A stretch of 57,688 nt of DNA, filler included, from Deltaproteobacteria bacterium (lineage in GTDB: Bacteria > CG2-30-53-67): the NCBI GenBank assembly GCA_013151235.1. It is 3 parts of 3 records of this genome, joined end to end, with 100 filler letters (N's around TTAATTAATTAA, not from the genome) between each part and the next. Parts side by side here need not be neighbours in the genome. Positions count along the whole stretch, not along the records: positions 37,858 to 57,688 come from JAADIO010000007.1; 2 more parts are not named here. One strand, 5' to 3'. The notes under the pieces were generated by a model. It saw only the letters and a list, made by a program, of their open reading frames with translations, searched no databases and was not told where the DNA came from. Positions 1 through 57,688 of the stretch are shown here, piece by piece (positions within the stretch are counted from its first letter, which is position 1; every line of letters starts with the position of its first letter). A program made the translations under genes and the position numbers.

Positions 1-120
1 TTCTGGTTGTTTTTGTTTTAGCGGACTGAAATAAACCAGATGGAAGGCTATCATGTCCTTTTTGAATGTGCGAAAAATATTTTACGTTATCACCAATTCC
101 GGATGCGGCTTTAATATGAG

Positions 121-141
121 AAAGCTCCTCCGAGCTTTTTT
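121..141 (+). terminator. Short intrinsic-terminator-like hairpin, possibly bidirectional
   Basis: AAAGCTC-CTCC-GAGCTTTTTT stem-loop followed by a T run; lies downstream of the minus-strand operon end at 250. Confidence 0.4.
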
Positions 142-249
142 GTTTTCGATTTTCAGATGGCTATTTTCGTTTCAAGAAACGAAACCGGGTCGTATCGACC
201 AGAGAAATCCGATTTCAACTGCTGCTTGAAGCGACTTTTTCAGGAACGA

Positions 250-2073
250 CTAATTAGCCAGAATTACACTCTTAATCACAGGCACAGAACGTGTCTCCTG
301 CTCATATTCATAGGCACCAATATCAAACAAGCCGTTTTGGGGTCTTGTGACTCCTTTGAAATCATGTAATACAATTCCGCTTGTATCCATACCGACATCA
401 ATTGCAGGAGATCCTGCAGAAAGATCAAAATTATCCGACAGGACACCGACAAAAGCTGGATTTCTCCCTGTTATATTGTTCAAAAAGCAGGAAGAAATGG
501 TGCTGGCAGTGGTACCTTTAGTGCTGAACCATAAATTATGGTCTCCAGATACATGGGGATATTTGCCGGGATCAATATTAGTGAATGCGTACCCCTGTGT
601 ATCAACAATAATATTGTTTTTTATGGAACAGGTAACATGGCCATAGTTGCTGGTTGTATAAAACCATATACCAGCTTCACCACCCCCACCATAAGAATCA
701 CCGTAGGCATATATAGTATTGTTATATATCCTTATGGTACTTGACATCCCACGATCCCCTATCCTGATAGCAGCTTCTTCTGCATTCGCCTCATCTTTTG
801 GCCCCTTTCCTGAATTGAGCAAAATGTTGTTATAAACATCGAATGAGCCACTCCAACAGATACTCCCATCTGCTGCACGCGATCCAATGTTGATCCCTGG
901 TCCTCGTTGGTTTAGTACATAATTATCATGGATTTTAACGGTACCGCTAAAATTTCCACAAGTTGTTCCATATGTCTCATCATAGTTGTTCAACCCATAC
1001 TTGGATTTATTGTCCTTAAGAACATTCCAACCCAATTCCCACGGACTCACATTCGTAATCGTGTTGCTGCGTATAGAAAGATATACCGTATGTTGGAACT
1101 TGGATGTCTGATCACAACCGAAATCATGTATATAATTCCCCAGGATCCTGGCATCCGACAAATAATCATAAGAAGCACAATTCGTTGAGATTGCACCTTG
1201 CTCGCCAGAAGTACATTTCCCGGGAATATCGGTTATTTCATTACCAACTATCCTGCCAGATGCCGTTGGCCTGATACCTCTCGCTGTTCCAGGATGAAGA
1301 ATAGTTGTGTCTCCTACAGACGGTTCATCATAGTTACCTATTCTTATTACATACTTTGATATGACAATCCCTTTGGCTTTATATGAATCAATTCCCTGAT
1401 TGTCTCCCTGTGCAGTACAACGGCTGTTCGGATAAGCGGCAAAAGCCGTCTGGTTCATCGCACCACTGACCAAATAGTCAATGCGAATGCCGGTAAGGCC
1501 ACTTGAATAGGAGTTTATCTCCTGCACTCCATCAAGCACATATACAATATCCCCCGGCTGTATTTTCGTACTGGCACCATTTGTATATCTCGAGACAGTT
1601 TTCCATGGATGTACCCATGAACCATCGCCAGTGGAGTTATTCCCTGTTTCACTGACATAATATATGGAGCCCGACCGTACGGTAAACGGCAATGTATTCG
1701 ACAGAATACCGTTCACCTTTAACTGAATCTGATATGTACCCTTGGTCAACGTACCGGGTACAGAAAATGCTATTTCTTGCATTTTGCTGTATGTATACAG
1801 ATCAGCAGGACCTCCCGGAAGTCGCCCATCCGCGTTTTTCCAGTAATAAATATGTGCCGGAGCGATACCGCCTATTGTCAAAGTAGATGCAGCCTGACTG
1901 TTCCCAAGGTTACGACCCCAAAGAGTTACAATGGTACCCTGCCCATAACCATCATTCAGCCCACTACTCGGCCCATTTGTCATGTCAGTAAAAAACAAAA
2001 CAGGAGCCGCGGCATAAGCGATAGATGTAAGGCCTAAAAACACTAATACACAAAAACTTATTATTCTTCTCAT
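250..2073 (-). CDS. Secreted right-handed beta-helix (pectin-lyase-like) protein with an N-terminal IPT/TIG-like domain and a C-terminal choice-of-anchor Q-like region
   Basis: Sec signal (MRRIISF...AYA); IPT-like GTIVTLWGRNLG...SNTLPFTV; YYVSETGNNSTGDGS..PWKT beta-helix start; repeated I.GN/I.NN coils; C-terminal LSAGSPAIDVG...DFKGVTRPQ...DIGAYEY; GGAG RBS. Confidence 0.8.
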   Translation of the reverse strand: MRRIISFCVLVFLGLTSIAYAAAPVLFFTDMTNGPSSGLNDGYGQGTIVTLWGRNLGNSQAASTLTIGGIAPAHIYYWKNADGRLPGGPADLYTYSKMQEIAFSVPGTLTKGTYQIQLKVNGILSNTLPFTVRSGSIYYVSETGNNSTGDGSWVHPWKTVSRYTNGASTKIQPGDIVYVLDGVQEINSYSSGLTGIRIDYLVSGAMNQTAFAAYPNSRCTAQGDNQGIDSYKAKGIVISKYVIRIGNYDEPSVGDTTILHPGTARGIRPTASGRIVGNEITDIPGKCTSGEQGAISTNCASYDYLSDARILGNYIHDFGCDQTSKFQHTVYLSIRSNTITNVSPWELGWNVLKDNKSKYGLNNYDETYGTTCGNFSGTVKIHDNYVLNQRGPGINIGSRAADGSICWSGSFDVYNNILLNSGKGPKDEANAEEAAIRIGDRGMSSTIRIYNNTIYAYGDSYGGGGEAGIWFYTTSNYGHVTCSIKNNIIVDTQGYAFTNIDPGKYPHVSGDHNLWFSTKGTTASTISSCFLNNITGRNPAFVGVLSDNFDLSAGSPAIDVGMDTSGIVLHDFKGVTRPQNGLFDIGAYEYEQETRSVPVIKSVILAN

Positions 2074-2139
2074 CTTAAATCTCCACCATATGGATAAAGA
2101 ACAATCACAACGCTTATTGCAGAATTTATTTCTCCCGAA

Positions 2140-2502
2140 TCAGGGTGTGCTGCTTACGACAGTAACATTATGAGGAACCGCAGGAATCGTGGATAGTTTT
2201 TTCTCTTCCGCCGTAGAAGTACGCTCACTCCCATCACTCATCACAGCCGAAATGGTGAAGTAGACCGGGTACTGCGTTATATCCACATTTGTACATGCTA
2301 ATGTCGTAGCTGTCGCATCACCGGTCTCACACGCAAGCGTTTTACCGCTCATGTCCGCGCTGTAAGAATAGTACATCTTGTATCCCTGAAGATTGCTGGT
2401 GTCCGCCATTGACCAAGTAATCGTTACGGTTTTAGATGCACTCCACACCACAGAAGGGAATAGAAACAACAAAACAAAACAAGCAAGGACTGATTTTACC
2501 AC
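2140..2502 (-). CDS. Small secreted fibronectin type III-like protein
   Basis: Likely GTG start at 2502 behind GGAGGA (ORF track starts at 2538); signal peptide; FN3 hallmarks TVTITW, GYKMYY and YFTISAV; C-terminal PAVPHNVTVV. Confidence 0.75.
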   Translation of the reverse strand: MVKSVLACFVLLFLFPSVVWSASKTVTITWSMADTSNLQGYKMYYSYSADMSGKTLACETGDATATTLACTNVDITQYPVYFTISAVMSDGSERTSTAEEKKLSTIPAVPHNVTVVSSTP

Positions 2503-2560
2503 TTGATTTTCCTCCATCCCGCATATTCGTATCTGCATATCACCATAAAACTGTATTTTC

Positions 2561-5143
2561 TCATTGTTTCCTGCATCGGATTCTCACAATTAGAACAAAC
2601 ACCGGAAGCAACAGAAACAGGCCATCCACCCCGTTCCCCGGCCGACCGGACAAGGCGCAACCACCACCGCCTCCACCACTTCCAGCGGAAGCCCCGGAGG
2701 ATCCGGATGAATTTGAGAGGGGCTCTCCGACAAACCCAGGGTCCACGATCACACCGTTCGCCGTCTTATCGGCATCTCCCGTCCCGCCGTCGGTCAGAGT
2801 GAAACTCAGGCGGTTACCCGATACGACGGCACTCAGCTCCGTAAAACCGTTCCCCGTATCATACTTCCAGTATTCCACATCTGCAGGAAAGCTTGCCTGA
2901 CTGTAGATCGTGACCGTAACGCTTCCTCCGACAGCAACGTTTTCTATCTTATATTGAAATCCGCCGTATGAAAAGTCCGCCGGGAGACTTTCCGACAGAT
3001 AAGCGGAAGGACTGCTGATAAATACGGCTTCGGCAATCCGGACAGCCGAAGCGGAGACCTTCAGCGCAATCTTTCCCTTCTTCCCTTCCAATGTCACCAG
3101 CGTAGCGTCCAGACGATCCGGAACCCCATCACCATCAATGTCATTGCTCAATTCCTGGCTGTCCGGAATCCCGTCATTGTCCGAATCGGTATCCAACGCA
3201 TCGATGATCCCGTCTCCATCCGAATCCAGAGGAGAAGATATATTGCCGATCTCCTGACTGTCCGGGATTCCGTCCTGGTCGCTGTCGGTCAGGTTGGGAT
3301 TCAGAGCGATGGATGTCTCTTCAATGTTCGTCAATCCGTCGCCATCCTGATCACCGTTCGGACCGTCCGTATCATTCATATCAACATAGTTGGGGGCGCC
3401 GTCGTTGTCGGAGTCGCCTGTACCCTCTACGGCATCCGGTTTCCCGTCGTTGTCGGAATCAAGATCAAGGGCGTCGATCGTGCCGTCACCGTCAGAATCG
3501 ATGGGAGTCTTCCCTTTGTCAAATTCCGCCTGATCGGAAATCCCGTCTCCGTCGGAATCGGCAAGGTTCGGGTTCAACCCATATGTCACCTCGGTCGAAT
3601 TGCTGATTCCGTCGCCATCCTGATCACCGTTCGGACCGTCCGTATCATTCATATCAACATAGTTGGGGGCGCCGTCGTTGTCAGAGTCGCCTATACCTTC
3701 CACGGCATCCGGTTTTCCGTCGTTGTCGGAGTCGAGATCAAGGACGTCGATCGTGCCGTCACCGTCGGAATCGATAGGACGGACCCCGTTCCCCCATTCA
3801 ACAAAATCCGATATTCCGTCGCCGTCCGAATCGGCAAGGTTCGGATCCAATCCATACTTAAGCTCCTGACTGTTGGAGAGTCCGTCATGATCCGGATCCG
3901 CCTGTGAATCATAAACGGTGATCATCTTGCTGACGGTTGTTTCCCCTCCATTATTATCGGTAACCCGGAGAGAGACCGCAAAACCGCCCGCCGCTGAAAA
4001 GGTGTGCGAAGGATTCGCCGTATAGGCGGAGGAATGATCACCGAAATCCCAGACATAACCGGTGACCTGCCCGTCACTGTCCGATGCGTTCGCCGTAAAT
4101 GCCACAGTCAACGGGGCAACACCGGTCGTTTTGTCCGCGGTCATGGTCACGGAGGGCGGAACATTCGGATGATCGGAGACAACGATCGACTGTGAGGCGG
4201 TCGCGGTGGCCCCCTGGTTATCCGTTATCGTGAGCGTCGCCGTATAGGTGCCGGCCACACGATAGACATGCGTGGGCGCAGAACCTGAACCGCTGCTTCC
4301 GTCGCCAAAATTCCAGGCATAGGAAGCAATCGTTCCGTCCGTATCCGTCCCCAGGCCGTAGAACCGGACGGAGAGAGACACCTGTCCCTGCGTCGGCGAG
4401 GCGCTTACCGAGGCGGTAGGCGGCGAATTGCCCGAAGACGCCGCCTGCTCTACGACAACCTGGACCGTATCCGTACTGCTCGCCTTCCCGTCATTGACGG
4501 TCAGCTTGAAAACCAGCGTCTGACCGGAAAGGGCCGAAGTAGCCGAAAAGAACGGTGTGGCCGCAGTGCTGCCCAACAGGTTCACCGCCCCGCCGGAGAC
4601 TTGTACCCACGAATAAGTCAGGTTATCTCCGTCCGGATCGGAGCTCCCGCTCCCATCCAGATTGACCTGGATACTCCCTCCCGTTAATTGCGATTGTGTG
4701 ACCGTTTGATCTGCTCCTGCCGAAGCCGTAGGGGCGTGATTTACACTCTCGGTGGCAGTCACTTCATTGGAATAGCCGCTCTCATTCCCGCTTGTATCGT
4801 AGGATGTAACAGCAATATGGTATGTAACGCCGGCGGTCAGGCCGCTCAGTGTAAGCTCCGGATTCGCCGGGTCGGAAAGGGATGCAACCGGGACCGAGAT
4901 CGGAGAATTCCCCTGGGAAAGCCCTGTACCGTTGTAGGGAGCGCCGGACCCGTCCGTATCATAATAAATCCTGTACCCGGCAAGATCGCTGCAGGCAGTT
5001 CCATCGGCATTGGTCGTCGTCTGATCCCAGGCAACGGTCACGGAAGCCTCGGCAAACCCTGGTCGGAGAGAAACCACCAGAAAACAAAGGATCAAAAAGA
5101 TCAAGCTTTTACTTCGGATTGTCTCCATTCGTAAAGCTTTCAT
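2561..5143 (-). CDS. Large surface protein: FN3, PKD/K319L-like domains, thrombospondin type-3-like Ca-binding repeats, choice-of-anchor U-like domain and a Gly-rich Cys C-terminal sorting tail (JDVT-CTERM-like)
   Basis: Signal peptide; SVTVAWD..LAGYRIYY..YHIAVTSYD..ES.YSNEV; PKD motifs YAWNFGDG and YVWDFGD; DSDGDG repeats; LTDGGTGDAD..NGVIVDPG; tail GGGGGGC + TM helix + RIRCRKQ. Confidence 0.88.
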   Translation of the reverse strand: MKALRMETIRSKSLIFLILCFLVVSLRPGFAEASVTVAWDQTTTNADGTACSDLAGYRIYYDTDGSGAPYNGTGLSQGNSPISVPVASLSDPANPELTLSGLTAGVTYHIAVTSYDTSGNESGYSNEVTATESVNHAPTASAGADQTVTQSQLTGGSIQVNLDGSGSSDPDGDNLTYSWVQVSGGAVNLLGSTAATPFFSATSALSGQTLVFKLTVNDGKASSTDTVQVVVEQAASSGNSPPTASVSASPTQGQVSLSVRFYGLGTDTDGTIASYAWNFGDGSSGSGSAPTHVYRVAGTYTATLTITDNQGATATASQSIVVSDHPNVPPSVTMTADKTTGVAPLTVAFTANASDSDGQVTGYVWDFGDHSSAYTANPSHTFSAAGGFAVSLRVTDNNGGETTVSKMITVYDSQADPDHDGLSNSQELKYGLDPNLADSDGDGISDFVEWGNGVRPIDSDGDGTIDVLDLDSDNDGKPDAVEGIGDSDNDGAPNYVDMNDTDGPNGDQDGDGISNSTEVTYGLNPNLADSDGDGISDQAEFDKGKTPIDSDGDGTIDALDLDSDNDGKPDAVEGTGDSDNDGAPNYVDMNDTDGPNGDQDGDGLTNIEETSIALNPNLTDSDQDGIPDSQEIGNISSPLDSDGDGIIDALDTDSDNDGIPDSQELSNDIDGDGVPDRLDATLVTLEGKKGKIALKVSASAVRIAEAVFISSPSAYLSESLPADFSYGGFQYKIENVAVGGSVTVTIYSQASFPADVEYWKYDTGNGFTELSAVVSGNRLSFTLTDGGTGDADKTANGVIVDPGFVGEPLSNSSGSSGASAGSGGGGGGCALSGRPGNGVDGLFLLLPVFVLIVRIRCRKQ
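3107..3898 (-). repeat. About three tandem 273-bp (91-aa) intragenic repeats of Asp-rich TSP3-like units
   Basis: 75-nt exact identity between 3335-3409 and 3608-3682 (offset 273); protein unit D.D.DG.SN..E...L.PNL.DSD.DGI.D occurs three times. Confidence 0.9.
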
Positions 5144-5159
5144 AAATCTACCTCACCAC

Positions 5160-5194
5160 AAAAAAAGGCCGCCAGGAAAACTTCCTCTGGCGAC
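5160..5194 (-). terminator. Intrinsic terminator (expression platform) of the proximal riboswitch
   Basis: Minus strand GUCGCCAG-AGGAAGUUUUC-CUGGCGGC followed by U7; its 5' arm is the aptamer P1 3' strand. Confidence 0.85.
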
Positions 5195-5333
5195 CCGGCC
5201 GACATAGAAACAGAAAAGGGGAATCGGGAAATAGGAATTGGAAAAACAAGGGCAACCCCATACCCATCACCGTTTCATTAGTCCCGAGGCTCTGCGTCCC
5301 GCGGTTTCCCGCGGTTTGCTCTGAGCAAAGGAA
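5182..5333 (-). ncRNA. GEMM-I riboswitch, A20 variant (predicted 3',3'-cGAMP sensing), with a long P3 insertion
   Basis: Minus strand UUCCUUUG-CUCAG-A-GCAAA-CCGCGG-GAAA-CCGCGG-GACGCAGAGCCUCGGGACUAA...UAUGUCGGCCGGGUCGC-CAGAGGAA; 8-bp P1, GAAA tetraloop, CUAA/UAUG receptor; base equivalent to Vc2 G20 (5320) is A. Confidence 0.9.
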
Positions 5334-5373
5334 AACTATTTTATATCAGTATGTTACACCTCATTTCCTCCAC

Positions 5374-5409
5374 AAAAAAACCCAGCATACCGAAAAAGGC
5401 ATCCTGGGT
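5374..5409 (-). terminator. Intrinsic terminator of the distal riboswitch
   Basis: Minus strand ACCCAG-G-AUGCC-UUUUUC-GGUAU-G-CUGGG followed by U7. Confidence 0.8.
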
Positions 5410-5443
5410 AAAAGTCCTCGGGCATCCTGCCGCCCACTATTTT

Positions 5444-5534
5444 ACCACTTCGGGAGGTCATGACCGACCTTAATGATAAGGCCTCACAACTCTGCGATCC
5501 CGGCCTTCCGACCGGAACTGCCTTTATCGGTGGT
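5444..5534 (-). ncRNA. Divergent GEMM-I riboswitch, G20 type (predicted c-di-GMP sensing)
   Basis: Minus strand ACCACCG-AUAAA-G-GCA-GUUCCGGUC-GGAA-GGCCGGGAU-CGCA-GAGUUGUGA-GGCCUUA-UCAU-UAAGGUC-GG-UCAUGAC-CUC-CCG-AA-GUGGU; P1/P2(GNRA)/P3 architecture with G20 (5522) and C92 retained. Confidence 0.7.
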
Positions 5535-5544
5535 TCTATTTTAA

Positions 5545-5573
5545 ACATTACCCTCACTCGTCAATAATGTCAA
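5545..5573 (-). promoter_or_regulatory. Putative sigma70 promoter directly upstream of the distal riboswitch
   Basis: TTGACA-N17-TAATGT; predicted start about 5538, just before P1. Confidence 0.5.
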
Positions 5574-5606
5574 TGTCAATTTTTGACACCTTGATCGTGG
5601 AGGTAC

Positions 5607-5623
5607 TGCAAGGCAAATGCCAA
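5607..5623 (-). promoter_or_regulatory. sigma54 (-24/-12) promoter
   Basis: TTGGCATTTGCCTTGCA: GG-N10-GC with TGGCA and TTGC. Confidence 0.75.
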
Positions 5624-5760
5624 TAACACCACGCAAAGCTCAGGTTCTCAAAACCCCTTTGTTTCCCATATGTTGTGTAATTATAAAAACGTTCATACAA
5701 CATCTGGCGTTAAATGTCAACAAATAATGCATGTTTTTTTGTACAATTCGCCTGAATAGC

Positions 5761-5778
5761 TGTATCGGATAAGATACA
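5761..5778. promoter_or_regulatory. Palindrome, candidate enhancer-binding-protein site
   Basis: TGTATC-N6-GATACA, about 140 bp upstream of the sigma54 site. Confidence 0.4.
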
Positions 5779-5891
5779 TTCCTTGGGGATAAAGCAAATT
5801 CAGAAAACCAAAAGATCCCTCCCGGCCAATCGGATCATGTATAATAAAATCACGTAATATTCAGGCTGACAAATAACGTGAGGTCTATAAG

Positions 5892-6797
5892 ATGAGGCCT
5901 GAACAACCCATCCCCGTCGAAGGCTATGACCAACGGCAGGAGCATCTTCACTCCCGCTGTCTGCATATCGGCCGGCTTATCGCAATCCTGGTTCTAGCGT
6001 CGTTACTCTCTTACGGCTTCTTCGTTGAGCCGCACAGGTTACGTACGGTCACAGTAACCATCCGGGACCGGGATATGGCCGATGTGCTTGGAGGTCTACG
6101 GATCATCCAGATGAGTGATCTTCACCTCGGCAGCAATTCAACGATCACCCCGAAAGAGATATTCGCCATCCTGCAGAAAATCCGGCCGGACCTGATCCTC
6201 CTTACAGGGGACCTGGTGGACTGGAGCAGAAGCGACAAGGACTATGATGAGGTCTTCGACTTTTTATCTCACCTCCATGCACCACTTGGGGTCTTTGCCG
6301 TAATGGGGGATGCCGACTATTCCAGTACCCGCCGCTCCTGTGAATACTGTCACCGGAAGGAAAGCGGTCTGCCCGTCGAAGACCATGACGTAAGGTTTCT
6401 GCGGAACAAGCTATGGCCTCTGAAAGGAAGGAATGGAAGACCATTCATGCTGGCCGGCGTCGGATGGAAGGCGGACAACGCGCGAAAGAAGAAGTTACTC
6501 CAATCAATCCCTCCGAAAATCCCGGCGATTATGCTGGCCCACTCCTCGGTTATTTTCCGAAAAATCCCGGCATCAAGAAATATTTTGGTTCTTTCCGGCG
6601 ACACACACGGGGGACAGATCCGTCTTCCAAGCTTTTTGTGGAAGATACTGGCCCTCAAACCGGATCCGGAGCACATGTACGGTCTCTATCATGAAGGTCG
6701 CAAGATCCTGTACGTGAGCAGTGGAGTGGGAACATCGGAGATTCCGTTCCGCCTCGGCATGCCGCCGGAGATCGTTCTGTTTCAGTTCATCCCGTGA
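5892..6797 (+). CDS. Membrane-anchored metallophosphoesterase (YkuE/YaeI-like) with atypical motifs
   Basis: N-terminal TM; SDLH, TGDL, GDADY, LAH, SGDTHGGQ, LYVSSGVG...PFRLG.PPEI. Confidence 0.85.
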   Translation: MRPEQPIPVEGYDQRQEHLHSRCLHIGRLIAILVLASLLSYGFFVEPHRLRTVTVTIRDRDMADVLGGLRIIQMSDLHLGSNSTITPKEIFAILQKIRPDLILLTGDLVDWSRSDKDYDEVFDFLSHLHAPLGVFAVMGDADYSSTRRSCEYCHRKESGLPVEDHDVRFLRNKLWPLKGRNGRPFMLAGVGWKADNARKKKLLQSIPPKIPAIMLAHSSVIFRKIPASRNILVLSGDTHGGQIRLPSFLWKILALKPDPEHMYGLYHEGRKILYVSSGVGTSEIPFRLGMPPEIVLFQFIP

Positions 6798-6812
6798 AGG
6801 AGGGAGGTTGTT

Positions 6813-7352
6813 GTGAGCAAGAAGATTCTCAACCTCGGGGTATTGCTCTTGATGCTATTGCTTTTCTGTGCGGCATGCCGTTCAGAAAAGCCGGGCATGC
6901 AATATGATTTCGAATCCCGGGATGATCTGGACAGTCTGCAATGGAAGTGCGGGACGATCTTTTCCCTCTCCGGAGAACATGCCACGTCAGGCAGACATTC
7001 ACTCAAAATGGAGCTGTATCCATCCGACTATCCCGGCCTGACTCTCTCCGGTTTCAACCCAGACTGGTCGGGAGCAAGCATCCTGCACATCGATCTTTTC
7101 AACCCCGGCAGGGATCCCCTCCGCATCACGATTCGAATCGATGACCGAGCCAACCCGCCATACATTGACCGCTTCAACCACTCCTTCCATATCGCACCCG
7201 GGATGAATCATCTTGCCGTTCCGTTGCAAACTCTCGTAACTTCGGGGAGAAAACGGCACCTGGAAACGGCACACATTACAAAACTCGTTATTTTCATAAG
7301 CCACCCCGAAAGAAAGCAAACCCTTTACATCGACAATATACAAACGGAATGA
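6813..7352 (+). CDS. Putative lipoprotein with a carbohydrate-binding-module-like beta-sandwich
   Basis: GTG start with GGGAGG RBS; lipobox-like CAAC; ATSG..SLK..DWS....L.ID..NP...LYIDNI pattern. Confidence 0.6.
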   Translation: MSKKILNLGVLLLMLLLFCAACRSEKPGMQYDFESRDDLDSLQWKCGTIFSLSGEHATSGRHSLKMELYPSDYPGLTLSGFNPDWSGASILHIDLFNPGRDPLRITIRIDDRANPPYIDRFNHSFHIAPGMNHLAVPLQTLVTSGRKRHLETAHITKLVIFISHPERKQTLYIDNIQTE

Positions 7353-7451
7353 TCCTGACACGTAAACAGAAAAACAACATCTTTCCGTTGGACTCTGCCT
7401 GCAAACTATGCAATAATCCCGGCAACTTCATTATTATCATAGAGTTAGAAG

Positions 7452-8321
7452 ATGATAAACGCCCTTTCCGTCGACGTGGAAGAATATTTTCAGGTATCCG
7501 CCTTTGACCAGGTGATCGACCGGCGAAGATGGCCAGCACTGGAAAGCCGCCTTGCCAACCCCCTCCACAGGATCCTGGACCTCTTCGATCGCTATAAAAC
7601 AAATGCTACCTTCTTTGTCCTGGGTTGGATCGCAGAGCGTCACCCGGCGCTGATCGGCGAGATCCATGCACGAGGCCACGAAATCGCCTCCCACGGATAT
7701 GAGCACCGGCTGATCTATGAAAGCTCTCCGAATCACTTCGCGGGAGACCTTGAAAGATCCCGGAAGACTCTGGAGGATATCACCGGACATGGTATTCTCG
7801 GATACCGTGCCCCCAGCTATTCCATTACACGCGAAAACATGTGGGCCTTTGATGCCCTGATCGAACAGGGGTTCGTATATGATTCCAGTATCTTTCCGAT
7901 CCATCACGATCGTTACGGCATATCCGGCAGTCCCCGTTTTCCCTATACGATCAGGCGTAAAAACGGCCGGATCCTGGAGTTTCCCCTCTCGACGGCACGC
8001 ATTATGGGCGGCAATATCCCGGTCGCGGGAGGGGGCTACCTCCGTCTCTTCCCTTTCCCACTTATTCGTTGGGGGCTGCGACACATCAACCGCAAGGAAA
8101 AAGAACCTTTCATCCTCTATTTTCATCCATGGGAGATCGACCCGGAACAACCACGGCAGGCGGTCAATGCTGTAACCCGTTTCCGCCACTATCACAACCT
8201 CAACCGGATGGAAGGAAAGATCGAGCATCTCCTGCAGGAATTCACCTTTACTTCCGTCTCCGGTTTACTAAAAGTGCTCTTCTCCCACGACTATACAGAG
8301 ACAACGGGGACCGCGACATGA
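7452..8321 (+). CDS. Polysaccharide deacetylase, PEP-CTERM/XrtA-locus subfamily (DUF3473)
   Basis: NALSVDVEEYFQV, ATFFVLGW, GHEIASHGY.H, GYRAPSYSI, GGGYLR, YFHPWEIDPEQPR. Confidence 0.92.
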   Translation: MINALSVDVEEYFQVSAFDQVIDRRRWPALESRLANPLHRILDLFDRYKTNATFFVLGWIAERHPALIGEIHARGHEIASHGYEHRLIYESSPNHFAGDLERSRKTLEDITGHGILGYRAPSYSITRENMWAFDALIEQGFVYDSSIFPIHHDRYGISGSPRFPYTIRRKNGRILEFPLSTARIMGGNIPVAGGGYLRLFPFPLIRWGLRHINRKEKEPFILYFHPWEIDPEQPRQAVNAVTRFRHYHNLNRMEGKIEHLLQEFTFTSVSGLLKVLFSHDYTETTGTAT

Positions 8322-10399
8322 TGGTAACAGCGCTGTTGATCCTTTGCATGCTGATCACTTCCGTCACGGCTTTGCTGCTGCTCACGCGTGAACGGAAAAG
8401 TATTGCATTGAAAACGCTGGGGCAAACGGCCGGGTTGCATGCATTCATTATCCTCTGGCTGTTCCTCTCCTGGAACGGGTTCCTCCCCTTTCTCACTCTT
8501 TTGCCGCTGCGGATTGTCCTCTCCCTTTTCTCGCTGACGCTCTATACCTCGGTCCTCTTTTCTTTCCATCATGTCCGTTTTGAACGACCGCTCCTTCCCG
8601 GGATTCAACGAATCGCATTACCTGTATCGGCTTTTCTGGCCGCACTCTTTTTTCTCCTCTCCTTCCATCCGATACTCCTGGCCGAAAAGACACTGCTTAA
8701 CGGCCGGATCGCACTCCGTTTCGGGCCGGCAGGAACCCTCTTCGGCATCGCAACCATCCTCTGTCAGTTGATCATTCTCTTTCAGATGGAGCAAACCTTT
8801 CGCTCCGCCTCAACAAATCAACGGATCCGGCTCAAATTTCTCATCCTGGGAATTGCCTGCGGCAGTCTGTATCTCCTTTTTCTGGCCGGCAGGATTCTCC
8901 TGTATCATTCCATCGCAATTGATTATCTGGTCGCCGGCGCCGTCGTCGCTTCGGCCTGCTGGTTGATGATCCTTTTTGCAATGGTTCGACATCGTTTATT
9001 GCAGGCGGATCTCTTTATCTCCCGACAGGTCGTTTTTACTTCCGTTGCGGCCTTCGGAATCGGTCTTTATCTCTTCGTTGCAGGAATGATTGGATTCTTC
9101 ATCCGTTCCCGGCGGAGTCAATGGGACCTGCTGATCACGATTATCTTCGTCGCCCTGACCATTATTTTTTTCGCCATGCTCCTTTACTCCCCCGTCCTGC
9201 AACGACGGATCAAACATTTCATCCACACCCACTTCTACCGTTACCAGTATGACTACCGAGAGGAATGGAAGGAATTCACCCGGAAGATCATTGCCGCCCG
9301 GGACCTTCCCCAACTCCTCGAAGGGGTCATCGAAATGATCTCCGAAACCCTTTGGATCAACCAGCTCTCCCTCTGGCTCTTTAATGAAAAGACGGGGATT
9401 CTGACATTTACCACCAGCCGCAACCTTCCCAGGAAGGCCCAATTCGTCCGCAGGGAATCCCCGCTGGTGGCCTCCCTGCTCCGTACCGGCACCCCCTTTA
9501 CCACACAATCGTCACGAGGAAGGAAGACCGCAGAAGCAATGAAGGATTTCTTCCAGCGATACCAGATCTCGATGATCGTTCCGCTCAAACTGGGCAAACG
9601 GCTGGTCGGGATGATCACATTAGGCCCCACGATGAAAGGAACCGACTATACGGATGAGGACGGGGAGCTCCTGACCATGATCGCGGATCAGGCCGCCGGC
9701 GCCATTATCAGCGCCCAGTTAATCGAGGAGATCGGCCGGACCAAGGAAGAAGAGTCCTTCAACAAGATCTCCTCCTTCCTGGTTCATGATCTGAAAAACC
9801 TGGTCTCTTCCCTGTCGCTGGCCCTGCAGAATGCCAAGCGGAACATTGCCAATCCCGCTTTCCAGATGGACCTCCTCTCAACATTGGTGAATACCATCGA
9901 GAAAATGCAGACCCTCATCGAGAAACTCTCCACACTTCCGAAGGAACTGGTGATCCACAAGGAACCGGTCAACATCAACCGGTTGATTCGGGAAGCCATA
10001 GAGAGTTCCCGTGTAGACAACCTGCGGAATGTGGAACTGCACACGGAACTGAATGAACTCCCCCTGATCCAGGCGGATGGCGAATATGTGAAAAAGGTCC
10101 TGGTCAATCTGATTCTGAACGCCGTCCAGGCACTGCCGAACGGCAGGGGAAGGATCGAGATCTCCTCTTACGACAGCGACGGCTATGTCCGAGCCGAGGT
10201 CCTGGACGATGGAGAAGGAATGTCGGACGAGTTTATCACCCAGGAACTCTTCAAGCCCTATCGCTCGACAAAGAAGAAGGGATTGGGAATCGGTCTTTTC
10301 CAATGCAAGACCATTATGGAAGCCCACGGCGGAAAGATTGAAGTCCACAGCCTGCCGCAACGGGGCTCTCAATTTATCCTGAGTTTTCCCATTGCATAG
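8318..10399 (+). CDS. prsK: PEP-CTERM system sensor histidine kinase PrsK
   Basis: ATG overlaps the upstream stop (ATGA); multi-TM N-terminus; HFYRYQYDYREEW; GAF region; SFLVHDLKN H-box; NPAFQ.D.L.T; GLGIGLFQC. Confidence 0.88.
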   Translation: MMVTALLILCMLITSVTALLLLTRERKSIALKTLGQTAGLHAFIILWLFLSWNGFLPFLTLLPLRIVLSLFSLTLYTSVLFSFHHVRFERPLLPGIQRIALPVSAFLAALFFLLSFHPILLAEKTLLNGRIALRFGPAGTLFGIATILCQLIILFQMEQTFRSASTNQRIRLKFLILGIACGSLYLLFLAGRILLYHSIAIDYLVAGAVVASACWLMILFAMVRHRLLQADLFISRQVVFTSVAAFGIGLYLFVAGMIGFFIRSRRSQWDLLITIIFVALTIIFFAMLLYSPVLQRRIKHFIHTHFYRYQYDYREEWKEFTRKIIAARDLPQLLEGVIEMISETLWINQLSLWLFNEKTGILTFTTSRNLPRKAQFVRRESPLVASLLRTGTPFTTQSSRGRKTAEAMKDFFQRYQISMIVPLKLGKRLVGMITLGPTMKGTDYTDEDGELLTMIADQAAGAIISAQLIEEIGRTKEEESFNKISSFLVHDLKNLVSSLSLALQNAKRNIANPAFQMDLLSTLVNTIEKMQTLIEKLSTLPKELVIHKEPVNINRLIREAIESSRVDNLRNVELHTELNELPLIQADGEYVKKVLVNLILNAVQALPNGRGRIEISSYDSDGYVRAEVLDDGEGMSDEFITQELFKPYRSTKKKGLGIGLFQCKTIMEAHGGKIEVHSLPQRGSQFILSFPIA

Positions 10400-10408
10400 G
10401 AGCATCCC

Positions 10409-11977
10409 ATGACAGGATCAGGCTATCGATGGATGCAGGTCGGAGATATCAACGCCTTTTTCGGCCTCATGATCGACAACATGTCCGACCTGGTCATCAT
10501 GGCCGGCATCCTGATCGGGGTCTTCGGCTTTCCCCGGGAACTCGTCCTGTACCGCATGATTCCCGGCACGGCCGTCGGCGTCCTGGCGGGTGATCTTTTC
10601 TATAGCTACCTGGCCTTCCGTCTCGCCCGAGAAACGGGACGAAGCGACGTGACCGCCATGCCCCTGGGGCTTGATACCCCTTCCACCTTCGGTCTCGCCT
10701 TCGGAATCATCGGCCCGGCCTACCTAAAGTTCAAAGACCCGATTCTGGTCTGGAAGATCGCTATGTCCGTCATTATTCTCATGGGACTCATCAAAGTCAT
10801 CGGTGCCGGGTTCGGTCCGGCTATCCGCCGCGTGGTCCCCCGTGCGGGACTTTTGGGGTCCATCGCCGCCGTCGCCCTGATGCTGATCGCCTTTCTGCCC
10901 GCGCTGAAGGTCTTCGCCGATCCCGTCGTCGGCTTCGTCTCCCTCGGGATCATCCTGATGACCCTGATCGCAAAGATCCGGTTTCCGCTGCGCATACCGG
11001 GTGCCCTGGCCGCCGTTCTTGCGGGAAGCCTTCTTTACTATCTCCTGCAATGGACGGGGCTTGCCGCCATGGCCCCGGCACCCGTGTCGGAACTCCACTT
11101 GAGTTTCCGTTTCCCCTGGCCGAGCCTTGGATTTCTGGGAGGACTGTCGGCGGCCCTGCGCTATCTTCCCGTGGCCATTCCCTTTGCGATTGCAATTGTG
11201 GTGGGCGGCATCGATGTTACCGAGTCCGCGGCAGCGGCCGGTGATGAATACAGCAGCCGGACCCTCCTCTTTGCCGACGGCATCGGCACCATCCTCTCCG
11301 GTCTCTGCGGCGGCGTCATCCAGAGTACCCCTTACATCGGTCACCCCGCCTACAAGGAGATGGGCGGGCGGGCCGGCTATACCCTGGCCACGGCACTCTT
11401 TATCGGATTAGGCGGCATGTTCGGCTATCTCTCCTTTTTCGTCGACCTTCTTCCCGAGGCCGCCGTCGCCCCGATCCTCATCTTTATCGGCCTGGAAATT
11501 ACCGCTCAGGCATTTGAGGCGACCCCTTCCCGCCATGCCCGGGCGGTGGCAATCGCCTTTCTCCCGGTCATCGCCAACCTCCTCTCCATCGAAATGGCGA
11601 ACCTGCTCTCCAACATCGGAAAAACAGCGGCCGACCTGACGGGTCATGCCGCCGTAACCTATCAAAGTATTCTGGTCCTGGGAAACGGATTTATTCTCTC
11701 TTCGCTTCTGTGGGGTGGAGCCGTTGCCCACATCATCGACAAAAAGCTCAAGACAGCGGCTTTCTACTTCACCCTCGCGGGTCTCTGTTCCCTCTTCGGA
11801 ATCATTCACTCCCCCCTTTCCGACGGAGAGATCTTTCTTCCCTGGCACATCGCTTCGGCCGTACCCTACCGGCTCTGTGCCGGCTACCTTCTGACCGCCC
11901 TGCTCCTCTTGTCCCTTCATCCGGCCGGTTCGAAAGCCGCCCACAACGGAGAAAATGTTTCCCGGAATTTTCATTGA
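10409..11977 (+). CDS. NCS2/AzgA-like nucleobase permease
   Basis: Many TM helices; GDINAFFGL..DN, VTAMPLGLDTPS, YIGHPAYK.MGGRAGYTLA. Confidence 0.8.
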   Translation: MTGSGYRWMQVGDINAFFGLMIDNMSDLVIMAGILIGVFGFPRELVLYRMIPGTAVGVLAGDLFYSYLAFRLARETGRSDVTAMPLGLDTPSTFGLAFGIIGPAYLKFKDPILVWKIAMSVIILMGLIKVIGAGFGPAIRRVVPRAGLLGSIAAVALMLIAFLPALKVFADPVVGFVSLGIILMTLIAKIRFPLRIPGALAAVLAGSLLYYLLQWTGLAAMAPAPVSELHLSFRFPWPSLGFLGGLSAALRYLPVAIPFAIAIVVGGIDVTESAAAAGDEYSSRTLLFADGIGTILSGLCGGVIQSTPYIGHPAYKEMGGRAGYTLATALFIGLGGMFGYLSFFVDLLPEAAVAPILIFIGLEITAQAFEATPSRHARAVAIAFLPVIANLLSIEMANLLSNIGKTAADLTGHAAVTYQSILVLGNGFILSSLLWGGAVAHIIDKKLKTAAFYFTLAGLCSLFGIIHSPLSDGEIFLPWHIASAVPYRLCAGYLLTALLLLSLHPAGSKAAHNGENVSRNFH

Positions 11978-12042
11978 AGAAAACCGCCGAAAATGGTAAT
12001 TTAACAATTCTTTTTTTCAAACCTGTATCGGGTGATTCAACG

Positions 12043-14610
12043 ATGAACGAAGAGATGATCGATCGTGTTTCCAGACCGTCGCGCTATATCGGTCGGGAGA
12101 TCAACACAATCCATAAGAATCCACACGAAGTCGAGGTGAAAATCGCCCTCGCTTTTCCCGACACTTACGAGATCGGCATGTCCCACCTGGGGTTGAAAAT
12201 CCTTTATGACATTCTGAACCGTAGGGAGGATACCCTGGCCGAACGGGTCTATGCCCCCTGGAAGGATATGGAGACAGTCCTTCGGAGCGAAGGCAGGCCG
12301 CTGACCACCCTTGAATCCTCGACATCGCCGGCCGAGTTTGACCTGATCGGTTTCACCCTCCAGTACGAAATGAGCTATACCAATATCCTGAATATGCTCG
12401 ACCTGGCGGGGCTTCCCCTTCGGGCTACCGAACGGGATGAACGCCACCCCCTGATCGTCGGGGGAGGTCCCTGCGCCTTCAATCCCGAACCTTTGTCCGA
12501 TTTTTTCGATCTCTTCGTCATCGGCGACGGAGAGGAAGTCCTCCACGAGATCATCGAGGTTTTCCGAACATACCGGGTCGGCACAAGGTCGAAGCTTCTG
12601 CAGGAACTCGCCCGGCTGGAGGGGATCTATGTCCCGGCCCATTTTTCGATCACCTATCACAACGATGGGCGGATTGCCGAGATTCGGAATGTCACGGGGG
12701 GGAAAGACCGGATTCACAAACGGCTTGTCACCGACCTGAACGCAACACCTTATCCCTGCGCTCCGATCCTTCCCTACATGAAAACCGTCCATGACCGGGT
12801 CGCCCTTGAGATCTCCAGGGGATGCACACAGGGATGCCGTTTCTGCCAGGCCGGGATGATCTACCGTCCCGTCCGGGAACGGAAGATCGGCACCCTTCTT
12901 GATATTCTGGAAAGATCGGTGGAGAGTACGGGACATGAAGAGGCCTCTCTCACTTCTCTTTCGAGCGGTGATTATACCGCCCTTCCCCAGCTGGTCGATT
13001 CGGTCCTGCGTTTCGCCGAGGAACGGCACATCGGGGTTTCCCTTCCCTCTCTCCGCCCGGGGACCCTGACCGCAGGTATTATTGAAGCGATCCGAAAGGT
13101 CCGGAAGACCGGTTTTACCATCGCTCCGGAAGCCGGGACTCAGCGGTTGCGGGACGTAATCAACAAGGGAATCGGAGAAGAAGAGATCTTCGACACCCTC
13201 CGGAAGGTCTTTGAGGCCGGGTGGGAATCGATTAAACTCTATTTCATGATCGGCCTGCCTACGGAGACGGGAGAAGACCTGCAGGGAATCGTCGACCTGG
13301 TCCATCGGGCGTTGAAGGTCGCGCGTATCGCCAACCCGAAACTGAAACGGATCAGCGTCAGCCTCTCCCCTTTCGTTCCGAAGCCGCATACGCCTTTCCA
13401 GTGGTCTGTGCAGGACAGCCCTGATGAGATCAACAAAAAATACGAATTCTTGAAGAAGCATCTGAAAAACCGGAAGATCCAGATCAAGTGGCATGACCCG
13501 GAAATCAGTATGCTCGAAGGGATTATCTCCCGGGGAGACCGGAGAATCGGTCGTGTCCTGCAGGCGGCATGGGAGGAAGGATGCCGCTTCGATGGATGGA
13601 CGGAGGAGTTTGATCCGGCCAAATGGGAGTCCGCCTTCAGGAAAGAAGGGATTGACCCCGCCTTCTACCTCTACCGAAACCGGGCCTGTGAAGAAGTGCT
13701 TCCCTGGGACCTGATCGATACGGGGATCTCCAGGGACTTTCTGAAGGAAGAATTCAACCGGGCCCTCCGGACGGAGCTGACTCCCGATTGCCGGAAAGGA
13801 ACATGCAGTCTTTGCGGTGTCTGCACAAAAGAGATCCGGAACGTCTTTGCCGAACCGCCGGAAGAAAAGAACCCCCGCAGCACCCTGTCGAGCCGGAAGG
13901 GTCGTATTTCCGTTAAACGGTTCCGGGTTCGCTATTCCCGGAAAGGGCGGCTCCGGTTCCTCTCTCACCTGGAGATGATCAGCGTCATTCTCCGCTCCTT
14001 CGCCCGTGCGGCGATTTCCCTCGAATATTCGAAGGGGTTTCATCCCCATCCGAAAATCGCCATGGGGCCGGCTCTCCCGGTCGGCGTGGAGGGCAATACC
14101 GAATATTTTGACGTCAATGTGGAAGGAACCCTCTTCGAAGAACCACTATCCGAACGGTTGAACCGGGTCCTTCCGGAAGGGATCAGGATCACGGGCGTCA
14201 ACTGGATTCCTCATCAGGCACCGGCCATCTCTTCCATCATTCGTTTCGGAGAATACCGGATGGAACTCCCGAAAGATCTCGTCCCCCTTGACCCCCGGAG
14301 GAAAGTTCAGGACTTCCTCGACCGGACGGAGATCCCCTTCACCCGGCGGCGGAAGAGAAAAGAAAAACGTTTTGATCTGAAGCCGATGATCGGCTCCCTG
14401 AAAGTTGTAACGGAGACGGACAACAGCTTTTCCCTTGTTACGCTGATCCGGACGGGCGACCAGGGAGGGCTGCGGCCCGATGAACTCCTTCGGGCACTCT
14501 TTGACCTTTCAGAGGAGAACCTTCAAAGAATCCGAATTCTGCGGACCGGGCTTTTTACGGACCGGGAAAAGTCAAGCCCCTTTGAGGAACGGCTGGTGCA
14601 ACCGGCCTGA
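12043..14610 (+). CDS. TIGR03960-family radical SAM protein fused to a TIGR03936 (DUF2344) domain
   Basis: PSRYIG.E.N, FPDTYEIGMSHLG, CTQGCRFC, FT.APEAG; C-terminal RFLSHLE...YSKGFHPHPK; start placed at MNEEM. Confidence 0.92.
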   Translation: MNEEMIDRVSRPSRYIGREINTIHKNPHEVEVKIALAFPDTYEIGMSHLGLKILYDILNRREDTLAERVYAPWKDMETVLRSEGRPLTTLESSTSPAEFDLIGFTLQYEMSYTNILNMLDLAGLPLRATERDERHPLIVGGGPCAFNPEPLSDFFDLFVIGDGEEVLHEIIEVFRTYRVGTRSKLLQELARLEGIYVPAHFSITYHNDGRIAEIRNVTGGKDRIHKRLVTDLNATPYPCAPILPYMKTVHDRVALEISRGCTQGCRFCQAGMIYRPVRERKIGTLLDILERSVESTGHEEASLTSLSSGDYTALPQLVDSVLRFAEERHIGVSLPSLRPGTLTAGIIEAIRKVRKTGFTIAPEAGTQRLRDVINKGIGEEEIFDTLRKVFEAGWESIKLYFMIGLPTETGEDLQGIVDLVHRALKVARIANPKLKRISVSLSPFVPKPHTPFQWSVQDSPDEINKKYEFLKKHLKNRKIQIKWHDPEISMLEGIISRGDRRIGRVLQAAWEEGCRFDGWTEEFDPAKWESAFRKEGIDPAFYLYRNRACEEVLPWDLIDTGISRDFLKEEFNRALRTELTPDCRKGTCSLCGVCTKEIRNVFAEPPEEKNPRSTLSSRKGRISVKRFRVRYSRKGRLRFLSHLEMISVILRSFARAAISLEYSKGFHPHPKIAMGPALPVGVEGNTEYFDVNVEGTLFEEPLSERLNRVLPEGIRITGVNWIPHQAPAISSIIRFGEYRMELPKDLVPLDPRRKVQDFLDRTEIPFTRRRKRKEKRFDLKPMIGSLKVVTETDNSFSLVTLIRTGDQGGLRPDELLRALFDLSEENLQRIRILRTGLFTDREKSSPFEERLVQPA

Positions 14611-14669
14611 ATTCGATTTTGGGGCAACGGAAGCCGGCCGGGAAGCCGGCATTTCTGAGGGAGCGTCTC

Positions 14670-16184
14670 GTGACCACCGAATTGATCGTCAACTCCACCA
14701 TGCACGAAACCCGGGTCGCCATGATCGAGAACAATAATGTCATGGAGATCTATATCGACCGAAAGAAAGAACGGGGAGTCGTCGGCAACGCCTACAAGGG
14801 CCGGGTGATCAAGGTCCTTCCCGGGATGCAGGCGGCCTTCGTCGATATCGGTCTGGAAAAATCCGCTTTCCTCTACGTCTCGGATATCTACAATCACCTT
14901 GAACTCTTTCCGCAGATGATGACCGATTCGGAATACGAAGAGGACGACATCGAGGGCGAAGTCTCCCGGATTGAGTATAAAGCCCCGATTGAAGACCTGC
15001 TTCGGGAGGGACAGGAGATCATCGTTCAGATCTCCAAGGAGCCGATCGGTTCCAAAGGAGCCCGGGTCACCTCCTACATCTCCCTGCCCGGCCGGTATCT
15101 TGTCTATATGCCCTCGGTGGACCACGTCGGAATTTCCCGGAAGATCGAAAACGAAGAAGAACGAAAACGACTCAAGGATACCATTCTGAAAATGAAAGAA
15201 CCCGAAGAGGGGTACATCGTCCGGACCGTCAGTGAAGGAAAAACCGAAGAGGAGTTCCGGGCGGACAAACAGTTCCTCAATCGGCTCTGGGTCAACATCC
15301 AGAAAAAGGCGGAACTCGCCTCCGCCCCCTGCCTTCTGCACAGCGATCTTGATCTGACCTTCCGGGTCATCCGTGATCTCTTCACCACGGAGATCGACCG
15401 CATGGTCATCGATTCTCCGACGGAATACCGCCGGGTCAAGGAATTCGTCACCAACTTCCTTCCGAACCTGAAGGAAAAAATCGAACTCTACAACGAACCG
15501 GAACCAATCTTCGATGCCTATGGAGTGGAAGTGGAGATTTCCCGTTCGCTGAAACGCCGGGTCTGGCTGAAATCCGGCGGCTATATCGTCATTGACCAGA
15601 CTGAGGCGCTGGTCACCATCGATGTCAACACCGGACGCTATGTGGGGAAACGAAACCTGGAGGATACGATCTTTAAAACCAACCTCGAAGCCGCCCGGGA
15701 AATTGCCTACCAACTGCGGCTCAGGAATATCGGCGGAATCATTATCATCGACTTCATCGATATGGAGGAAAAGAAAAATCAGCAGATCCTGTTTAACACC
15801 CTCGAAAAAGCCCTCCAAAATGACCGGGCCAAGACCACCATCTACGAGATCTCGGAACTCGGCCTGGTCCAGATGACCCGGAAACGAGTCCGGGAAAATC
15901 TCGGCAGGATTCTTATGGAACCCTGCAGTTACTGTGAAGGAGAGGGTTTCATCAAGTCGAAGACCACCGTCTGTTACGACATCTTCCGGGAAGTCCGCCG
16001 GATCGCCCCGCTGACCAAAGAGAAAAAGATCCTGATCATCGCCCAGGTCGATGTCGCCGACATGCTTTACGACGAGGAACGCCGCGGTGTGGAAGAACTG
16101 GAAAACCGGTACAAGAAACGGATCATCATCAAGAGTGAAGCGGAATTTCATCAGGAACAGTTTGAAGTGATGCTGACCAACTGA
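14670..16184 (+). CDS. rng: Ribonuclease G (Rne/Rng family)
   Basis: GTG start with GAGGGAG RBS; VLPGMQAAFVDIG, IDVNTG, RLRNIGGIIIIDFIDM, C..C.G.G. Confidence 0.95.
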   Translation: MTTELIVNSTMHETRVAMIENNNVMEIYIDRKKERGVVGNAYKGRVIKVLPGMQAAFVDIGLEKSAFLYVSDIYNHLELFPQMMTDSEYEEDDIEGEVSRIEYKAPIEDLLREGQEIIVQISKEPIGSKGARVTSYISLPGRYLVYMPSVDHVGISRKIENEEERKRLKDTILKMKEPEEGYIVRTVSEGKTEEEFRADKQFLNRLWVNIQKKAELASAPCLLHSDLDLTFRVIRDLFTTEIDRMVIDSPTEYRRVKEFVTNFLPNLKEKIELYNEPEPIFDAYGVEVEISRSLKRRVWLKSGGYIVIDQTEALVTIDVNTGRYVGKRNLEDTIFKTNLEAAREIAYQLRLRNIGGIIIIDFIDMEEKKNQQILFNTLEKALQNDRAKTTIYEISELGLVQMTRKRVRENLGRILMEPCSYCEGEGFIKSKTTVCYDIFREVRRIAPLTKEKKILIIAQVDVADMLYDEERRGVEELENRYKKRIIIKSEAEFHQEQFEVMLTN

Positions 16185-16223
16185 TTTCCCGAAAGGCACA
16201 TCCGGACAGGGAAAGCCGCTGGT

Positions 16224-16252
16224 TTGACACCCGTGGAACTTTTCAATACAAT
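16224..16252 (+). promoter_or_regulatory. sigma70 promoter of the two-component operon
   Basis: TTGACA-N17-TACAAT. Confidence 0.65.
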
Positions 16253-16293
16253 CGGATCCCGGAAACAGATCAACTTTCAAAAGACGCTCAACA

Positions 16294-18420
16294 ATGATCA
16301 AAGGTTTCTCCATAAGGAAGAAACTGATCGTGGCCTTCATCCTGATCGGGGTCTTTCCCATGCTGATCGCGACCTATGTCGGCATTAAGATCGCATCGGT
16401 CAGGCTGGAAAAAGGGATTGAGGAACGGATCAATTACGCGGGGAAATCCGCGGTCTACCTCCTGGCCCAGAAAAAAACCGAACTCGCGGGAGTGGCCAAG
16501 TCTTTCGCCGATGATCCCCGGTTGCGCCAGGCCATCCAGGGGGGGGTGAACATCAAGTTCCTCTGGTTCGACACTCCCCTGAAAGTCCTGCTCTACAATG
16601 CCCGGGGAAAGATGATCTTCTCCAGCGCCGACATCCATCTTCCCCGCCCTCTTCATCCCGAAAAGGGGATGACCCTGATCAGGAACAAAACCGGCAAGGC
16701 GGGCTGGCCCCTGCTGGTCTATCTTCTTCCGGTATCGGACAAGGGGAAACCGATCGGCACCATCATGACCGGCTATACCCTTAACCAGGAGTTTCTCAAC
16801 AATCTGAAAAGCATGACCGGTGTTGAATCGATTCTGCTGAAAAAAGATGCCGCCGGTTCCTACCGTTCGCTTGGCTCGAAAGACCGGCTCGATCTCGATG
16901 AGACGACTCTCCAGCGTGTGGTGAAGGAAAAACGGCAGGCCTTCATTCGGAACGCTGCGCTGCACAGGGGGGGAAACCGCCACGACTACTATGCCCTCCT
17001 GACCCCACTGCCCGATGCAGACGGAAAGGTCTCCCTCCTCCTGTTCAACGGAATTCCCGCGTCGGAAACACTGGGCGGGAAACTTTCCTCCGCCCGATTT
17101 TACTACATCCTTATCCTCCTCGGTCTGGCCTTGTCGGTCATCACCGGCTCCGCAGTGGCAACCGGGATCTCCTGGCCGATTCTTCGTTTCTCCCAGGGGG
17201 TCCGGGCGATCAGCGCAGGCGATTATAACCAGAAGATTCACATCCACAGCAAAGATGAAATCGGCATTCTGGCGGATTCCTTCAACCGGATGACCGACCG
17301 CCTCAGGGAAACGATCGCCCAGTTGGTCGAAAACCGGAACTATACTGAGAACATCCTGAAAAGCCTTTTAAACGGTGTTATCACGATCGACCCGCTCAAC
17401 CGGATTGTTCGGGTGAACCGGGCCGCCGAACAGATTCTCAACCTGCCGCAGGAATCCATCGTGGGTCGGACCTTTTCGGAGGTCTTTCATCAAGACCCCA
17501 AACTTCAAAAGCTGATCCGGGACAGCCTCGACCATCGCCGGATGAAGGAAGGGATCGAAACGGAGCTGCACCGGGAGGACGGGAAAACAATTCCCATTGA
17601 ATTGAGTCTCTCCCTCCTCGAAGAAAGCAGCGACTCCTCCTCCGGAAAAGGGGGCGGCCTCGTTCTTCTGGTCCGGGACCTGACGGAGATTCAGGTACTC
17701 AAGGAACATATCCGGCGGCAAGACCGGCTGGCAGCCCTCGGAGAACTCTCCGCCGGCATTGCCCATGAAATTCGGAATCCTCTCGGGATCATCAAAGGAG
17801 CGGCGGGTCTGCTCCGGAAGGAATCCTTTTCCCAAAGTGCAAAAACGGAGGAACTGACTTCAGTCATTCTCGAAGAGGTGGACCGCCTGAACGAAGTCAT
17901 CAGCGACTTTCTGGAATTCGCCCGCCCGAAACCTCCCCTCTTCAAACCACAGAATATCAACGAACTGATCCGGAATACCCTCCAGATGGTTGCTCTGCAG
18001 ATCGACGAGCAGAAGACCCGCATCAAAGAACGGCTGGAACCGGGACTGCCTCCGATTCTGGCCGACGAACACCAGATGCACCAGATCTTCCTGAACCTCC
18101 TGCTGAATGCCCTGCAGGCAACCGACCGGGGAGACACCATAACCATTGAAAGTCGTTTTCTTCCTGAGGAAGGACAGATTCAGGTCCGTTTCTCCGATAC
18201 GGGGATCGGGATCCCCGAACATGATCGGAAGAAGGTCTTTAATCCGTTTTTCACAACCCGGGAAGGCGGAACCGGCCTGGGCCTTTCCGTCGTCAGCCAG
18301 ATTGTGGAAAATCATCATGGCAAGATCTTTTTAACCGGCGAAGAGGGAAAGGGAAGCTGTTTCACCCTCCGTTTCCCCGTCCAGAATATTCCGGCGGTGG
18401 AAAACCATCCCGCAAGTTAG
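16294..18420 (+). CDS. Sensor histidine kinase (periplasmic sensor, HAMP, PAS, HisKA, HATPase)
   Basis: Two TMs; DEIG.LA.SFNRM HAMP; PAS; IAHEIRNPL; NLLLNA, DTGIGI, GTGLGL. Confidence 0.93.
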   Translation: MIKGFSIRKKLIVAFILIGVFPMLIATYVGIKIASVRLEKGIEERINYAGKSAVYLLAQKKTELAGVAKSFADDPRLRQAIQGGVNIKFLWFDTPLKVLLYNARGKMIFSSADIHLPRPLHPEKGMTLIRNKTGKAGWPLLVYLLPVSDKGKPIGTIMTGYTLNQEFLNNLKSMTGVESILLKKDAAGSYRSLGSKDRLDLDETTLQRVVKEKRQAFIRNAALHRGGNRHDYYALLTPLPDADGKVSLLLFNGIPASETLGGKLSSARFYYILILLGLALSVITGSAVATGISWPILRFSQGVRAISAGDYNQKIHIHSKDEIGILADSFNRMTDRLRETIAQLVENRNYTENILKSLLNGVITIDPLNRIVRVNRAAEQILNLPQESIVGRTFSEVFHQDPKLQKLIRDSLDHRRMKEGIETELHREDGKTIPIELSLSLLEESSDSSSGKGGGLVLLVRDLTEIQVLKEHIRRQDRLAALGELSAGIAHEIRNPLGIIKGAAGLLRKESFSQSAKTEELTSVILEEVDRLNEVISDFLEFARPKPPLFKPQNINELIRNTLQMVALQIDEQKTRIKERLEPGLPPILADEHQMHQIFLNLLLNALQATDRGDTITIESRFLPEEGQIQVRFSDTGIGIPEHDRKKVFNPFFTTREGGTGLGLSVVSQIVENHHGKIFLTGEEGKGSCFTLRFPVQNIPAVENHPAS

Positions 18421-18444
18421 TTTTTCCGGAAAGGTATCGAAAAG

Positions 18445-19809
18445 ATGGAAGAAATACTGGTGATCGACGATGAGAAGAAAATGCACCGCATCCTGCAGCT
18501 TGCCCTCGAAGGAATCGGCTGCCGGGTCCGGACGGCCGGAACCGGAATGGAAGGTGTGGATCTGGCCCGAAGCCGGCTTCCCGCCCTCGTCATTACCGAC
18601 ATGAAAATGCCCGGCATGTCGGGGATGGATGTACTGGAAGAGATGAAAAAGATCGACGACCAGGTCCCCGTTATTATCATGACCGCCTACGGAACCGTAC
18701 AGACCGCCGTGGATGCCATGAAAGCCGGTGCCTTCGACTATATACTAAAGCCCTTCGACATCGCCGAGATGGAGGTCATTACCCGAAAGGCGCTGGAATA
18801 CCGGAAGCTTTCCCGGGAGATCGTGCAACTCCGCTCCGAGCTACAGTCCAAATACCGCTTCGATAACATCATCGGGAAGAGCCCCGGCATGCAGCGAATC
18901 TTCAATCTGATTACACAGATCGCCCCGACCAAGAGCACCATCATGATCCGGGGGGAAAGCGGGACCGGCAAGGACCTGATCGCAGGATCCATTCACTGTC
19001 ACAGCGACCGGGCCTCTACCCCCTTCATCAAGCTCAACTGCGGCGCCATTCCCGGCACCCTGCTGGAATCGGAACTCTTCGGCTACGAGAAAGGGGCCTT
19101 CACCGGTGCAGACCGCCAGAAACCGGGCCGCTTTGAGCTGGCCGACGGCGGGACCCTCTTCCTCGACGAGATCGGAGATATGGACGCAGCACTCCAGGTC
19201 AAACTTCTGCGGGTCCTCCAAAACGGAGAACTGGAGCATCTCGGCGGGACCCGAACCCTTCAGGTCGATGTTCGTGTTATTGCCGCCACCAACACCAATC
19301 TTGAACAACGGATGCGGGAAGGACGCTTCCGGGAAGATCTCTACTACCGGATCAATGTCGTTCCTATTGAAATCCCGCCCCTCCGGGAACGGCGCGAGGA
19401 TATCCCGCTTCTCGTCCATTTTTTCATGGACAAATATGCGAAAGAAATGAACCGGGGGGAAAAGAATATTACCTCCGAAGCGATGGAGCAGTTCATCCAT
19501 TACGACTGGCCCGGAAATATCCGGGAACTGCAAAATATGATCGAACGGGCCATCGTCCTCAGCCGATCCGACACCCTTTCCCCCCGTTCTTTCAGCTTCC
19601 CCGATCAGCAAAGTCGTTCCTCGGGCCACCGTGAGGAGGTTCGGATCCCGAAGGAGGGGATTTCACTGACACAGGTCGTGGAAGAACTGGAAAAGGCCTA
19701 TCTGCAGAAAGCCTTGATCCAATCCGGAGGCATTCAGACAAAAGCCGCCGATCTGTTAGGAATTACCCGCAAAATTTTGCGCTACAAGATGGAAAAGTTC
19801 GGTCTTTGA
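18445..19809 (+). CDS. sigma54-dependent response regulator (NtrC/AtoC family)
   Basis: REC domain; GESGTGK, ESELFG, GAFTGA, LFLDEIG, WPGNIREL; Fis-type HTH. Confidence 0.95.
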   Translation: MEEILVIDDEKKMHRILQLALEGIGCRVRTAGTGMEGVDLARSRLPALVITDMKMPGMSGMDVLEEMKKIDDQVPVIIMTAYGTVQTAVDAMKAGAFDYILKPFDIAEMEVITRKALEYRKLSREIVQLRSELQSKYRFDNIIGKSPGMQRIFNLITQIAPTKSTIMIRGESGTGKDLIAGSIHCHSDRASTPFIKLNCGAIPGTLLESELFGYEKGAFTGADRQKPGRFELADGGTLFLDEIGDMDAALQVKLLRVLQNGELEHLGGTRTLQVDVRVIAATNTNLEQRMREGRFREDLYYRINVVPIEIPPLRERREDIPLLVHFFMDKYAKEMNRGEKNITSEAMEQFIHYDWPGNIRELQNMIERAIVLSRSDTLSPRSFSFPDQQSRSSGHREEVRIPKEGISLTQVVEELEKAYLQKALIQSGGIQTKAADLLGITRKILRYKMEKFGL

Positions 19810-19923
19810 CACAACCTTTTTGATTTTTCTCTTCGGCCTCTGCGACTGATTCCTGTTTTTGATCTTGACTTTTTTTAAGTCCCCCCTATCCCCCCTTCAC
19901 GAACTGCCTGTTACTCTTTTCCC

Positions 19924-19968
19924 TTTCCCCGTGCCCCCCGAGTTCCCCATGGTGAATGCTTTTTGCCT
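19924..19968 (-). repeat. Dispersed purine-rich intergenic repeat, degenerate copy
   Basis: Reverse complement AGGCAAAAAGCATTCACCATGGGGAACTCGGGGGGCACGGGGAAA resembles the copies at 25405-25460 and 39945-39975. Confidence 0.7.
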
Positions 19969-20088
19969 GGTTTATTGTTGTCAAGCATTCTTTCTTTTCT
20001 GCCTTAGCTTTTTCTCCACACACCTCCAGCCGTCATTTGCTCTCAGGATAACATTTCATCCTTCCAAAGTTGCTTAACTCATTGTTTT

Positions 20089-20374
20089 CGTTCATTTTCT
20101 TTGCTCGTCCAAAGAAAACGAACCAAAAGAAAAGACGCCCGATCACTCGGTCCCGCATTCGCGGATTCGCGGGACTCCCCTGCGCTTCTCGAAAGGCCGG
20201 GGGGCTCGATAACACGCTTCGCGTGGTCGCCCCTGAACGGTCTATCTCGTTGGATTCCCGGGCATGGTGAGCTCAGTCGAACCACACGATCTCGCCCTTT
20301 TTCCCGACCTTTCTGCGATGCTCGGCTGCGTGAAGGGGTTACTCTCCCCCTACGGGGGAGCATAGGAAAAACCC
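20089..20374. repeat. Structured dispersed repeat (MITE/REP-like) at the contig end
   Basis: Hairpin GTTC-A-TTTTCTTTG...CAAAGAAAA-C-GAAC plus further GC hairpins; 20311-20333 is an exact reverse-complement match to 57221-57243; the contig breaks here. Confidence 0.65.
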
Positions 20375-20474
20375 NNNNNNNNNNNNNNNNNNNNNNNNNN
20401 NNNNNNNNNNNNNNNNNNTTAATTAATTAANNNNNNNNNNNNNNNNNNNNNNNNNNNNNNNNNNNNNNNNNNNN
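20375..20474. other. Artificial contig spacer
   Basis: N44-TTAATTAATTAA-N44 (stop codons in all six frames). Confidence 0.97.
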
Positions 20475-20476
20475 CG

Positions 20477-21415
20477 ACTTCCACAAATCAGGGGGCCTAT
20501 GACGGTTTTACCTGTACTTACAATGCCTCAACCGGGTCGTACAAACTGGTCTCCGGAACCAATTCGTCTTCTTCCGACGTTGCCGTTTCCGGGGGAACGG
20601 CACAGGCGGCGCTCTATCTGAGTACGGCCACAGGTGCGACAACGACCGGTGCCTTTGATGTCTCCAACCCTCTGACGAGTTCAAATTTCTCCACGGCTCT
20701 GACGATCTACGACTCTCTCGGCAACGGACACCAGGTCAATATCTATTTCCGTAAGGATGATACCAACGACTGGAGCTGGTATGCCGTGACCGATTCCAGT
20801 GACAATGCAAACGGGACCGGGGATCAGGTACAGGCCCGGGGAAATCTCCAGTTCAATACTTCCGGGCTCCTCTATGATGCGGATTCCGTGACGTTGCCGA
20901 CGGGAGGATTCGACTTTGTCGGCGGGGGGACGGAGAACCAGGTCATCTCCTTCGACTTCGGAACGGATGTAGCCGGCGGAGGGGCGGGGAGTGACGGGAT
21001 CACCCAGTACGGCCTGACCTCTACGACCAGTTTCCAGAGCCAGGATGGATATACCTCCGGGTCGCTGCGAAATTTCAGTGTGAACAATGCCGGGCTGATC
21101 ACCGGAAATTTTTCCAATGGCCGTACCGTGAATATCGCCCAGGTTGGGCTGGCAACCTTCCAGAGTAATGACGGGCTGAGTCGTATGGGAGGAAATCTCT
21201 TCCTCGAAACCGCCGATTCCGGTCAGCCGATCATCGGTCAGCCATCTTCCGGCGGCCGGGGGAACGTTAATTCCGATTCCCTGGAGCAATCAACGGTTGA
21301 TCTGGCTCAGGAATTCGTCAACATGATTACCAACCAACGTGGTTTCCAGGCCAATTCCCGTACCATCACCACGACCGACCAACTTCTGCAGGAACTGATT
21401 AATCTTAAACGGTAA
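20477..21415 (+). CDS. flgE: Flagellar hook protein FlgE (5'-truncated by the gap)
   Basis: Frame open from the contig edge; IYDSLG..H, QDGY..G.L, FSNG, LEQSTVDLAQEFVNMI..QRGFQANSR.ITT.D.LLQELINLKR. Confidence 0.95.
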   Translation, partial: TSTNQGAYDGFTCTYNASTGSYKLVSGTNSSSSDVAVSGGTAQAALYLSTATGATTTGAFDVSNPLTSSNFSTALTIYDSLGNGHQVNIYFRKDDTNDWSWYAVTDSSDNANGTGDQVQARGNLQFNTSGLLYDADSVTLPTGGFDFVGGGTENQVISFDFGTDVAGGGAGSDGITQYGLTSTTSFQSQDGYTSGSLRNFSVNNAGLITGNFSNGRTVNIAQVGLATFQSNDGLSRMGGNLFLETADSGQPIIGQPSSGGRGNVNSDSLEQSTVDLAQEFVNMITNQRGFQANSRTITTTDQLLQELINLKR

Positions 21416-21423
21416 TCCGCATC

Positions 21424-21454
21424 GGGGGAGGCGTCTGCCTCCCCCATTTTTTTT
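21424..21454 (+). terminator. Intrinsic terminator after flgE
   Basis: GGGGGAGGC-GTCT-GCCTCCCCC followed by A and T8. Confidence 0.9.
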
Positions 21455-21692
21455 CGTCAAAGGGCTGACTCATTCTCCGGAAATTGACGGAAATTTTCTC
21501 CCGTTGCGCATCGATCCCGTATCTCTTTCTTGTTCCGTGACCGATTCTTTCCGTTTTTGTGTCCATGCACGGTTTTAGCGCTGAATTAAAAGGAACATGA
21601 TTTCAAATAGATAGCCCATGGTTTTGGGATACGGCCTCTTTTGTTCTTTGCCTGGCGGAATAAGTCGGGAAAGGTCCCACCCTGAACGGGAT

Positions 21693-21709
21693 TTGGCATA
21701 TGGATTGCT
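21693..21709 (+). promoter_or_regulatory. sigma54 promoter of the motA-fliA operon
   Basis: TTGGCATATGGATTGCT (GG-N10-GC). Confidence 0.8.
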
Positions 21710-21759
21710 TTTAAGAAAGTTCGAGTTTCTTGTCCGGAACCTTCGGAAGGCGGATTGAT

Positions 21760-22527
21760 ATGGATATTGCAACCATTGTCGGGATTGTCCTGGCCTTTGC
21801 CCTTGTGCTGATGGCCATTCTTTCCGGGGGAGGTCTGATTATTTTCGTCGATGTGCCCTCCCTGCTCATCGTTGTGGGGGGAGTGGTCGGGGTGACCCTT
21901 GTAAACTATCCTTTGAGCGACATGCTGAAGGTGATGAGTGTTGCGCTCAAGACGTTATTCCCCACCAACGCGAATCCGACGGAATATATCAGCAAATTGG
22001 TGGAGTTCTCCGGCCTGGCACGGAAAGAGGGGATCCTGGCCCTGGAAAATGCCTCTGCCGAGATCAAACATGAGTTCATGAGAAAGGGGATCCAACTGGC
22101 GGTCGATGGTCTTGAGAATCAGGCGATCCGGGATATTCTGGAGACGGAGATCGACAAGCTGGAGCAGCGGCATAAGTTAGGTGCCGAGCTTTTTACCGCG
22201 ATGGGGACTTACGGTCCGGCCATGGGAATGATTGGGACCCTGATCGGACTGGTGCAGATGCTCCAGACGATGAACGATCCGAGTTCGATCGGTCCGGCCA
22301 TGGCCGTGGCTCTGCTGACGACCTTTTATGGAGCGATTATGGCCAACATGCTTTTTCTGCCAATGGCGGGAAAACTGAAAAACAACAGTGCCAAAGAAAT
22401 CTTTACGGACGAATTGATTATGGAAGGGATCCTGGCGATTAACAGCGGCGACAACCCGCGGGTGGTCGAGCAGAAGCTTCATGCCTTTATTGCACCGAAA
22501 CTGCGAAAGTCGAGTTTTGACCAGTAA
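21760..22527 (+). CDS. motA: Flagellar stator A subunit (MotA/PomA type)
   Basis: MDIATIVG; ARKEGILALE; GMIGTLIGLV; IGPAMAVALLTTFYG. Confidence 0.95.
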   Translation: MDIATIVGIVLAFALVLMAILSGGGLIIFVDVPSLLIVVGGVVGVTLVNYPLSDMLKVMSVALKTLFPTNANPTEYISKLVEFSGLARKEGILALENASAEIKHEFMRKGIQLAVDGLENQAIRDILETEIDKLEQRHKLGAELFTAMGTYGPAMGMIGTLIGLVQMLQTMNDPSSIGPAMAVALLTTFYGAIMANMLFLPMAGKLKNNSAKEIFTDELIMEGILAINSGDNPRVVEQKLHAFIAPKLRKSSFDQ

Positions 22528-22613
22528 TGAGTTGCCGGAAAAAGCCGGCGGCATTTTCCCGATGATGGCGGCGCGGGCGCAGTTCTCAGAGAACCCTTGC
22601 AAAGAGATGGTCT

Positions 22614-23453
22614 ATGGCGAAAAAGAAAAAAGGTTGTGACTGCGAACCGGGTCTTCCCGGATGGCTGGCAACCTTCTCCGACATGATGACGCTGCTGCTG
22701 ACATTTTTCGTGTTGCTCCTTTCCATGTCCTCCATGGACCAGCAGAGGATCAAAGAGGCGATCGGTTCCCTCCAGGGGTCTTTGGGGGTTCTTCAGGGGG
22801 GGACGAAGACGGAGATCAATGTCCGGGAATTGATTCCATCACTGGAAATCGTGGAAGTCGCAAGGCGCAAGCTGATTGCACAAAATTTTAATGAGGTCAG
22901 GAAATGGTTGACCAAACTGAAGATGGAGGAAAAAGTCCGGGCCGGTCTGACGAAAGACGGGATCCGCCTGCATATCGACAGCCGCCTCCTTTTTCGGGTC
23001 GGTGGTGCCGAGATTAATCCCGAGGCGATTCCCGTTCTGGACAAGATTGCCGAGGTCCTTCGTTCCAACCGGGCCGTCGTCCAGATTGAAGGACATACGG
23101 ACAACGTCCCGATTCATACGGCACGCTATCCTTCGAACTGGGAACTTTCCACTGCACGAGCGGTCAATGTCCTCCGGTACTTTGTCGAAAAGGAGAAGAT
23201 CGATCCGGCAAGGTTCTCCGCCGTGGGGTATGGGGCGATGCGGCCCATCGCGTCGAATGACACACCGGAGGGCCGGGCCACAAACCGCCGGGTGATGTTA
23301 CTCCTGAAATATCCAAAAGCCGGGATTGGCCGAAAGACAGAGGAAAAAGATGCCCGGGAAAAATTGTGGATGCTGGCCCCGAAAAAGAGGAAAGGAGTTC
23401 ACGTTTCGTTGAACTTACGGAAGGAATTGAAACTGTATCAGGGAGGGAAATAG
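22614..23453 (+). CDS. motB: Flagellar stator B subunit (MotB/PomB type)
   Basis: WLATFSDMMTLLLTFFVLL; OmpA-like IEGHTD..SNWELS.ARA..NRRV. Confidence 0.95.
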   Translation: MAKKKKGCDCEPGLPGWLATFSDMMTLLLTFFVLLLSMSSMDQQRIKEAIGSLQGSLGVLQGGTKTEINVRELIPSLEIVEVARRKLIAQNFNEVRKWLTKLKMEEKVRAGLTKDGIRLHIDSRLLFRVGGAEINPEAIPVLDKIAEVLRSNRAVVQIEGHTDNVPIHTARYPSNWELSTARAVNVLRYFVEKEKIDPARFSAVGYGAMRPIASNDTPEGRATNRRVMLLLKYPKAGIGRKTEEKDAREKLWMLAPKKRKGVHVSLNLRKELKLYQGGK

Positions 23454-23978
23454 ATGGCGGATGCAAAAGAGGCAAAGAAGGGAGTTCCCGAAGAAAGCGG
23501 TGAAGCGGCTGTGCCGAAGAAGTCCAAGGGTAAACTGATCATTCTCCTGGTGACGGCGCTGATGGTCCTGGGGGGCGGAGGATTCGGTGTTTACCAGTTC
23601 GTGCTGAAAAAACCGGTGGAGAATGTTGAGGCCAATGTCCCGGAAAAAACACCCAAGGAAAAGGTCGACGAAGTAGTGGGAACGATGTATCCCCTGCAAA
23701 CCTTCCTGGTGAATATCGGGGATGAGGAGGAAAACAGATTCTTGAAGACCACCTTGACACTGGAACTGGACAACGATGCCGTGAAGGATGAACTGGACAA
23801 ACGGATCGCCCAGGTTCGGGATATTATCCTGCTCCAACTCAGCACCAAGCGGTTCTCCGATGTCCGGACCGTGGACGGCAAATATATTCTGCGGGAAGAA
23901 CTGCTGGACAAACTGAATAGTATCCTGATTACCGGAAAGATCAAGAATATTTATTTTACCGAATTTATCGTGCAGTAA
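23454..23978 (+). CDS. fliL: Flagellar basal body-associated protein FliL
   Basis: Single TM; FLVN; IYFTEFIVQ terminus; synteny. Confidence 0.93.
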   Translation: MADAKEAKKGVPEESGEAAVPKKSKGKLIILLVTALMVLGGGGFGVYQFVLKKPVENVEANVPEKTPKEKVDEVVGTMYPLQTFLVNIGDEEENRFLKTTLTLELDNDAVKDELDKRIAQVRDIILLQLSTKRFSDVRTVDGKYILREELLDKLNSILITGKIKNIYFTEFIVQ

Positions 23979-23984
23979 GAGGTA

Positions 23985-24965
23985 ATGATGACCGACATTC
24001 TCGATCAAAATGAAGTGGATGCCCTGCTCAAGGGGGTGGACAACGGTGATGTAGAGACCGAGACCAACGTTGCGGCGAAGGAATCGGAGGAGATGATCTA
24101 TGACCTGACGAACCCCGAAAAGATTATCCGGGGGAAGATGCAGGCCTTGAACGTCGTCCATGACAAGTTTCTGAAACAGTTTCAGAATTCTCTCAGTTCC
24201 TTCCTGCGGATGGATGTCTCGCTGTCACTCCTGAGTTTCGATGTGATGAAGTATGTCCGGTTTATTGAAACCGTTCCGCTTCCGACGAGCCTTTGTATCC
24301 TGAGTGTGGAGCCGAACAACCGGGCGATGATTCTTCAAATGGATGCCGTATTTGTCTTCAGCATCATGGACATCCTTTGCGGCGGAGACGGCAATAGCCG
24401 GTTCAAGGTTGAAGGTCGTGAATTTACTTCCATCGAGCTGAAGATCATTGACCGGGTGGCGAATCTGGCCGTCGCGGACCTGACGCAGGCCTGGAAGCCG
24501 GTGATCCCCTTCGTCTTCTCCCTGAAGAAAACCGAGATGAATCCCCGATTCGTGACGGCCGTGGAACGAACGGAAACACTGCTGGTCTTTGATTTCGAAG
24601 TGGCCATTGAGCAAGTCAATTGCTGCATGAAGATCTGCATCCCCTATTCTACGATTGAGCCGTATCGGGCCGATCTTTCCGGAGAAGTACATACCAACAA
24701 GGTGATGAAACAGGATGGGAAGGCGGGCCGATGGCTGCAGACAAATCTGAAAGCGATGGAGGTCAATGTGATCGCGGAAATGGGGCAGGGGGAAGTGACC
24801 TTCCGGGATCTCATGCAGCTTAAGGTCGGCGATATTATTGAGTTGACACGGACGGAAGAGGACCCCTTAACGGTCTTGTGTGAGGGCGTTGGAAAATACA
24901 AAGGGCTGCCCGGACAGCATAACGGGCACATGGCGATACAGATTCTTTCTCCCATCGGATCCTAA
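23985..24965 (+). CDS. fliM: Flagellar motor switch protein FliM
   Basis: ILDQNEVDALL, GGDG, GREFT.IE, EMNPRF, SpoA-like C-terminus. Confidence 0.95.
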   Translation: MMTDILDQNEVDALLKGVDNGDVETETNVAAKESEEMIYDLTNPEKIIRGKMQALNVVHDKFLKQFQNSLSSFLRMDVSLSLLSFDVMKYVRFIETVPLPTSLCILSVEPNNRAMILQMDAVFVFSIMDILCGGDGNSRFKVEGREFTSIELKIIDRVANLAVADLTQAWKPVIPFVFSLKKTEMNPRFVTAVERTETLLVFDFEVAIEQVNCCMKICIPYSTIEPYRADLSGEVHTNKVMKQDGKAGRWLQTNLKAMEVNVIAEMGQGEVTFRDLMQLKVGDIIELTRTEEDPLTVLCEGVGKYKGLPGQHNGHMAIQILSPIGS

Positions 24966-24980
24966 AGGAGGGAACCCATC

Positions 24981-25355
24981 ATGGCGGAACAAGAAGTCCA
25001 GGAAGCTGCCCCGACGGAAGAGACCGTCGAAACGGAACCGACGATGGAAGATACGTCGGTTAAGGAACCGGAAGTGAACGAGGGGGAAGCCCCGATGCGA
25101 AGTCTCGACTTTATTCTTGATCTTCCCTTGAAAGTTTCCGTGGAATTAGGACGGACCCGGATGCTTGTCAATGATTTGCTGCAGTTGGCGCAGGGGTCGA
25201 TTATTGAGCTTGAAAAAATGGCCGGAGATCCTCTCGAAATTCTGGTCAACGAAAAACTGGTTGCCCGGGGAGAAGTGGTGTCGGTGAACGACAAGTTTGG
25301 TATCCGCGTGACCGACATTATCTCTCCGACGGAACGGATTGAACAGCTCGGGTGA
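24981..25355 (+). CDS. fliN: Flagellar motor switch protein FliN
   Basis: LDLPLKVSVELGRT...ARGEVV.V..KFGIRVTDI. Confidence 0.96.
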   Translation: MAEQEVQEAAPTEETVETEPTMEDTSVKEPEVNEGEAPMRSLDFILDLPLKVSVELGRTRMLVNDLLQLAQGSIIELEKMAGDPLEILVNEKLVARGEVVSVNDKFGIRVTDIISPTERIEQLG

Positions 25356-25359
25356 GGGA

Positions 25360-25500
25360 GAGCCAGGCACAGAGGGGCAAAGGGGGAGAGGCACAAAGGG
25401 GCAAAGGCAAAAGCGAAAAGCATGAACCACGGGGAACACGGGGAGGCACGGGGGAAAGGCAAAAGTCAAAGTCAAAAGCAATTGACCAGAACACGGAGAA
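25360..25500 (+). repeat. Purine-rich dispersed repeat between fliN and fliO
   Basis: GGCACAGAGG/GGCAAAGG units; 25-nt core GCATGAACCACGGGGAACACGGGGA at 25420-25444 is identical to 39949-39973. Confidence 0.85.
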
Positions 25501-25511
25501 GCATAAAACCT

Positions 25512-26060
25512 ATGAATAGACCGGGTCTGAATGTCCACCGGGGAAGAACCCCGATGCTTTGCGGAATGATCGTTTTCTCCGCCATCTTTTTCTTTTCTAC
25601 GCAGGTCCCTGCAATCACCTCTCCGGCAGAGGGCGGGAAATCCATTGACTTTCTCAAGGCTCCGGTACCCGATCCTCCGGGACGGAGTGCAGCGAATGCG
25701 GCGGTTCCGGCCCTGAAGTCGGAACCTCCTGATCTTTTGCGGTCGGGAGTCCGGATGATCACATCGTTGATTGTTGTGGTCGGGATCATGCTGCTCATTG
25801 CCTATGGGGCGAAACGTTTCCTCGCCCGGAAGGGGACGCTTCCCGGAAAGGAAGCGATGATCCGAATCCTTGCCACGCGGTATCTCGGCGCCAAAAGCAG
25901 TCTGAATGTGGTGGATGTGGATGGGGAGCGCTTTGTGATCGGGATTTCTCCGCAGGGAATCTCATTTCTGACCGCATTGTGCAATCTGCCGGGAACGGAA
26001 GGGCGGGAGGGTGGAGAGAAATCCTTCGAGCATGTGCTGCGGAGAAACCTGAATGAGTAA
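25512..26060 (+). CDS. fliO: Flagellar biosynthesis protein FliO
   Basis: TM followed by IRIL...LG.K.SL.VVDV.GE.FVIG; lies before fliP; start uncertain. Confidence 0.85.
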   Translation: MNRPGLNVHRGRTPMLCGMIVFSAIFFFSTQVPAITSPAEGGKSIDFLKAPVPDPPGRSAANAAVPALKSEPPDLLRSGVRMITSLIVVVGIMLLIAYGAKRFLARKGTLPGKEAMIRILATRYLGAKSSLNVVDVDGERFVIGISPQGISFLTALCNLPGTEGREGGEKSFEHVLRRNLNE

Positions 26061-26823
26061 GTTTCTGAAGAAGATATGCGGTTTCCTGCCGGTGATGGTT
26101 CTGTTTTGCGGTATTCTGCATGCGCTTCCCGTGGAGGCGGTCACGGTGCCGAACCTGAAGCTGAGCTTCGGCGCGGCCACCAGCCCGGAGCAGGTCTCGA
26201 TGACCCTTCAGATCCTGATTCTGCTGACGGTGCTGACCCTGGCTCCGGCGATTCTGGTGATGATGACTTCTTTCGTTCGGATCATCGTGGTCCTTTCGTT
26301 TCTCCGGCAGGCGATCGGTACCCATCAGGTTCCTCCCAACCAGGTCCTCGTCGGTCTGGCCCTTTTTCTGACTTTTTTTATTATGACCCCGGTCTGGACA
26401 CAGGTAAACCGGAATGCGCTGCAACCCTATCTGCATCACGAGTTGTCCCAGGGGGAGGCCTTCGATCGTGCCATGGTCCCGATTCGAAAATTTCTTTTTC
26501 ACCAGACCCGGGAAAAGGATCTTGCCCTCTGTATCCGTCTCTCGGGGGAGGGGAAACCGAAGAATCGCAAGGAGGTCAAAACCATTCCGCTTCTGACCGC
26601 TTTCGTGATGAGTGAACTGAAAACGGCTTTCCAGATCGGATTCATGATCTATATTCCTTTTCTGGTCCTCGATATGGTGGTGGCCAGTATTCTTCTTTCC
26701 ATGGGAATGATGATGCTGCCTCCGGTCATTGTTTCCCTGCCCTTCAAGCTGATGCTTTTCGTGCTCGTTGACGGGTGGTACATGATTGTGGAGTCCCTGA
26801 TCAAGAGTTTTGGGACGATGTAG
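26053..26823 (+). CDS. fliP: Flagellar export gate protein FliP
   Basis: MMTSFVRIIVVLSFLRQAIG..Q.PPNQ; MMMLPP..VSLPFKLMLFVLVDGW. Confidence 0.97.
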   Translation: MSKFLKKICGFLPVMVLFCGILHALPVEAVTVPNLKLSFGAATSPEQVSMTLQILILLTVLTLAPAILVMMTSFVRIIVVLSFLRQAIGTHQVPPNQVLVGLALFLTFFIMTPVWTQVNRNALQPYLHHELSQGEAFDRAMVPIRKFLFHQTREKDLALCIRLSGEGKPKNRKEVKTIPLLTAFVMSELKTAFQIGFMIYIPFLVLDMVVASILLSMGMMMLPPVIVSLPFKLMLFVLVDGWYMIVESLIKSFGTM

Positions 26824-26850
26824 CGGCGAAGAGAATCTCGGAGAAATATT

Positions 26851-27120
26851 ATGACCCCTCAGTTTGTCATCGGATTTGGGAAGCAGGCACTGGAATTGAC
26901 GCTGATGCTTTCCGCTCCCCTTTTGATCACGGGAATGATCGTCGGGCTGCTGATCAGTATTGTCCAGGCGGCAACACAGATTCAGGAGATGACCCTGGTT
27001 TTCGTGCCGAAGATTGTCGTCGTCATCGTGACGTTGATCTTTTTTGCGCCCTGGCTGCTTGATATCCTGACGACCTTCACCTCATCGGTCATTGCAAACA
27101 TTCCGGCCTATGTACACTGA
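26851..27120 (+). CDS. fliQ: Flagellar export gate protein FliQ
   Basis: QAATQIQEMTL.FVPK. Confidence 0.97.
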   Translation: MTPQFVIGFGKQALELTLMLSAPLLITGMIVGLLISIVQAATQIQEMTLVFVPKIVVVIVTLIFFAPWLLDILTTFTSSVIANIPAYVH

Positions 27121-27171
27121 GAGGAGGATCATGACTCGATATCCCTTGAAGATCCGGAACGGGAGGTGGGA

Positions 27172-27960
27172 ATGAATCCTCTGGATCTTTCCTTTGGACA
27201 GTTCCAGTATTTTGTGCTGATCCTGGTCCGTGTGTCGGCGATCATTATGACCCTTCCGGTACTCGGAAGCCGTAATGTTCCGGTCATGGTCAAAGCCGGT
27301 TTTGCTCTGCTGACCTCGATCCTGGTCTTCCCAACAGTCAGGACATCCGGCGTGATCGTCCCGCAGGAGAACTTGACCCTGATCCTGGCGATCCTGCGGG
27401 AGATCGGCATCGGCCTTTTGATCGGCTATCTCGCCCGGCTTCTCTTCGCCGGTTTTCAGGTTGCCGGACAAATGATCGGGTACCAGATGGGCTTCGCCAT
27501 TGTCAGTGTTTTTGATCCGCAAAGCAGTTCTCAACTTTCGATTATGGCCTATTTTGAGAACCTTCTGGCGCTGCTTCTTTTTCTTTCTCTGAATCTCCAT
27601 CATGTACTGCTTCGCGGTCTGGCGGAAAGTTTCCAGTTGATCCCGCTTTTGGGGGCGCATTATCCCCTGGCCATCATGCAGCAGCTGGTCCGGAATACGG
27701 GAGATCTGTTTGTCCTGGCCGTGAAGATCGGCGCCCCGGTGATGGCGGCGCTGCTCTTTACGAATGTGGCGATGGGCCTGATCGCCCGGACCGTACCGCA
27801 GATGAATATCTTTATCGTCTCTTTTCCTTTCCAGATCGGATGCGGGTTGATTGTCCTTGGGCTCAGTCTTCCCCTGACGGTCAAGATTTTTGAACACTCT
27901 TTCGTGACCCTGGAGCAGAATCTGCAGCATCTGTTCCGGATGATCCGGATGGGGACCTGA
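27172..27960 (+). CDS. fliR: Flagellar export gate protein FliR
   Basis: AGQMIGYQMG, ARTVPQMNIF; alternative GTG start at 27166. Confidence 0.95.
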   Translation: MNPLDLSFGQFQYFVLILVRVSAIIMTLPVLGSRNVPVMVKAGFALLTSILVFPTVRTSGVIVPQENLTLILAILREIGIGLLIGYLARLLFAGFQVAGQMIGYQMGFAIVSVFDPQSSSQLSIMAYFENLLALLLFLSLNLHHVLLRGLAESFQLIPLLGAHYPLAIMQQLVRNTGDLFVLAVKIGAPVMAALLFTNVAMGLIARTVPQMNIFIVSFPFQIGCGLIVLGLSLPLTVKIFEHSFVTLEQNLQHLFRMIRMGT

Positions 27961-29027
27961 TGGCACAAGGATCGGACCAGGAAAAAACGGAGCGCGCAAC
28001 TCCGAAAAAAAGGGAAGAAGCAAGAGAGCGCGGCCAGGTAGCCAAGAGCCGTGAGATTGCATCGACGGCGGTCTATCTCTCTATGCTCCTCGTCTTCTAT
28101 TTCTTCAGTCCCTATTTTATGCAGCACCTTTTAGGATTGATGCGGGAGTTCCTTTCTCAGGCCACCCGGATGGAAATCACACAGGCCAATATGATGTTGC
28201 TGACCGACCAGGCCGTCTTGCAGCTCTTCTGGATCCTGGCCCCGCTCTTTGTCATTGCCTTTGTCATGGGATTTCTCGGAAATGTCCTGCAGTTCGGCTT
28301 TCTCCTCAGCGGGGAAGCGCTGATGCCGAAATTCGACAAACTGAATGTGTTCAAGGGGATCGGCAAGATGTTTTCGAAAAGCGCTCTCATGGAACTGATC
28401 AAGTCGATCGCCAAGATCGTCGTGGTCGGTTTCCTTGCCTATTCCGTGGTTAGGGATGAGTTTTTCCGGACTTTACCCTCTCTCGTGGATATGGATGTAT
28501 GGGGGATCTTCTTCTATATTTCAAGGGTTTCCTACAAAATTATGCTCCATGTACTCTGGTTTCTTATCCTCCTCTCCGCCATCGATTATGTTTTTCAACG
28601 TTGGCAGTTTGAAGAAGATCTGAAGATGACCAAACAGGAAGTCAAGGATGAATACAAGCAACGGGAAGGGGATCCTCAGGTCAAGGCCCGGGTCCGAAGC
28701 ATTCAACGGGAGATGGCCCGCAAACGGATGCTGACCGACGTGCCGACGGCCGATGTGGTGGTAACCAACCCGACTCATTTTGCCGTGGCGCTGAAATATG
28801 ATCCCGAACAGGGAGCCGCTCCCCGGGTGGTGGCCAAGGGCGCAGACTTCCTCGCGGCCAAGATCCGGGAGGTTGCGAAGGCACATGGGGTACCGCTGGT
28901 GGAAGACAAACCGCTGGCCCGGGCCCTTTACAAGGGGGTCAAGGTGGGGCAGTTCATTCCGGAGAATCTTTACAAGGCGGTCGCTGAGATCCTGGCGTAT
29001 GTGTACAGCCTGAAAGGAAAACACTAA
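27960..29027 (+). CDS. flhB: Flagellar export protein FlhB
   Basis: EKTE.AT.KK..EAR; KMTKQEVKDEYK..EGDP; NPTH autocleavage motif. Confidence 0.97.
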   Translation: MAQGSDQEKTERATPKKREEARERGQVAKSREIASTAVYLSMLLVFYFFSPYFMQHLLGLMREFLSQATRMEITQANMMLLTDQAVLQLFWILAPLFVIAFVMGFLGNVLQFGFLLSGEALMPKFDKLNVFKGIGKMFSKSALMELIKSIAKIVVVGFLAYSVVRDEFFRTLPSLVDMDVWGIFFYISRVSYKIMLHVLWFLILLSAIDYVFQRWQFEEDLKMTKQEVKDEYKQREGDPQVKARVRSIQREMARKRMLTDVPTADVVVTNPTHFAVALKYDPEQGAAPRVVAKGADFLAAKIREVAKAHGVPLVEDKPLARALYKGVKVGQFIPENLYKAVAEILAYVYSLKGKH

Positions 29028-31091
29028 ATGTTGGAATTCTGGAAACGTTTTGCGAATCAGAGTGAACTCTTCCTTGCCGCCGGGGTGGTGATGATCCTCG
29101 GGATCATGGTGATTCCCATGCCGCCGGTCGTCATGGATACCCTCCTCTTCTTTAATATTGCCTTCTCCCTGGTTATTCTATTGGTTGCCATCTATACGGA
29201 GCGGCCTCTCGATTTTTCAATCTTTCCAAGCATTCTTTTGATGACGACCCTCTACCGGCTGTCGCTCAATGTTGCCTCGACCCGTCTGATTCTCCTGCAT
29301 GGCGGAGAGGGGACCAAGGCCGCCGGCAATATCATTCAGGCCTTCGGAACCTTTGTGGTCGGAGGGAACTATGTCGTCGGTATGGTTGTGTTTCTGATTC
29401 TGGTGATTATCAACTTTGTGGTCATTACCAAAGGTGCAGGCCGTATTGCGGAAGTCGGCGCACGGTTTACCCTCGATGCATTGCCCGGCAAGCAGATGAG
29501 TATCGATGCCGATCTGAATGCCGGTTTGATCAATGAAGCCCAGGCCCGGCAGCGGCGGAAGGATGTAGAGATGGAGGCGGATTTCTACGGGGCCATGGAC
29601 GGGGCCAGCAAGTTTGTCCGGGGGGATGCCATTGCCGGGATCATCATCACGATCATCAATATCCTGGGGGGGTTGGTGATCGGTGTCCTCCAGCAGCACC
29701 TCTCCGTGACGGAAGCCGCCCAGACCTATACGCTCCTGACGGTCGGAGACGGCCTGGTCTCCCAACTCCCCGCATTGATTGTTTCGACGGCGGCCGGCCT
29801 GGTGGTGACGCACGCCTCCACGGGGGGCAGCCTCGGGGTTGCCGTGATCAAGCAACTCTTTTCCAATACCCGTGCCATTGCCGTTACGGCGGGGATCATG
29901 TTTCTCCTGGGATTGATCCCCGGTCTGCCGCAGATCCCTTTCCTTTTCTTTTCCGTGGTGATGGGAGGTGGGGCCTATCTGATGCACTCACGACAGGAAA
30001 AAACCCGGCAAGCGGAGGAAGAGGAGGCCGCAGCGCCGCCACCGCCGGAGCCGGAACGGATTGAACGGCTTCTTCCCCTGGATCTGCTGGAAATGGAGAT
30101 CGGCTATGGCCTGATTCCCCTTGTGGATCGGGAACGTGGAGGAGATCTGCTGGAAAGGATCCGATCGGTTCGGCGTCAGTTTGCCACGGAGATGGGAATT
30201 ATCGTTCCCCCGCTTCATATCCGGGATAATCTGAAACTCAAGGCCGGCGAGTATGCCTTCCGGATCAAAGGCGAAAAGGTGGATGGAGGTGAGCTGATGA
30301 TGAACCATCTTCTGGCGATGGATGGCGGGAACGTCAAGGATCGGATCCGGGGGATGGAGACCACGGAGCCGGCCTTTGGTCTGCCGGCACTCTGGGTGAA
30401 TGAGCAGGAGAAGGATCGGGCCAAGATGTCCGGTTATTCCGTGGTCGATCATTCCACGGTCATTGCGACACACCTGACCGAGATGATCCGGAAGCATGCC
30501 GAAGAACTGTTAGGGCGGCAGGAGGTGCAAAGCCTTCTGGATCATTTCGGAGAAACGTATCCCAAAGTTGTGGAGGAACTGGTGCCCAACCTGCTGAGTC
30601 TCGGCGCCGTGCAGAAGGTCCTCCAAAACCTGCTGAGTGAACGGATTTCGATCCGGGATCTGCGGACCATTCTGGAAACGCTGGCCGACCATGCGGAATA
30701 TACAAAGGATACGGATCTCCTGACGGAGTATGTCCGTCAAAAACTGGGTCGATCGATTACCCGGCCTTATATGGACCCGGCCGGGGAACTCCGGGTGATC
30801 ACCCTGGATCAGCAGGTAGAAGACCAGATCTCCGAATCGATTACTCGTCATGAACAGGGAACTTTTCTGGCCCTGGATCCCGTTGCAGCGCAGAAAGTCA
30901 TCAGCCGGATCGGCAAAGCGATGGAAAAGGCCGCCTCCATGAACATTGAGCCGGTTCTGCTCTGTTCCCCCGGGATCCGGATGGTTCTACGCAAGATGAC
31001 GGAGCGCTTTCTGCCTGACCTGGTTGTGCTTTCCCATTCCGAGGTTTCTCCCAATACGAAAATACAATCGGTTGAGTCAGTGAGGATTTAA
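29028..31091 (+). CDS. flhA: Flagellar export protein FlhA
   Basis: RFTLDALPGKQMSIDADL; FYGAMDGASKFVRGDA. Confidence 0.97.
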   Translation: MLEFWKRFANQSELFLAAGVVMILGIMVIPMPPVVMDTLLFFNIAFSLVILLVAIYTERPLDFSIFPSILLMTTLYRLSLNVASTRLILLHGGEGTKAAGNIIQAFGTFVVGGNYVVGMVVFLILVIINFVVITKGAGRIAEVGARFTLDALPGKQMSIDADLNAGLINEAQARQRRKDVEMEADFYGAMDGASKFVRGDAIAGIIITIINILGGLVIGVLQQHLSVTEAAQTYTLLTVGDGLVSQLPALIVSTAAGLVVTHASTGGSLGVAVIKQLFSNTRAIAVTAGIMFLLGLIPGLPQIPFLFFSVVMGGGAYLMHSRQEKTRQAEEEEAAAPPPPEPERIERLLPLDLLEMEIGYGLIPLVDRERGGDLLERIRSVRRQFATEMGIIVPPLHIRDNLKLKAGEYAFRIKGEKVDGGELMMNHLLAMDGGNVKDRIRGMETTEPAFGLPALWVNEQEKDRAKMSGYSVVDHSTVIATHLTEMIRKHAEELLGRQEVQSLLDHFGETYPKVVEELVPNLLSLGAVQKVLQNLLSERISIRDLRTILETLADHAEYTKDTDLLTEYVRQKLGRSITRPYMDPAGELRVITLDQQVEDQISESITRHEQGTFLALDPVAAQKVISRIGKAMEKAASMNIEPVLLCSPGIRMVLRKMTERFLPDLVVLSHSEVSPNTKIQSVESVRI

Positions 31092-31092
31092 T

Positions 31093-32376
31093 ATGCAGAT
31101 TAAAAAGTATGAAGCCGTCGACATGCCCTCTGCGGTACGGATGATCAAAAATGATCTTGGCTCCGATGCGGTGATCCTCTCGACCCGGAATGTGCGGAAG
31201 GGGAAAGGGACATTCGGGCTTTTCGGCCGGTCGATGGTCGAGGTGACGGCGGCGGTGGATCGGGATCCGCAGCCGCGGGAACCGAAGAAGTTCGGCCGGA
31301 CTCTTTCCGAGACAATCCACCGTACCTCGCCGCCTTCCTCCGAAGGACTGCCGAACTGGGTGAACCCTTTACGCAGGGATCTTCAGGAATTACGGGAGGA
31401 AATGGACGCTTTTCACTCCGAACGGTCCGGTTCGCAGGAACTCCAGGGGTTGATGGAGGAACTCAACAGCGTGAAGGAGATGATGAAAACACATCTCCCC
31501 GTCCGTTGTGAGGATGAATTATCACGTTATCCGGAACCGCTCCGGAAAACAGCGCAATGCCTCATCGAGAACGAAGTATCGCCCCTCCTCGTGGATCAAT
31601 TGATCCGGAGGATCAGCCGGCGTTTTCCGGCATCCAGCTATGGGACGGACAAAACGTTGCAGGGGACCGTCCGAAGAATCCTGGGCAATCTCTTCCGGGT
31701 CCGGGAGGGGATCCGCCGGGACGGGGATGGGCCGAAGAAAGTCGCTCTGGTCGGTCCGACCGGTGTGGGCAAGACGACCACCCTGGCTAAAATCGCAGCG
31801 GAAAGCGCCTTGGCAGGAAACGAACGGGTTGCCCTGGTGACGATCGATACCTACCGGATTGCAGCGATTGAACAGTTGAAGATCTATGCCCGGATCATCG
31901 GGATCCCGGTGGATGTTGTGGTCCGTCCGGAGGAGCTGCACCGGGTTCTCGCAAAGCACCACGACAAGGATTTGATCCTGATTGACACGGCGGGCCGCAG
32001 TCACCGGAATCGTGCGCAGATCCGGGAGTTGGAAAGAGCCCTTCAGGGGGAAGAGAAAATGGAACGTCATCTGGTTCTCAGTGCAACGACCAAACAGTCC
32101 GATCTGAGCCGTATTCTCCGGAATTTTAAACCGGTGGATTATGACTGTCTGATTTTTTCAAAGATCGATGAGGGGAGCCGTTTCGGAACGCTCCTGAATT
32201 CCGTGCTGCAGGCCGGGAAACCGATTTCCTATCTGACCGATGGACAACGGGTTCCCGAGGACCTTCATCTCCCCAGGGTCGAGGACCTGGTTGAACTGGT
32301 TCTCGCACCCAATCGGGTCCGTCTCTCCTCACCGATTCAGGAAATGAAACCGAAAGCCATGCGTGCCATGCAGTGA
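31093..32376 (+). CDS. flhF: SRP-type GTPase FlhF
   Basis: LG.DAVILS; GPTGVGKTTT.AK; DTYRIAA.EQL; DTAGR; GQRVPEDL. Confidence 0.96.
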   Translation: MQIKKYEAVDMPSAVRMIKNDLGSDAVILSTRNVRKGKGTFGLFGRSMVEVTAAVDRDPQPREPKKFGRTLSETIHRTSPPSSEGLPNWVNPLRRDLQELREEMDAFHSERSGSQELQGLMEELNSVKEMMKTHLPVRCEDELSRYPEPLRKTAQCLIENEVSPLLVDQLIRRISRRFPASSYGTDKTLQGTVRRILGNLFRVREGIRRDGDGPKKVALVGPTGVGKTTTLAKIAAESALAGNERVALVTIDTYRIAAIEQLKIYARIIGIPVDVVVRPEELHRVLAKHHDKDLILIDTAGRSHRNRAQIRELERALQGEEKMERHLVLSATTKQSDLSRILRNFKPVDYDCLIFSKIDEGSRFGTLLNSVLQAGKPISYLTDGQRVPEDLHLPRVEDLVELVLAPNRVRLSSPIQEMKPKAMRAMQ

Positions 32377-32413
32377 ACGCGTTCAAGGATCATCCGTGAT
32401 CATGGAGGAAAAT

Positions 32414-33283
32414 ATGGATCAGGCCGGGACATTGCGTACCATCGTGAATCAGCAGGAGAAGAATGAAGGACCGATCAAACAGGTGAAGGTTATTGCCGTG
32501 ACCAGTGGGAAGGGGGGGGTCGGAAAGACCAATATTGTGGCCAATCTGGCGTACACGCTTTCGGCGGTGAACCGAAAAAGAGTCATGGTCCTTGATGCCG
32601 ATCTCGGACTGGGAAATCTGGATATTCTTCTGGGGCTGGCGCCTGAATACAATCTGGCCGATGTGATTGAGGGGCGAAAGAATGTCCGGGAGATCGTTCT
32701 GGAAGGTCCCGGGGGAATCAAGATCCTGCCTGCCGGTTCCGGGATACAGACGATCACGGAATTAGGCCGGGCGGACAAGGCCAATCTGCTGACACAAATC
32801 GACGAACTGGAGGAAGAGATTGATTTCCTTCTCATTGATACGGCGGCGGGGATCTCGTCCAATGTCATGTTTTTTAACGTGGCGGCACAGGAGATCCTGG
32901 TCGTGGCCTCGCCGGAGCCGACTTCGATTACCGATGCCTATGCGCTGATGAAGGTCATGTCACAGGAGTATGCAGAGAATCATTTCAAACTGCTCATCAA
33001 CTCCGTAAAAAATGAAGCCGAAGCCAAGGGCGTTTATAAAAAGCTTTGTACTGTGGCGGATCGTTTCCTGAATATTTCGATCGACTATTTCGGTTTTGTC
33101 GTGACGGACCCGGTGGTGACGCGGTCGGTGCGGCAGCAAAAGGCCATTGCCGAGTTGTTCCCGGGGTCGCCGGCAAGTCTTTGCTTTCGCAGTATGGCGA
33201 ACAGCCTTTTAGAGAGCAGTGACTCAGACGGCGTTACGGGGAATATACAGTTTTTCTGGAAGCGGATCTTTCAAATAGGGTGA
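32414..33283 (+). CDS. flhG: MinD-like ATPase FlhG/FleN
   Basis: MDQA..LR N-terminus behind GGAGGA; SGKGGVGKT; EPTSITDAYA. Confidence 0.93.
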   Translation: MDQAGTLRTIVNQQEKNEGPIKQVKVIAVTSGKGGVGKTNIVANLAYTLSAVNRKRVMVLDADLGLGNLDILLGLAPEYNLADVIEGRKNVREIVLEGPGGIKILPAGSGIQTITELGRADKANLLTQIDELEEEIDFLLIDTAAGISSNVMFFNVAAQEILVVASPEPTSITDAYALMKVMSQEYAENHFKLLINSVKNEAEAKGVYKKLCTVADRFLNISIDYFGFVVTDPVVTRSVRQQKAIAELFPGSPASLCFRSMANSLLESSDSDGVTGNIQFFWKRIFQIG

Positions 33284-33286
33284 AGG

Positions 33287-34039
33287 ATGAATAAGACACA
33301 ACGGGCGACCCTGCAAGTTACGGAAACCTTTGACCGTGCCAAGCGGGACGAGCTGATTCTGACCTATGCGCCGCAGATTAAGTATATCGCTCATCGTCTC
33401 GCCATGCGTCTGCCGGCCCACATCGAGGTGGACGACTTGATCAGTTCCGGCGTCATCGGTCTGATTGATGCCATCGAGAAGTTTGATCCGAGTCGGGATA
33501 TCCAGTTTAAGACCTATGCGGAATTCCGCATAAAAGGGGCCATGCTCGATGATCTTCGGTCCCAGGACTGGATTCCCCGCTCCGTACGGCAGAAGGCGGG
33601 AGCGCTGGAACGGGCCTACGCGGAGATTGAGCAACGGGAAGGACGGGCGGCGACGAACGAAGAAGTGGCCGAGGCTCTGGAGATGACGATGGACGCCTTT
33701 TATGATCTCATAAGCCGGGTGAAGGGGCTTTCGCTGATCAGTATTGAATGCGGCGATGAGGAAAATATCCTGAATCGAAGGATCTTTGAATCCTTGACCG
33801 GCGATCCGGAAGACAACCCCCTGTCGATTCTCAAGGACAAGGAGTTGAAACAGATTATCGCCCGGAGTATCGAGACACTGCCGAAAAGCGAAAAGATGGT
33901 GGTTTCTCTCTATTATTATAATGAATTGACGATGAAAGAGATCGGCAAGGTCCTCTCCATTACGGAGTCCCGGGTCTCTCAAATCCATACCCAGGCAATG
34001 CTGCGGATGAGGGGGAAATTGAAAAAAGAACTTAAGTGA
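33287..34039 (+). CDS. fliA: Flagellar sigma factor sigma28
   Basis: DDLISSG.IGL.DA; YAEFRIKGAMLD.LR..DW.PRS; ESRVSQIH. Confidence 0.96.
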   Translation: MNKTQRATLQVTETFDRAKRDELILTYAPQIKYIAHRLAMRLPAHIEVDDLISSGVIGLIDAIEKFDPSRDIQFKTYAEFRIKGAMLDDLRSQDWIPRSVRQKAGALERAYAEIEQREGRAATNEEVAEALEMTMDAFYDLISRVKGLSLISIECGDEENILNRRIFESLTGDPEDNPLSILKDKELKQIIARSIETLPKSEKMVVSLYYYNELTMKEIGKVLSITESRVSQIHTQAMLRMRGKLKKELK

Positions 34040-34059
34040 ATATCGGTAAATTCCGATAA
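34033..34059 (+). promoter_or_regulatory. sigma28 promoter overlapping the fliA stop codon
   Basis: TAAG-N15-TCCGATAA compared with the consensus TAAA-N15-GCCGATAA. Confidence 0.7.
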
Positions 34060-34169
34060 AGAAATGCAGATGAAATTCCGAGAATAAAAATCGAACCATT
34101 GTTAAAGTGAGAAACCGGGCGGGCAGGACTGTCCGTGAACGGAGCGGATCTGTCCTTTTGGAGCGGGCC

Positions 34170-36101
34170 ATGATGCTGCAGGTGAAACGGGAACTTTCGG
34201 AGTTGTTTTTACAATTGAGAAGCGAGGACCCCGAATTGCGCCGTCAGGCCGCACGAATGTTGGGCGAGACGGGGAGTCCCAAGGCTGTTCCGGCCCTGGT
34301 CCGGGCACTGGAAGACCCCCATCGAGGTTGTCAGGAAGCAGCGATGGGGGCTCTCACTGCAATCGGTGGAGAGGAGACCATTCAGGAACTTGCCGGGCTT
34401 GTCTCCAGAGGGAAGGCCTATGTACGAAATGCTGCGATCGAAATCCTGGAACTGATCGGACGGGATGCGCCGGCACTTCTGATGCACCTATTCCAGGAGG
34501 GAAATGATTCCGTCCGGATGATCGCAGCCAAGATCTTCGGCCATCTCCATGCCGTAGAAGCCATTCCCGTCGTGACGGATTTATTGTACGATTCGAATCC
34601 CAACGTGCGTTGTGCGGCCCTGAACGCGCTGGGGGCGATCGGGGCCCGGGAGGCGCTTCCCCGGATTCGTGAATTTCTGAAAGACCCGGAAGAATGGGTT
34701 CGTTTTTCCTCTATCCAGGCCCTGGGGAATCTCCGGGATCAGGCTTCTCTTCCGGCATTGTTGAGCCTTCTCGATGACAATGTTGCAGAATCAACCTGTT
34801 GGGTGGCCGTAGAGGCGCTGGGCAGGATCGGGAGTGTTGAGGCACTGCCGAAACTGTTCGCCGCACTTCCCCGCGCCACACCGCTGGTTCAGCACCAGAT
34901 CGTGCATCACCTCGTCCGGATTGCCTTACAGAACAACGAAGAGGATGCATGGCGGGTGGAGGCTTTCGCTCCCTATGAAAGCTATTTTATTGCAGCCCTG
35001 AAAAGCCCGCAGAAGGAGGTCCAGGACTCTGCGGTCCAGGGGCTGGAATGGATCGGGACCGCCGGTGCCGTCATCCCGCTTCTGACCTTCGCCCGGGCCC
35101 TTCATGAATATGCAGAAGAAGACCGCGTCAATGCTGTTCGAAAGACCTTGACGGTGATCGGCGAGCCGGATGAACTGATTCGTCTCCTTTCAGAATCGGA
35201 TTGCACGGGTGCTCCGGACGAACTCGTCTTGAAACTGGCCGGGGATGTCCTGGGGAAGTTGCGCGAATTCCGGGCCGTGCCGGCCATCATTCGGCATCTT
35301 GAAGCTCCTCCGGAACCTGTCCGCCGTACGATGGTACGTGCCCTTGGACGCATCGGGGATCCCGGGGCCGGTCCCGCTCTGATCAATCTTTTAGAGGACG
35401 GAAACGGACATGTGAGAAAAGAGGCGGCCTTCTCGCTTGGGCGAATCGGTGACGAAGAGGCTGTGCTCCCCCTCTTTGAAGCCCTTGACCGGGAGGAGTT
35501 CATGGATGTGCGGGAAACGATCCTTCATGCCCTCGTGGCCATCGGCGGCGATCGAGTCAAGGAAAAGTTCCGGGAATTTGTTTTTTATCCCGACCCCGAT
35601 GTGCAGGCTCTGGCCATTCAGGGAATCGGCCTTTTAGGGGACGATGAGGCATGTGATCACCTGATTGCCAATCTGGGGAACGAAAACGAACGGATTCGTC
35701 TCAAGGTTGTCGAATGTCTGGGCAGGATTGATTGCGACCGGATGATGGAACCCTTGATTCACTCCCTGAACGACGAGAGTGAACAGGTCCGTCTGGCCGC
35801 CGTAGCGGTTCTGGCAGCGCATCCTTCAACGTCGGTCGTCCGTTCTTTGATCGGTTCCCTGTATGACGACAGTCATTGGGTTGCCTTCAAGTCCGCCGAT
35901 GCACTGGGGCGGATCGGCGACCCCGTGGCGGTGGAAACCATGATGGCCCTTCTGCAGACAACCGATGATGTTGCTTTGAAGATTGCACTGGGTCGGGCTT
36001 TGAAGAAAATCGGTGATCCGCGTTCCGAGACGATTCTGCGCAGGATGGCGCTGGATCCGAATCCGGATATTCGTGCGCTTTTTTCGGGAAATGGGGAGTA
36101 A
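34170..36101 (+). CDS. HEAT (PBS-lyase-like) repeat protein in the chemotaxis cluster
   Basis: Many L.D....VR..A..ALG.IG repeats; start placed at MML behind GGAG. Confidence 0.9.
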   Translation: MMLQVKRELSELFLQLRSEDPELRRQAARMLGETGSPKAVPALVRALEDPHRGCQEAAMGALTAIGGEETIQELAGLVSRGKAYVRNAAIEILELIGRDAPALLMHLFQEGNDSVRMIAAKIFGHLHAVEAIPVVTDLLYDSNPNVRCAALNALGAIGAREALPRIREFLKDPEEWVRFSSIQALGNLRDQASLPALLSLLDDNVAESTCWVAVEALGRIGSVEALPKLFAALPRATPLVQHQIVHHLVRIALQNNEEDAWRVEAFAPYESYFIAALKSPQKEVQDSAVQGLEWIGTAGAVIPLLTFARALHEYAEEDRVNAVRKTLTVIGEPDELIRLLSESDCTGAPDELVLKLAGDVLGKLREFRAVPAIIRHLEAPPEPVRRTMVRALGRIGDPGAGPALINLLEDGNGHVRKEAAFSLGRIGDEEAVLPLFEALDREEFMDVRETILHALVAIGGDRVKEKFREFVFYPDPDVQALAIQGIGLLGDDEACDHLIANLGNENERIRLKVVECLGRIDCDRMMEPLIHSLNDESEQVRLAAVAVLAAHPSTSVVRSLIGSLYDDSHWVAFKSADALGRIGDPVAVETMMALLQTTDDVALKIALGRALKKIGDPRSETILRRMALDPNPDIRALFSGNGE

Positions 36102-36111
36102 TCCGTTGGTT

Positions 36112-36999
36112 ATGTCGCCTTCCGTGAAAAAGGATGTAAAATCCCGTCCGGTGCCGATGTTGGAGAGGATACGGATTGATAAAAAATCCTTCCGGAATCT
36201 CCGGCAGATCATCTATGAACGTTCCGGGATCTCTGTGACGGAGGGGAAAGAATATTTACTGGAGAACCGCCTTGCCGACCGGCTGAAAGTAAACCACTGT
36301 AAATCCTTTGAGGAGTATGACTATTTCCTCCGTTATGAGCCGGGCGGAGAAGCGGAAATCGTCCGGATGGTGGAGTGTATCACTACCAACGAAACCTACT
36401 TCTTCCGGGAGGAGAGTCACTTTACGATGCTTCGGGAGGAAATTCTTCCACAGTTGGCTGAACAGAAAAGGTTCCGGGTGAACCCGTTAATCCGGATCTG
36501 GAGTGCCGCTTCCTCCACGGGGGAGGAGCCGTACACGATCTCCATCGTTGTGGAAGAGGCAAAACGGAACTTGTCAGGTGTGCGGGTGGAGATCCTTGCC
36601 AGTGATATCAATGATGCGGTGATCCGGTCCGCCCGTCGCGGGATTTATGAAGAAAATTCCGTCCGCCATATCCCGCCGGACATTCGAACGCGATATTTCA
36701 GCAAAGAGGGTGCCCGTTATCGTCTGGACGAGAAGATCAAGTCGCAAGTCCGTTTTGTCCATCTGAATCTGGTAGACAAGAACCGGCTGCGAAGTGCATC
36801 CGGGATGGATATTATCTTCTGCAAAAATGTCTTGATCTATTTTGATCCGGTCATGAAGAAGAAGGTCGTTGAGTCGCTCTATGATTCCCTGCTGCCGGGC
36901 GGATATCTCCTGATCGGCAGATCGGAAGCCCTCCATGATATTTCACGGGCCTTCCGACCGATGAAGATGAAAAACGGTCTGGTCTATCGGAAGGAATAG
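36112..36999 (+). CDS. cheR: Chemotaxis methyltransferase CheR
   Basis: TTNETYFFRE; IWSA.SSTGEEPY; DIIFCKNVLIYFD; start uncertain. Confidence 0.95.
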   Translation: MSPSVKKDVKSRPVPMLERIRIDKKSFRNLRQIIYERSGISVTEGKEYLLENRLADRLKVNHCKSFEEYDYFLRYEPGGEAEIVRMVECITTNETYFFREESHFTMLREEILPQLAEQKRFRVNPLIRIWSAASSTGEEPYTISIVVEEAKRNLSGVRVEILASDINDAVIRSARRGIYEENSVRHIPPDIRTRYFSKEGARYRLDEKIKSQVRFVHLNLVDKNRLRSASGMDIIFCKNVLIYFDPVMKKKVVESLYDSLLPGGYLLIGRSEALHDISRAFRPMKMKNGLVYRKE

Positions 37000-37122
37000 C
37001 TCCATTGTTTCTTCAGACGGGAGAACGCAGATTCTGCCGGGGGATATACATCGAAGATCCGTTGCAATGTTCAAAGCGGTACCGGAAGAAAAACAGAATC
37101 GATTTTCTGGAAAGGGCTTCTC

Positions 37123-37491
37123 ATGGCAACTCGAATTTTGGTCGTGGATGACGACAACATCACACGAAAGTTTGTCAGCTTCATTCTGAGGTCGGAAGGT
37201 TTTGAGGTCATTGCAGCGCAGGATGGAATGGAGGCCCTGGAGATGATGGGCGGGACGGAGGTGGATCTGGTTATCACCGATCTCAATATGCCGAAGATGG
37301 ATGGGGCCGAACTGATCCGGACGATCCGGAACGGGTCCGTGCAGCCCGATTTGCCGATCATCATGTTGAGTACGGAAGCGGATGAAGAAAGCCGGGACCT
37401 TGTTTTTCAGGCCGGTGTGTCGGATTACATGATCAAGCCTGTATCACGGAAAGAGCTGACGGACAAGGTTCGGGATTGTGTGAAGAATTGA
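37123..37491 (+). CDS. Single-domain response regulator (CheY-like)
   Basis: ILVVDDD, ITDLNMPKMDG, MLST, KP. Confidence 0.9.
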   Translation: MATRILVVDDDNITRKFVSFILRSEGFEVIAAQDGMEALEMMGGTEVDLVITDLNMPKMDGAELIRTIRNGSVQPDLPIIMLSTEADEESRDLVFQAGVSDYMIKPVSRKELTDKVRDCVKN

Positions 37492-37507
37492 CGGGAGGAC
37501 TGCACCG

Positions 37508-37757
37508 ATGATGAATACCGATATTGATGTCCTGGTGGTGGATGATTTCCCGACCATGCGGAAGATCATCATGAACCTGCTCAAGCAGCTCGGCTTCAAA
37601 AAGATCAAGGAAGCCGAAAATGGTGAGCATGCCCTGTCCGTTCTCCGGGCGGATCATGTCGATTTTGTCATTACGGACTGGAACATGCCGAAGATGAGCG
37701 GGATCGATCTGTTGAAATCGATCCGGGCCGATACCGGTCTCAAGTCGATGCCGGTTC
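37508..37757 (+). CDS. cheY: Chemotaxis response regulator CheY (3'-truncated by the gap)
   Basis: VLVVDDFPTMRKII.NLL..LGF; ITDWNMPKM.G.DLL..IRAD. Confidence 0.92.
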
Positions 37758-37857
37758 NNNNNNNNNNNNNNNNNNNNNNNNNNNNNNNNNNNNNNNNNNN
37801 NTTAATTAATTAANNNNNNNNNNNNNNNNNNNNNNNNNNNNNNNNNNNNNNNNNNNN
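37758..37857. other. Artificial contig spacer
   Basis: N44-TTAATTAATTAA-N44. Confidence 0.97.
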
Positions 37858-39180
37858 ATCCAGAAGATTGTCGAGAATCTTTTGAAAAACATCCCCGGGA
37901 TCGGGGAATCGATGCTGAAGGTGGCGAAACGGCTGGAGGATTCGCTGAAAGGACTGGTGGTTCCCGGCATGGTCTTCGAGGAACTTGGGTTCGAGTATGT
38001 CGGGCCGATTCAGGGACATCGTTTTGACCGGTTGATTCAGACCTTCGAAAATGTGAAGAAGCTCAACCGGCCGGTCCTGGTCCATGTGGCGACACAGAAG
38101 GGAAAGGGGTATGAGCCGGCCGAAGAAAGGCCTTCTCTTTTTCACGGCGTGGGACCCTTCGACCGGGAGACGGGACTCCTCCGGAAAAAACCGGACGGCC
38201 CCCCGGCCTATACGGAGGTTTTCGGCAGGATCCTGACCCGTCTGGCCTTCGAAGACGAGAAGATCGTCGCCGTTTCCGCAGCCATGCCGGGAGGCACGGG
38301 ACTGAAATATTTTGCCGGGAAGTTTCCCGAACGGTTCTACGACGTCGGAATCGCCGAGCAGCACGGCGTGACCTTCTCGGGCGGGCTGGCGGCGGAAGGG
38401 TTCAAGCCGGTGGCGGCAATTTACTCCACTTTCCTGCAGCGGGCGTACGACCAGATTGTCCATGATGTCTGTCTGCCCGATCTTCCCGTGGTCTTTGCCC
38501 TGGATCGGGCCGGACTCGTCGGAGACGACGGGCCGACCCATCACGGCAATTTCGATCTTTCCTATCTGAGGCATATACCCAATCTGATTGTCATGTCTCC
38601 CAAGGATGAGAATGAACTTCAGAACATGATCAAGACGGCCCTCGATTGCGGCCATCCTGCGGCGGTCCGTTATCCGAGGGGGACCGGGGAGGGGGTGGAA
38701 CTTGATCCCTACCCGAGGGCGCTGACCGTCGGGGAAGCCGAGCGTTTGACCCTTGGGTCGGATGCGGCCATCTTCGCCGTCGGCCATACCGTAAATCCTG
38801 CCTTACGTGCGGCGAGATTGCTCAATCGGAAGGGGATTCATGTCTCGGTCATCAACGCCCGATTCATCAAGCCGGTGGACCGAAAGATGATTCGGGAACT
38901 GGCCGAAGAGACGGACTGTTTCGTCACGGTGGAAGAGAACTCTCTTCTCGGCGGATTCGGGAGCGCCGTCCTTGAGGTGATTGCAGAGGAAAGGCTTTGG
39001 GACCTGCGTGTTCATCGGATCGGTCTGCCCGACCATTTTATTGAACAGGGGCCGCAGGATCTGCTGCGCAGAAAATACGGACTCGACGAGAAGGGGATTG
39101 CCCGTCAGGTGGAACGTTTTCTGCGTACCCGGCGTACGGATCCCGCCCTTGACTTTCTGCATGAAAACAAGAATCGATAA
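37858..39180 (+). CDS. dxs: 1-deoxy-D-xylulose-5-phosphate synthase (5'-truncated)
   Basis: [46 protein letters not shown]. Confidence 0.97.
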
Positions 39181-39889
39181 ACTCCTTGTGAGTCGTCATC
39201 TGGCGCCCAGCCGGGAAAAGGCCCGGGCCATGATCCTGGCCGGGCAGGTGATCGTGGATGACAAACGGGTGGACAAGCCGGGAACCCTGGTGGAAACGGA
39301 AGATGCGATCCGGGTTCGTGACGGTGGAAATCCCTACGTAAGCCGCGGCGGGCTGAAGCTGGCAAAGGCGCTTCAAACCTTTCAGCCCGAGCTTCATGGC
39401 AAGGTGACGCTTGATGTGGGCGCCTCCACCGGGGGGTTCACCGACTGTCTTCTCCGAGGCGGGGTGAAAAAGGTCTACGCCCTTGATGTGGGCTATGGGC
39501 AGCTTGCCTGGTCGCTCCGCCAGGATCCCAGGGTGGTCGCCATCGAGCGGACCAATATCCGGCATGTCACGCCTGCAATCCTGCCGGAGCCCTTTGATCT
39601 TGTCACGATTGATGTCGCCTTTATCTCCCTGACCTATGTGTTGCCGGTTGTGACTCCGCTGTTGAAGGATCATGGAGAGATCATTGCACTGATCAAACCG
39701 CAATTTGAAGTCGGAAAAGGGGAGGTCGGGAAGAATGGGGTTGTGCGGGATCCTGCGAAGCATGAAGCCGTGGTGGAGAAGATCAGGTCTTTTGCGGAAG
39801 GGATCGGTCTTGTGCCTTCAGGTGTGATCGAGTCACCGATCCTGGGACCGAAGGGGAACAGGGAGTTTGTGATTTATTTGAAGGGGTAG
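39161..39889 (+). CDS. tlyA: TlyA-family rRNA (cytidine-2'-O)-methyltransferase
   Basis: S4 domain; [34 protein letters not shown]. Confidence 0.96.
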
Positions 39890-40011
39890 GGCAAAAGAAC
39901 AAAGGCACAGAGGGGCAAAGGGGCAAAGGCACAGAGGCAAGGGCAAAGGCATGAACCACGGGGAACACGGGGAAAATACAAAATGAAAAACAAAAGATGA
40001 AAGATGAAAAG
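39890..40011 (+). repeat. Purine-rich dispersed repeat between tlyA and udg
   Basis: Same GGCACAGAGGGGCAAAGGGG units and 25-nt core as 25360-25500, followed by AAAGATG tandem units. Confidence 0.85.
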
Positions 40012-40715
40012 ATGAATCCCAACTCCCCCCGTGACGAAATGTTGCAGATCGTCGGTGATCTGAAGCGCCGTCTTTCTCTTCAGATGCCGGAAATCCCTTG
40101 GTGTGATGTGGTGCAGGAGGATGCGGAGAGGGGAGGTAAATCGATGGCGGCGGTGGATCATACTCTTGAACGTGCAACCACTCTGGATGAGGTGCGGGCG
40201 ATTCTCGGTGACTGCACCCGCTGCCGTCTGCATGAAAAACGGCAAAAGATTGTTTTCGGACAGGGCAATCCCGATGCCCGTCTGATGTTCGTTGGGGAAG
40301 GTCCCGGCGCCGATGAAGACCGTCAGGGGCTCGCCTTTGTCGGGAGGGCCGGGCAGCTTCTGACAAAGATCATTGCCGCCATCGGTTTGAGCCGTGAGGA
40401 GGTTTTTATCGCTAATATCGTTAAGTGCCGTCCACCGGGAAACCGGGATCCCCAGGAGGATGAGATCCGGGAATGCATCCCGTTTCTCAAGGCACAGATC
40501 AACGTGATCCGGCCGAAGATTATCTGTACACTCGGGGCGCCGGCGTCGAAGACGAGACCACCGCGCCGATCTCAAAACTGCGCGGCCGGTTCCACGACAT
40601 GGACGGGATTGCTGTGATGCCGACCTATCATCCAGCCTACCTTCTCCGGAATCCCGCGCAGAAGAGACCTGTATGGGAAGACATGCAAAAGGTGCAGGCT
40701 TTCTATCAGGAGTGA
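39997..40715 (+). pseudogene. Family-4 (Fe-S) uracil-DNA glycosylase, frameshifted near 40554
   Basis: C..C.L, GEGPG, VKCRPP.NR.P and TLG are in one frame; ISKLRG..PTYHPAYLLRNP continues in another. Confidence 0.85.
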
Positions 40716-40727
40716 GTCCGGAGCTTT

Positions 40728-42650
40728 ATGGAAGGGGGGAGGGGGGATTTGTCATCTTTCGACCGGTTCCGGCCGGCCGGCGATCGGGAAGGTTTCATGA
40801 AACAGATTCTTGAAGAGAGTGCAAAAGATGCCGGATCACTGAAATATGTTCGTCTTCACCGTCAGGAAATCGGTGAACTCTTCGGGGATCCTCTGCCGCG
40901 CCTGCCTCATGGGGATGAAGGAGCCGACGGCCGGTACAGAATCCATGTGGACTTTTTTGCCTCCTTCGGTCTTCTCGTGCGGGAATGGTTGCAGTCTGCC
41001 TCGCAAAGTGTTTCGGAATCCGTCGATCTTGCTGCCGGGGAGGATCCTTCCGGAAAACTCCTCGATGCGTTGACAAAGGTGGGAGTCCGGGCTGTCTTGC
41101 AGGGACGCCGGAATGGGCTATATAATCTCTTTTTCCTTTCTCTCTCCAAGGTCTTCGCCGAGGCCGTCAACGATTTCTATTCCCGGGGCGGCCGGAAGCC
41201 TTATCACAAGTTTCTTCTCCACCCGGCGCTCTCCGCCCTGTTGGTCCAGGTTCACCAACGGGTCCGGCAGGAAGTGGAGACCACAAAGCCCGGGGCCGCC
41301 GCCTTTCACCTCGGAACCGACTTCAACGATTCCCTGCTGCGGGCGGTCCTTTATGATCAGCTTTCCTGTGTGACCACCGAACGGGAAGATGTGACCGTCG
41401 AAAATGTCCTGGGTATTTGTAACCCTCGTTTTCCGCTTGCACTGGAAGGTTTCAGGGAGATTTATCGAATTCTGCGAAAGCGGCTCCAGCAGGTTCTGGA
41501 TGGGCGCCGGGAATCGGGAAGAGAGGAACTGGAAACGATACTCGGCGTTGAAGACCTGTCGGAGCAGTCTCCGGCCGTACTTCTGAATCAACCGGGCGTA
41601 CTCCGTTATCTCTTCCTGGATTATGAAAATGTAGGCAAACCGATTCGCTCTTCCCGGTTATTGCGCGGGCAGGGAATTTCTTACGCCTTCCTTTGCACAA
41701 CATATCTGGATCTGATTACCGTCCTGAAACGGAATGAAGTTATTCAGTTGCTGAAGAGACGTGTAGAGATCCTCTCCGATCGTCAGGCGGCCCGTTCCGA
41801 GGAACTCTACAGTGCCGGGAGTCTCTACCGTTTCTTTGAAGAGGGAAGGATCCTGAACGATGCACGGGAGGTCACCACCGTCTTCCTCGATCTGCGGGGG
41901 TTTACGAGCAAGTCCGAGGAAGCGATCTCCGCCGAGGAGTTGACGGATCAGCTCTATGCCCTCTTTGACCCGATTGTCCCGTTGGTGCATGAGTTCAATG
42001 GTGAGATCGATAAATTTACCGGTGACGGGATGATGATCACCTTCGGTGTGGGCGGCCGGAAAAAAGCGGACCCTTTGAATGCGCTTCGCTTGGCCATCCG
42101 GGTTCAGGAGAACGTCCGGGCCTTGCGCAGTTCCGGCAAAACGGAGTTTGAGATGGGAATCTCCATCCATTCGGGAACCGTTTTCGTGGCCCATTTCTTT
42201 GCCGGGGATGAGAGTGTTGACCGGACGGTGATCGGTCGGAATGTCAATATCGCCGGGCGTCTCTCCTCCGCCGGAGATCTTGTCCGGCATGAACGGGAGA
42301 AGCAGGAATTTGATGATCTGGTAAATTCTCTCTCGCTCAGTCTGGGACATGAAGAGGATCGGTCCGGGTTTCTGAAAACAGTCCGGACCCGGAAAAATAT
42401 CGGTCGGCCGATCTCCGGGGTTTCCGTCGATGGAGAGGGAAACCTCTACAACCAGGGAGTGGTCGTCAGCCATCAGACGGTGGAAACAATCGGGAAACTT
42501 GTAACGCTTCAGTCCGGCGAAGATCAGGAGATGGGCTTTCTCTATTTTCGCGATCCCGTTCTCGACCGGACCGTCAGCCTCTATTATGTCGGCGACGTCA
42601 AGTTCAAGGGAGTGGAGAGCGCCTTTCCGGTCTATGCGGTACTGCTGTGA
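40728..42650 (+). CDS. Class III nucleotide (probably adenylate) cyclase with a long soluble N-terminal region
   Basis: VFLDLRGFT, IDKFTGDG, GISIHSG, TVIG.NVNIAGRL, KFKG; no TM evident; start uncertain (40728 or 40797). Confidence 0.88.
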   Translation: MEGGRGDLSSFDRFRPAGDREGFMKQILEESAKDAGSLKYVRLHRQEIGELFGDPLPRLPHGDEGADGRYRIHVDFFASFGLLVREWLQSASQSVSESVDLAAGEDPSGKLLDALTKVGVRAVLQGRRNGLYNLFFLSLSKVFAEAVNDFYSRGGRKPYHKFLLHPALSALLVQVHQRVRQEVETTKPGAAAFHLGTDFNDSLLRAVLYDQLSCVTTEREDVTVENVLGICNPRFPLALEGFREIYRILRKRLQQVLDGRRESGREELETILGVEDLSEQSPAVLLNQPGVLRYLFLDYENVGKPIRSSRLLRGQGISYAFLCTTYLDLITVLKRNEVIQLLKRRVEILSDRQAARSEELYSAGSLYRFFEEGRILNDAREVTTVFLDLRGFTSKSEEAISAEELTDQLYALFDPIVPLVHEFNGEIDKFTGDGMMITFGVGGRKKADPLNALRLAIRVQENVRALRSSGKTEFEMGISIHSGTVFVAHFFAGDESVDRTVIGRNVNIAGRLSSAGDLVRHEREKQEFDDLVNSLSLSLGHEEDRSGFLKTVRTRKNIGRPISGVSVDGEGNLYNQGVVVSHQTVETIGKLVTLQSGEDQEMGFLYFRDPVLDRTVSLYYVGDVKFKGVESAFPVYAVLL

Positions 42651-42688
42651 TGTGCAATCTTTGCGAACACAATTTTTCTTCTTTTCTG

Positions 42689-42717
42689 TTGTCCCATCCT
42701 GAAAAATGTTTTATAAT
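42689..42717 (+). promoter_or_regulatory. sigma70 promoter of the glycosylation operon
   Basis: TTGTCC-N17-TATAAT. Confidence 0.6.
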
Positions 42718-42808
42718 TTAAGAAGTTAGCGGTCAGGTGGTGAAAAGTTTGTGAGCGTTCGCTGCAATCTTTCTTCTTTTCCTTCAGAATTTTATTGAGT
42801 TCGTAATT

Positions 42809-43753
42809 ATGCCGAAACCGATGATCTCCGTCGTGGTTCCCGTCTATGACGAGGAGGGGAGCCTTGAAGTGCTTGCTTCTGAAATCCGAACGGTCCTTGG
42901 TCCCCTGCCGAACGAATACGAAGTGATTTTCGTGAATGACGGCAGCCGGGACGGTTCCACTGCGAGATTGGCGGCCTTGCATAAAGACGATCCCACGGTG
43001 AAGGTGGTGGAACTGCGAGATAACTTCGGGAAATCGGTCGCCCTGTCGGTGGGATTCGAGCACGCGAACGGGGAGATCATCTTCACCATGGACGCCGACC
43101 TGCAGGACGATCCGAAGGAGATTCCCCGGTTTCTGGAAAAAATAGAGGAAGGTTACGACCTTGTCTCCGGCTGGAAATTCAAGCGCCACGACCCGGTGGG
43201 CAAGACATTCCCTTCGAAGATCTTCAACCGGGTCGTTTCCATGATGACCGGTATCAAACTGCACGATTTCAACTGCGGTTTCAAATGCTACCGGCGGGTG
43301 GTCGTGCAAAATGTCCGGATCTACGGTGAACTGCACCGCTTCGTCCCGGTCCTGGCCCGCTGGAAAGGGTTCCGGGTGGCGGAGATCAAGGTCGATCATC
43401 ACCCGAGGCTGCACGGGGTATCCAAGTACGGAGTGGAGCGGTTTACGCGCGGGTTCCTCGATCTGCTGACAGTTCTCTTCCTGACCCGCTACCTGAAACG
43501 GCCGCTCCACCTCTTCGGGGGAATCGGCCTCTTCTGTCTGGTCCCCGGTCTGCTCCTGAGCGCATGGTTCGTGATTCAATGGCTGATCGGTGTTCCCATG
43601 CATGTCCGGCCCTTCATGGTCTTCGGCTGGGTGGCGATCATCCTCGGCATACAGTTCATCTCAATGGGGCTTTTGGGGGAGATGCTGATCCATTCGTTTC
43701 ACACCTATAAGCAGCGGGAAGACCCGTCGATTATCCGTAGAACCATGCTGTAG
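42809..43753 (+). CDS. GT2 polyprenol-phosphate glycosyltransferase (ArnC/GtrB/DPM1-like)
   Basis: VVVPVYDE, VNDGS.D, NFGK..AL..G, MDADLQDDP, DFNCGFK, ELHRF.P; two C-terminal TMs. Confidence 0.92.
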   Translation: MPKPMISVVVPVYDEEGSLEVLASEIRTVLGPLPNEYEVIFVNDGSRDGSTARLAALHKDDPTVKVVELRDNFGKSVALSVGFEHANGEIIFTMDADLQDDPKEIPRFLEKIEEGYDLVSGWKFKRHDPVGKTFPSKIFNRVVSMMTGIKLHDFNCGFKCYRRVVVQNVRIYGELHRFVPVLARWKGFRVAEIKVDHHPRLHGVSKYGVERFTRGFLDLLTVLFLTRYLKRPLHLFGGIGLFCLVPGLLLSAWFVIQWLIGVPMHVRPFMVFGWVAIILGIQFISMGLLGEMLIHSFHTYKQREDPSIIRRTML

Positions 43754-43831
43754 AATTTCTGTACGGAAGAAGAGATTGATCTACCGGGAAACAGGCCGAT
43801 ATGTACAGGATCCGCTCCCTGGAGTTGTGTA

Positions 43832-45130
43832 TTGTTCAATGGGATGATGAATAGAGGTGACACTCTTGCGAAGAAAAGGCTCCTGTCAAACTTCGCTTCG
43901 CTTTCCGTCCTTCAGGGGGCGAATTACCTGTTGCCCTTCATAACCCTTCCCTATCTTGTCCGTGTTCTTGGGCCGGAGAAGTTCGGGCTTGTCGCCTTCG
44001 CCCAGGCCTTTATACAGTATTTCAATATCCTGACCGATTACGGGTTCAACCTTTCGGCTACCCGCGAGATATCCATACACAGGGAAGATGGTAACGAGTT
44101 GTCCGGGATATTCAGCGCCGTCATGATGATAAAGCTTGCACTGCTGGCCCTGTCGGCGGTCATCATGTTATGCATCGTCTTTTCTTTCGGCAGGTTCTAT
44201 CAGCAACGGCTGGTATATTACTATGCCTTCGGCATGGTGGCGGGGCAGTGCATATTCCCCGTCTGGTTTTTTCAGGGGATGGAAAGGATGAAATATATCA
44301 CCTTCCTGAATATATCGGCCAGGCTGATCTTCACAGTCTGCATCTTTGTCTTCGTTCATGACGTGAATGATTACATCTATGTACCCCTGATCAACTCACT
44401 GGGTTTCATGACGGCAGGCATTCTCGCCTTCGTGATCGTCTTTAAGGACTTCCACGTGCGGTTTACACTCCCTTCCGTGGAAAGGATAAGGCACCAGTTG
44501 AAAGAAGGTTGGCATATATTCATCTCCACCGTTGCAATCAGCCTGTACACGACCTCCAATACGTTCATACTGGGGCTCCTGACCAATGACACCATCGTAG
44601 GGTACTATTCCGCGGCGGAGAAGATCATCAGGGCCGTACAGGGGCTGTTGACTCCGGTCTCCCAGGCGGTCTATCCCTATGTAAGCCGGTTGATTCATAC
44701 GGCGAGGGGAGAGGGGATCCGGTTCCTGCGCAGAATGACGGTCATGGTCGGAGGTGTAAGTTTCGTCCTTTCTGCGATCATCTTTTTCTCGGCGGGTATA
44801 ATCGTAAGGCTGGTTCTGGGCGGCCGGTATTCGGAATCCGTTGCGGTCCTGAGGATACTCTCCTTCCTCCCCTTTGTCATTGCGTTGAGCAACATATTCG
44901 GGATCCAGACCATGCTGAACCTGGGTTACAAGAAGGCTTTCTCCAGGATATTAATCGGTGCGAGTCTGTTGAATATCGTCCTTGCGTTCATCCTTGTTCC
45001 TCCGTTCCGGCAGACAGGCATATCCTTTGCCGTCCTGGTTTCGGAGACCGTCGTTACGGTTTCCATGTTTGTCTACCTGCAAGGAAGAGGGATCCGGATG
45101 TTGGGAGGCAAGGTATGCCGGACTATATAG
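43832..45130 (+). CDS. wzx: Wzx/RfbX-type oligosaccharide flippase
   Basis: N..SL..LQ..NYLLP.ITLPYLVRVLG...FG; DYGFNLSATR; WFFQGME.M; VGYYSAAEK; multi-TM. Confidence 0.92.
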   Translation: MFNGMMNRGDTLAKKRLLSNFASLSVLQGANYLLPFITLPYLVRVLGPEKFGLVAFAQAFIQYFNILTDYGFNLSATREISIHREDGNELSGIFSAVMMIKLALLALSAVIMLCIVFSFGRFYQQRLVYYYAFGMVAGQCIFPVWFFQGMERMKYITFLNISARLIFTVCIFVFVHDVNDYIYVPLINSLGFMTAGILAFVIVFKDFHVRFTLPSVERIRHQLKEGWHIFISTVAISLYTTSNTFILGLLTNDTIVGYYSAAEKIIRAVQGLLTPVSQAVYPYVSRLIHTARGEGIRFLRRMTVMVGGVSFVLSAIIFFSAGIIVRLVLGGRYSESVAVLRILSFLPFVIALSNIFGIQTMLNLGYKKAFSRILIGASLLNIVLAFILVPPFRQTGISFAVLVSETVVTVSMFVYLQGRGIRMLGGKVCRTI

Positions 45131-46263
45131 TAGTGGGATCAGGTTTCGCGGGAAGTGTAATCGCAGAGCGGATCGCGAACGTCCTTGACCGCAATGTCCT
45201 GGTGATAGAGAAAAGGAGTCATGTCGGCGGCAACTGTTATGATTCCAGGGATGCAACCGGTATCCTGGTCCACCGTTACGGCCCTCATCTCTTCCACACG
45301 AACCGGAAGGACGTCTTTGACTATCTTTCCGGTTTTACCGGCTGGCGTACATACCATCACCGGGTCCTGGCCTGTGTAGGCGACAGGAAGATACCCCTGC
45401 CGTTCGATCTGAAGACATTACACATGGTATTTCCTGAAGAGACGGCGGCAGGGATCGAGAGCAGACTCGTCAGACGTTATCAATACGGCACAAAGGTTCC
45501 CATCCTGGATCTCATGAAGGAGGATGACCCCTCCTTAAGGCTGCTTGCGGATTATATATACAACAATATATTCCTGAATTACACGGCAAAGCAGTGGGGA
45601 GTAAGGCCGGAGGATGTGGATCCTGCGGTGACCGCCAGGGTGCCGGTCCTTGTCGGCAGGAACGACGGATATTTCGATGATCGTTACCAGGCGGTTCCTG
45701 AAGAAGGCTATTCCAGGATGTTTGAATGTATGCTGGATCATCCGAAGATTGAGCTGATGCCGGGCACCGACTCCGGTGATGTGCTGTCCGTCAACCCCAC
45801 GACCGGCAGGATATATTTCAAGGGGGTGGAGTTCAGGGGCAAGGTCGTCTTCACCGGCATGATTGATGAACTCTTCGGTTTCAAACTGGGGGCGCTTTCC
45901 TACCGTTCCTTGGACCTGGAGTTCGAGACGCTTGATCAGGAATATTACCAGGAGGTCGCCACCGTTAATTATCCCAACGATCATGCCTTCACGAGGATCA
46001 CCGAGTTCAGGCATATTCACCCGGTGGATGTAAACAGGACGGTCATCCTGAAAGAATATCCGAAGACATACAGGGCGGGAAGGGATATACCTTACTATCC
46101 TGCTCTTACGAATGAAACCGCTGATCTATATGAAAAATACAAGGCTCTTGCCGCCCGGTCAGAAAACCTGGTCCTCGTCGGGAGACTGGCGGAGTACAAG
46201 TATTATGACATGGACGATATCGTCAAGAGGTCGCTGGATCTGTTCGAGGAAGAAATCAGGTGA
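45115..46263 (+). CDS. glf: UDP-galactopyranose mutase
   Basis: VGSGFAG, GGNCYD, H.YGPHLFHT, NYT.KQWG, YRSL, TRITEF, PYYP, GRLAEYKYYDMD. Confidence 0.96.
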   Translation: MPDYIVVGSGFAGSVIAERIANVLDRNVLVIEKRSHVGGNCYDSRDATGILVHRYGPHLFHTNRKDVFDYLSGFTGWRTYHHRVLACVGDRKIPLPFDLKTLHMVFPEETAAGIESRLVRRYQYGTKVPILDLMKEDDPSLRLLADYIYNNIFLNYTAKQWGVRPEDVDPAVTARVPVLVGRNDGYFDDRYQAVPEEGYSRMFECMLDHPKIELMPGTDSGDVLSVNPTTGRIYFKGVEFRGKVVFTGMIDELFGFKLGALSYRSLDLEFETLDQEYYQEVATVNYPNDHAFTRITEFRHIHPVDVNRTVILKEYPKTYRAGRDIPYYPALTNETADLYEKYKALAARSENLVLVGRLAEYKYYDMDDIVKRSLDLFEEEIR

Positions 46264-46272
46264 GGAGAAGCT

Positions 46273-47301
46273 GTGAAAGATAGTGTATGTGCTGTCGTGG
46301 TTACCTATAACAGAAAACATCTTCTCATTGAATGCCTTGAAGCGCTTTTGAACCAGGCAAGACCGATACAGGCCATCTGTCTGATAGATAATCTTTCAAC
46401 CGATGGAACGCCTGAGTTGCTTTCAGCAAAAGGGTATATAGGTGATCTCCTTCCGGTCGATCTGCTGGAGCCTTTTGAACAGAAATGTGAGGTGAATAAT
46501 TCGGCCGATGGAAAGCCGGTAGAGATTTACTATGTGCGGATGCACGAAAATGTTGGTGGTGCGGGTGGATTCCATGAAGGACTAAAAAGAGCGTATGAAA
46601 GAGGATTTGATTGGTTCTGGTTGATGGATGATGATGCCGAACCCACGCAAGGATCCTTGGCGAAGTTGCAGGAACATTTCGGCGCGAATGATATCGCGGC
46701 ATTGGCATGCAGTGTACTGTCGGATGACGGTCGGATAGCCTATCATCACAGAGGTCTCATAGATCTGAGACGTGTTTTCCCTCTTCTACAAAAGCCGTTA
46801 TTGCAAGAAAGCTACACATCTTCCGTGGTAAAAATAGATATGGCCTCTTTCGTGGGATTGTTGGTCGGCAGAGAAGCCGTGAGCCGGATAGGTTATCCCA
46901 AGAAAGAATTTTTCATTCATCATGACGATGTCGAATACTCCATGCGACTGAGAAAAGCGGGAGAGATGCTTCTTGTTCCCGGTAGCAGGATGATCCATAA
47001 AGAGGCTGCACAATGTATACAAAAAAGATTTTTTGGGATGGATGTCGCCAGGATACCTTTTAATCGTTTTTGGCTTACATATTATGGTATGAGAAATCTG
47101 GTATGGCTGGGAAATCGCTACTCAAAAAACAGGGTTGGTTTCTATTCAGGATGGACCATCAAGTTGTTACGCACTATAACGGGGATATTGCTGCTGGACG
47201 ATAATAAGTTTCAACGCATTAGATTAGTTGTTCAAGCTTATCGTGACGGGTTGGGAGATACTTTTGACAATGATAAGCCGCGCAAGTATTCTTTTCTGTA
47301 A
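46273..47301 (+). CDS. GT2 glycosyltransferase, GlfT1-like (putative galactofuranosyltransferase)
   Basis: AVVVTYNR..L..CL, N.GGAGGF..G, WLMDDD, SFVG, DDVEY; directly after glf. Confidence 0.8.
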   Translation: MKDSVCAVVVTYNRKHLLIECLEALLNQARPIQAICLIDNLSTDGTPELLSAKGYIGDLLPVDLLEPFEQKCEVNNSADGKPVEIYYVRMHENVGGAGGFHEGLKRAYERGFDWFWLMDDDAEPTQGSLAKLQEHFGANDIAALACSVLSDDGRIAYHHRGLIDLRRVFPLLQKPLLQESYTSSVVKIDMASFVGLLVGREAVSRIGYPKKEFFIHHDDVEYSMRLRKAGEMLLVPGSRMIHKEAAQCIQKRFFGMDVARIPFNRFWLTYYGMRNLVWLGNRYSKNRVGFYSGWTIKLLRTITGILLLDDNKFQRIRLVVQAYRDGLGDTFDNDKPRKYSFL

Positions 47302-47334
47302 ATGTCTATTCTGTATACGAACGGTTGATCTATT

Positions 47335-48450
47335 ATGAGAATCTGTTACTTCGGCACGTACGAAAAGGACTATCCCCGCAACCGGATTGTGATCCGTGGG
47401 CTGCGCCGCAGCGGGATCGAGGTTGTGGAATGCCACTTCCCGCTCTGGGAGCGGAGGGAGGACAAGACCGGAGGTTTTCTCTCGGCGGGATCGTTGCTGG
47501 TCGTCGCCCTCCGTCTCATCCGGGCCTACCTGGTCCTTGCCGTGCGGTTCTTCCGGGCAGGAAGTTTTGATTGCCTTATGGTAGGATACATCGGGCAGAT
47601 GGATATCTTCCTCGCGAGATTCCTCCTTATGTTCAGAAGGCGCCCCCTGATATTCAACCCCCTCGTATCACTCTACGATACCCTCGTGATTGACCGGGGA
47701 ATCTTTCGCAGGGGTTCCATCACGGCCGGCCTTCTTTTCCGGATAGACCGGTGGTCCTTGCAACTGGCGGACCATGTGATCCTCGACACGAACGCCCATA
47801 TCGACTATATCTCCGGACTGTTCGGTATAGACCGCGCTAAATTCATCCGGGTCTTCGTCGGCGCCGACGAGGATATCTTTTTCCCGAGGGAGGCTCCGGA
47901 GAGGGACGACGGATCCTTCCGGGTCCTCTTCTACGGCAAGTTCATTCCGCTCCACGGCATCCATCACATACTTCATGCAGCTAAGGCCCTGGAGGGGGAT
48001 CCAACGATTCGTTTCCGGATCATAGGGCGGGGACAGCTCTCTGGCGAGATCCATGCACTCGCAGGAAAGCTGGATCTGAAGAACGTGGAGTTCGTCGATT
48101 GGGTTCCCTACGAAAAACTCCCGGAGGAGATCGCCGCGGCTGATCTTTGCCTCGGGATCTTCGGCGACACGGAAAAGACGCAGAGGGTGATCCCGAACAA
48201 GCTCTTCCAGGCCCTGGCCTGCGGCAGGCAGGTCTTGACGCTCGATACGCCGGCGGTGCGGGAGTTGGGGCCGGATCGCTCCGGATCCCTTTACACGGTT
48301 TTCTCACCTGGAGATCTTGTGGGAGTTATCCGCTATCTGGCGCTGCATCCTTCGGGACCAGGCATGCCCCTTGGTGGGGATATGAGAAGGCCGGCCTATG
48401 CCTGTCATGATCTTGTTGAGCCGCTTACCGCTGTCTTGGGCTGTTTGTAG
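47335..48450 (+). CDS. GT4 glycosyltransferase
   Basis: FYGKFIPLHG, D.CLGIFG...K..RVIPNK..QALA.G. Confidence 0.88.
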   Translation: MRICYFGTYEKDYPRNRIVIRGLRRSGIEVVECHFPLWERREDKTGGFLSAGSLLVVALRLIRAYLVLAVRFFRAGSFDCLMVGYIGQMDIFLARFLLMFRRRPLIFNPLVSLYDTLVIDRGIFRRGSITAGLLFRIDRWSLQLADHVILDTNAHIDYISGLFGIDRAKFIRVFVGADEDIFFPREAPERDDGSFRVLFYGKFIPLHGIHHILHAAKALEGDPTIRFRIIGRGQLSGEIHALAGKLDLKNVEFVDWVPYEKLPEEIAAADLCLGIFGDTEKTQRVIPNKLFQALACGRQVLTLDTPAVRELGPDRSGSLYTVFSPGDLVGVIRYLALHPSGPGMPLGGDMRRPAYACHDLVEPLTAVLGCL

Positions 48451-48515
48451 GAGAGTATGCCCGTACTCCTGGATTTACAGGGTGTGTTTTTCATTGATTG
48501 CAAGAGGAGCTGTTC

Positions 48516-49430
48516 ATGAGGTGCAGGAGCCTTGCCGTGGTTCTTAACTGGAAGAGGGGCGGTATGACATGCCGCTGCCTGGAGTCTCTTGCAAAGGGCG
48601 GTTGGGAGGGAAGGGTCTGTGTCGTGGATAACGGATCGGCCGACTCATCCGTGGAGGTGATCCGTGAATATGTCGAAGGACGGGAAGGAATCGTTCTCGT
48701 CGAACTTCCGGAAAACATGGGTTTTGCCGGGGCAGTGAACCGTGCAGTGAAGGCCGCCGGGCATGAGGCGGAGCGTGTACTTATTATCAACAATGATGCC
48801 TTCGTGGAGGATGACGCGGTACGGTGTCTTTGGAAGGCGATGGATGATGATCCGGCGATAGCCGTGATAGGTCCTAAGATCATGCAGCCCGGGGAGCCGC
48901 CACGGATCGATTCGGCAGGATGCCGGGGGATCATTCAGCTTGCACAGCCCTTCATGCGGGGGCATGGGAAAGCGGACAGGGGGCAGTATGACCATCCGGA
49001 AGATGTGGAATACGTGACCGGTGCATGCCTGATGGTGCGTATGGATGTATTTGAAAGGGTCGGCGGTTTCGACGAAGATTTTTTCATGTATTTCGAGGAC
49101 TGGGACTTCTGCCGCAGGGTCCGGCAGTCGGGGGGGCGATGCGTCTTCCTTCCTTCCGCCGTGGTTACGCATATAGGATCCGCTTCCACCGGCGATACGA
49201 CCCCTTTCTATCATTACCATCATGCCCGCAGCAGGATCCTCTTTGCCAGGAAACACCTCTCTGCCTCCGTGTTCTGGTGTCTCTTCGTTCCTTACATGTT
49301 CTTTTACCGCGTTATCTTCCAGGGAATCCGCATGATCGTGGCTGGGATGCCCCGGAACGCCGCTGCCATCCTCTACGGGGTTTTGTGGCACCTCGGGGTG
49401 CGGAGAGATGAAAGGCCGGGCTTGTCATGA
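48516..49430 (+). CDS. GT2 glycosyltransferase (WbbL-like)
   Basis: VVLNW, VVDNGS.D, N.GFAGAVN, INND, TGAC, GGFDE.FFMY.ED.D; ATG behind GAGGAG. Confidence 0.88.
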   Translation: MRCRSLAVVLNWKRGGMTCRCLESLAKGGWEGRVCVVDNGSADSSVEVIREYVEGREGIVLVELPENMGFAGAVNRAVKAAGHEAERVLIINNDAFVEDDAVRCLWKAMDDDPAIAVIGPKIMQPGEPPRIDSAGCRGIIQLAQPFMRGHGKADRGQYDHPEDVEYVTGACLMVRMDVFERVGGFDEDFFMYFEDWDFCRRVRQSGGRCVFLPSAVVTHIGSASTGDTTPFYHYHHARSRILFARKHLSASVFWCLFVPYMFFYRVIFQGIRMIVAGMPRNAAAILYGVLWHLGVRRDERPGLS

Positions 49431-50545
49431 AGGTAGCTATTGCGGCAATTGCGGGCGCCCTTGGAGGACCGCGCAGTTATGCACGGGAACTCGTCCGTGC
49501 CTTGACCGGGCTGGCCGGAGAGGACGACTTCTACGTGCTGACCGATGATCGTGCCGCCTGGGATGATGCGGGCGGTGAGGTTATGGAACTGCCGATGCGT
49601 TCTTCCTACACGCGCCCGCTCTGGGATCACTGGAAGGTGCCTCGGGCGTTGAGGTCCCTGGATGTCGATCTGTTCCACCATACGAAGAACGTGGTGCCGC
49701 TCTTTTGTCCCGCGAAATGCGTGGTGACCATCCACGACCTTGCACCTTTCCTTTATCCCGATACCTTCACCTTCCTGCAGGGTATCCACCTGCGCACACA
49801 TATCCGTTTTGCCGCAAGAAGGGCGGATGCGGTCATCGCCGTCTCCTCTAACACCCGGGATGATATCATCCGCCATTTCCATGTGCCGGAGAACCGCGTC
49901 CGTGTCGTATATAACGGGGTATCTCCGGTTTTTTCCCGCTCCCCCGGCGACGGGGAACTGGCGGGATGCCGTGCAAGGTATCGCCTCCCCGGCCGGTTCA
50001 TCCTCTATGCCGGGACGATCCAGCCCCGGAAGCAGGTGGATATGCTGATCCGGGTCTATCACCGGCTGAGGGAGGAGGAAGGAATCCCGCACCATCTGGT
50101 GGTCGCGGGACGCATGGGGTGGAAGTCGGGCGGGCTCCATGAAACTGTCCGGTCCCTGGGATTGAACGACGTGGTCCACTTTACCGGCGCCGTCGACGGT
50201 CACGATCTTCCCCTGATCTACAGGTCGGCCGAGGTCTTTGTCAACCCAAGCCTCTACGAGGGGTTCGGCCTTACCTGTGTCGAGGCGATGGCATGCGGGA
50301 CGCCGGTGGTGGCCTCCGGCGTCTCTTCGATCCCTGAAGTGGTGGGGGATGCCGGCCTGCTCTTCGATCCGTCGGACGAGGAATCCCTCTTCCGGGCGCT
50401 TCTGACGGTCATCCGTGAGGAAGGGCTGCGGGAACTGCTCCGGCAAAAAGGAATTGACCGTGCCCGAAAATTCTCATGGGAAAAGGCCGCGGCGGGAACG
50501 CTGGAGGTCTACAGGTCAGTATTGCAAAACAGGGGAGGCGCCTGA
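49427..50545 (+). CDS. GT4 glycosyltransferase (MtfB/WbaZ mannosyltransferase-like)
   Basis: VVTIHDL, GTIQPRK, PSLYEGFGL..EAMACGTPV, FSWE. Confidence 0.9.
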   Translation: MKVAIAAIAGALGGPRSYARELVRALTGLAGEDDFYVLTDDRAAWDDAGGEVMELPMRSSYTRPLWDHWKVPRALRSLDVDLFHHTKNVVPLFCPAKCVVTIHDLAPFLYPDTFTFLQGIHLRTHIRFAARRADAVIAVSSNTRDDIIRHFHVPENRVRVVYNGVSPVFSRSPGDGELAGCRARYRLPGRFILYAGTIQPRKQVDMLIRVYHRLREEEGIPHHLVVAGRMGWKSGGLHETVRSLGLNDVVHFTGAVDGHDLPLIYRSAEVFVNPSLYEGFGLTCVEAMACGTPVVASGVSSIPEVVGDAGLLFDPSDEESLFRALLTVIREEGLRELLRQKGIDRARKFSWEKAAAGTLEVYRSVLQNRGGA

Positions 50546-50546
50546 T

Positions 50547-52634
50547 ATGGGTACTTTATTAACGGTCGAGCGCCGCCGCAGGGCCTTCTTCTATATGGTG
50601 CTTGTCGCGGTCTGCGCAGCGGCTGTCTATCTGAACACGTTCACGAACGGCTTCGTCATGGACGACCGGACGATGATCGCCGAAAACGGCGCCATACGGT
50701 CCCTTGGAAATATATGGAATATACTGCTCCACGATTACCGCCCCTTGCGAACCATAAGCTATGCCCTGGACTATGCCGCCTGGGGGCTGAATCCCTTCGG
50801 TTATCACCTGACCAACATCTTCCTGCATGTTCTGAACTGCCTGTGCCTTTACGGGATTGTAAGGATTCTTTTCGGAAGCGAAAGGACCGCCCTTTTCGCT
50901 TCGCTCCTCTTCGCCGTCCATCCTCTCCATACCGACGCCGTGAGTTATCTCTCCGGACGGCGGGATGTCCTTTTTTCATTCTTCTATCTTTTAGGCTTCT
51001 ACTTCTTCCTCCGCTACAGGAGGCGGAAAAAAAGGAAGCGTTATCTGGCAATTGTCCTGCTCGCTTTCCCGCTGAGCATGCTCAGCAAGGAAATGGCCGC
51101 CTCATTCCCGCTCCTCCTGCTGGGGTACGACATGATTTTTCCAGGGGCCGGTCCGGCGGAGGATGGCAAGGCGGGTCCGGGCCGGAGGTTCCGCCGTTCG
51201 GTTCTGCCGGTCATGCGGCGCCACTTCCTGTTTTATCTTTTTCTCTTTTCCATGGTGCCGGCCTTTGCCTATTATTACATATGGATGCGCCATGCCTCGG
51301 AGATGGTGACCGCAAAGGGTGTGCAATGGTGGGGCGGCAGCGTCCTGTCGAATTTCATGACCGTTGCATCCGTCCTGGCACACGATGTCCGCCAGACCCT
51401 ATTCCCGGTCCGGCTGGTTGCCGATTATTTTGCCTTTCCCCTTGTCACTTCGGGATCGGATCCGGAGTTCATCAGGTCGGTCCTGCTGCTCATCACGGCA
51501 GGCGCACTCTTTTTGATCGCCCTTCGCCGTGAGAAGAGAATAGCCTTTTCTCTCTTTTGGTTCTTTGTAACGCTTCTTCCGGTGATGCAGATAATCCCTC
51601 ACCACGATCTCCTGGCGGATCATTTTCTATACCTGCCTTCCGCGGGTGCCTGCATGATTGGAGGGTTCCTCTTCGACAGGGTCATGAACCATGGCAAACT
51701 TGCGGGAGTTGCAGCAGCGCTTCTGATCCTGACGCTGGGATGTTTCTCGGTCCGGACATGGCGCAGGAACCGGGTCTGGAAGAACAATATCACAATCTAT
51801 TTGGATGACCTGAAGACCTATCCGGATAATAACCGTGTACGCCTTCTCCTTGGAATGATGTTCATGAAGGCACATCTCTACGACATGACCGAAGACGAAT
51901 TTGGTAAGGCCGAAAGAGGAGAGCGTTTTTTTCCTGAGGCCTACGCATATGATGGTTTTATCCATTACAAACGCGGGGAATATAAAAAAGCGCTCCGCCT
52001 GGAGCTAAAGGCGCTTTCTGTAAAGGATCTGCCCATGGCACATTTTGTTCAGGGGCTGGTGTATGAACGGTTTGAGCAATGGCGGCAGGCGTTTGATGCC
52101 TACGGGAAGGTTTCGAAGGGGCGTTTCCACACTGCGGCGCTCTTCGGCCGGTTCAAGTGCGCCCGCCTCCTGTGCGATAGGGAAGGAGCAAGGCTTTCGG
52201 CCCGGGCATACCTTGCGGCCACGGGACCGCTGGTGCAGGGGGGCGGCCCGGGCAGGGACGTCCTGCAGAAACGTGCACTGTGCAGGGAATGGCTGAACAG
52301 GCGGGCGGACCGGCGGAAAGATTGTGAGGACCGTCCAACCGGGTCCGGCAGGACGGGGCTCCGGCACCTTGCTGATACGATTCATTCTTATGAAAGAAGA
52401 ATTGCAAAGGCGCCTGATGATGCGGAGGCGCACCGGCGGTTGGGGATGATCTACCTGAAGAAGGTGGAGGATCTCCCCCGCGCCTACAGACATCTTGCCC
52501 GGTCGCTGCGGCTTGCCCCGGGGCAGTCCCATGCGGTGAAGATGAAACGGATCACGGAGGACCTTAATCGGCTCTATGAGAACTACTCCCGCAAAACCGG
52601 GATCAGTATTACCGTTCTGCTGGGGGGCCGGTAA
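50547..52634 (+). CDS. TMTC-like GT-C membrane glycosyltransferase with C-terminal TPRs
   Basis: GFVMDD, YRPL, GYHLTN..LH, LFAVHPLHT.AV..LSGR, SKE, LYLPS, RN..W, followed by TPR helices. Confidence 0.85.
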   Translation: MGTLLTVERRRRAFFYMVLVAVCAAAVYLNTFTNGFVMDDRTMIAENGAIRSLGNIWNILLHDYRPLRTISYALDYAAWGLNPFGYHLTNIFLHVLNCLCLYGIVRILFGSERTALFASLLFAVHPLHTDAVSYLSGRRDVLFSFFYLLGFYFFLRYRRRKKRKRYLAIVLLAFPLSMLSKEMAASFPLLLLGYDMIFPGAGPAEDGKAGPGRRFRRSVLPVMRRHFLFYLFLFSMVPAFAYYYIWMRHASEMVTAKGVQWWGGSVLSNFMTVASVLAHDVRQTLFPVRLVADYFAFPLVTSGSDPEFIRSVLLLITAGALFLIALRREKRIAFSLFWFFVTLLPVMQIIPHHDLLADHFLYLPSAGACMIGGFLFDRVMNHGKLAGVAAALLILTLGCFSVRTWRRNRVWKNNITIYLDDLKTYPDNNRVRLLLGMMFMKAHLYDMTEDEFGKAERGERFFPEAYAYDGFIHYKRGEYKKALRLELKALSVKDLPMAHFVQGLVYERFEQWRQAFDAYGKVSKGRFHTAALFGRFKCARLLCDREGARLSARAYLAATGPLVQGGGPGRDVLQKRALCREWLNRRADRRKDCEDRPTGSGRTGLRHLADTIHSYERRIAKAPDDAEAHRRLGMIYLKKVEDLPRAYRHLARSLRLAPGQSHAVKMKRITEDLNRLYENYSRKTGISITVLLGGR

Positions 52635-52645
52635 AAGGCGAGAGC

Positions 52646-55354
52646 ATGGTGAAAGGGATAATGGACATGGATCGTGGAACTCTATTCGGAGATCGTGACG
52701 GGAAATACCACAGGGAAGGGCTGATCATCCTTTTGCTGGTGGCGCTTTCATCTGTTGTTTACATGAACTCCATCTTCGGAGGTTTCGTCCTTGACGACAT
52801 GGTCCTGATCCAGAAGAACCCGGTGATCCATTCTCTTTTCGATATCCGGCTCCTGACCTACCGTTGGCTAAGGACCTTCTCCTATGCCGTCGATTACTCT
52901 CTCTGGGGGCTCAATCCGGTCGGGTACCATCTTTCCAATATTTTTTACAACACCCTGACGGTCCTGTTGGTCTATTTCCTCACGAAGCGATTGACGAAGA
53001 ACCTGACGATCACCTTTGTTGCGTCTCTTCTCTTCGCTCTGCATCCGATTCATACGGAAGCGGTCAGTTATCTCTCCGGGCGGCGGGATATTCTGTCCGC
53101 ACTGTTCTACCTGCTCGGATTCATCTTGTACCTCAAGGGGAGGGGAGGCGGGGGGCGCCTCTATTATGCCGGAGCCTTCCTTGCCTATCTGCTCAGCATT
53201 TCCGCCAAGGAGATGGGGGTGACGCTCCCGGTCCTGATCGTGGCATATGAAATCCTGCATGAAATAGATGAAGACTGGGATGCCCCCGCTTCCACGATTC
53301 GTTTGTTTGTGCGTGCCGTCCGATCCAACCTGGCCCGCTTCCGGTGGCTCATCACATTGTCCATTTTGCTGGTCGCGGGATATCTCTACGTCGATCTCTT
53401 TCTTGAACATGCCTCCGGGATGGTCAGTGCAAAGGGAATCAAGTGGTGGGGCGGGAATCCGGTCTCCAATTTCGCGACCGTGGCCACGGTGCTTGCTTCC
53501 TACATGAAGAAACTGCTCTTCCCCGTGGTTCTCCGCTTCGACTACCGGATGTTTCCGCTCCGGCACTCCCTCCTGGATATGGGGGTAATCTCATCCCTGG
53601 CACTGCTTGCCGGGTTGCTTCTGCTTTCTTTCGTATTTATCCGAAGGCGTCCTGCCGTAACATTCGGAATATGGTTCTTCTTCATCACATTATTGCCGGT
53701 CATGCAGATCATCCCGCATCACATGCTGATGGCGGAGCATTATCTCTATCTTCCCTCTTACGGATTCTGCCTCTTGGCCGGAATCCTTGCGGAGAGGATC
53801 CATTACAGGCATAAACTCATTATTCTCTTCCTCGCTGCCGGGGTTCTTGTCTGCCTGCTCTTTTTCGTCCGTACTGTTGCCCGGAACCAGGACTGGCTCG
53901 ACACATTCACTCTGACGGCGGAGGGGCTTCGTCACGATCCGAAGGAGCCTGTTTATCACTTTTTCCGGGGGCACGCCTACCACCTCGTTCACCTTGAGCG
54001 GAGCGCCTGGCGGGAGTTGGAAAAGGCGGTTTATCCGAACCTCTACCGGGACTCGAAGCTGTTCGCGATCAGGGCCGTGATCCTTTTCGAGCAGGGGGAA
54101 TATGAGAAAGGAGAGAAAGAGACAAAGAAAGCCCTTGACATAGACCCCGATGATCAAATGGCGCTTGTTAATGGAGGCTATTTTGCCTTAATGATGGGTG
54201 ACAATCAAAAAGCCCTTCACTATTATCTGAAGGTGCGGCCGGATTATGAAGGAGGGGGACACCTTCAGAACATAGCAAAGATCTACCTGGAAGAAGGAAA
54301 GGTCAAACGGGCCGAGAAAACCATGAGACGGGCTCTTTCTCTCCATTCCTACAGGGCTGTATTTCACTATGACTTGGCCGAGGTCCTGATCAGGGAACTT
54401 AAGTTTGACCAAGCAGCGGAGCAGTACAAAAAGGTTCTGCGTTTTGCAAAGAACGACCCCGAACCCTCCGAATACTTGAAGGATGTTCCACAGAAGCTTA
54501 AGTGGGCTGAACGGTTCAGGCAAAGGCTGTCTGCCGTAAAGAGCAATATGGGGGGCGGAGAAACGGGGAGAGAGATCGCCTATGTCCGGCTGTATCTTGA
54601 TGCCGGGAACAATGGCGAGGCGGCCAGGAGACTGAGGTCCGCAATAGGTGCGGGAGATGATTCTTATGGGACACGCTGTCTTTTGGGATCTGCTTTGCTG
54701 AGAGAGGGCAAGAGGGATGAGGCGCTGAAGGCAGTTGAGGGCATTAAACTTGCGAACGGGATGCTCTCCGATGAGGAGCTTGCAACACTGGTCGATATCT
54801 TCTCGCAGAATCTCAGGATTAACAAGGCCATTGATTTTGTGCGTGAACTGATCCGGCGGCACCCGGGGAAGAGCTCATACAGGGATCAGTTTGCTGCATT
54901 GAAAGGGATGGGTGAACTGCAGAAGAGATGGCGTCGCCTTGATTATGAAGGAGATCCGTTTGGCGCTGCCATTGCCGAGGGTGATCTTTATGTGAAGGTT
55001 GGAAGGATAAAAGAGGCGCTGCGGTGCTATGAGTCGGCTATCCAACAGAAACCTGATGATCCGGATCTGCTCCGAAAGCTTTATAGCTTTTACGAGCCGA
55101 GGGGATACCCGTACCGGAGGAAGGCAATCCAGACCGGGCGTACTCTCCTGAAAATCGATCCGAAGGACTCACGGATCGCCCTCCGCCTCTGGCGGTTCTA
55201 TTATGATAAGGTTGAGGACTACGAAAGTGCTCTCATCTATCTCGAAAGAGCGGTCAAGGCCGATCATGATCGGGCGGACAATCGGAAAACAAGATCGGCC
55301 CTTAAAACCTTGAAACAATATGTGCGGACATACAAAAGTGAGGTTGTACAGTGA
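52646..55354 (+). CDS. TMTC-like GT-C membrane glycosyltransferase with a long TPR region (paralog)
   Basis: GFVLDD, GYHLSN, LFALHPIHTEAV..LSGR, AKE, DY, HYLYLPS, RN.DW; multiple TPRs. Confidence 0.85.
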   Translation: MVKGIMDMDRGTLFGDRDGKYHREGLIILLLVALSSVVYMNSIFGGFVLDDMVLIQKNPVIHSLFDIRLLTYRWLRTFSYAVDYSLWGLNPVGYHLSNIFYNTLTVLLVYFLTKRLTKNLTITFVASLLFALHPIHTEAVSYLSGRRDILSALFYLLGFILYLKGRGGGGRLYYAGAFLAYLLSISAKEMGVTLPVLIVAYEILHEIDEDWDAPASTIRLFVRAVRSNLARFRWLITLSILLVAGYLYVDLFLEHASGMVSAKGIKWWGGNPVSNFATVATVLASYMKKLLFPVVLRFDYRMFPLRHSLLDMGVISSLALLAGLLLLSFVFIRRRPAVTFGIWFFFITLLPVMQIIPHHMLMAEHYLYLPSYGFCLLAGILAERIHYRHKLIILFLAAGVLVCLLFFVRTVARNQDWLDTFTLTAEGLRHDPKEPVYHFFRGHAYHLVHLERSAWRELEKAVYPNLYRDSKLFAIRAVILFEQGEYEKGEKETKKALDIDPDDQMALVNGGYFALMMGDNQKALHYYLKVRPDYEGGGHLQNIAKIYLEEGKVKRAEKTMRRALSLHSYRAVFHYDLAEVLIRELKFDQAAEQYKKVLRFAKNDPEPSEYLKDVPQKLKWAERFRQRLSAVKSNMGGGETGREIAYVRLYLDAGNNGEAARRLRSAIGAGDDSYGTRCLLGSALLREGKRDEALKAVEGIKLANGMLSDEELATLVDIFSQNLRINKAIDFVRELIRRHPGKSSYRDQFAALKGMGELQKRWRRLDYEGDPFGAAIAEGDLYVKVGRIKEALRCYESAIQQKPDDPDLLRKLYSFYEPRGYPYRRKAIQTGRTLLKIDPKDSRIALRLWRFYYDKVEDYESALIYLERAVKADHDRADNRKTRSALKTLKQYVRTYKSEVVQ

Positions 55355-55589
55355 ATGGTGATGGGGGAGAGTTCCTGATCGTAACGGGAGATCCGGAGAG
55401 GGATTGACATTTTTCGTCTCCCGACTGTATATTGTGTCAGTCTTTGTATCCTTATGATATTTAACGATAAAACACAACAGGGTCTCTTAATTCGCAGATA
55501 GATTTGAAGTATGTTGGCCGAAATTGTCCGGATGTTGCGTCTATAGGCCGGTTGCATCGGAAAGAGTATTGTGAGATAAAAGCTATGAA

Positions 55590-55602
55590 TATCAATGTGT
55601 TA
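55590..55602 (+). promoter_or_regulatory. IHF site upstream of the pilin promoter
   Basis: TATCAATGTGTTA matches WATCAANNNNTTR. Confidence 0.65.
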
Positions 55603-55629
55603 TGTCTAAATATCAACCGGTCTGTTACG

Positions 55630-55646
55630 TTGGCACAGGCCTTGCT
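55630..55646 (+). promoter_or_regulatory. sigma54 promoter of the major pilin
   Basis: TTGGCACAGGCCTTGCT; GAC...GTC palindromic elements near 55405-55440 may be PilR-type sites. Confidence 0.85.
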
Positions 55647-55767
55647 TGTATAACCGTGCAGTTGCAGAGTGATAAATTACAATCTTTCATACAAAGGAGG
55701 TGAGTGGCTTCATTACAGTATCGTTAGAGGTTTTTACCGTCTTTAAACAACGTAAAGGAGTTTTGAA

Positions 55768-56253
55768 ATGATGACTATCAACAAGAATGAACATGGTTTT
55801 ACCCTGATCGAACTGATGATCGTTGTGGCGATCATCGGGATCCTGGCCGCTGTGGCTATTCCCGGCTATATCGGTTTCCAGGAGAAATCAAGAAAAGGTG
55901 CGATCATTGGTGCTGCATCGAACGCTGCGGCGGAAATTCAGGGTTGGCTGAGCGTCTCGCTCAACCCCAATGGTAATTTGAGGGAAGTGGACACTGACGG
56001 AAACGGTGTTGTGGATAGTAGTGATGCCACCGATTCAACACTGAACGGTGCAGTAGCCACGACATATATCACTATGAGGACGGCTATGGGAGATACGTCG
56101 CCCTGGAGTACGAGTGCTTTATGGGTGTCAGGTTCTTCAGCTCAACAAGGTCAGATTGCGCTCACTCAGTCTGGAAACAGTGTTACTATTCGTGCCTATG
56201 ATAATAGTTCCACACCTGTTCTTTTGTACACCAAGACGGTCAGCGCCGACTGA
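55768..56253 (+). CDS. pilA: Type IVa major pilin
   Basis: [23 protein letters not shown]; own sigma54/IHF promoter, AAAGGAG RBS and terminator. Confidence 0.9.
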
Positions 56254-56274
56254 TCTGATGATCTCTTGAACTTT

Positions 56275-56320
56275 GAGACGGGGTGGGCCGGATTTAGGCC
56301 CACCCCTGTTTCTTGTTTCT
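56275..56320 (+). terminator. Terminator after pilA
   Basis: GGGGTGGGCC-GGATTTA-GGCCCACCCC followed by a T-rich tail. Confidence 0.8.
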
Positions 56321-56416
56321 GGGGAGATATCGTGGTTATAGGGAAGGGAAATAATGTTTTCAACTAAACGGCCGCTCCGGAGCAGTAACCGATTGATATT
56401 CCGAAGAGGAATGATC

Positions 56417-56806
56417 ATGAAAAGAGAGGATGGTTTTTCCCTGATTGAACTGATGGTGACCATCGCCATTATCGGGATCCTCGCCGCCATTGCCATCCCG
56501 ACCTACACCGGGTATCGTCTCAAGGCGGAGCGATCCATCGCCTGGACGGACCTGCAGAGTCTGCGGCTCCTTGAAGAGCAGTATTATGCGGAGAATAATG
56601 CCTATGTCGAAGGTGCCGATACGGCAACTTTAAAAACCAACCTTCCCGGTTTTCAGCCCGATTCCGGGTCGCAATACGATTATGATGTGGCCTTTTCAGG
56701 AACGAACAACCAGACCTTCACTGCTAGAGCCACCCGCAAATCCGGTACCGGCAGTGATACCGGCTCCCCCTGGACGATCGATAATACCAACACCCGGAAC
56801 TGGTAG
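56417..56806 (+). CDS. Type IV minor pilin (PilE-like)
   Basis: [29 protein letters not shown]...L......EQYY; F...AT. Confidence 0.88.
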   Translation: MKREDGFSLIELMVTIAIIGILAAIAIPTYTGYRLKAERSIAWTDLQSLRLLEEQYYAENNAYVEGADTATLKTNLPGFQPDSGSQYDYDVAFSGTNNQTFTARATRKSGTGSDTGSPWTIDNTNTRNW

Positions 56807-56864
56807 GACTGTAACAACGGCAAACTGATGGAAATAGATGAAAACTTCCGTCAGAATCTTCAGG

Positions 56865-57110
56865 TCAATAGGAGATGAGTGGCAGATTTGTTTGATTGAA
56901 GTCGTTGCCCTTGAAAAGAAGGGGCTCGCCGGCATATTTGGAGAGTGCATAGGTACAGCAGTCTCCCAAATTCAGCCCCGCAGGATGCCGCCCCTTGCCG
57001 TAGATTCTCCAGGCCTTTCTAGCCAGTTCGGACTGTTCCGGGGTTATGTTGACGATTTCAATCCGGGAGCGATGCAGGAGAAGATCGAACTCCCGGCCCC
57101 CAGGTTCACC
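56865..57110 (-). pseudogene. vapC: VapC (PIN-domain toxin) C-terminal remnant with no start codon
   Basis: Manual minus-strand translation: GEPGGREFDLLLHRSRIEIVNITPEQSELARKAWRIYGKGRHPAGLNLGDCCTYALSKYAGEPLLFKGNDFNQTNLPLISY*. Confidence 0.88.
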
Positions 57111-57192
57111 CCCCCAATTAGCGATAGGAGTTTCACCCGAGACAAAACCCCTTCTGGTTTCAAGGTTTATATTGAGTTAACGGCACACCTGA

Positions 57193-57261
57193 CTCCCCCG
57201 CAGGGGGAGCATACCCCCTGTCACGCAGCCGAGCATCGCAGAAGGAGAGGGGAAAACGGCG
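57193..57261. repeat. Truncated inverted copy of the 20089-20374 element
   Basis: CTCCCCCG.AGGGGGAG hairpin and TCACGCAGCCGAGCATCGCAGAA match the reverse complement of 20311-20361. Confidence 0.8.
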
Positions 57262-57311
57262 TAAGAGAAAATCCATTGCCATCTTCCCCCAAATCATGCT
57301 AAAAAAAGGGC

Positions 57312-57688
57312 ATGAAAACCAAGACCGTCTATCTGAAAAATTTCGGTTGCCAGATGAACAATGCCGATGCGGAACAGCTCCTCGGCGTTCTGCACCGGGT
57401 CGGCTACCGGTCGGCGGACCGGCCGGAGGGGGCCGATCTGATCTTGCTGAACACCTGTGCGATTCGCGAGAAGGCGGAGCAGAAGGTATTCAGCGATCTC
57501 GGCAGGCTGAAAATTTTCAAGGCGAGGGATCCGGGGGTTCTGATCGGGGTTCTCGGCTGCGTGGCCCAGGCCGAAGGGGAGAAGATCCTTGGCCGGGAAC
57601 CGGCAGTTGATTTTGTCGTCGGTACCCGGGGGATGGCGGAACTTCCGGAGATCATCCGCAAGGCGGAAGCGGGGGAGAAGAGTCTCTT
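57312..57688 (+). CDS. miaB: tRNA methylthiotransferase MiaB (runs off the window)
   Basis: Manual translation MKTKTVYLKNFGCQMN..D.E; ADLILLNTCAIREKAEQKV; GVLGCVAQ. Confidence 0.92.
   Translation, partial: MKTKTVYLKNFGCQMNNADAEQLLGVLHRVGYRSADRPEGADLILLNTCAIREKAEQKVFSDLGRLKIFKARDPGVLIGVLGCVAQAEGEKILGREPAVDFVVGTRGMAELPEIIRKAEAGEKSL

Follow-up and report, generated by a model that had tools for sequence, protein, structure and literature searches.

Organization of the locus

The window, by which we mean the whole stretch of 57,688 nucleotides (filler included) analysed from a Deltaproteobacteria bacterium (CG2-30-53-67, assembly GCA_013151235.1), carries on its minus strand a trio of open reading frames encoding an 860-aa anchored protein, a small protein and a 607-aa TIG/beta-helix-like protein. 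All three secreted-protein ORFs, which had been claimed in an earlier note on this DNA, were recovered at the coordinates given there (2561..5143, 2140..2538 and 250..2073, respectively). For the small protein the ORF 2140..2538 corresponds to 132 aa, and the database form, P0001, starts at 2517 and has 125 aa. The features of the three genes are as follows.

2561..5143, minus strand: gene of the 860-aa anchored stalk protein, proposed acceptor only (ORF; 78 homologues of the N-terminal region)
5051..5143, minus strand: its signal peptide, residues 1-31 (cleavage predicted after G-F-A by the -3/-1 rule)
4718..5050, minus strand: its N-terminal FN3 domain without strand A, residues 32-142, proposed acceptor groove (Pfam fn3 and our own FN3 model)
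3893..4717, minus strand: three PKD/K319L-like Ig domains of the stalk (PF18911 E 5.8e-40, PF00801 E 9e-29, PF22352 E 6e-23)
3044..3892, minus strand: Asp-rich bacterial thrombospondin type 3 repeats of the stalk (PF18884 TSP3_bac, E 1.7e-10)
2726..2977, minus strand: choice-of-anchor U domain, residues 723-806 (NF041766, E 6.9e-26, 90.9 bits, cut-off 32)
2564..2677, minus strand: C-terminal Gly run, Cys, hydrophobic helix and basic end (sequence; homologues end alike)
2140..2517, minus strand: gene of the 125-aa small protein, proposed adaptor (P0001; 142 relatives at E<=1e-3)
2440..2517, minus strand: its signal peptide, residues 1-26 (sequence and alignment; predicted cleavage)
2200..2439, minus strand: six-stranded FN3 core B-G, mature residues 1-80 (AlphaFold2 with alignment; Foldseek)
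2143..2199, minus strand: mature residues 81-99, a linker followed by an orphan A strand of FN3 type, the proposed donor (A-strand model score; homology)
250..2073, minus strand: gene of the 607-aa secreted protein, donor only, proposed docked enzyme (ORF; 253 homologues at E<=1e-5)
2011..2073, minus strand: its signal peptide, residues 1-21 (sequence; predicted cleavage)
1681..1944, minus strand: IPT/TIG-like Ig domain, residues 44-131, complete from its first strand on (PF01833, E 0.0027, below cut-off)
433..1656, minus strand: central region, putative right-handed beta-helix (repeated Asn-Asn-x-Ile-type turns)
301..432, minus strand: choice-of-anchor Q domain, residues 548-591 (NF041518, E 7.6e-12, 45.3 bits, cut-off 25)
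253..300, minus strand: 16-residue C-terminal tail, proposed non-canonical donor (position matches the tails of homologues)

The stalk of the 860-aa protein further shows CglD- and MtsD-like stretches at residues 416-673, and its aspartate-rich repeats are probably calcium-binding. The helix region at its C-terminus is a putative membrane anchor or sorting signal of an unnamed type, the sorting-signal models of NCBIfam giving no match there, and the PamR model of the same collection touches the protein weakly (E 8.4e-5, 21.6 bits, cut-off 300). In the 607-aa protein, the TIG domain is matched in 8/18 aligned homologues, and the central region is read from its sequence as a right-handed beta-helix; its PDB match to a parallel beta-helix repeat protein is weak (E 0.03), and one source gives the name right-handed beta-helix protein to a homologue. 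Synteny of all three genes was found at this locus only, with a partial counterpart at L001. XrtA-system genes adjoin the operon and are among the ten neighbouring genes scanned. Promoter and terminator scans gave counts no higher than in shuffled sequence.

Two FN3 domains that begin at strand B

Strand A is missing at the mature N-terminus of both FN3 domains encoded at the locus, so that neither forms a seven-stranded A-G domain within a single chain. In the anchored protein, Pfam fn3 matches residues 33-130 from profile position 14 to 83 of 84 (E 1.2e-4, 22.7 bits, below the cut-off of 25), and our own FN3 model matches residues 33-142 with an E-value of 7.9e-44. With signal-peptide cleavage predicted near residue 31, there is no room for a strand A. 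The same A-less start, with the strand-B Trp no more than 16 residues past the signal-peptide core, was observed in 59 of 78 relatives, and two relatives with a gap of 31-33 residues retain a normal A strand.

The strand-B motif of the small protein lies within about 3 residues of the signal peptide. Neither the Pfam fn3 profile nor a PDB sequence search found anything in this protein, and a single-sequence AlphaFold2 model was too poor to be used (pLDDT 50). The model built from a 98-row alignment (pLDDT 91.9) has six strands, B to G, over mature residues 2-80, and its best PDB matches in Foldseek are the FN3 domains 2ha1 and 2h41, with modest E-values of about 2e-3 and a TM-score of 0.60 by query. 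Judging by this model, the small protein has an FN3-type beta-sandwich fold. The statement of the earlier note that both proteins begin at strand B is thus borne out, by the profile start at position 14 in one and by the B-G model in the other.

Pfam local matches often miss first strands, and this lends some support to a reading in which there is no interaction to explain: a six-stranded FN3 domain may be stable alone, and C-terminal tails of the kind described below may be harmless remnants of lost downstream FN3 domains or plain linkers. We return to this reading with the family-wide evidence.

An FN3 A strand at the C-terminus of the small protein

The strand that is missing from the start of the small protein has a homologue after strand G. 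Scored on a canonical A-strand model, which was built independently from 129 internal FN3 domains, the tail reaches 13.1 bits, more than any of the 1190 internal windows and 119 shuffled sequences used as controls. In tandem FN3 proteins, P0106 among them, the model positions of the tail coincide in the alignment with the A strand of the following repeat, 2-4 residues ahead of its strand B. By sequence homology, then, the tail is an FN3 A strand, as the earlier note had it; the distance from strand G, put there at about 3 residues, is actually about 5.

A groove and a strand in one chain could also mean completion in cis, with the tail folding back onto its own domain, in which case the protein would be a circularly permuted FN3 domain, and the tail pLDDT of 72-74 is moderate. 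A linker of about 5 residues, however, cannot reach across the length of an FN3 domain, and the tail follows strand G at the same distance as one domain follows another in tandem FN3 arrays. In the monomer model residues 81-99 contain no DSSP strand and are not folded back, which speaks for completion in trans, and the tail-bearing beta-helix proteins contain no FN3 domain that a tail could complete. On account of the spacing, the short linker and the lack of a tail strand in the model, the circular permutant was rejected; we regard it as very improbable.

A full HMMER search found 142 relatives of the small protein at E<=1e-3, 57 of them of 170 aa or less; a word-based search had returned only the small protein itself, and two related loci were found from a 5-row alignment. 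In each of the 32 small members aligned, the signal peptide is followed at once by the strand-B motif, and the sequence closes with an x-N/G-(L/F)-x-(V/I) tail. In longer members the strand is internal, ahead of a cargo domain, a position less natural for a terminal donor and one that speaks against a docking role.

Conserved tails in the beta-helix family

The earlier note had described a free, strand-like tail at the end of the 607-aa protein, and there are indeed 16 residues after the choice-of-anchor Q domain, but their likeness to a strand is weak: the canonical A-strand model gives them -1.3 bits, and the small-family tail model 2.6 bits, which 2.75% of controls attain. On its sequence this tail is not recognisably an A strand, which counts against the docking reading, and its degeneracy favours the reading of the tails as remnants.

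Among the homologues of the 607-aa protein the tails are clearer. At the same position, 67 of 119 homologues end in a Pro-x-x-Pro-x-x-h-x-h tail with no FN3 domain behind it, against a background of 4.5% of 5950 internal windows. On the independent A-strand model, 25 of the 119 homologue tails score at least 6 bits, a level attained by 6/1190 internal windows, 8/516 other ORF ends and 0/119 shuffled tails. The stop codon is placed with precision; among 63 non-redundant motif ends it lies exactly one residue past the motif in 42 and within 0-3 residues in 55, and the last residue is polar or charged. The tail is also common to neighbouring genes at L122 (three genes), L057 and L065. In other homologues the tail position is occupied by a dockerin (PF00404), a T9SS domain or a membrane helix/anchor.

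These data bear on the reading in which the tails have no partner. Because two relatives (L078, L079) have complete FN3 domains after the beta-helix, truncation is plausible as the origin of the tails. Random truncation, however, would not give a stop one residue past the motif in 42 of 63 diverged cases, nor would it retain the tail in 67 of 119 homologues that share 33-60% identity, and remnants are not expected to be held in common by unrelated neighbouring genes such as those of L122 and L057. Tails as remnants without any interaction therefore seem improbable to us.

The precise stop and the polar or charged last residue are features of many C-terminal signals, and the tails take the place of T9SS, PEP-CTERM-like or membrane signals in relatives. 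It could therefore be that they are sorting or secretion signals read by an envelope machine, sortase-like or a secretion system, and that their A-strand likeness reflects descent only. Such a reading would leave unexplained why many secreted proteins start at strand B, and why tail-bearing genes are associated with adjacent A-less FN3 genes. Moreover, the XrtA-system genes are the sole candidate machine beside the operon, and their PEP-CTERM model does not match. We consider a sorting signal unlikely, although it would accommodate the finding, detailed next, that most tail-bearing genes have no acceptor nearby.

Partial co-localization of tails and A-less FN3 genes

Acceptor genes near beta-helix genes were sought with a narrow small-family model, which found modules in only 2 separate neighbouring ORFs around the beta-helix genes of 80 loci, and after that with a broader FN3 model. 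Of the tail-bearing beta-helix genes, 6/25 have a separate A-less FN3 gene within 500 bp, as against 0/47 of those without a tail (Fisher one-sided p=0.0011, with the tail classes assigned by eye). The adjacent A-less FN3 genes often encode lipoproteins (L060, L064 and L081 are examples), and an A-less FN3 gene beside a tail-bearing beta-helix gene is a layout seen also at L001, L040 and L148. For 19 of the 25 tail-bearing genes there is no nearby acceptor gene, which tells against the docking reading. The reverse test was weak: around 26 acceptor genes, 4/404 ORFs have a tail of at least 6 bits, one of them directly adjacent, a rate no higher than the 1.6% of other ORF ends. The co-occurrence that the earlier note had called for is observed when one starts from the tails and is weak when one starts from the acceptors; the co-localization is partial. 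Searches for relatives of the enzyme at order level gave 2/301 genomes, both with the gene in prophage-like DNA without FN3 genes, and at phylum level 3/401.

A proposed docking chain joined by split FN3 domains

The idea at the core of the earlier note, an FN3 domain split between proteins and completed in trans, is supported because both halves are conserved family-wide, because the stop codon sits so precisely after the tail motif, and because tail-bearing genes associate with adjacent A-less FN3 genes; the filament shaft that was built upon it did not fare as well. We propose, with a probability of roughly one half, that the products of the three genes form a docking chain (anchor, adaptor, enzyme) held by split FN3 domains through strand complementation. 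Each protein would be exported via its own signal peptide. Cleavage by signal peptidase just before strand B would leave the distal N-terminal FN3 domain of the anchor and that of the small protein six-stranded, with an open edge at the place where strand A belongs. Into this edge the short C-terminus of a different protein, itself a homologue of FN3 strand A, would insert antiparallel to strand B and complete the fold, so that tails and A-less domains would bind each other. The 860-aa protein, its C-terminus fixed to the envelope, would serve as acceptor only; the 125-aa protein, acceptor and donor at once, as adaptor or extender; and the 607-aa protein, probably a polysaccharide-active enzyme, as donor only, displayed at the tip. 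The order of the chain would accordingly run anchor, adaptor, enzyme.

It could also be that many copies of the small protein polymerize head to tail into an FN3 shaft with the anchor as base and the beta-helix protein as tip, as the earlier note had suggested. The small protein does hold both an open FN3 domain and a donor tail, most small family members share one tail type that could fit their own class, and, going by the title of PDB entry 4m6a, N-terminal strand swapping is known for an engineered FN3 domain. Each locus, however, has just one small gene and nothing that resembles a major-subunit arrangement, nor did a scan of the three proteins and ten neighbours reveal an assembly factor. 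The tail of the small protein in the window is canonical, whereas the typical tails of its own family are of another type, which suggests pairing between different proteins. Relatives of the tip protein bear ordinary anchors at the tail position, and the dockerin, T9SS domain or membrane anchor found there in enzyme relatives point to docking rather than fibre building. A three-copy complex prediction for the mature small protein with alignment gave 0.30 against a mark of 0.42, a value that speaks neither for nor against an interaction. A shaft of many small subunits is unsupported by any test run, and the anchor-adaptor-enzyme chain fits at least as well, because the tail of the small protein suits the FN3 class of the anchor and that of the enzyme resembles small-family tails. 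A homopolymeric filament is possible but unsupported, and we take it to be an unlikely outcome. Doubtful to a like degree is a generalization of the docking chain, namely a widespread chaperone-free complementation system of orphan FN3 A-strand tags and signal-peptidase-made A-less acceptors, in which two-ended proteins form enzyme-tipped FN3 fibres of variable length on anchored stalks.

If true, docking by split FN3 domains would represent a third bacterial way of hanging secreted enzymes on the surface, beside covalent sorting signals and cohesin-dockerin pairs, at a cost of about ten cargo residues and a truncated copy of a very common extracellular domain on the scaffold. It would explain two features that annotation pipelines ignore, FN3 domains one strand short after a signal peptide, as in the 59 anchor relatives noted above, and proline-rich C-terminal peptides on unrelated secreted proteins. 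It would also provide a readable code for predicting which enzyme pairs with which stalk in uncultured Desulfobacterota and other phyla, and a minimal natural peptide-domain pair for protein engineering. Should the fibre reading be true, a new class of surface filament would be added to a new docking code.

Comparison with known systems

Literature searches found no printed description of split-FN3 docking by strand insertion, in agreement with the earlier claim that the architecture is undescribed. Several systems are nevertheless related in part. In chaperone-usher pili (Pap/Fim, Caf1) the next subunit supplies in trans the strand that an Ig-like fold lacks, and the resulting non-covalent links are very stable; strand G is the one missing, an N-terminal extension donates, and assembly depends on an outer-membrane usher and a periplasmic chaperone. 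The chain proposed here shares the incomplete sandwich completed by a strand of another subunit, but it is the N-terminal A strand that is absent and the donor is C-terminal. A chaperone-usher pilus was rejected because genes for a PapD-like chaperone or an usher are absent among the three proteins and the ten scanned neighbours.

In cellulosomes, a short C-terminal module of many secreted carbohydrate-active enzymes, the dockerin, plugs into a receptor on an anchored scaffold or adaptor. A dockerin is a calcium-binding, folded module some 70 residues long, and it attaches to the face of an intact cohesin domain. The likeness is one of function, a C-terminal docking module, and dockerins stand at the tail position in relatives of the 607-aa protein; the difference is that here a peptide of about 10 residues would join the receptor's own fold. 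No match to dockerin (PF00404) or cohesin was found in any of the three proteins.

Nor do the termini correspond to a PEP-CTERM/exosortase substrate, which was rejected because, despite a helix and a basic end, there is no PEP motif; the NCBIfam PEP-CTERM model gave no match in the last 70 residues even at E up to 10. Membership of the choice-of-anchor Q (NF041518) and choice-of-anchor U (NF041766) families is above cut-off in both cases.

In the type V pili of Bacteroidota (Fim/Mfa, Porphyromonas gingivalis), according to PMC13655056, a C-terminal donor strand takes the place of an N-terminal strand in the acceptor, proteolytic loss of N-terminal sequence opens the groove, with neither usher nor ATP, the pilins are two-domain transthyretin-like lipoproteins cut by the Arg-specific gingipain, and base and stalk subunits donate while tip subunits have no donor strands. 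The proposed chain would share the C-terminal donor, the missing N-terminal acceptor strand, the groove opened by N-terminal cleavage and the independence from usher and ATP. Here, in contrast, the domain is a single FN3, signal peptidase would make the cut, the base on the envelope would only accept a strand and the enzyme at the far end would donate one, so that the polarity would be opposite. A type V pilus proper was rejected because all three signal peptides are of the type ending in Ala/Ser without a lipobox Cys, and because the small protein is one FN3-like domain rather than two transthyretin-like domains.

Pam pili of the Candidate Phyla Radiation, as described in bioRxiv 10.64898/2026.03.03.709456, use a donor-strand scheme with a single-domain, acceptor-only tip; the pilins have a truncated Ig-like C-terminal domain and a linker strand, with membrane-anchored chaperones, and PamR, a membrane-anchored FN3-containing protein, joins the chain by a terminal strand as an N-terminal donor. 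A donor-strand scheme with a membrane-anchored FN3-containing protein is common to both, but PamR donates an N-terminal strand, whereas here the anchor would be acceptor only and the donors C-terminal. Finally, PDB entry 4m6a, the title of which names N-terminal beta-strand swapping for a consensus FN3 scaffold, suggests that FN3 strand A can be exchanged between molecules, although, on the wording of that title, this is an artificial reciprocal swap of complete domains and not a natural split between different proteins. In our reading, the logic of the chain is that of a pilus and its job that of a dockerin.

Organization of the three genes

The three genes follow one another in the same direction on the minus strand, with intergenic gaps of only 22–43 and 66 bases, and since these gaps are so short the genes probably form a single operon. 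They are divergent from two genes of the XrtA/PEP-CTERM system on the opposite strand, and a scan of the operon region gave no promoter or terminator above shuffled sequence.

2561..5143, minus strand: anchor gene, 860 aa (ORF)
2140..2538, minus strand: small protein gene (ORF), 125 aa in its database form, which starts from 2517
250..2073, minus strand: putative enzyme gene, 607 aa (ORF)
7452-10399, plus strand: XrtA-system polysaccharide deacetylase (398 bits, cut-off 276) and PrsK histidine kinase (413 bits, cut-off 300)

The anchor is composed of a signal peptide, an FN3-like domain, three PKD-type domains, bacterial thrombospondin-3 repeats and a choice-of-anchor U domain; at its C-terminus a run of glycines and a cysteine precede a hydrophobic helix with basic residues behind it. 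This end has some likeness to a PEP-CTERM signal but does not match it, nor does any sorting-signal model. The putative enzyme has, behind its signal peptide, a weak match to TIG, a central stretch whose sequence resembles a parallel beta-helix (its sole PDB support being one match at E 0.03) and a choice-of-anchor Q domain followed by 16 residues; its nearest named relative, at 59% identity, is from a Desulforhopalus species. The G+C content steps from ~41-44% over the enzyme and small protein genes to 54-59% over the anchor gene (window 1-5500), which may be due to the Asp/Gly-rich repeats or to a mosaic origin. The TGA stop of the small protein gene is in frame with the enzyme ATG 22 codons downstream (2073-2142), probably by chance because the enzyme has its own signal peptide.

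FN3 domains without strand A and an orphan A strand

As the earlier note had claimed, both FN3 domains of the operon begin at strand B. In the anchor, the Pfam fn3 match starts at profile position 14, corresponding to residue 33, and the signal peptide is predicted to be cleaved near residue 31. For the small protein, an AlphaFold2 model from a 98-row alignment folds mature residues 2-80 into six strands (pLDDT 91.9), residues 81-99 being without secondary structure (pLDDT 72-74), and Foldseek ranks FN3 domains at the top with modest E-values near 2e-3.

The further claim that the small protein ends in an FN3 A strand was confirmed by homology. Against a canonical A-strand model built from 129 internal FN3 domains of the proteins analysed, its tail scores 13.1 bits, more than any of the 1190 internal-window controls or the 119 shuffled tails. 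When the family model is matched to the tandem FN3 protein P0106, its tail positions fall on the A strand of the following repeat, 2-4 residues ahead of that repeat's strand B. By this homology the small protein tail is an A strand, and it stands at the distance seen between neighbouring domains of an array, which is not enough for it to bend back into its own groove. The free, strand-like tail attributed to the enzyme held up in part: residues do extend beyond the choice-of-anchor Q domain, but their likeness to a strand is weak (-1.3 bits by the canonical model; 2.6 bits by the small-family tail model, a value that 2.75% of controls reach).

With the small protein as query, full HMMER searching yielded 142 relatives at E<=1e-3, 57 of them no longer than 170 aa. 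In all 32 aligned small relatives, the strand-B motif stands directly behind the signal peptide and the C-terminus has a tail of the type x-N/G-(L/F)-x-(V/I), while longer members (200-390 aa) add a proline-rich linker and a cargo domain behind the shared N-terminal module and strand. Among 78 relatives of the anchor N-terminal region, 64 were measurable, and in 59 of these the gap between the signal-peptide hydrophobic core and the strand-B tryptophan is no more than 16 residues; in contrast, two relatives with gaps of 31-33 residues have a normal A strand. Many anchor relatives also share the anchor's C-terminal combination of hydrophobic helix and basic residues. Judged across these alignments, the A-less start and the tail are both family traits.

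Two larger proteins of 612 and 820 aa (L155 9757-11595 and L139 7898-10360) start with an A-less FN3 and end in an A-strand-like tail (9.8 bits by the canonical model and 5.0 bits by the family tail model); they are large versions of the acceptor-plus-donor layout. Clusters resembling the small protein in the ESM Atlas contain ~118-aa hypothetical proteins, whose few members assigned to a taxon are labelled viral (Uroviricota); such small FN3 proteins may also occur on phage contigs.

A strand-like C-terminal tag on enzyme homologues

A Pro-x-x-Pro-x-x-h-x-h-type peptide with no FN3 behind it is found in the last 20 residues of 67 of the 119 listed enzyme homologues, compared with 4.5% of 5950 internal windows and 19/119 reversed tails. 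By the independent A-strand model, 25/119 tails reach at least 6 bits, against 6/1190 internal windows, 8/516 other ORF ends and 0/119 shuffled tails. The remaining listed homologues end at the choice-of-anchor Q domain or have a dockerin, a T9SS domain or a membrane helix in place of the tail. One could suppose that the tags are remnants of FN3 domains truncated at random. However, the core motif occurs in 63 of 175 non-redundant C-termini, with the stop exactly one residue past it in 42 of the 63 and 0-3 residues past it in 55, a pattern that chance truncation of a downstream FN3 would not produce. Some relatives (L078 and L079) continue past the beta-helix into complete FN3 domains that keep their A strands, a layout that indicates the origin of the tag. 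The tag is also common to neighbouring, otherwise unrelated genes in three loci (L122, with three such genes, L057 and L065).

Two other endings were observed. A second class of short tail on enzyme relatives, acidic/hydrophobic and ending in Phe-Glu (Phe-Glu-Asn in P0185), stands where the FN3-strand tail would be in L061, L063, P0172 and P0185, and could be an orphaned first strand from a different kind of domain. A third, Leu-Pro-Leu-(Val/Ile)-x-Arg, recurs in enzyme relatives and one anchor relative (L125, L129, L132, P0326).

A possible docking chain and its genomic support

Export and signal-peptide cleavage would leave an FN3 domain with an open edge, which the C-terminal A-strand tag of another protein would fill. 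In the operon, the anchor would only accept, the enzyme only donate, and the small protein do both. Since the tail of the small protein is canonical, resembling the A strands of the anchor's FN3 class, and that of the enzyme is nearer to small-family tails, the simplest order would be anchor, adaptor, enzyme. Less probably, the adaptor would polymerise with itself into a shaft, as the earlier note had it.

The expected co-occurrence of tails and A-less FN3 genes was borne out only in part. Among 80 metagenome loci with enzyme relatives, a separate A-less FN3 gene lies within 500 bp in L060, L064, L069, L070, L074 (partial), L081 and L124 (by a broader FN3 model). Those of L060, L064, L074 and L081 encode small lipoproteins with the lipobox cysteine ahead of the FN3, and in L060, L064 and L081 a Gly/Ser/Thr-rich linker runs from this cysteine straight to strand B; every internal FN3 domain of the long proteins in these loci keeps a canonical A strand. 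Leaving out seven genes cut by contig ends and one broken gene, and with tails classed by eye, such a neighbour is present in 6/25 tail-bearing versus 0/47 tail-less loci (p=0.0011). Three further loci show this layout: L001 (TSP3 protein, A-less module protein and pectate-lyase-like protein with tail), L040 (A-less FN3 protein, then polysaccharide-lyase-like protein with tail) and the similar L148. Counting against docking, however, no acceptor lies close to 19 of the 25 tail-bearing genes, and in the surroundings of 26 acceptor genes a tail of at least 6 bits is found on just 4 of 404 ORFs, one of them adjacent. Partner genes may be scattered over genomes, by analogy with dockerin enzymes.

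Enzyme relatives are rare (3/401 genomes in a phylum sample and 2/301 in an order sample), both order-level relatives lying in prophage-like DNA without FN3 genes. These two, with 40% identity to the enzyme, lie among phage-like genes in L136 and L137 (genomes G475 and G461, from the order of G002), a setting which suggests that the gene family is mobile. In genome G244, two near-identical 190-aa proteins (L052 525-1097, L053 7799-8371) have an N-terminal A-less FN3 and a dockerin-like C-terminus, and the beta-helix relative likewise ends in a dockerin-like repeat; with such ends on both protein types, FN3-strand and dockerin docking seem to be mixed.

Comparison with known systems

No description of an FN3 domain split between bacterial proteins was found in openly accessible full-text articles, and within this scope the architecture is undescribed, as the earlier note had supposed. 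Nearest in logic is the type V pilus, in which donor strands from C-termini take the place of an N-terminal strand that is lost after proteolysis (PMC13655056); it differs from the present set in fold, protease, lipidation and polarity. Chaperone-usher pili and the CPR Pam pilus (PMC13278184) lack another strand and require chaperones. The nearest functional analogue is the cohesin-dockerin system.

Follow-up and report, generated by a model that had tools for sequence, protein, structure and literature searches.

Two GEMM-I-fold riboswitches of predicted opposite polarity in one leader: a candidate gate for 3',3'-cGAMP and c-di-GMP

The operon and its leader

The window analysed here is the whole 57,688-nucleotide stretch of DNA from Deltaproteobacteria bacterium (GCA_013151235.1). 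The tandem-switch leader region lies on its minus strand (5588..5141), a point absent from the sequence-only reading of this locus, and the 400-nt leader heads the operon of a secreted fn3/PKD/TSP3 protein. The regulated gene (2561..5154, minus strand) starts at ATG 5143 behind a Shine-Dalgarno (SD) sequence, GAGG (5154-5151). It encodes an 860-aa secreted protein in which Pfam finds fn3, PKD (PKD_4, E 5.8e-40) and bacterial TSP3 repeats (TSP3_bac). Two further secreted-protein ORFs lie downstream on the same strand (2538-2140 and 2073-250). An ORF downstream of the switch was found in 13 of the 16 homologous loci searched, and in 6 of these 13 it is headed by the N-terminal domain that the 860-aa protein also carries. 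In GTDB the host lineage forms a separate phylum with as few as 14 genomes, and one of the member records is labelled Nitrospirota.

A probable sigma-70 promoter (5545..5573, minus strand) combines a -35 box TTGACA (5573-5568), a 17-nt spacer and a -10 box TAATGT (5550-5545), and from it we infer a transcription start near 5538. The pattern TTGACA-N17/18-TAnnnT is kept at a constant distance from the aptamer across homologous leaders. A consensus promoter/terminator scanner called no promoter and neither of the two terminators on the minus strand; the promoter was missed because its -10 box matches the consensus at only 3/6 positions, and the assignments of promoter and terminators rest on RNAfold and conservation. 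Abutting the -35 box, the palindrome TGTCAA-N3-TTGACA (5574..5588, minus strand) is read from the sequence as a candidate operator for a transcription factor. It has only two strict sites genome-wide. Visual comparison of 18 homologous leaders shows it in the majority, and it is clearly missing from two of them (L012 and L027). A 67-aa ORF overlapping the distal switch (5557..5354) was rejected as a gene, as its first codon would precede the transcription start inferred above and RNA structure accounts for the region. Public sequencing runs list no RNA run for 4700-5700, and one DNA run covers a small share of it.

Two terminator switches in series

The proximal element holds a GEMM-I aptamer with A at position 20 (5182..5333, minus strand; P1 5333-5326 with 5189-5182), a GAAA tetraloop and a 62-nt insertion within the P1b loop. 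It matches the full c-di-GMP-I model of Rfam, RF01051 (positions 1-87, at 5330..5186), with 58 bits (E 8.5e-09 for the whole window), above the gathering score of 35 bits. The available part of PMC5888326 gives positions 20, 47 and 92 as the pocket triad of c-di-GMP-I. At model position 11, the equivalent of G20 in Vc2, the proximal element has A (5320) instead of G, as had been noted from the sequence, and A47 and C92 are kept (CGC-A junction and C 5190 in the RF01051 alignment). This A is found in 18 of the 19 homologous loci holding such an aptamer, which span five genera, and the A-type also differs from the GEMM-I consensus in J1/2 (CUCAGA) and J2/3 (AGAG).

Folded alone, the proximal aptamer part forms P1, P1a and P1b. 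Its intrinsic terminator (5160..5195, minus strand; hairpin and U7) has a 5' arm (5195-5187) composed of the P1b 3' end, the C92 junction and the P1 3' strand. In the computed minimum-energy fold of the full-length leader the terminator is formed and P1 and the base of P1b are broken, and this holds for all 11 leaders (the window and 10 foldable homologues); the aptamer and terminator are mutually exclusive, which bears out the earlier proposal that the P1 3' strand serves as terminator arm and that ligand should turn expression on. Judged by its sequence, the proximal element is a genuine member of the GEMM-I riboswitches, and it is modelled as an ON switch because the aptamer 3' side doubles as the terminator 5' arm.

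The distal element (5442..5536, minus strand) folds as a divergent GEMM-I variant. P1 pairs 5534-5528 with 5452-5444, P1a (5521-5494) is closed by a GGAA tetraloop and P1b (5490-5457) carries a GG bulge. Its best Rfam match is RF03167 (5531..5448, 17.3 bits, E 0.3, against a gathering score of 59 bits), it lies below every Rfam threshold, and its homologues score likewise low (21.9 and 22.6 bits); a database scan would therefore miss it. The sequence-only reading, which saw two GEMM-I aptamers in series with a terminator each, was right about the series and the terminators, but the distal aptamer is not a standard GEMM-I.

Our own covariance model for the distal element (R1) scores 105.6 bits in the window and 86-112 bits in 17 other loci. 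The resulting 18 loci belong to 7 of the 9 family genomes and to 6 metagenome contigs. When R1 was run on a sample of 151 genomes from a different phylum, chosen around the L072 genome, it gave no hit at E <= 1e-8, a weak negative given the strict filters and the 27 candidates scored per genome. A 15-mer pattern scan of 596 Gb of genome contigs, whose matches are largely due to chance as a 15-mer is too short for this volume, gave a strong R1 score in 3/80 among the matches listed, all in the same family.

RNAalifold independently predicts P1, P1a and P1b for the distal element. In the alignment of 16 distinct distal sequences, which come from related genomes and are not independent samples, 97% of cells pair and 7 pairs show double changes. 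None of 500 shuffles matched the percentage paired or the covariation score, one of 500 matched the number of double-change pairs, and slid controls were 29-50% paired. The three stems meet in a three-way P1/P1a/P1b junction, and the P1a tetraloops are GGAA, GAAA, GUGA or GACA. The equivalents of positions 20, 47 and 92 (G 5522, A 5493 and C 5453) are invariant in 16/16 distal sequences, C92 being assigned by alignment alone, with one extra variable nucleotide in J3/1; the alignment confirms the G that had been placed at position 20. The P1a internal loop is AG/UC, against AAA/GAC in the consensus, and P1b has a continuous 7-bp lower part with the GG bulge, without the bulged A and without an 11-nt-type receptor. 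Since the P1a internal loop, P1b and J3/1 all deviate from the consensus, the distal pocket may be non-canonical. The distal element is a conserved, covarying three-stem GEMM-I variant specific to this lineage.

Downstream of the distal aptamer, a linker (5407..5446, minus strand) places a hairpin (5435-5420) between GGUAAAA (5446-5440) and UUUUACC (5413-5407), and leads to an intrinsic terminator (5374..5409, minus strand) with a 12-bp stem holding one mismatch, a UUUUUC loop and U7 (-16.6 kcal/mol). The sequence-only reading had proposed OFF polarity through the GGUAAAA/UUUUACC helix (AT1). That pairing exists and forms inside the alternative fold, state B. Its duplex energy of -6.9 kcal/mol is at shuffle level (89/500 shuffles as good; -3.3 to -10.8 kcal/mol and 17-490/500 across homologous loci), and we have rejected AT1 as sole anti-terminator; it figures in our reading only as a component of the larger alternative structure. 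The main evidence is a second pairing, AT2, in which the terminator apex (5401-5388) is complementary to the aptamer 5' side (5532-5519) over 12-14 bp. In the window AT2 reaches -18.1 kcal/mol, against -9.5 +/- 2.6 for shuffles, of which 4/500 attain this value. It is found in 12/12 genome loci at -14.5 to -21.9 kcal/mol (shuffles -7 to -10, 0-11/500 reaching) and in 6 metagenome loci at -12.1 to -25.2 kcal/mol, and compensatory changes are seen in L011 and L192. The distal aptamer segment is no better than shuffles in complementarity to the proximal terminator.

In transcripts ending before the terminator 3' arm is complete, AT2 is the minimum-energy fold in 13 of 18 cases. States A and B are at most 4.2 kcal/mol apart in 12/12 loci (-62.9 and -61.1 kcal/mol in the window), and in the full distal module of the window the ligand-free minimum-energy fold is aptamer plus terminator, by 1.8 kcal/mol, so read-through is expected to depend on kinetics. 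Because the aptamer 5' side is complementary to the terminator apex of the same module, and compensatory changes across loci preserve this match, the distal polarity is modelled as OFF; the polarity first proposed stands, on a pairing other than the one first named.

The spacer between the switches (5354..5371, minus strand) contains an SD-like GGAGG (5371-5367) and a minimal start-stop, GUG UAA (5359-5354). A start-stop (AUG UAA or AUG UAG elsewhere) occupies the equivalent site in 9/15 tandem spacers analysed and may be the vestige of a lost gene start. The similar GUGG..GAGG sequence that had been pointed out after both terminators is indeed present behind both U-tracts. In 14 loci the distal type is followed by an A20 switch, and in L012 by a G20 ON switch; L027, L192 and L196 each have a gene with no other element than the distal type in its leader. 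In L027 a whole gene separates the two switches, the distal terminator of L195 looks decayed, and the A-type stands alone in G001. The two modules act independently, since each also occurs singly, and the architecture foreseen from the sequence, a distal OFF and a proximal ON terminator riboswitch, has held.

Ligands, gate logic and alternatives

The sequence-only reading had called for a search of the genome for a Hypr enzyme and would have been refuted by the lack of any cGAMP synthase. A GacA-like GGDEF protein of 478 aa is indeed encoded at G000:C11:92636-94069, assigned by residue signature and by similarity to GmGacA, and that refutation does not apply. According to the available part of PMC6456294, Hypr enzymes combine a Ser or Thr for Asp replacement at GacA position 348 with a GGDEF (not GGEEF) motif, and their cross-dimer residue 304, Tyr in GacA, is other than Arg. 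Of the 13 GGDEF domains of the genome, one fits this description, with Ser 348, Phe 304 and GGDEF. Its computed signature, GHLVGSQ ... RYGGDEF, is the same in all 8 orthologues, as is Phe 304 (8/8), whereas paralogue controls have D and GGEEF at the signature sites and Arg at 304. The closest solved relative is GmGacA 6D9M (163 bits; other cyclases reach at most 120 bits). Pfam finds GAF and GGDEF domains in the candidate, and residues 1-130 match no family; the name given by the depositors of 6D9M mentions receiver and GAF, and GacA is described as having a receiver domain N-terminal to its GGDEF domain. Orthologues, all with the signature, are present in 8/9 family genomes; none was found in G002 (genome 89% complete) or in the 5 sister-family genomes. 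The enzyme is a predicted cGAMP synthase, which supports 3',3'-cGAMP as the most likely proximal ligand.

For the distal aptamer c-di-GMP is our leading guess and the most likely ligand, as the G/A/C pocket triad is kept. The earlier step from G20 to c-di-GMP has nevertheless weakened: the G is there, but the variant is divergent and L012 fits poorly, as its distal type and G20 ON switch would oppose each other if both bound c-di-GMP. We hypothesize that, without ligand, the distal P1 5' strand, J1/2 and the first P1a pairs would bind the downstream terminator apex and the P1 3' strand would pair with the terminator 5' flank, so that the terminator would be blocked and polymerase would read on. 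Ligand would close P1 and the junction, free the terminator and stop transcription. At the proximal element, whose aptamer 3' side is the terminator 5' arm, ligand would instead prevent termination. Full-length mRNA would then require the distal ligand, putatively c-di-GMP, to be absent AND the proximal ligand, putatively 3',3'-cGAMP made by the GacA-like Hypr GGDEF, to be present, and production of the secreted surface proteins would probably be confined to conditions with little of one second messenger and much of another. To this reading, two independent GEMM-I-fold switches of opposite polarity with cGAMP most likely proximal and c-di-GMP most likely distal, we give about as much credence as doubt. 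As read from sequence, the leader would be a NOT-A-AND-B tandem gate made from two versions of one aptamer fold.

The same architecture and polarity would also be compatible with a distal aptamer sensing a third ligand, such as c-di-AMP, a linear dinucleotide (pGpG) or another nucleotide signal, a reading that we consider unlikely. All GEMM-I models of Rfam are distant from the distal variant, which has invariant non-consensus junction and loop nucleotides, and its occurrence before A20 switches in 14 loci and before a G20 ON switch in L012 makes sense only with a ligand that neither of these switches binds. Single-nucleotide pocket changes, moreover, retune the GEMM-I fold (available parts of PMC9481103 and PMC6140456). 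Against this, the c-di-GMP-reading G20, A47 and C92 (PMC5888326, in its available part) are all present and invariant, ordinary GEMM-I copies of the same genomes have exactly the P1 and J1/2 of the distal element, and the G20 partner occurs in one locus only. If this reading were true, the leader would be a natural gate weighing cGAMP against a third nucleotide signal, and a new specificity would be added to one of the best-studied riboswitch folds; it is likewise unlikely that GEMM-I gains a new subclass here, founded by a distal element whose ligand is neither c-di-GMP nor cGAMP.

We regard it as rather improbable that one messenger serves both aptamers, or that the proximal one is bispecific, in which case OFF-then-ON would filter a band of concentrations of that one signal or shape its dose response. 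The available part of PMC6140456 describes natural A20 aptamers of graded selectivity, some of which bind both ligands, and the Desulfobacca A-variant gained cGAMP affinity with only a slight loss for c-di-GMP (PMC9481103, in its available part); the canonical G20 ON switch behind the distal type in L012 also fits. The fixation of A in 18/19 loci and five genera, co-varying with other junction changes, and the co-occurrence of the A-type with a conserved Hypr GGDEF argue instead for a dedicated second signal. A ligand-blind distal element, either a constitutive or protein- or temperature-modulated attenuator or the remnant of an upstream gene unit now lost that yields a short terminated RNA, would fit the vestigial SD and start-stop, the gene between the switches in L027, the seemingly decayed terminator of L195 and the ligand-free minimum-energy fold of the window, but it is very improbable, as the unpaired junction nucleotides are invariant, stems and anti-terminator are kept by compensatory changes across genera, which points to selection on a switching RNA, and the variant stands as sole leader element at three loci.

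In Geobacter, alternative surface lifestyles are believed to be governed by c-di-GMP and 3',3'-cGAMP. To our knowledge, no RNA device reading one against the other is known, and the leader with opposing cyclic-dinucleotide switches favoured here is a compact, testable candidate for such a device, outside Geobacter and in a lineage with a matching Hypr GGDEF synthase. Should the ligands prove to be others than those guessed here, the leader still provides a conserved GEMM-I variant overlooked by database models and an unusual long-range anti-terminator, in which the aptamer 5' side pairs with the terminator apex. The occurrence of the same modules singly, in tandem or separated by a gene also informs how tandem riboswitch gates are assembled.

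Relation to known riboswitches

Both elements have the three-stem layout of c-di-GMP-I (RF01051, Vibrio cholerae Vc2), with its GNRA tetraloop on P1a and its purine bulge in P1b, and can be aligned to it at the pocket positions 20, 47 and 92, tentatively so for position 92 of the distal element. The proximal aptamer departs from c-di-GMP-I by A20 and the distal one by its 17 bits, its altered P1a internal loop and P1b, and its longer J3/1. In Rfam, c-di-GMP-I-GGC (RF03167) and c-di-GMP-I-UAU are GEMM-I derivatives kept as separate families on account of their differing pocket or junction nucleotides. The distal element, for which RF03167 is the best but a weak match, is not a member of RF03167 (17.3/59 bits), and it keeps A, not G, at the position-47 equivalent.

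Close counterparts of the leader are the GEMM-Ib (c-AMP-GMP, or 3',3'-cGAMP) riboswitches of Geobacter, which, in the available part of PMC6456294, include a tandem pair before omcAHG (GSU2885). They share with the proximal unit the GEMM-I fold, A20 and ON polarity via terminator disruption, and with the leader as a whole the control of extracellular and surface proteins, a genome that also encodes a GacA Hypr GGDEF, and two switches in series. However, in the Geobacter tandems both units are described there as GEMM-Ib with one common polarity, while the upstream unit here is a different variant with G20 and predicted OFF polarity; the A-type here also has its own J1/2 (CUCAGA) and J2/3 (AGAG), and its host belongs to a separate phylum.

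We found no earlier description of an OFF/ON pair of GEMM-I variants in the literature searched. In the available part of PMC9481103, Table 2 has no c-di-GMP-I/c-AMP-GMP pair, and 347 c-di-GMP-I doublets are treated as same-ligand. The closest precedent in logic comes from Desulfobacca acetoxidans, where the same part of PMC9481103 describes an AdoCbl OFF switch followed by a c-di-GMP-I or c-AMP-GMP ON switch, giving NOT A AND B. As in those tandems, an OFF switch with its own terminator would here precede a cyclic-dinucleotide ON switch; unlike them, both inputs would be read by versions of one aptamer fold.

The two riboswitches of the leader

The leader (5588..5141, minus strand) occupies a divergent intergenic region between a phosphoesterase gene (5892..6797, plus strand) and the gene of an 860-aa secreted protein (5143..2561, minus strand). 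It belongs to contig C44 (window positions 1-20374) of a 2.62 Mb genome in 73 contigs, 99% complete; positions 20375-57688 are N or come from elsewhere, which makes the window a composite rather than a single unbroken sequence. According to GTDB, the small host phylum comprises 14 species genomes, nine in family f1, including the source genome, and five in family f2; one member record is labelled as an uncultured Nitrospirota MAG.

The gene-adjacent (proximal) switch is the sole above-threshold Rfam element in the whole window (c-di-GMP-I, RF01051; 5330..5186, 58 bits, E 8.5e-09, gathering score 35 bits), and it belongs to the known GEMM-I class. Its P1b loop carries a 62-nt insertion. In the RF01051 alignment, the A at 5320 falls on model position 11, equivalent to G20 of Vc2, the c-di-GMP-I type example, as the sequence-only reading had stated, and the equivalents of A47 and C92 are retained. 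In the four other GEMM-I matches of the same genome the position-20 equivalent is G.

The upstream (distal) element reaches only 17.3 bits (E 0.3; 5531..5448) with its best Rfam match, the c-di-GMP-I-GGC variant model, whose gathering score is 59. It is the relatives that show the element to be real. DNA matches to the leader occur in all nine family genomes, many of them running from the distal element through its terminator and across the first (5') half of the proximal aptamer. From 11 distinct aligned copies, RNAalifold independently returned all three stems, P1, P1b and a P1a capped by a GNRA loop; our own structure pairs 96.9% of cells in these copies, with eight pairs changed on both sides, and none of 500 shuffles was as good on four of five measures. 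A covariance model built from these 11 aligned copies (R1) finds 12 places in seven of the nine family genomes, each scoring 92-112 bits, whereas ordinary GEMM-I copies from those genomes reach just 23-47 bits. One distal-type copy (G005) is interrupted by a contig end; G001 has no such copy, with nothing above 25 bits, and R1 found no match in the five f2 genomes. A gapped-pattern scan of metagenome contigs added six loci (R1 86-107 bits each). The resulting 16 distinct sequences pair in 97.0% of cells, against 29-50% in slid controls, with seven double-change pairs; no shuffle of 500 reaches the observed pairing or covariation score and one reaches the double-change count, statistics that are inflated by kinship of the sequences. 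The compensatory changes themselves, mainly in P1a with one in P1 and one in P1b, are direct evidence.

Three features set the distal element apart from the consensus: a P1a internal loop of AG/UC where the consensus has AAA/GAC; a nearly invariant, continuous 7-bp lower P1b helix that lacks the bulged A and is followed by a GG bulge; and one additional variable nucleotide at the P1b-P1 junction. Invariant in all 16 sequences are G 5522, the position-20 equivalent already recognized in the sequence-only reading, A 5493 after CGC and C 5453 beside P1, together with the AA bulge in P1 and the GNRA loop. Nucleotides equivalent to this triad read c-di-GMP in the type structure, as reported in PMC5888326. 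In P1 and J1/2, the element matches ordinary GEMM-I copies from these genomes letter for letter. Given the kept triad and the ordinary P1 and J1/2, the distal element is a diverged member of the GEMM-I fold and not a chance look-alike. The earlier assignment to GEMM-I thus holds for the fold, but not for membership of any curated Rfam family.

The source genome carries a further GEMM-I-like aptamer (G000:C27:67627-67706, plus strand; locus L160, 1501-1580), with relatives in G003, G004, G005, G007 and G008. It has a very short P1a, a UGCG loop in place of GNRA and a canonical pocket, was missed by the RF01051 genome search and scores 46 bits with R1. It follows a strong sigma-70 promoter (TTGACA-N18-TATAAT), and its platform is OFF-type, the terminator 3' arm mimicking the P1 3' strand.

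Opposite predicted polarities

In proximal P1, UUCCUUUG (5333-5326) pairs with CAGAGGAA (5189-5182). The last part of P1b, the C92-bearing junction and the P1 3' strand together serve as the 5' arm of the terminator (5195..5160), which a U7 tract follows. With RNAfold, the aptamer part alone forms P1, P1a and P1b, and the full length forms the terminator and breaks P1, in 11 of 11 cases (the window and 10 foldable homologous leaders). Since the terminator 5' arm is built from the 3' side of the aptamer and the two exclude each other in the folds, ligand binding should prevent termination, in agreement with the ON polarity first proposed.

The distal aptamer shares no nucleotides with its terminator (5409..5374), and both are present when the whole module is folded to minimum energy. 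The OFF polarity had been proposed from a helix between GGUAAAA (5446-5440) and UUUUACC (5413-5407). This helix is present (-6.9 kcal/mol in the window), but alone it is at shuffle level, being equalled by 17-490 of 500 shuffles across loci. A stronger pairing joins the aptamer 5' side (5532-5519: P1 5' strand, J1/2 and first P1a pairs) to the terminator apex (5401-5388: end of the 5' arm, loop and start of the 3' arm). In every one of the 12 genome loci this duplex has an energy of -14.5 to -21.9 kcal/mol, where shuffles give -7 to -10 (0-11 of 500 do as well); in the six metagenome loci it ranges from -12.1 (L196) to -25.2 kcal/mol. As a control, the same aptamer segment against the proximal terminator gave -8.0 to -12.2 kcal/mol, equalled by 48-364 of 500 shuffles. 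The apex pairing survives changes on both partners: J1/2 AAU faces loop AUU in L011, and P1 CCAU in L192 is matched by a G-to-A change in the terminator 3' arm.

Enforcing the apex duplex yields an alternative fold (state B) in which the originally proposed helix forms, P1a and P1b are kept, and P1 and the terminator are both absent. It lies within 4.2 kcal/mol of the aptamer-plus-terminator fold (state A) at 12 of 12 loci (window: A -62.9, B -61.1 kcal/mol). When transcripts are cut where the complementary stretch ends, 13 of 18 have state B as their minimum-energy fold. Three others (L006, L007, L015) keep P1 with 6-7 pairs, L008 shows neither P1 nor apex pairing, and the window transcript, whose cut already contained the whole terminator, does not adopt state B. 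As modelled, the bistable folds are the signature of an OFF switch: the distal ligand would close P1 and the junction, freeing the terminator so that transcription stops. The predicted OFF polarity is therefore retained, by way of this unusual anti-terminator.

Module arrangement and regulated genes

The two modules are independent, since each also occurs alone: the distal type directly before an ORF in L027 (G006:C126), L192 and L196, and the A-type (A at position 20) in G001 (L013, L018). At L027 (2742-1290, minus strand) a distal-type switch controls the gene of a 311-aa fn3-like secreted protein, and an A-type switch follows about 1 kb downstream, after that gene. This layout may be ancestral, the tandem arising by loss of the intervening gene. 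Of 15 tandem spacers analysed, nine hold an SD-like stretch with a start-stop between the switches (AUG UAA or AUG UAG in L007, L008, L009, L011, L012, L015, L191 and L193; in the window GUG UAA, 5359-5354, within 5371-5354, minus strand). Longer spacer ORFs have two codons in L010 and L194 and four in L017. The start-stop looks like a vestige of the start of such an intervening gene; alternatively, it may be a functional ribosome-loading site. The similar GUGG..GAGG sequences noticed earlier after both terminators are indeed there, and correspond to the two SD regions.

The 860-aa protein contains fn3, PKD and bacterial TSP3 repeats; its C-terminus resembles a sorting signal, with a Gly-rich part, a Cys, a hydrophobic stretch and a basic tail. 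Of 16 loci searched, 13 yielded a downstream ORF, and in 6 of these the protein encoded behind the switch shares the N-terminal domain of the 860-aa protein. Other homologous leaders precede further secreted or membrane proteins or, in metagenome locus L195, a CxxCH-rich, cytochrome c-like ORF (L195:2-283, minus strand), reminiscent of the Geobacter cGAMP regulon; the L195 distal terminator has apparently lost its U-tract. Neighbouring the leader region, 7452-10399 (plus strand) encodes a DUF3473-containing polysaccharide deacetylase and a GAF histidine kinase with multiple membrane spans, which we take to resemble a PEP-CTERM/exopolysaccharide regulatory locus. A palindrome, TGTCAA-N3-TTGACA (5588-5574, minus strand), abuts the -35 box upstream and is kept in most homologous leaders; the whole genome has only two strict sites, the second at G000:C21:38545. 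It is probably a transcription-factor operator, which would add a third input to the leader promoter.

Predicted ligands and relation to known tandem riboswitches

A occupies position 20 in 18 of the 19 loci holding a proximal-type aptamer, across five genera, and changes in step with J1/2 (CUCAGA) and J2/3 (CGCAGAG); the sole G-type locus, L012, has AAAAG and CGCAAAG. This A is tied to c-AMP-GMP sensing, and natural A-variants can be bispecific, as reported in PMC9481103 and PMC6140456. One of the 13 GGDEF matches of the genome (G000:C11:92636-94069, 478 aa, GAF+GGDEF) is a candidate Hypr, or cGAMP-making, enzyme, with Ser at GacA-348, Phe at cross-dimer position 304 and GGDEF, not GGEEF. These are signature residues, position 304 being Tyr in GacA and Arg in ordinary cyclases (as described in PMC6456294). 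Its closest solved structure, 6D9M (163 bits, E 1.3e-46; next cyclases at most 120 bits), is the Hypr GGDEF domain of G. metallireducens GacA, according to the same source. Orthologues occur in eight of the nine family genomes (72-92% identity), and 8/8 keep F/S/GGDEF, against R/D/GGEEF in two paralogue controls; none was found in G002 (89% complete) or in the five sister-family genomes. Thus, by residue signature, the genome does not lack a putative cGAMP synthase, an absence that would have refuted the proposed gate. A second atypical GGDEF domain (G000:C64:6097-6573, plus strand) has the signature of neither a canonical nor a Hypr enzyme: its guanine-reading residue is Asn (GHFAGNQ), its cross-dimer residue is Tyr (NYRY), and its motif is GGEEF.

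From A20 and the Hypr GGDEF, we infer cGAMP as the proximal ligand. For the distal switch, c-di-GMP is the leading guess because the pocket triad is retained; the divergence of the variant leaves room for another ligand, as does locus L012, where it precedes a G20 ON switch. Of the gate originally put forward, cGAMP AND NOT c-di-GMP, the architecture, the predicted polarities and the synthase signature stand, but the distal element is divergent and its c-di-GMP only this leading guess. The leader is thus plausibly a natural gate, 'NOT distal ligand AND cGAMP', with ligands and termination predicted.

In our literature search, no earlier account of GEMM-I variants paired as OFF and ON switches turned up; a mention in the two 2015 discovery papers is possible. 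A 2025 survey pooled all c-di-GMP families. The 2022 tandem riboswitch catalogue counts AdoCbl/c-di-GMP-I and AdoCbl/c-AMP-GMP among the NOT-A-AND-B gates and classes 347 c-di-GMP-I doublets as same-ligand arrangements; a c-di-GMP-I/c-AMP-GMP pair is absent from its Table 2 (PMC9481103). G. sulfurreducens is reported to carry tandem pairs of two GEMM-Ib of the same kind (PMC6456294), whereas in the leader described here the distal variant differs from the proximal A-type.

Follow-up and report, generated by a model that had tools for sequence, protein, structure and literature searches.

The locus studied here raises the question of what two large GT-C/TPR proteins do directly before a major pilin gene, in the company of a candidate polyprenol-phosphate sugar synthase, a flippase and several soluble glycosyltransferases (GTs). 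The original prediction was a TMTC-type pilin O-glycosylation system that uses a polyprenol-phosphate sugar and galactofuranose (Galf). The window, i.e., the whole stretch of 57,688 nucleotides that we analysed, consists of three contigs joined; the contig of the locus runs out within miaB at 57688. All 11 genes (42809..56806) were confirmed as real open reading frames on the + strand, the likely starts of the first GT-C gene and of the second pilin gene being 50547 and 56417, respectively. The features are as follows:

42809..43753, + strand: GT2 of the GtrB/ArnC/DPMS type and candidate synthase of a polyprenol-phosphate sugar (with a DxD motif and a pair of TM helices at the C-terminus)
43832..45130, + strand: Wzx (MOP) flippase of the O-antigen/EPS type (PF01943, 231 bits)
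45115..46263, + strand: glf, UDP-galactopyranose mutase, which makes UDP-Galf (TIGR00031, 473 bits, over the cut-off)
46273..47301, + strand: GT2, weakly GlfT1-like (GlfT1, 89 bits; low GC of 44%)
47335..48450, + strand: GT4 (domain match; kept in both relatives, 82% and 76%)
48498..49430 (alternative start 48516), + strand: GT2 (domain match)
49427..50545, + strand: GT4, variable (domain match)
50547..52634, + strand: TMTC/TfpW-like GT-C with TPRs, copy 1 (GTC1; DD, YRP, RRD, KEM, ADY, ADH-x-x-Y)
52646..55354, + strand: TMTC/TfpW-like GT-C with long TPR region, copy 2 (GTC2; DD50-51, YRW, RRD, KEM-x-x-T, Y-x6-P, FDY, EH-x-x-Y)
55631..55646, + strand: sigma-54 -24/-12 promoter-like site upstream of pilA (motif match)
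55768..56253, + strand: pilA, major type IVa pilin, presumed acceptor (no Cys; 29% Ser/Thr in the globular part)
56280..56306, + strand: intrinsic-terminator-like hairpin 3' of pilA (10-bp stem with 9 GC pairs, T-rich tail)
56417..56806, + strand: second pilin, ComP/PilE-like minor pilin (PF16732, 51 bits)

The intergenic gaps from the first GT2 through the second GT-C range from -16 to +78 bp. The view of the locus as co-directional was upheld, as were the gene identities. The pilins probably belong to a different operon, since the 413-bp gap between GTC2 and pilA holds the sigma-54 site and a strong terminator directly follows pilA. These signals suggest that pilA is transcribed separately. 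GTC2 is the neighbour of the major pilin gene, an adjacency of the TfpW type, and the GT cassette sits before a sigma-54-driven major pilin. The sigma-54 site is the sole match in the window (0.03 expected), and similar sites also precede the pilin in the genomes G005 and G017; in the relative G001, the genes 3' of the pilins encode a histidine kinase with PAS domain and a response regulator of the sigma-54 type (PilS/PilR-like). The C-terminal 87 residues of the first pilin do contain 28 Ser/Thr (14 of each), as had been counted. As an argument for glycosylation this richness was rejected, because it does not separate linked from unlinked pilins in a phylum sample (0.26, n=6 vs 0.23, n=47; p=0.12), 10 of the 47 unlinked pilins reaching at least 0.29. 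Within the lineage, i.e., in few and related genomes, the cassette-adjacent pilins have 25-29% Ser/Thr, and nine pilin-like open reading frames of G004, G009 and G014 without a neighbouring TMTC-like gene have 10-22%. A metagenome scan with PilA returned two contigs, the lengths of which (1.0 and 2.7 kb) were too short for context.

Profile searches identified GTC1 and GTC2 as PMT/PMT_2 proteins with TPRs, and the products of both pilin genes as N-methyl pilins. The AlphaFold model of the GT-C (pLDDT 89) matched AglB (VIA Z 19.6, rmsd 5.5, 331 aligned), Pmt2 (Z 19.1, rmsd 5.0, 333 aligned) and ArnT (Z 17.9, rmsd 4.5, 317 aligned). As judged from predicted structure and motifs, both are GT-C-fold enzymes with a catalytic DD loop and C-terminal TPRs, i.e., a GT-C membrane domain followed by TPRs, the architecture of TMTC (GT105). 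D50/D51, R146-D148 and K188-E189 are invariant in 33/33 homologues, and both copies carry the TMTC motifs M1 (DD), M3 (RxD) and M4 (KE, as KEM and not KE(T/Q)). By contrast, M2 (SHKSYRP) is reduced to YRP/YRW, M5 (DW) reads DY, and the Arg of M7 (ERxxY) is replaced (EH/DH in both copies); this His (H365) is invariant in the clade, and ER or DR occupies M7 in 22/34 rows of the wider family. The proposed TMTC homology thus held for the GT-C fold, the TPRs and most motifs, and not for this Arg or for DUF1736 (PF08409), which scored 15.7 bits, below the curated cut-off of 27; 23 of the 33 homologues matched DUF1736 at E<=0.05 (best 8.6e-8), and in the Atlas one eukaryotic cluster with DUF1736 has a score of 0.94. 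A PDB sequence search with the GT-C domain found nothing, a PDB search with alignment A1 gave TPR matches only among the 60 matches listed, and the fold searches returned no TMTC or TfpW entries, which excludes nothing. The family comprises 158,548 clusters at 50% identity (E<=0.001).

The claim that such bacterial homologues are uncharacterised was overstated, since TfpW has been described and full-length prokaryotic TMTC homologues were already noted in 2021. According to its description (bioRxiv 10.1101/2020.04.19.049825), TfpW of P. aeruginosa group IV (Pa5196/PA7) is a pilin D-arabinofuranosyltransferase of the same build: 646 aa, 11 TM helices, a DDX GT-C with a periplasmic TPR. Its gene directly follows pilA and is co-transcribed with it; the donor comes from a polyprenyl-monophosphate arabinose pathway, which in P. 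aeruginosa also is unlinked to tfpW. Similarly to TfpW as described there, the proteins of this locus carry DDX in periplasmic loop 1, cross the membrane about 11 times, end in TPRs and are encoded next to pilA; a polyprenyl-monophosphate donor and a Ser/Thr acceptor are predicted likenesses. Of the two copies, GTC2 alone has the Y-x6-P core of the proline-rich motif YX6PFX7P of TfpW (Y286-P293, found in 30/34 family rows), with no F after the Pro and the second Pro at +11. In contrast to tfpW, this locus has two GT-C copies, which precede a pilA with a predicted promoter of its own; a GT2 is the candidate donor synthase in place of DPPR synthase/DprE1/DprE2, Wzx and four soluble GTs are added, and the TPR regions exceed that of TfpW in length (695 and about 900 aa vs 646). 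Searches for TfpW gave no NCBIfam model match and no plasmid match; a 646-aa Pseudomonadota TPR cluster is a lead to TfpW only. Judging from the account of animal TMTC1-4 (CAZy GT105) in PMC7801869, these enzymes share the GT-C and TPR domains, M1, M3, M4 and, as YRP/YRW, part of M2; the proteins of this locus differ from them by the lost SHKS of M2, DY for DW, and His for the strictly conserved ERxxY Arg, which in TMTC is proposed to bind the donor phosphate. TMTC1-4 use Dol-P-Man for protein O-mannosylation, whereas neither mannose nor a cadherin acceptor finds support at this locus.

On the donor side, the first GT2 best matched ArnC (188 bits) and PgfS (159 bits) among NCBIfam models, and AglJ with 75 bits, all below cut-off. 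Its two C-terminal hydrophobic helices are those of the GtrB-like synthases of GtrABC systems, its orthologues occupy the same site in the relatives G001 (82%) and G005 (77%), and an orthologue is present at 35/75 loci of the closest GT-C clade, within 500 bp in 28. It is a membrane enzyme of the GtrB/ArnC type that accompanies this GT-C clade, and the coupling of GT-C to a polyprenol-monophosphate sugar synthase was supported. The Wzx protein is about 34-38% identical to plasmid flippases, one of them adjoining glf. The GT2 at 46273 has GlfT1 as best match, far below its cut-off (89 vs 330 bits), and the GT2 at 48498 shares only 27-30% with the GT2 that takes its place in the relatives. What is fixed in G001 and G005 is the polyprenol-phosphate-sugar synthase, the Wzx slot (which holds other, non-orthologous Wzx proteins there), the GT-C and pilA, while the middle GTs vary. 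Galf does not belong to the conserved core: at the corresponding site, neither G001 nor G005 has glf or the GlfT-like gene.

The linkage to pilA was surveyed from the pilin side, by means of an HMM from the training of which the test loci had been excluded. In one phylum (60 genomes, out of 75 in which pilA was matched; G144 and G055 with their second-best match, away from the contig end), a TMTC-like gene lies within 3.6 kb of pilA in 10/60 genomes, apart from one further weak match (36 bits). The 166 family copies, borne by 33 of the 60 genomes, would give 0.52 loci by chance, i.e., the enrichment is about 20-fold. A cross-domain sample of 40 of the 63 eligible genomes (3 dropped for pilins at contig starts and 20 others left out; G000, G001, G005 and G017 set aside as known beforehand; G004 and G009, of this class, and G291, of the same genus as G017, included) gave 4/40 by the same distance. 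In the family of G138 (Geobacter-type), 26 of the 27 genomes with a short pilin have a TMTC-like gene right after this pilA; the gene matches G. sulfurreducens xapA in order and size. G017, which belongs to another family outside this class, shows the order pilR-pilin-pilin-TMTC-GT2-DUF2304-GT2-GT4-GT4-MTase-wzx-TMTC. A homologue search aimed at TfpW named only Geobacteraceae, Desulfuromonadaceae and Desulfobacter proteins, and no genome in sets of 27 and 261 had FimV, a gammaproteobacterial marker, over cut-off.

The predicted conservation of the pilA link therefore stands at the level of the family, and not in the clade of GTC1 and GTC2 itself, which has a pilin within 10 kb at only 4/75 loci, many of them on short contigs; two of the four belong to near relatives and the pilins of the other two are about 9 kb away. 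On a quick tree, for which 53 of 140 sequences had been set aside because of short flanks, pilin linkage takes 12 changes, 7 of them forced, and GTC1/GTC2 fall in a 98%-supported group, the 38 non-relative members of which are not pilin-linked. G004, of the same taxonomic family, has six TMTC-like matches, none within about 10 kb of its pilins. Since single genomes hold up to 30 TMTC-like copies, the family has many other acceptors. This genome has two further TMTC-like paralogues; the DPPR synthase/DprE1/DprE2 trio, missing from the block, stands on another contig (C22) directly before such a paralogue.

Together, these sequence data lead us to propose, as a rather probable reading, that the block is a variant of the TfpW-type pilin O-glycosylation cassette. 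The first GT2 would load a sugar from its nucleotide form onto undecaprenyl monophosphate (Und-P); the soluble GT2/GT4 enzymes would perhaps extend it, with Galf here; the lipid-linked sugar would be flipped, most simply by Wzx; and in the periplasm one or both GT-C proteins would bind PilA via their TPRs and attach the glycan to Ser/Thr. As for the second GT-C copy, it may lengthen the glycan or act on a different acceptor. Relatives exchange the middle genes in the manner of serotype cassettes, and the pilus coat would vary accordingly; a role of the pilus glycan in shielding against phages is suggested by analogy with P. aeruginosa only. Against this proposal we count the mostly unlinked clade, the unlinked matches of G004, the unremarkable Ser/Thr content, the apparently separate transcription of pilA, unlike the co-transcribed pilA-tfpW, and the His in place of the donor-phosphate Arg of TMTC.

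A more specific form of the proposal, which we advance tentatively and consider rather unlikely, is a bacterial O-linked counterpart of the haloarchaeal dolichol-phosphate pathway: the GtrB-like GT2 would prime Und-P, the GT2/GT4 enzymes would extend it to a strain-variable, here Galf-containing, oligosaccharide, Wzx would flip it, and the TMTC-like enzymes would act as oligosaccharyltransferases on pilin Ser/Thr. In the Haloferax volcanii Agl system (AglJ/G/I/E and AglB), as presented in PMC3871713, an oligosaccharide is built on dolichol phosphate and, once flipped, is attached to protein by a GT-C enzyme. This is a precedent for such a pathway, with differences: Agl is N-linked and archaeal and uses an STT3-family enzyme, whereas no STT3 match was found in this genome.

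Alternatively, the GT-C proteins may use the Und-P-sugar for the periplasmic decoration of LPS O-antigen or EPS, wzx, glf and the GTs being an ordinary O-unit cluster served by unlinked WecA/WbaP and ligases, and pilA a mere neighbour; we regard this as unlikely. The Wzx protein resembles O-antigen/EPS flippases and stands beside glf elsewhere too, and acidobacterial members of the clade have an ABC-2 (Wzm/Wzt-like) exporter at 17-19/75 loci, without a pilin. According to PMC11127046, three-component systems (GtrABC; Citrobacter GT136) likewise combine an Und-P-sugar synthase, a flippase and a GT-C, and those with MATE-family flippases are established, a MATE/MOP flippase being able to replace GtrA, of which (PF04138) this 99%-complete genome has 0 matches. 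The systems of that account differ from the locus by GtrA, by a carbohydrate-binding domain in place of TPRs, and by having neither extra soluble GTs nor a pilin neighbour; the word 'tetratricopeptide' does not occur in that paper, which describes polysaccharide-modifying GT-Cs with carbohydrate-binding modules. The absence of Wzy, ligase and initiating phosphoglycosyl transferase (PGT) from the block was confirmed, none of the 11 proteins matching Wzy_C, Bac_transf or Glycos_transf_4 in a profile search. We rejected the missing PGT and ligase as evidence, because they say little when the genome encodes three WbaP-type PGTs (Bac_transf) and a WecA-like protein elsewhere, together with four proteins matching Wzy_C on other contigs; these genes also count in favour of the O-unit reading. 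A block without Wzy nevertheless differs from a Wzx/Wzy O-antigen or EPS cluster, the family is enriched beside pilA, and the relatives with the DD and TPR build that are characterised in the sources cited above (TMTC, TfpW) modify proteins.

Equally improbable in our estimate is a TfpO/PglL-like logic, the weight of which overlaps that of the TfpW-type cassette because the acceptor is the same and only the donor differs: the soluble GTs would assemble a unit on Und-PP after initiation by an unlinked PGT, Wzx would flip it, one GT-C would transfer it to pilin, and the Und-P-sugar would feed a side branch via the second GT-C. This agrees with Wzx at 3/3 orthologous sites and in G017/G291, with the Und-PP-linked units that Wzx proteins normally flip according to PMC11127046, with the PGTs elsewhere in the genome, with the two or three GT-C copies per locus, which permit a division of labour, and with AglB/STT3/PglB among the best fold matches. 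However, none of the annotated pilin-linked loci has a PGT, 8/10 pilin-linked loci have a candidate monophosphate-lipid donor synthase (4 DPPR-synthase-like, 4 DPMS/AglJ-like GT2), and TMTC and TfpW, in the descriptions cited, take monophosphate donors. Least likely of all is a general protein O-glycosylation, in which GT2 and GT-C form an ancient module that acts on numerous exported proteins rich in Ser/Thr (PEP-CTERM or S-layer-like), pilin being no more than one target among several: the family is huge, the constant partner of the clade across phyla is the GT2 orthologue (35/75) and not pilin (4/75), and one paralogue (on C26) faces a PEP-CTERM-like gene, but the two other paralogues could serve other acceptors, and the GTC2 orthologue keeps the pilA end in G000, G001 (with one further TMTC-like gene in between) and G005 while the middle genes turn over.

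If the TfpW-type reading is right, a function would be assigned to a very large and mostly unannotated bacterial family (158,548 clusters), TfpW, the single studied example of this build, would be linked to the human TMTC enzymes (a comparison that may have been published earlier), and pili with swappable glycan cassettes would occur far beyond Pseudomonas. The xapA match of the Geobacter-type genomes bears on the reading of the xap operon in electron-transfer work. Should the glycan be an Und-P-linked oligosaccharide, TfpW, GTC1/GTC2, Geobacter XapA and the animal TMTCs would form one ancient family of TPR-guided protein O-glycosyltransferases, with over 100,000 bacterial clusters and interchangeable donors.

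Pfam and NCBIfam profiles, together with an ORF check of the window, confirmed the eleven co-directional genes of the original prediction, with the following landmarks:

42809..56806 (+): the whole block
55768..56253 (+): pilA
56417..56806 (+): second pilin, ComP/PilE-like

The block begins with a GT2 of the GtrB/ArnC type, which carries two helices at its C-terminus, followed by Wzx, UDP-galactopyranose mutase (glf; the sole block enzyme exceeding its equivalog cut-off), a weakly GlfT1-like GT2, a GT4, a GT2 and a GT4, and ends with two PMT-like proteins with TPRs (GTC1 and GTC2) and a pair of type IV pilins. Little space separates the nine glycosylation genes from one another, and pilA lies 413 bp beyond them. 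Upstream of pilA is the window's single match to the sigma-54 consensus. This site and the strong hairpin downstream of pilA suggest a separately expressed major pilin. The whole block lies within one of the window's three contigs; adjacency is artificial across the N-flanked spacers at 20375-20474 and 37758-37857. A gene for a class III adenylate/guanylate cyclase-like protein (40728-42650; N-terminal 380 residues without annotation) precedes the cassette, as it also does in the two near relatives compared below, one of the same genus (G001), the other of the same family (G005). A uracil-DNA glycosylase gene (39997-40715) is broken into two frames near 40560-40600 and is a single ORF in relatives (239 and 243 aa); the break may be a frameshift or an assembly error.

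From sequence and predicted structure, we regard the two large proteins as TMTC homologues outside strict GT105. First, the membrane part of GTC2 (mean pLDDT 89) matched the GT-C enzymes AglB (Z 19.6, rmsd 5.5, 331 aligned), Pmt2 (19.1) and ArnT (17.9), the first non-GT-C fold coming far below (Z 8.2). Second, the TMTC motifs DD, RxD and KE, as tabulated in PMC7801869, are invariant across 33 homologues. The predicted TMTC identity holds in these respects, but DUF1736 scores under its cut-off (15.7 bits vs 27), though it matches 23 of the 33 aligned family members at E<=0.05, and the Arg of ERxxY is replaced by His, with M2 reduced to YRP/YRW and DW changed to DY. The family is a very large one, with 158,548 representatives (E<=0.001), and four of its members are in this genome; in some genomes (G102, G103, G064, G081) the TMTC-like copies number 15-30 and are often arranged in tandem. 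The third member here (L157:345-5053, on contig C22) follows DPPR-synthase-, DprE1- and DprE2-like genes, themselves just downstream of a WecA-GGDEF-like fusion, and the contig ends soon after it. The fourth (L158:5307-10294, on contig C26) is divergent from genes for a PEP-CTERM-like protein, Wzx and an amino-sugar aminotransferase.

The enzymes, their coupling and their link to pilA are observed, and we infer the donor, the flippase, the acceptor and the periplasmic place of the TPRs, in a scheme that we consider reasonably probable: the first GT2 would make an Und-P-sugar, which would be flipped to the periplasmic side; there a GT-C, guided by its own TPR domain, would transfer the sugar onto Ser/Thr of PilA.

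GTDB contigs were scanned with patterns of the closest GT-C clade, and the best 80 of 234 stretches were kept (75 loci, many of them short). Among these, the GT2 orthologue occurred in 35 of 75 loci, 28 of them having it within 500 bp, and a pilin lay within 10 kb in four, two being the near relatives. The clade's constant partner, as judged from these neighbourhoods, is thus the lipid-sugar synthase; this speaks for a monophosphate donor and lends no support to pilin as the acceptor. Two other acceptors seem unlikely: a polysaccharide undergoing side-chain modification, as in the systems of PMC11127046, and, with a slightly lower probability, surface proteins in general.

In a survey from the pilin side, we sought pilA-like genes in 101 genomes belonging to the same phylum as G041 (Ca. 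Desulfacyla), presumably Desulfobacterota; 75 had a match, and 60 neighbourhoods were fetched and scanned with an HMM trained without them. A strong TMTC-like gene lay by the pilin in ten of the 60 genomes, always within 3.6 kb, plus one weak match. The same genomes hold 166 family matches, spread over 33 (by a profile that included the positive loci), which puts the number expected by chance within 4 kb of a pilin at 0.52, the genomes being only partly independent. A cross-domain sample gave four of 40. At the level of the family, conservation of the pilA linkage is borne out from the pilin side, the closest clade being mostly unlinked. Over the 87 sequences of a quick tree, the pilin-linked label underwent 12 changes (7 forced), indicating repeated gain or loss of the link; the window's locus looks like a lineage-specific recruitment.

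A candidate monophosphate-lipid synthase adjoins the TMTC-like gene in eight of the ten pilin-linked loci (four DPPR-synthase-like, four DPMS/AglJ-like, most scoring below cut-off). Among the matches listed for the related genomes of G138's family, a TMTC-like gene comes directly after pilA in 26 of the 27 short-pilin genomes and in 0 of the 11 long-pilin ones. The G138 locus (L218:9980-16814), encoding a short PilA, a 130-aa partner, a TMTC-like protein (578 aa), products of 263 and 288, an ABC ATPase, a DPPR-synthase-like protein and a GT2, agrees in gene order and sizes with xapA-xapF of G. sulfurreducens, the TMTC-like gene being at the xapA position. In the PMC3495685 supplement the annotation of XapA goes no further than putative membrane protein, and our search, mostly of non-subscription titles, found no literature calling it a GT-C. 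Elsewhere, in L179:7527-11926, pilA has a TMTC-like gene on its upstream side and a Wzy_C (TfpO/PglL-like) gene on its downstream side, so that one locus may combine two routes of pilin glycosylation. In two more lineages glf adjoins a TMTC-like gene, with a GlfT-like GT2 (L112:1134-6414) or with pilA, GT9 and DPPR synthase (L227:3781-10232).

The cassette occupies the same site in G001 and G005, respectively, with high identities for the first GT2 (82%, 77%), one GT4 (82%, 76%) and GTC2 (69%, 67%), and with both pilins orthologous. The remaining GTs are dissimilar (26-30%), GT-Cs number three and two, glf and the GlfT-like gene are absent from this site, and each relative carries a different, unrelated Wzx. 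The comparison suggests a constant frame with a swappable middle, serotype-locus-like. In G004 (same family), no TMTC-like gene lies within ~10 kb of any of three pilins.

As to the soluble GTs of the block, their extending a monophosphate lipid is a tentative reading, with an archaeal precedent in AglJ/G/I/E acting on dolichol phosphate (PMC3871713). Slightly more doubtful is that they build an Und-PP unit for pilin, started by an unlinked PGT; they may instead serve LPS/EPS. The block indeed has no PGT or ligase, as the original prediction stated, but we discounted this absence because the genome encodes three Bac_transf, one WecA-like and four Wzy_C proteins elsewhere; STT3 and GtrA were not found in it. 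The 87 C-terminal residues of PilA do contain exactly 28 Ser/Thr; we rejected this as evidence of glycosylation, since the Ser/Thr fraction of the globular part hardly differs between linked (0.26, n=6) and unlinked pilins (0.23, n=47; p=0.12), ten of the 47 reaching the 0.29 of this pilin.

According to the TfpW preprint (10.1101/2020.04.19.049825), TfpW is a protein of 646 residues and 11 TM, with a DDX that is essential, a TPR domain in the periplasm and a YX6PFX7P motif; its gene sits directly 3' of pilA, and its donor comes from DPPR synthase/DprE1/DprE2, the polyprenyl-P-arabinofuranose pathway. This build (DDX GT-C with TPRs, next to pilA), likened by description, is that of the GTC1/GTC2 family, 30 of 34 rows of which share the Y-x6-P core; a TfpW-type donor pathway accompanies the paralogue on C22. 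That bacterial TMTC homologues are uncharacterised was thus too strong a statement, full-length prokaryotic ones having also been noted, as not well characterised, in PMC7801869. Our search, mostly of non-subscription titles, found neither literature linking TfpW to TMTC nor a published test of a GT2/Wzx-linked member.

That the cassette works like TfpW is well supported at the level of this descriptive likeness. Together, we favour the view that the block, real and coherent, probably performs TfpW-type pilin O-glycosylation, unlike TfpW in its donor synthase and its swappable Wzx/GT cassette. By analogy with P. aeruginosa (10.1101/150227 and PMC11841053), the pilin glycan may shield the cell against phages.
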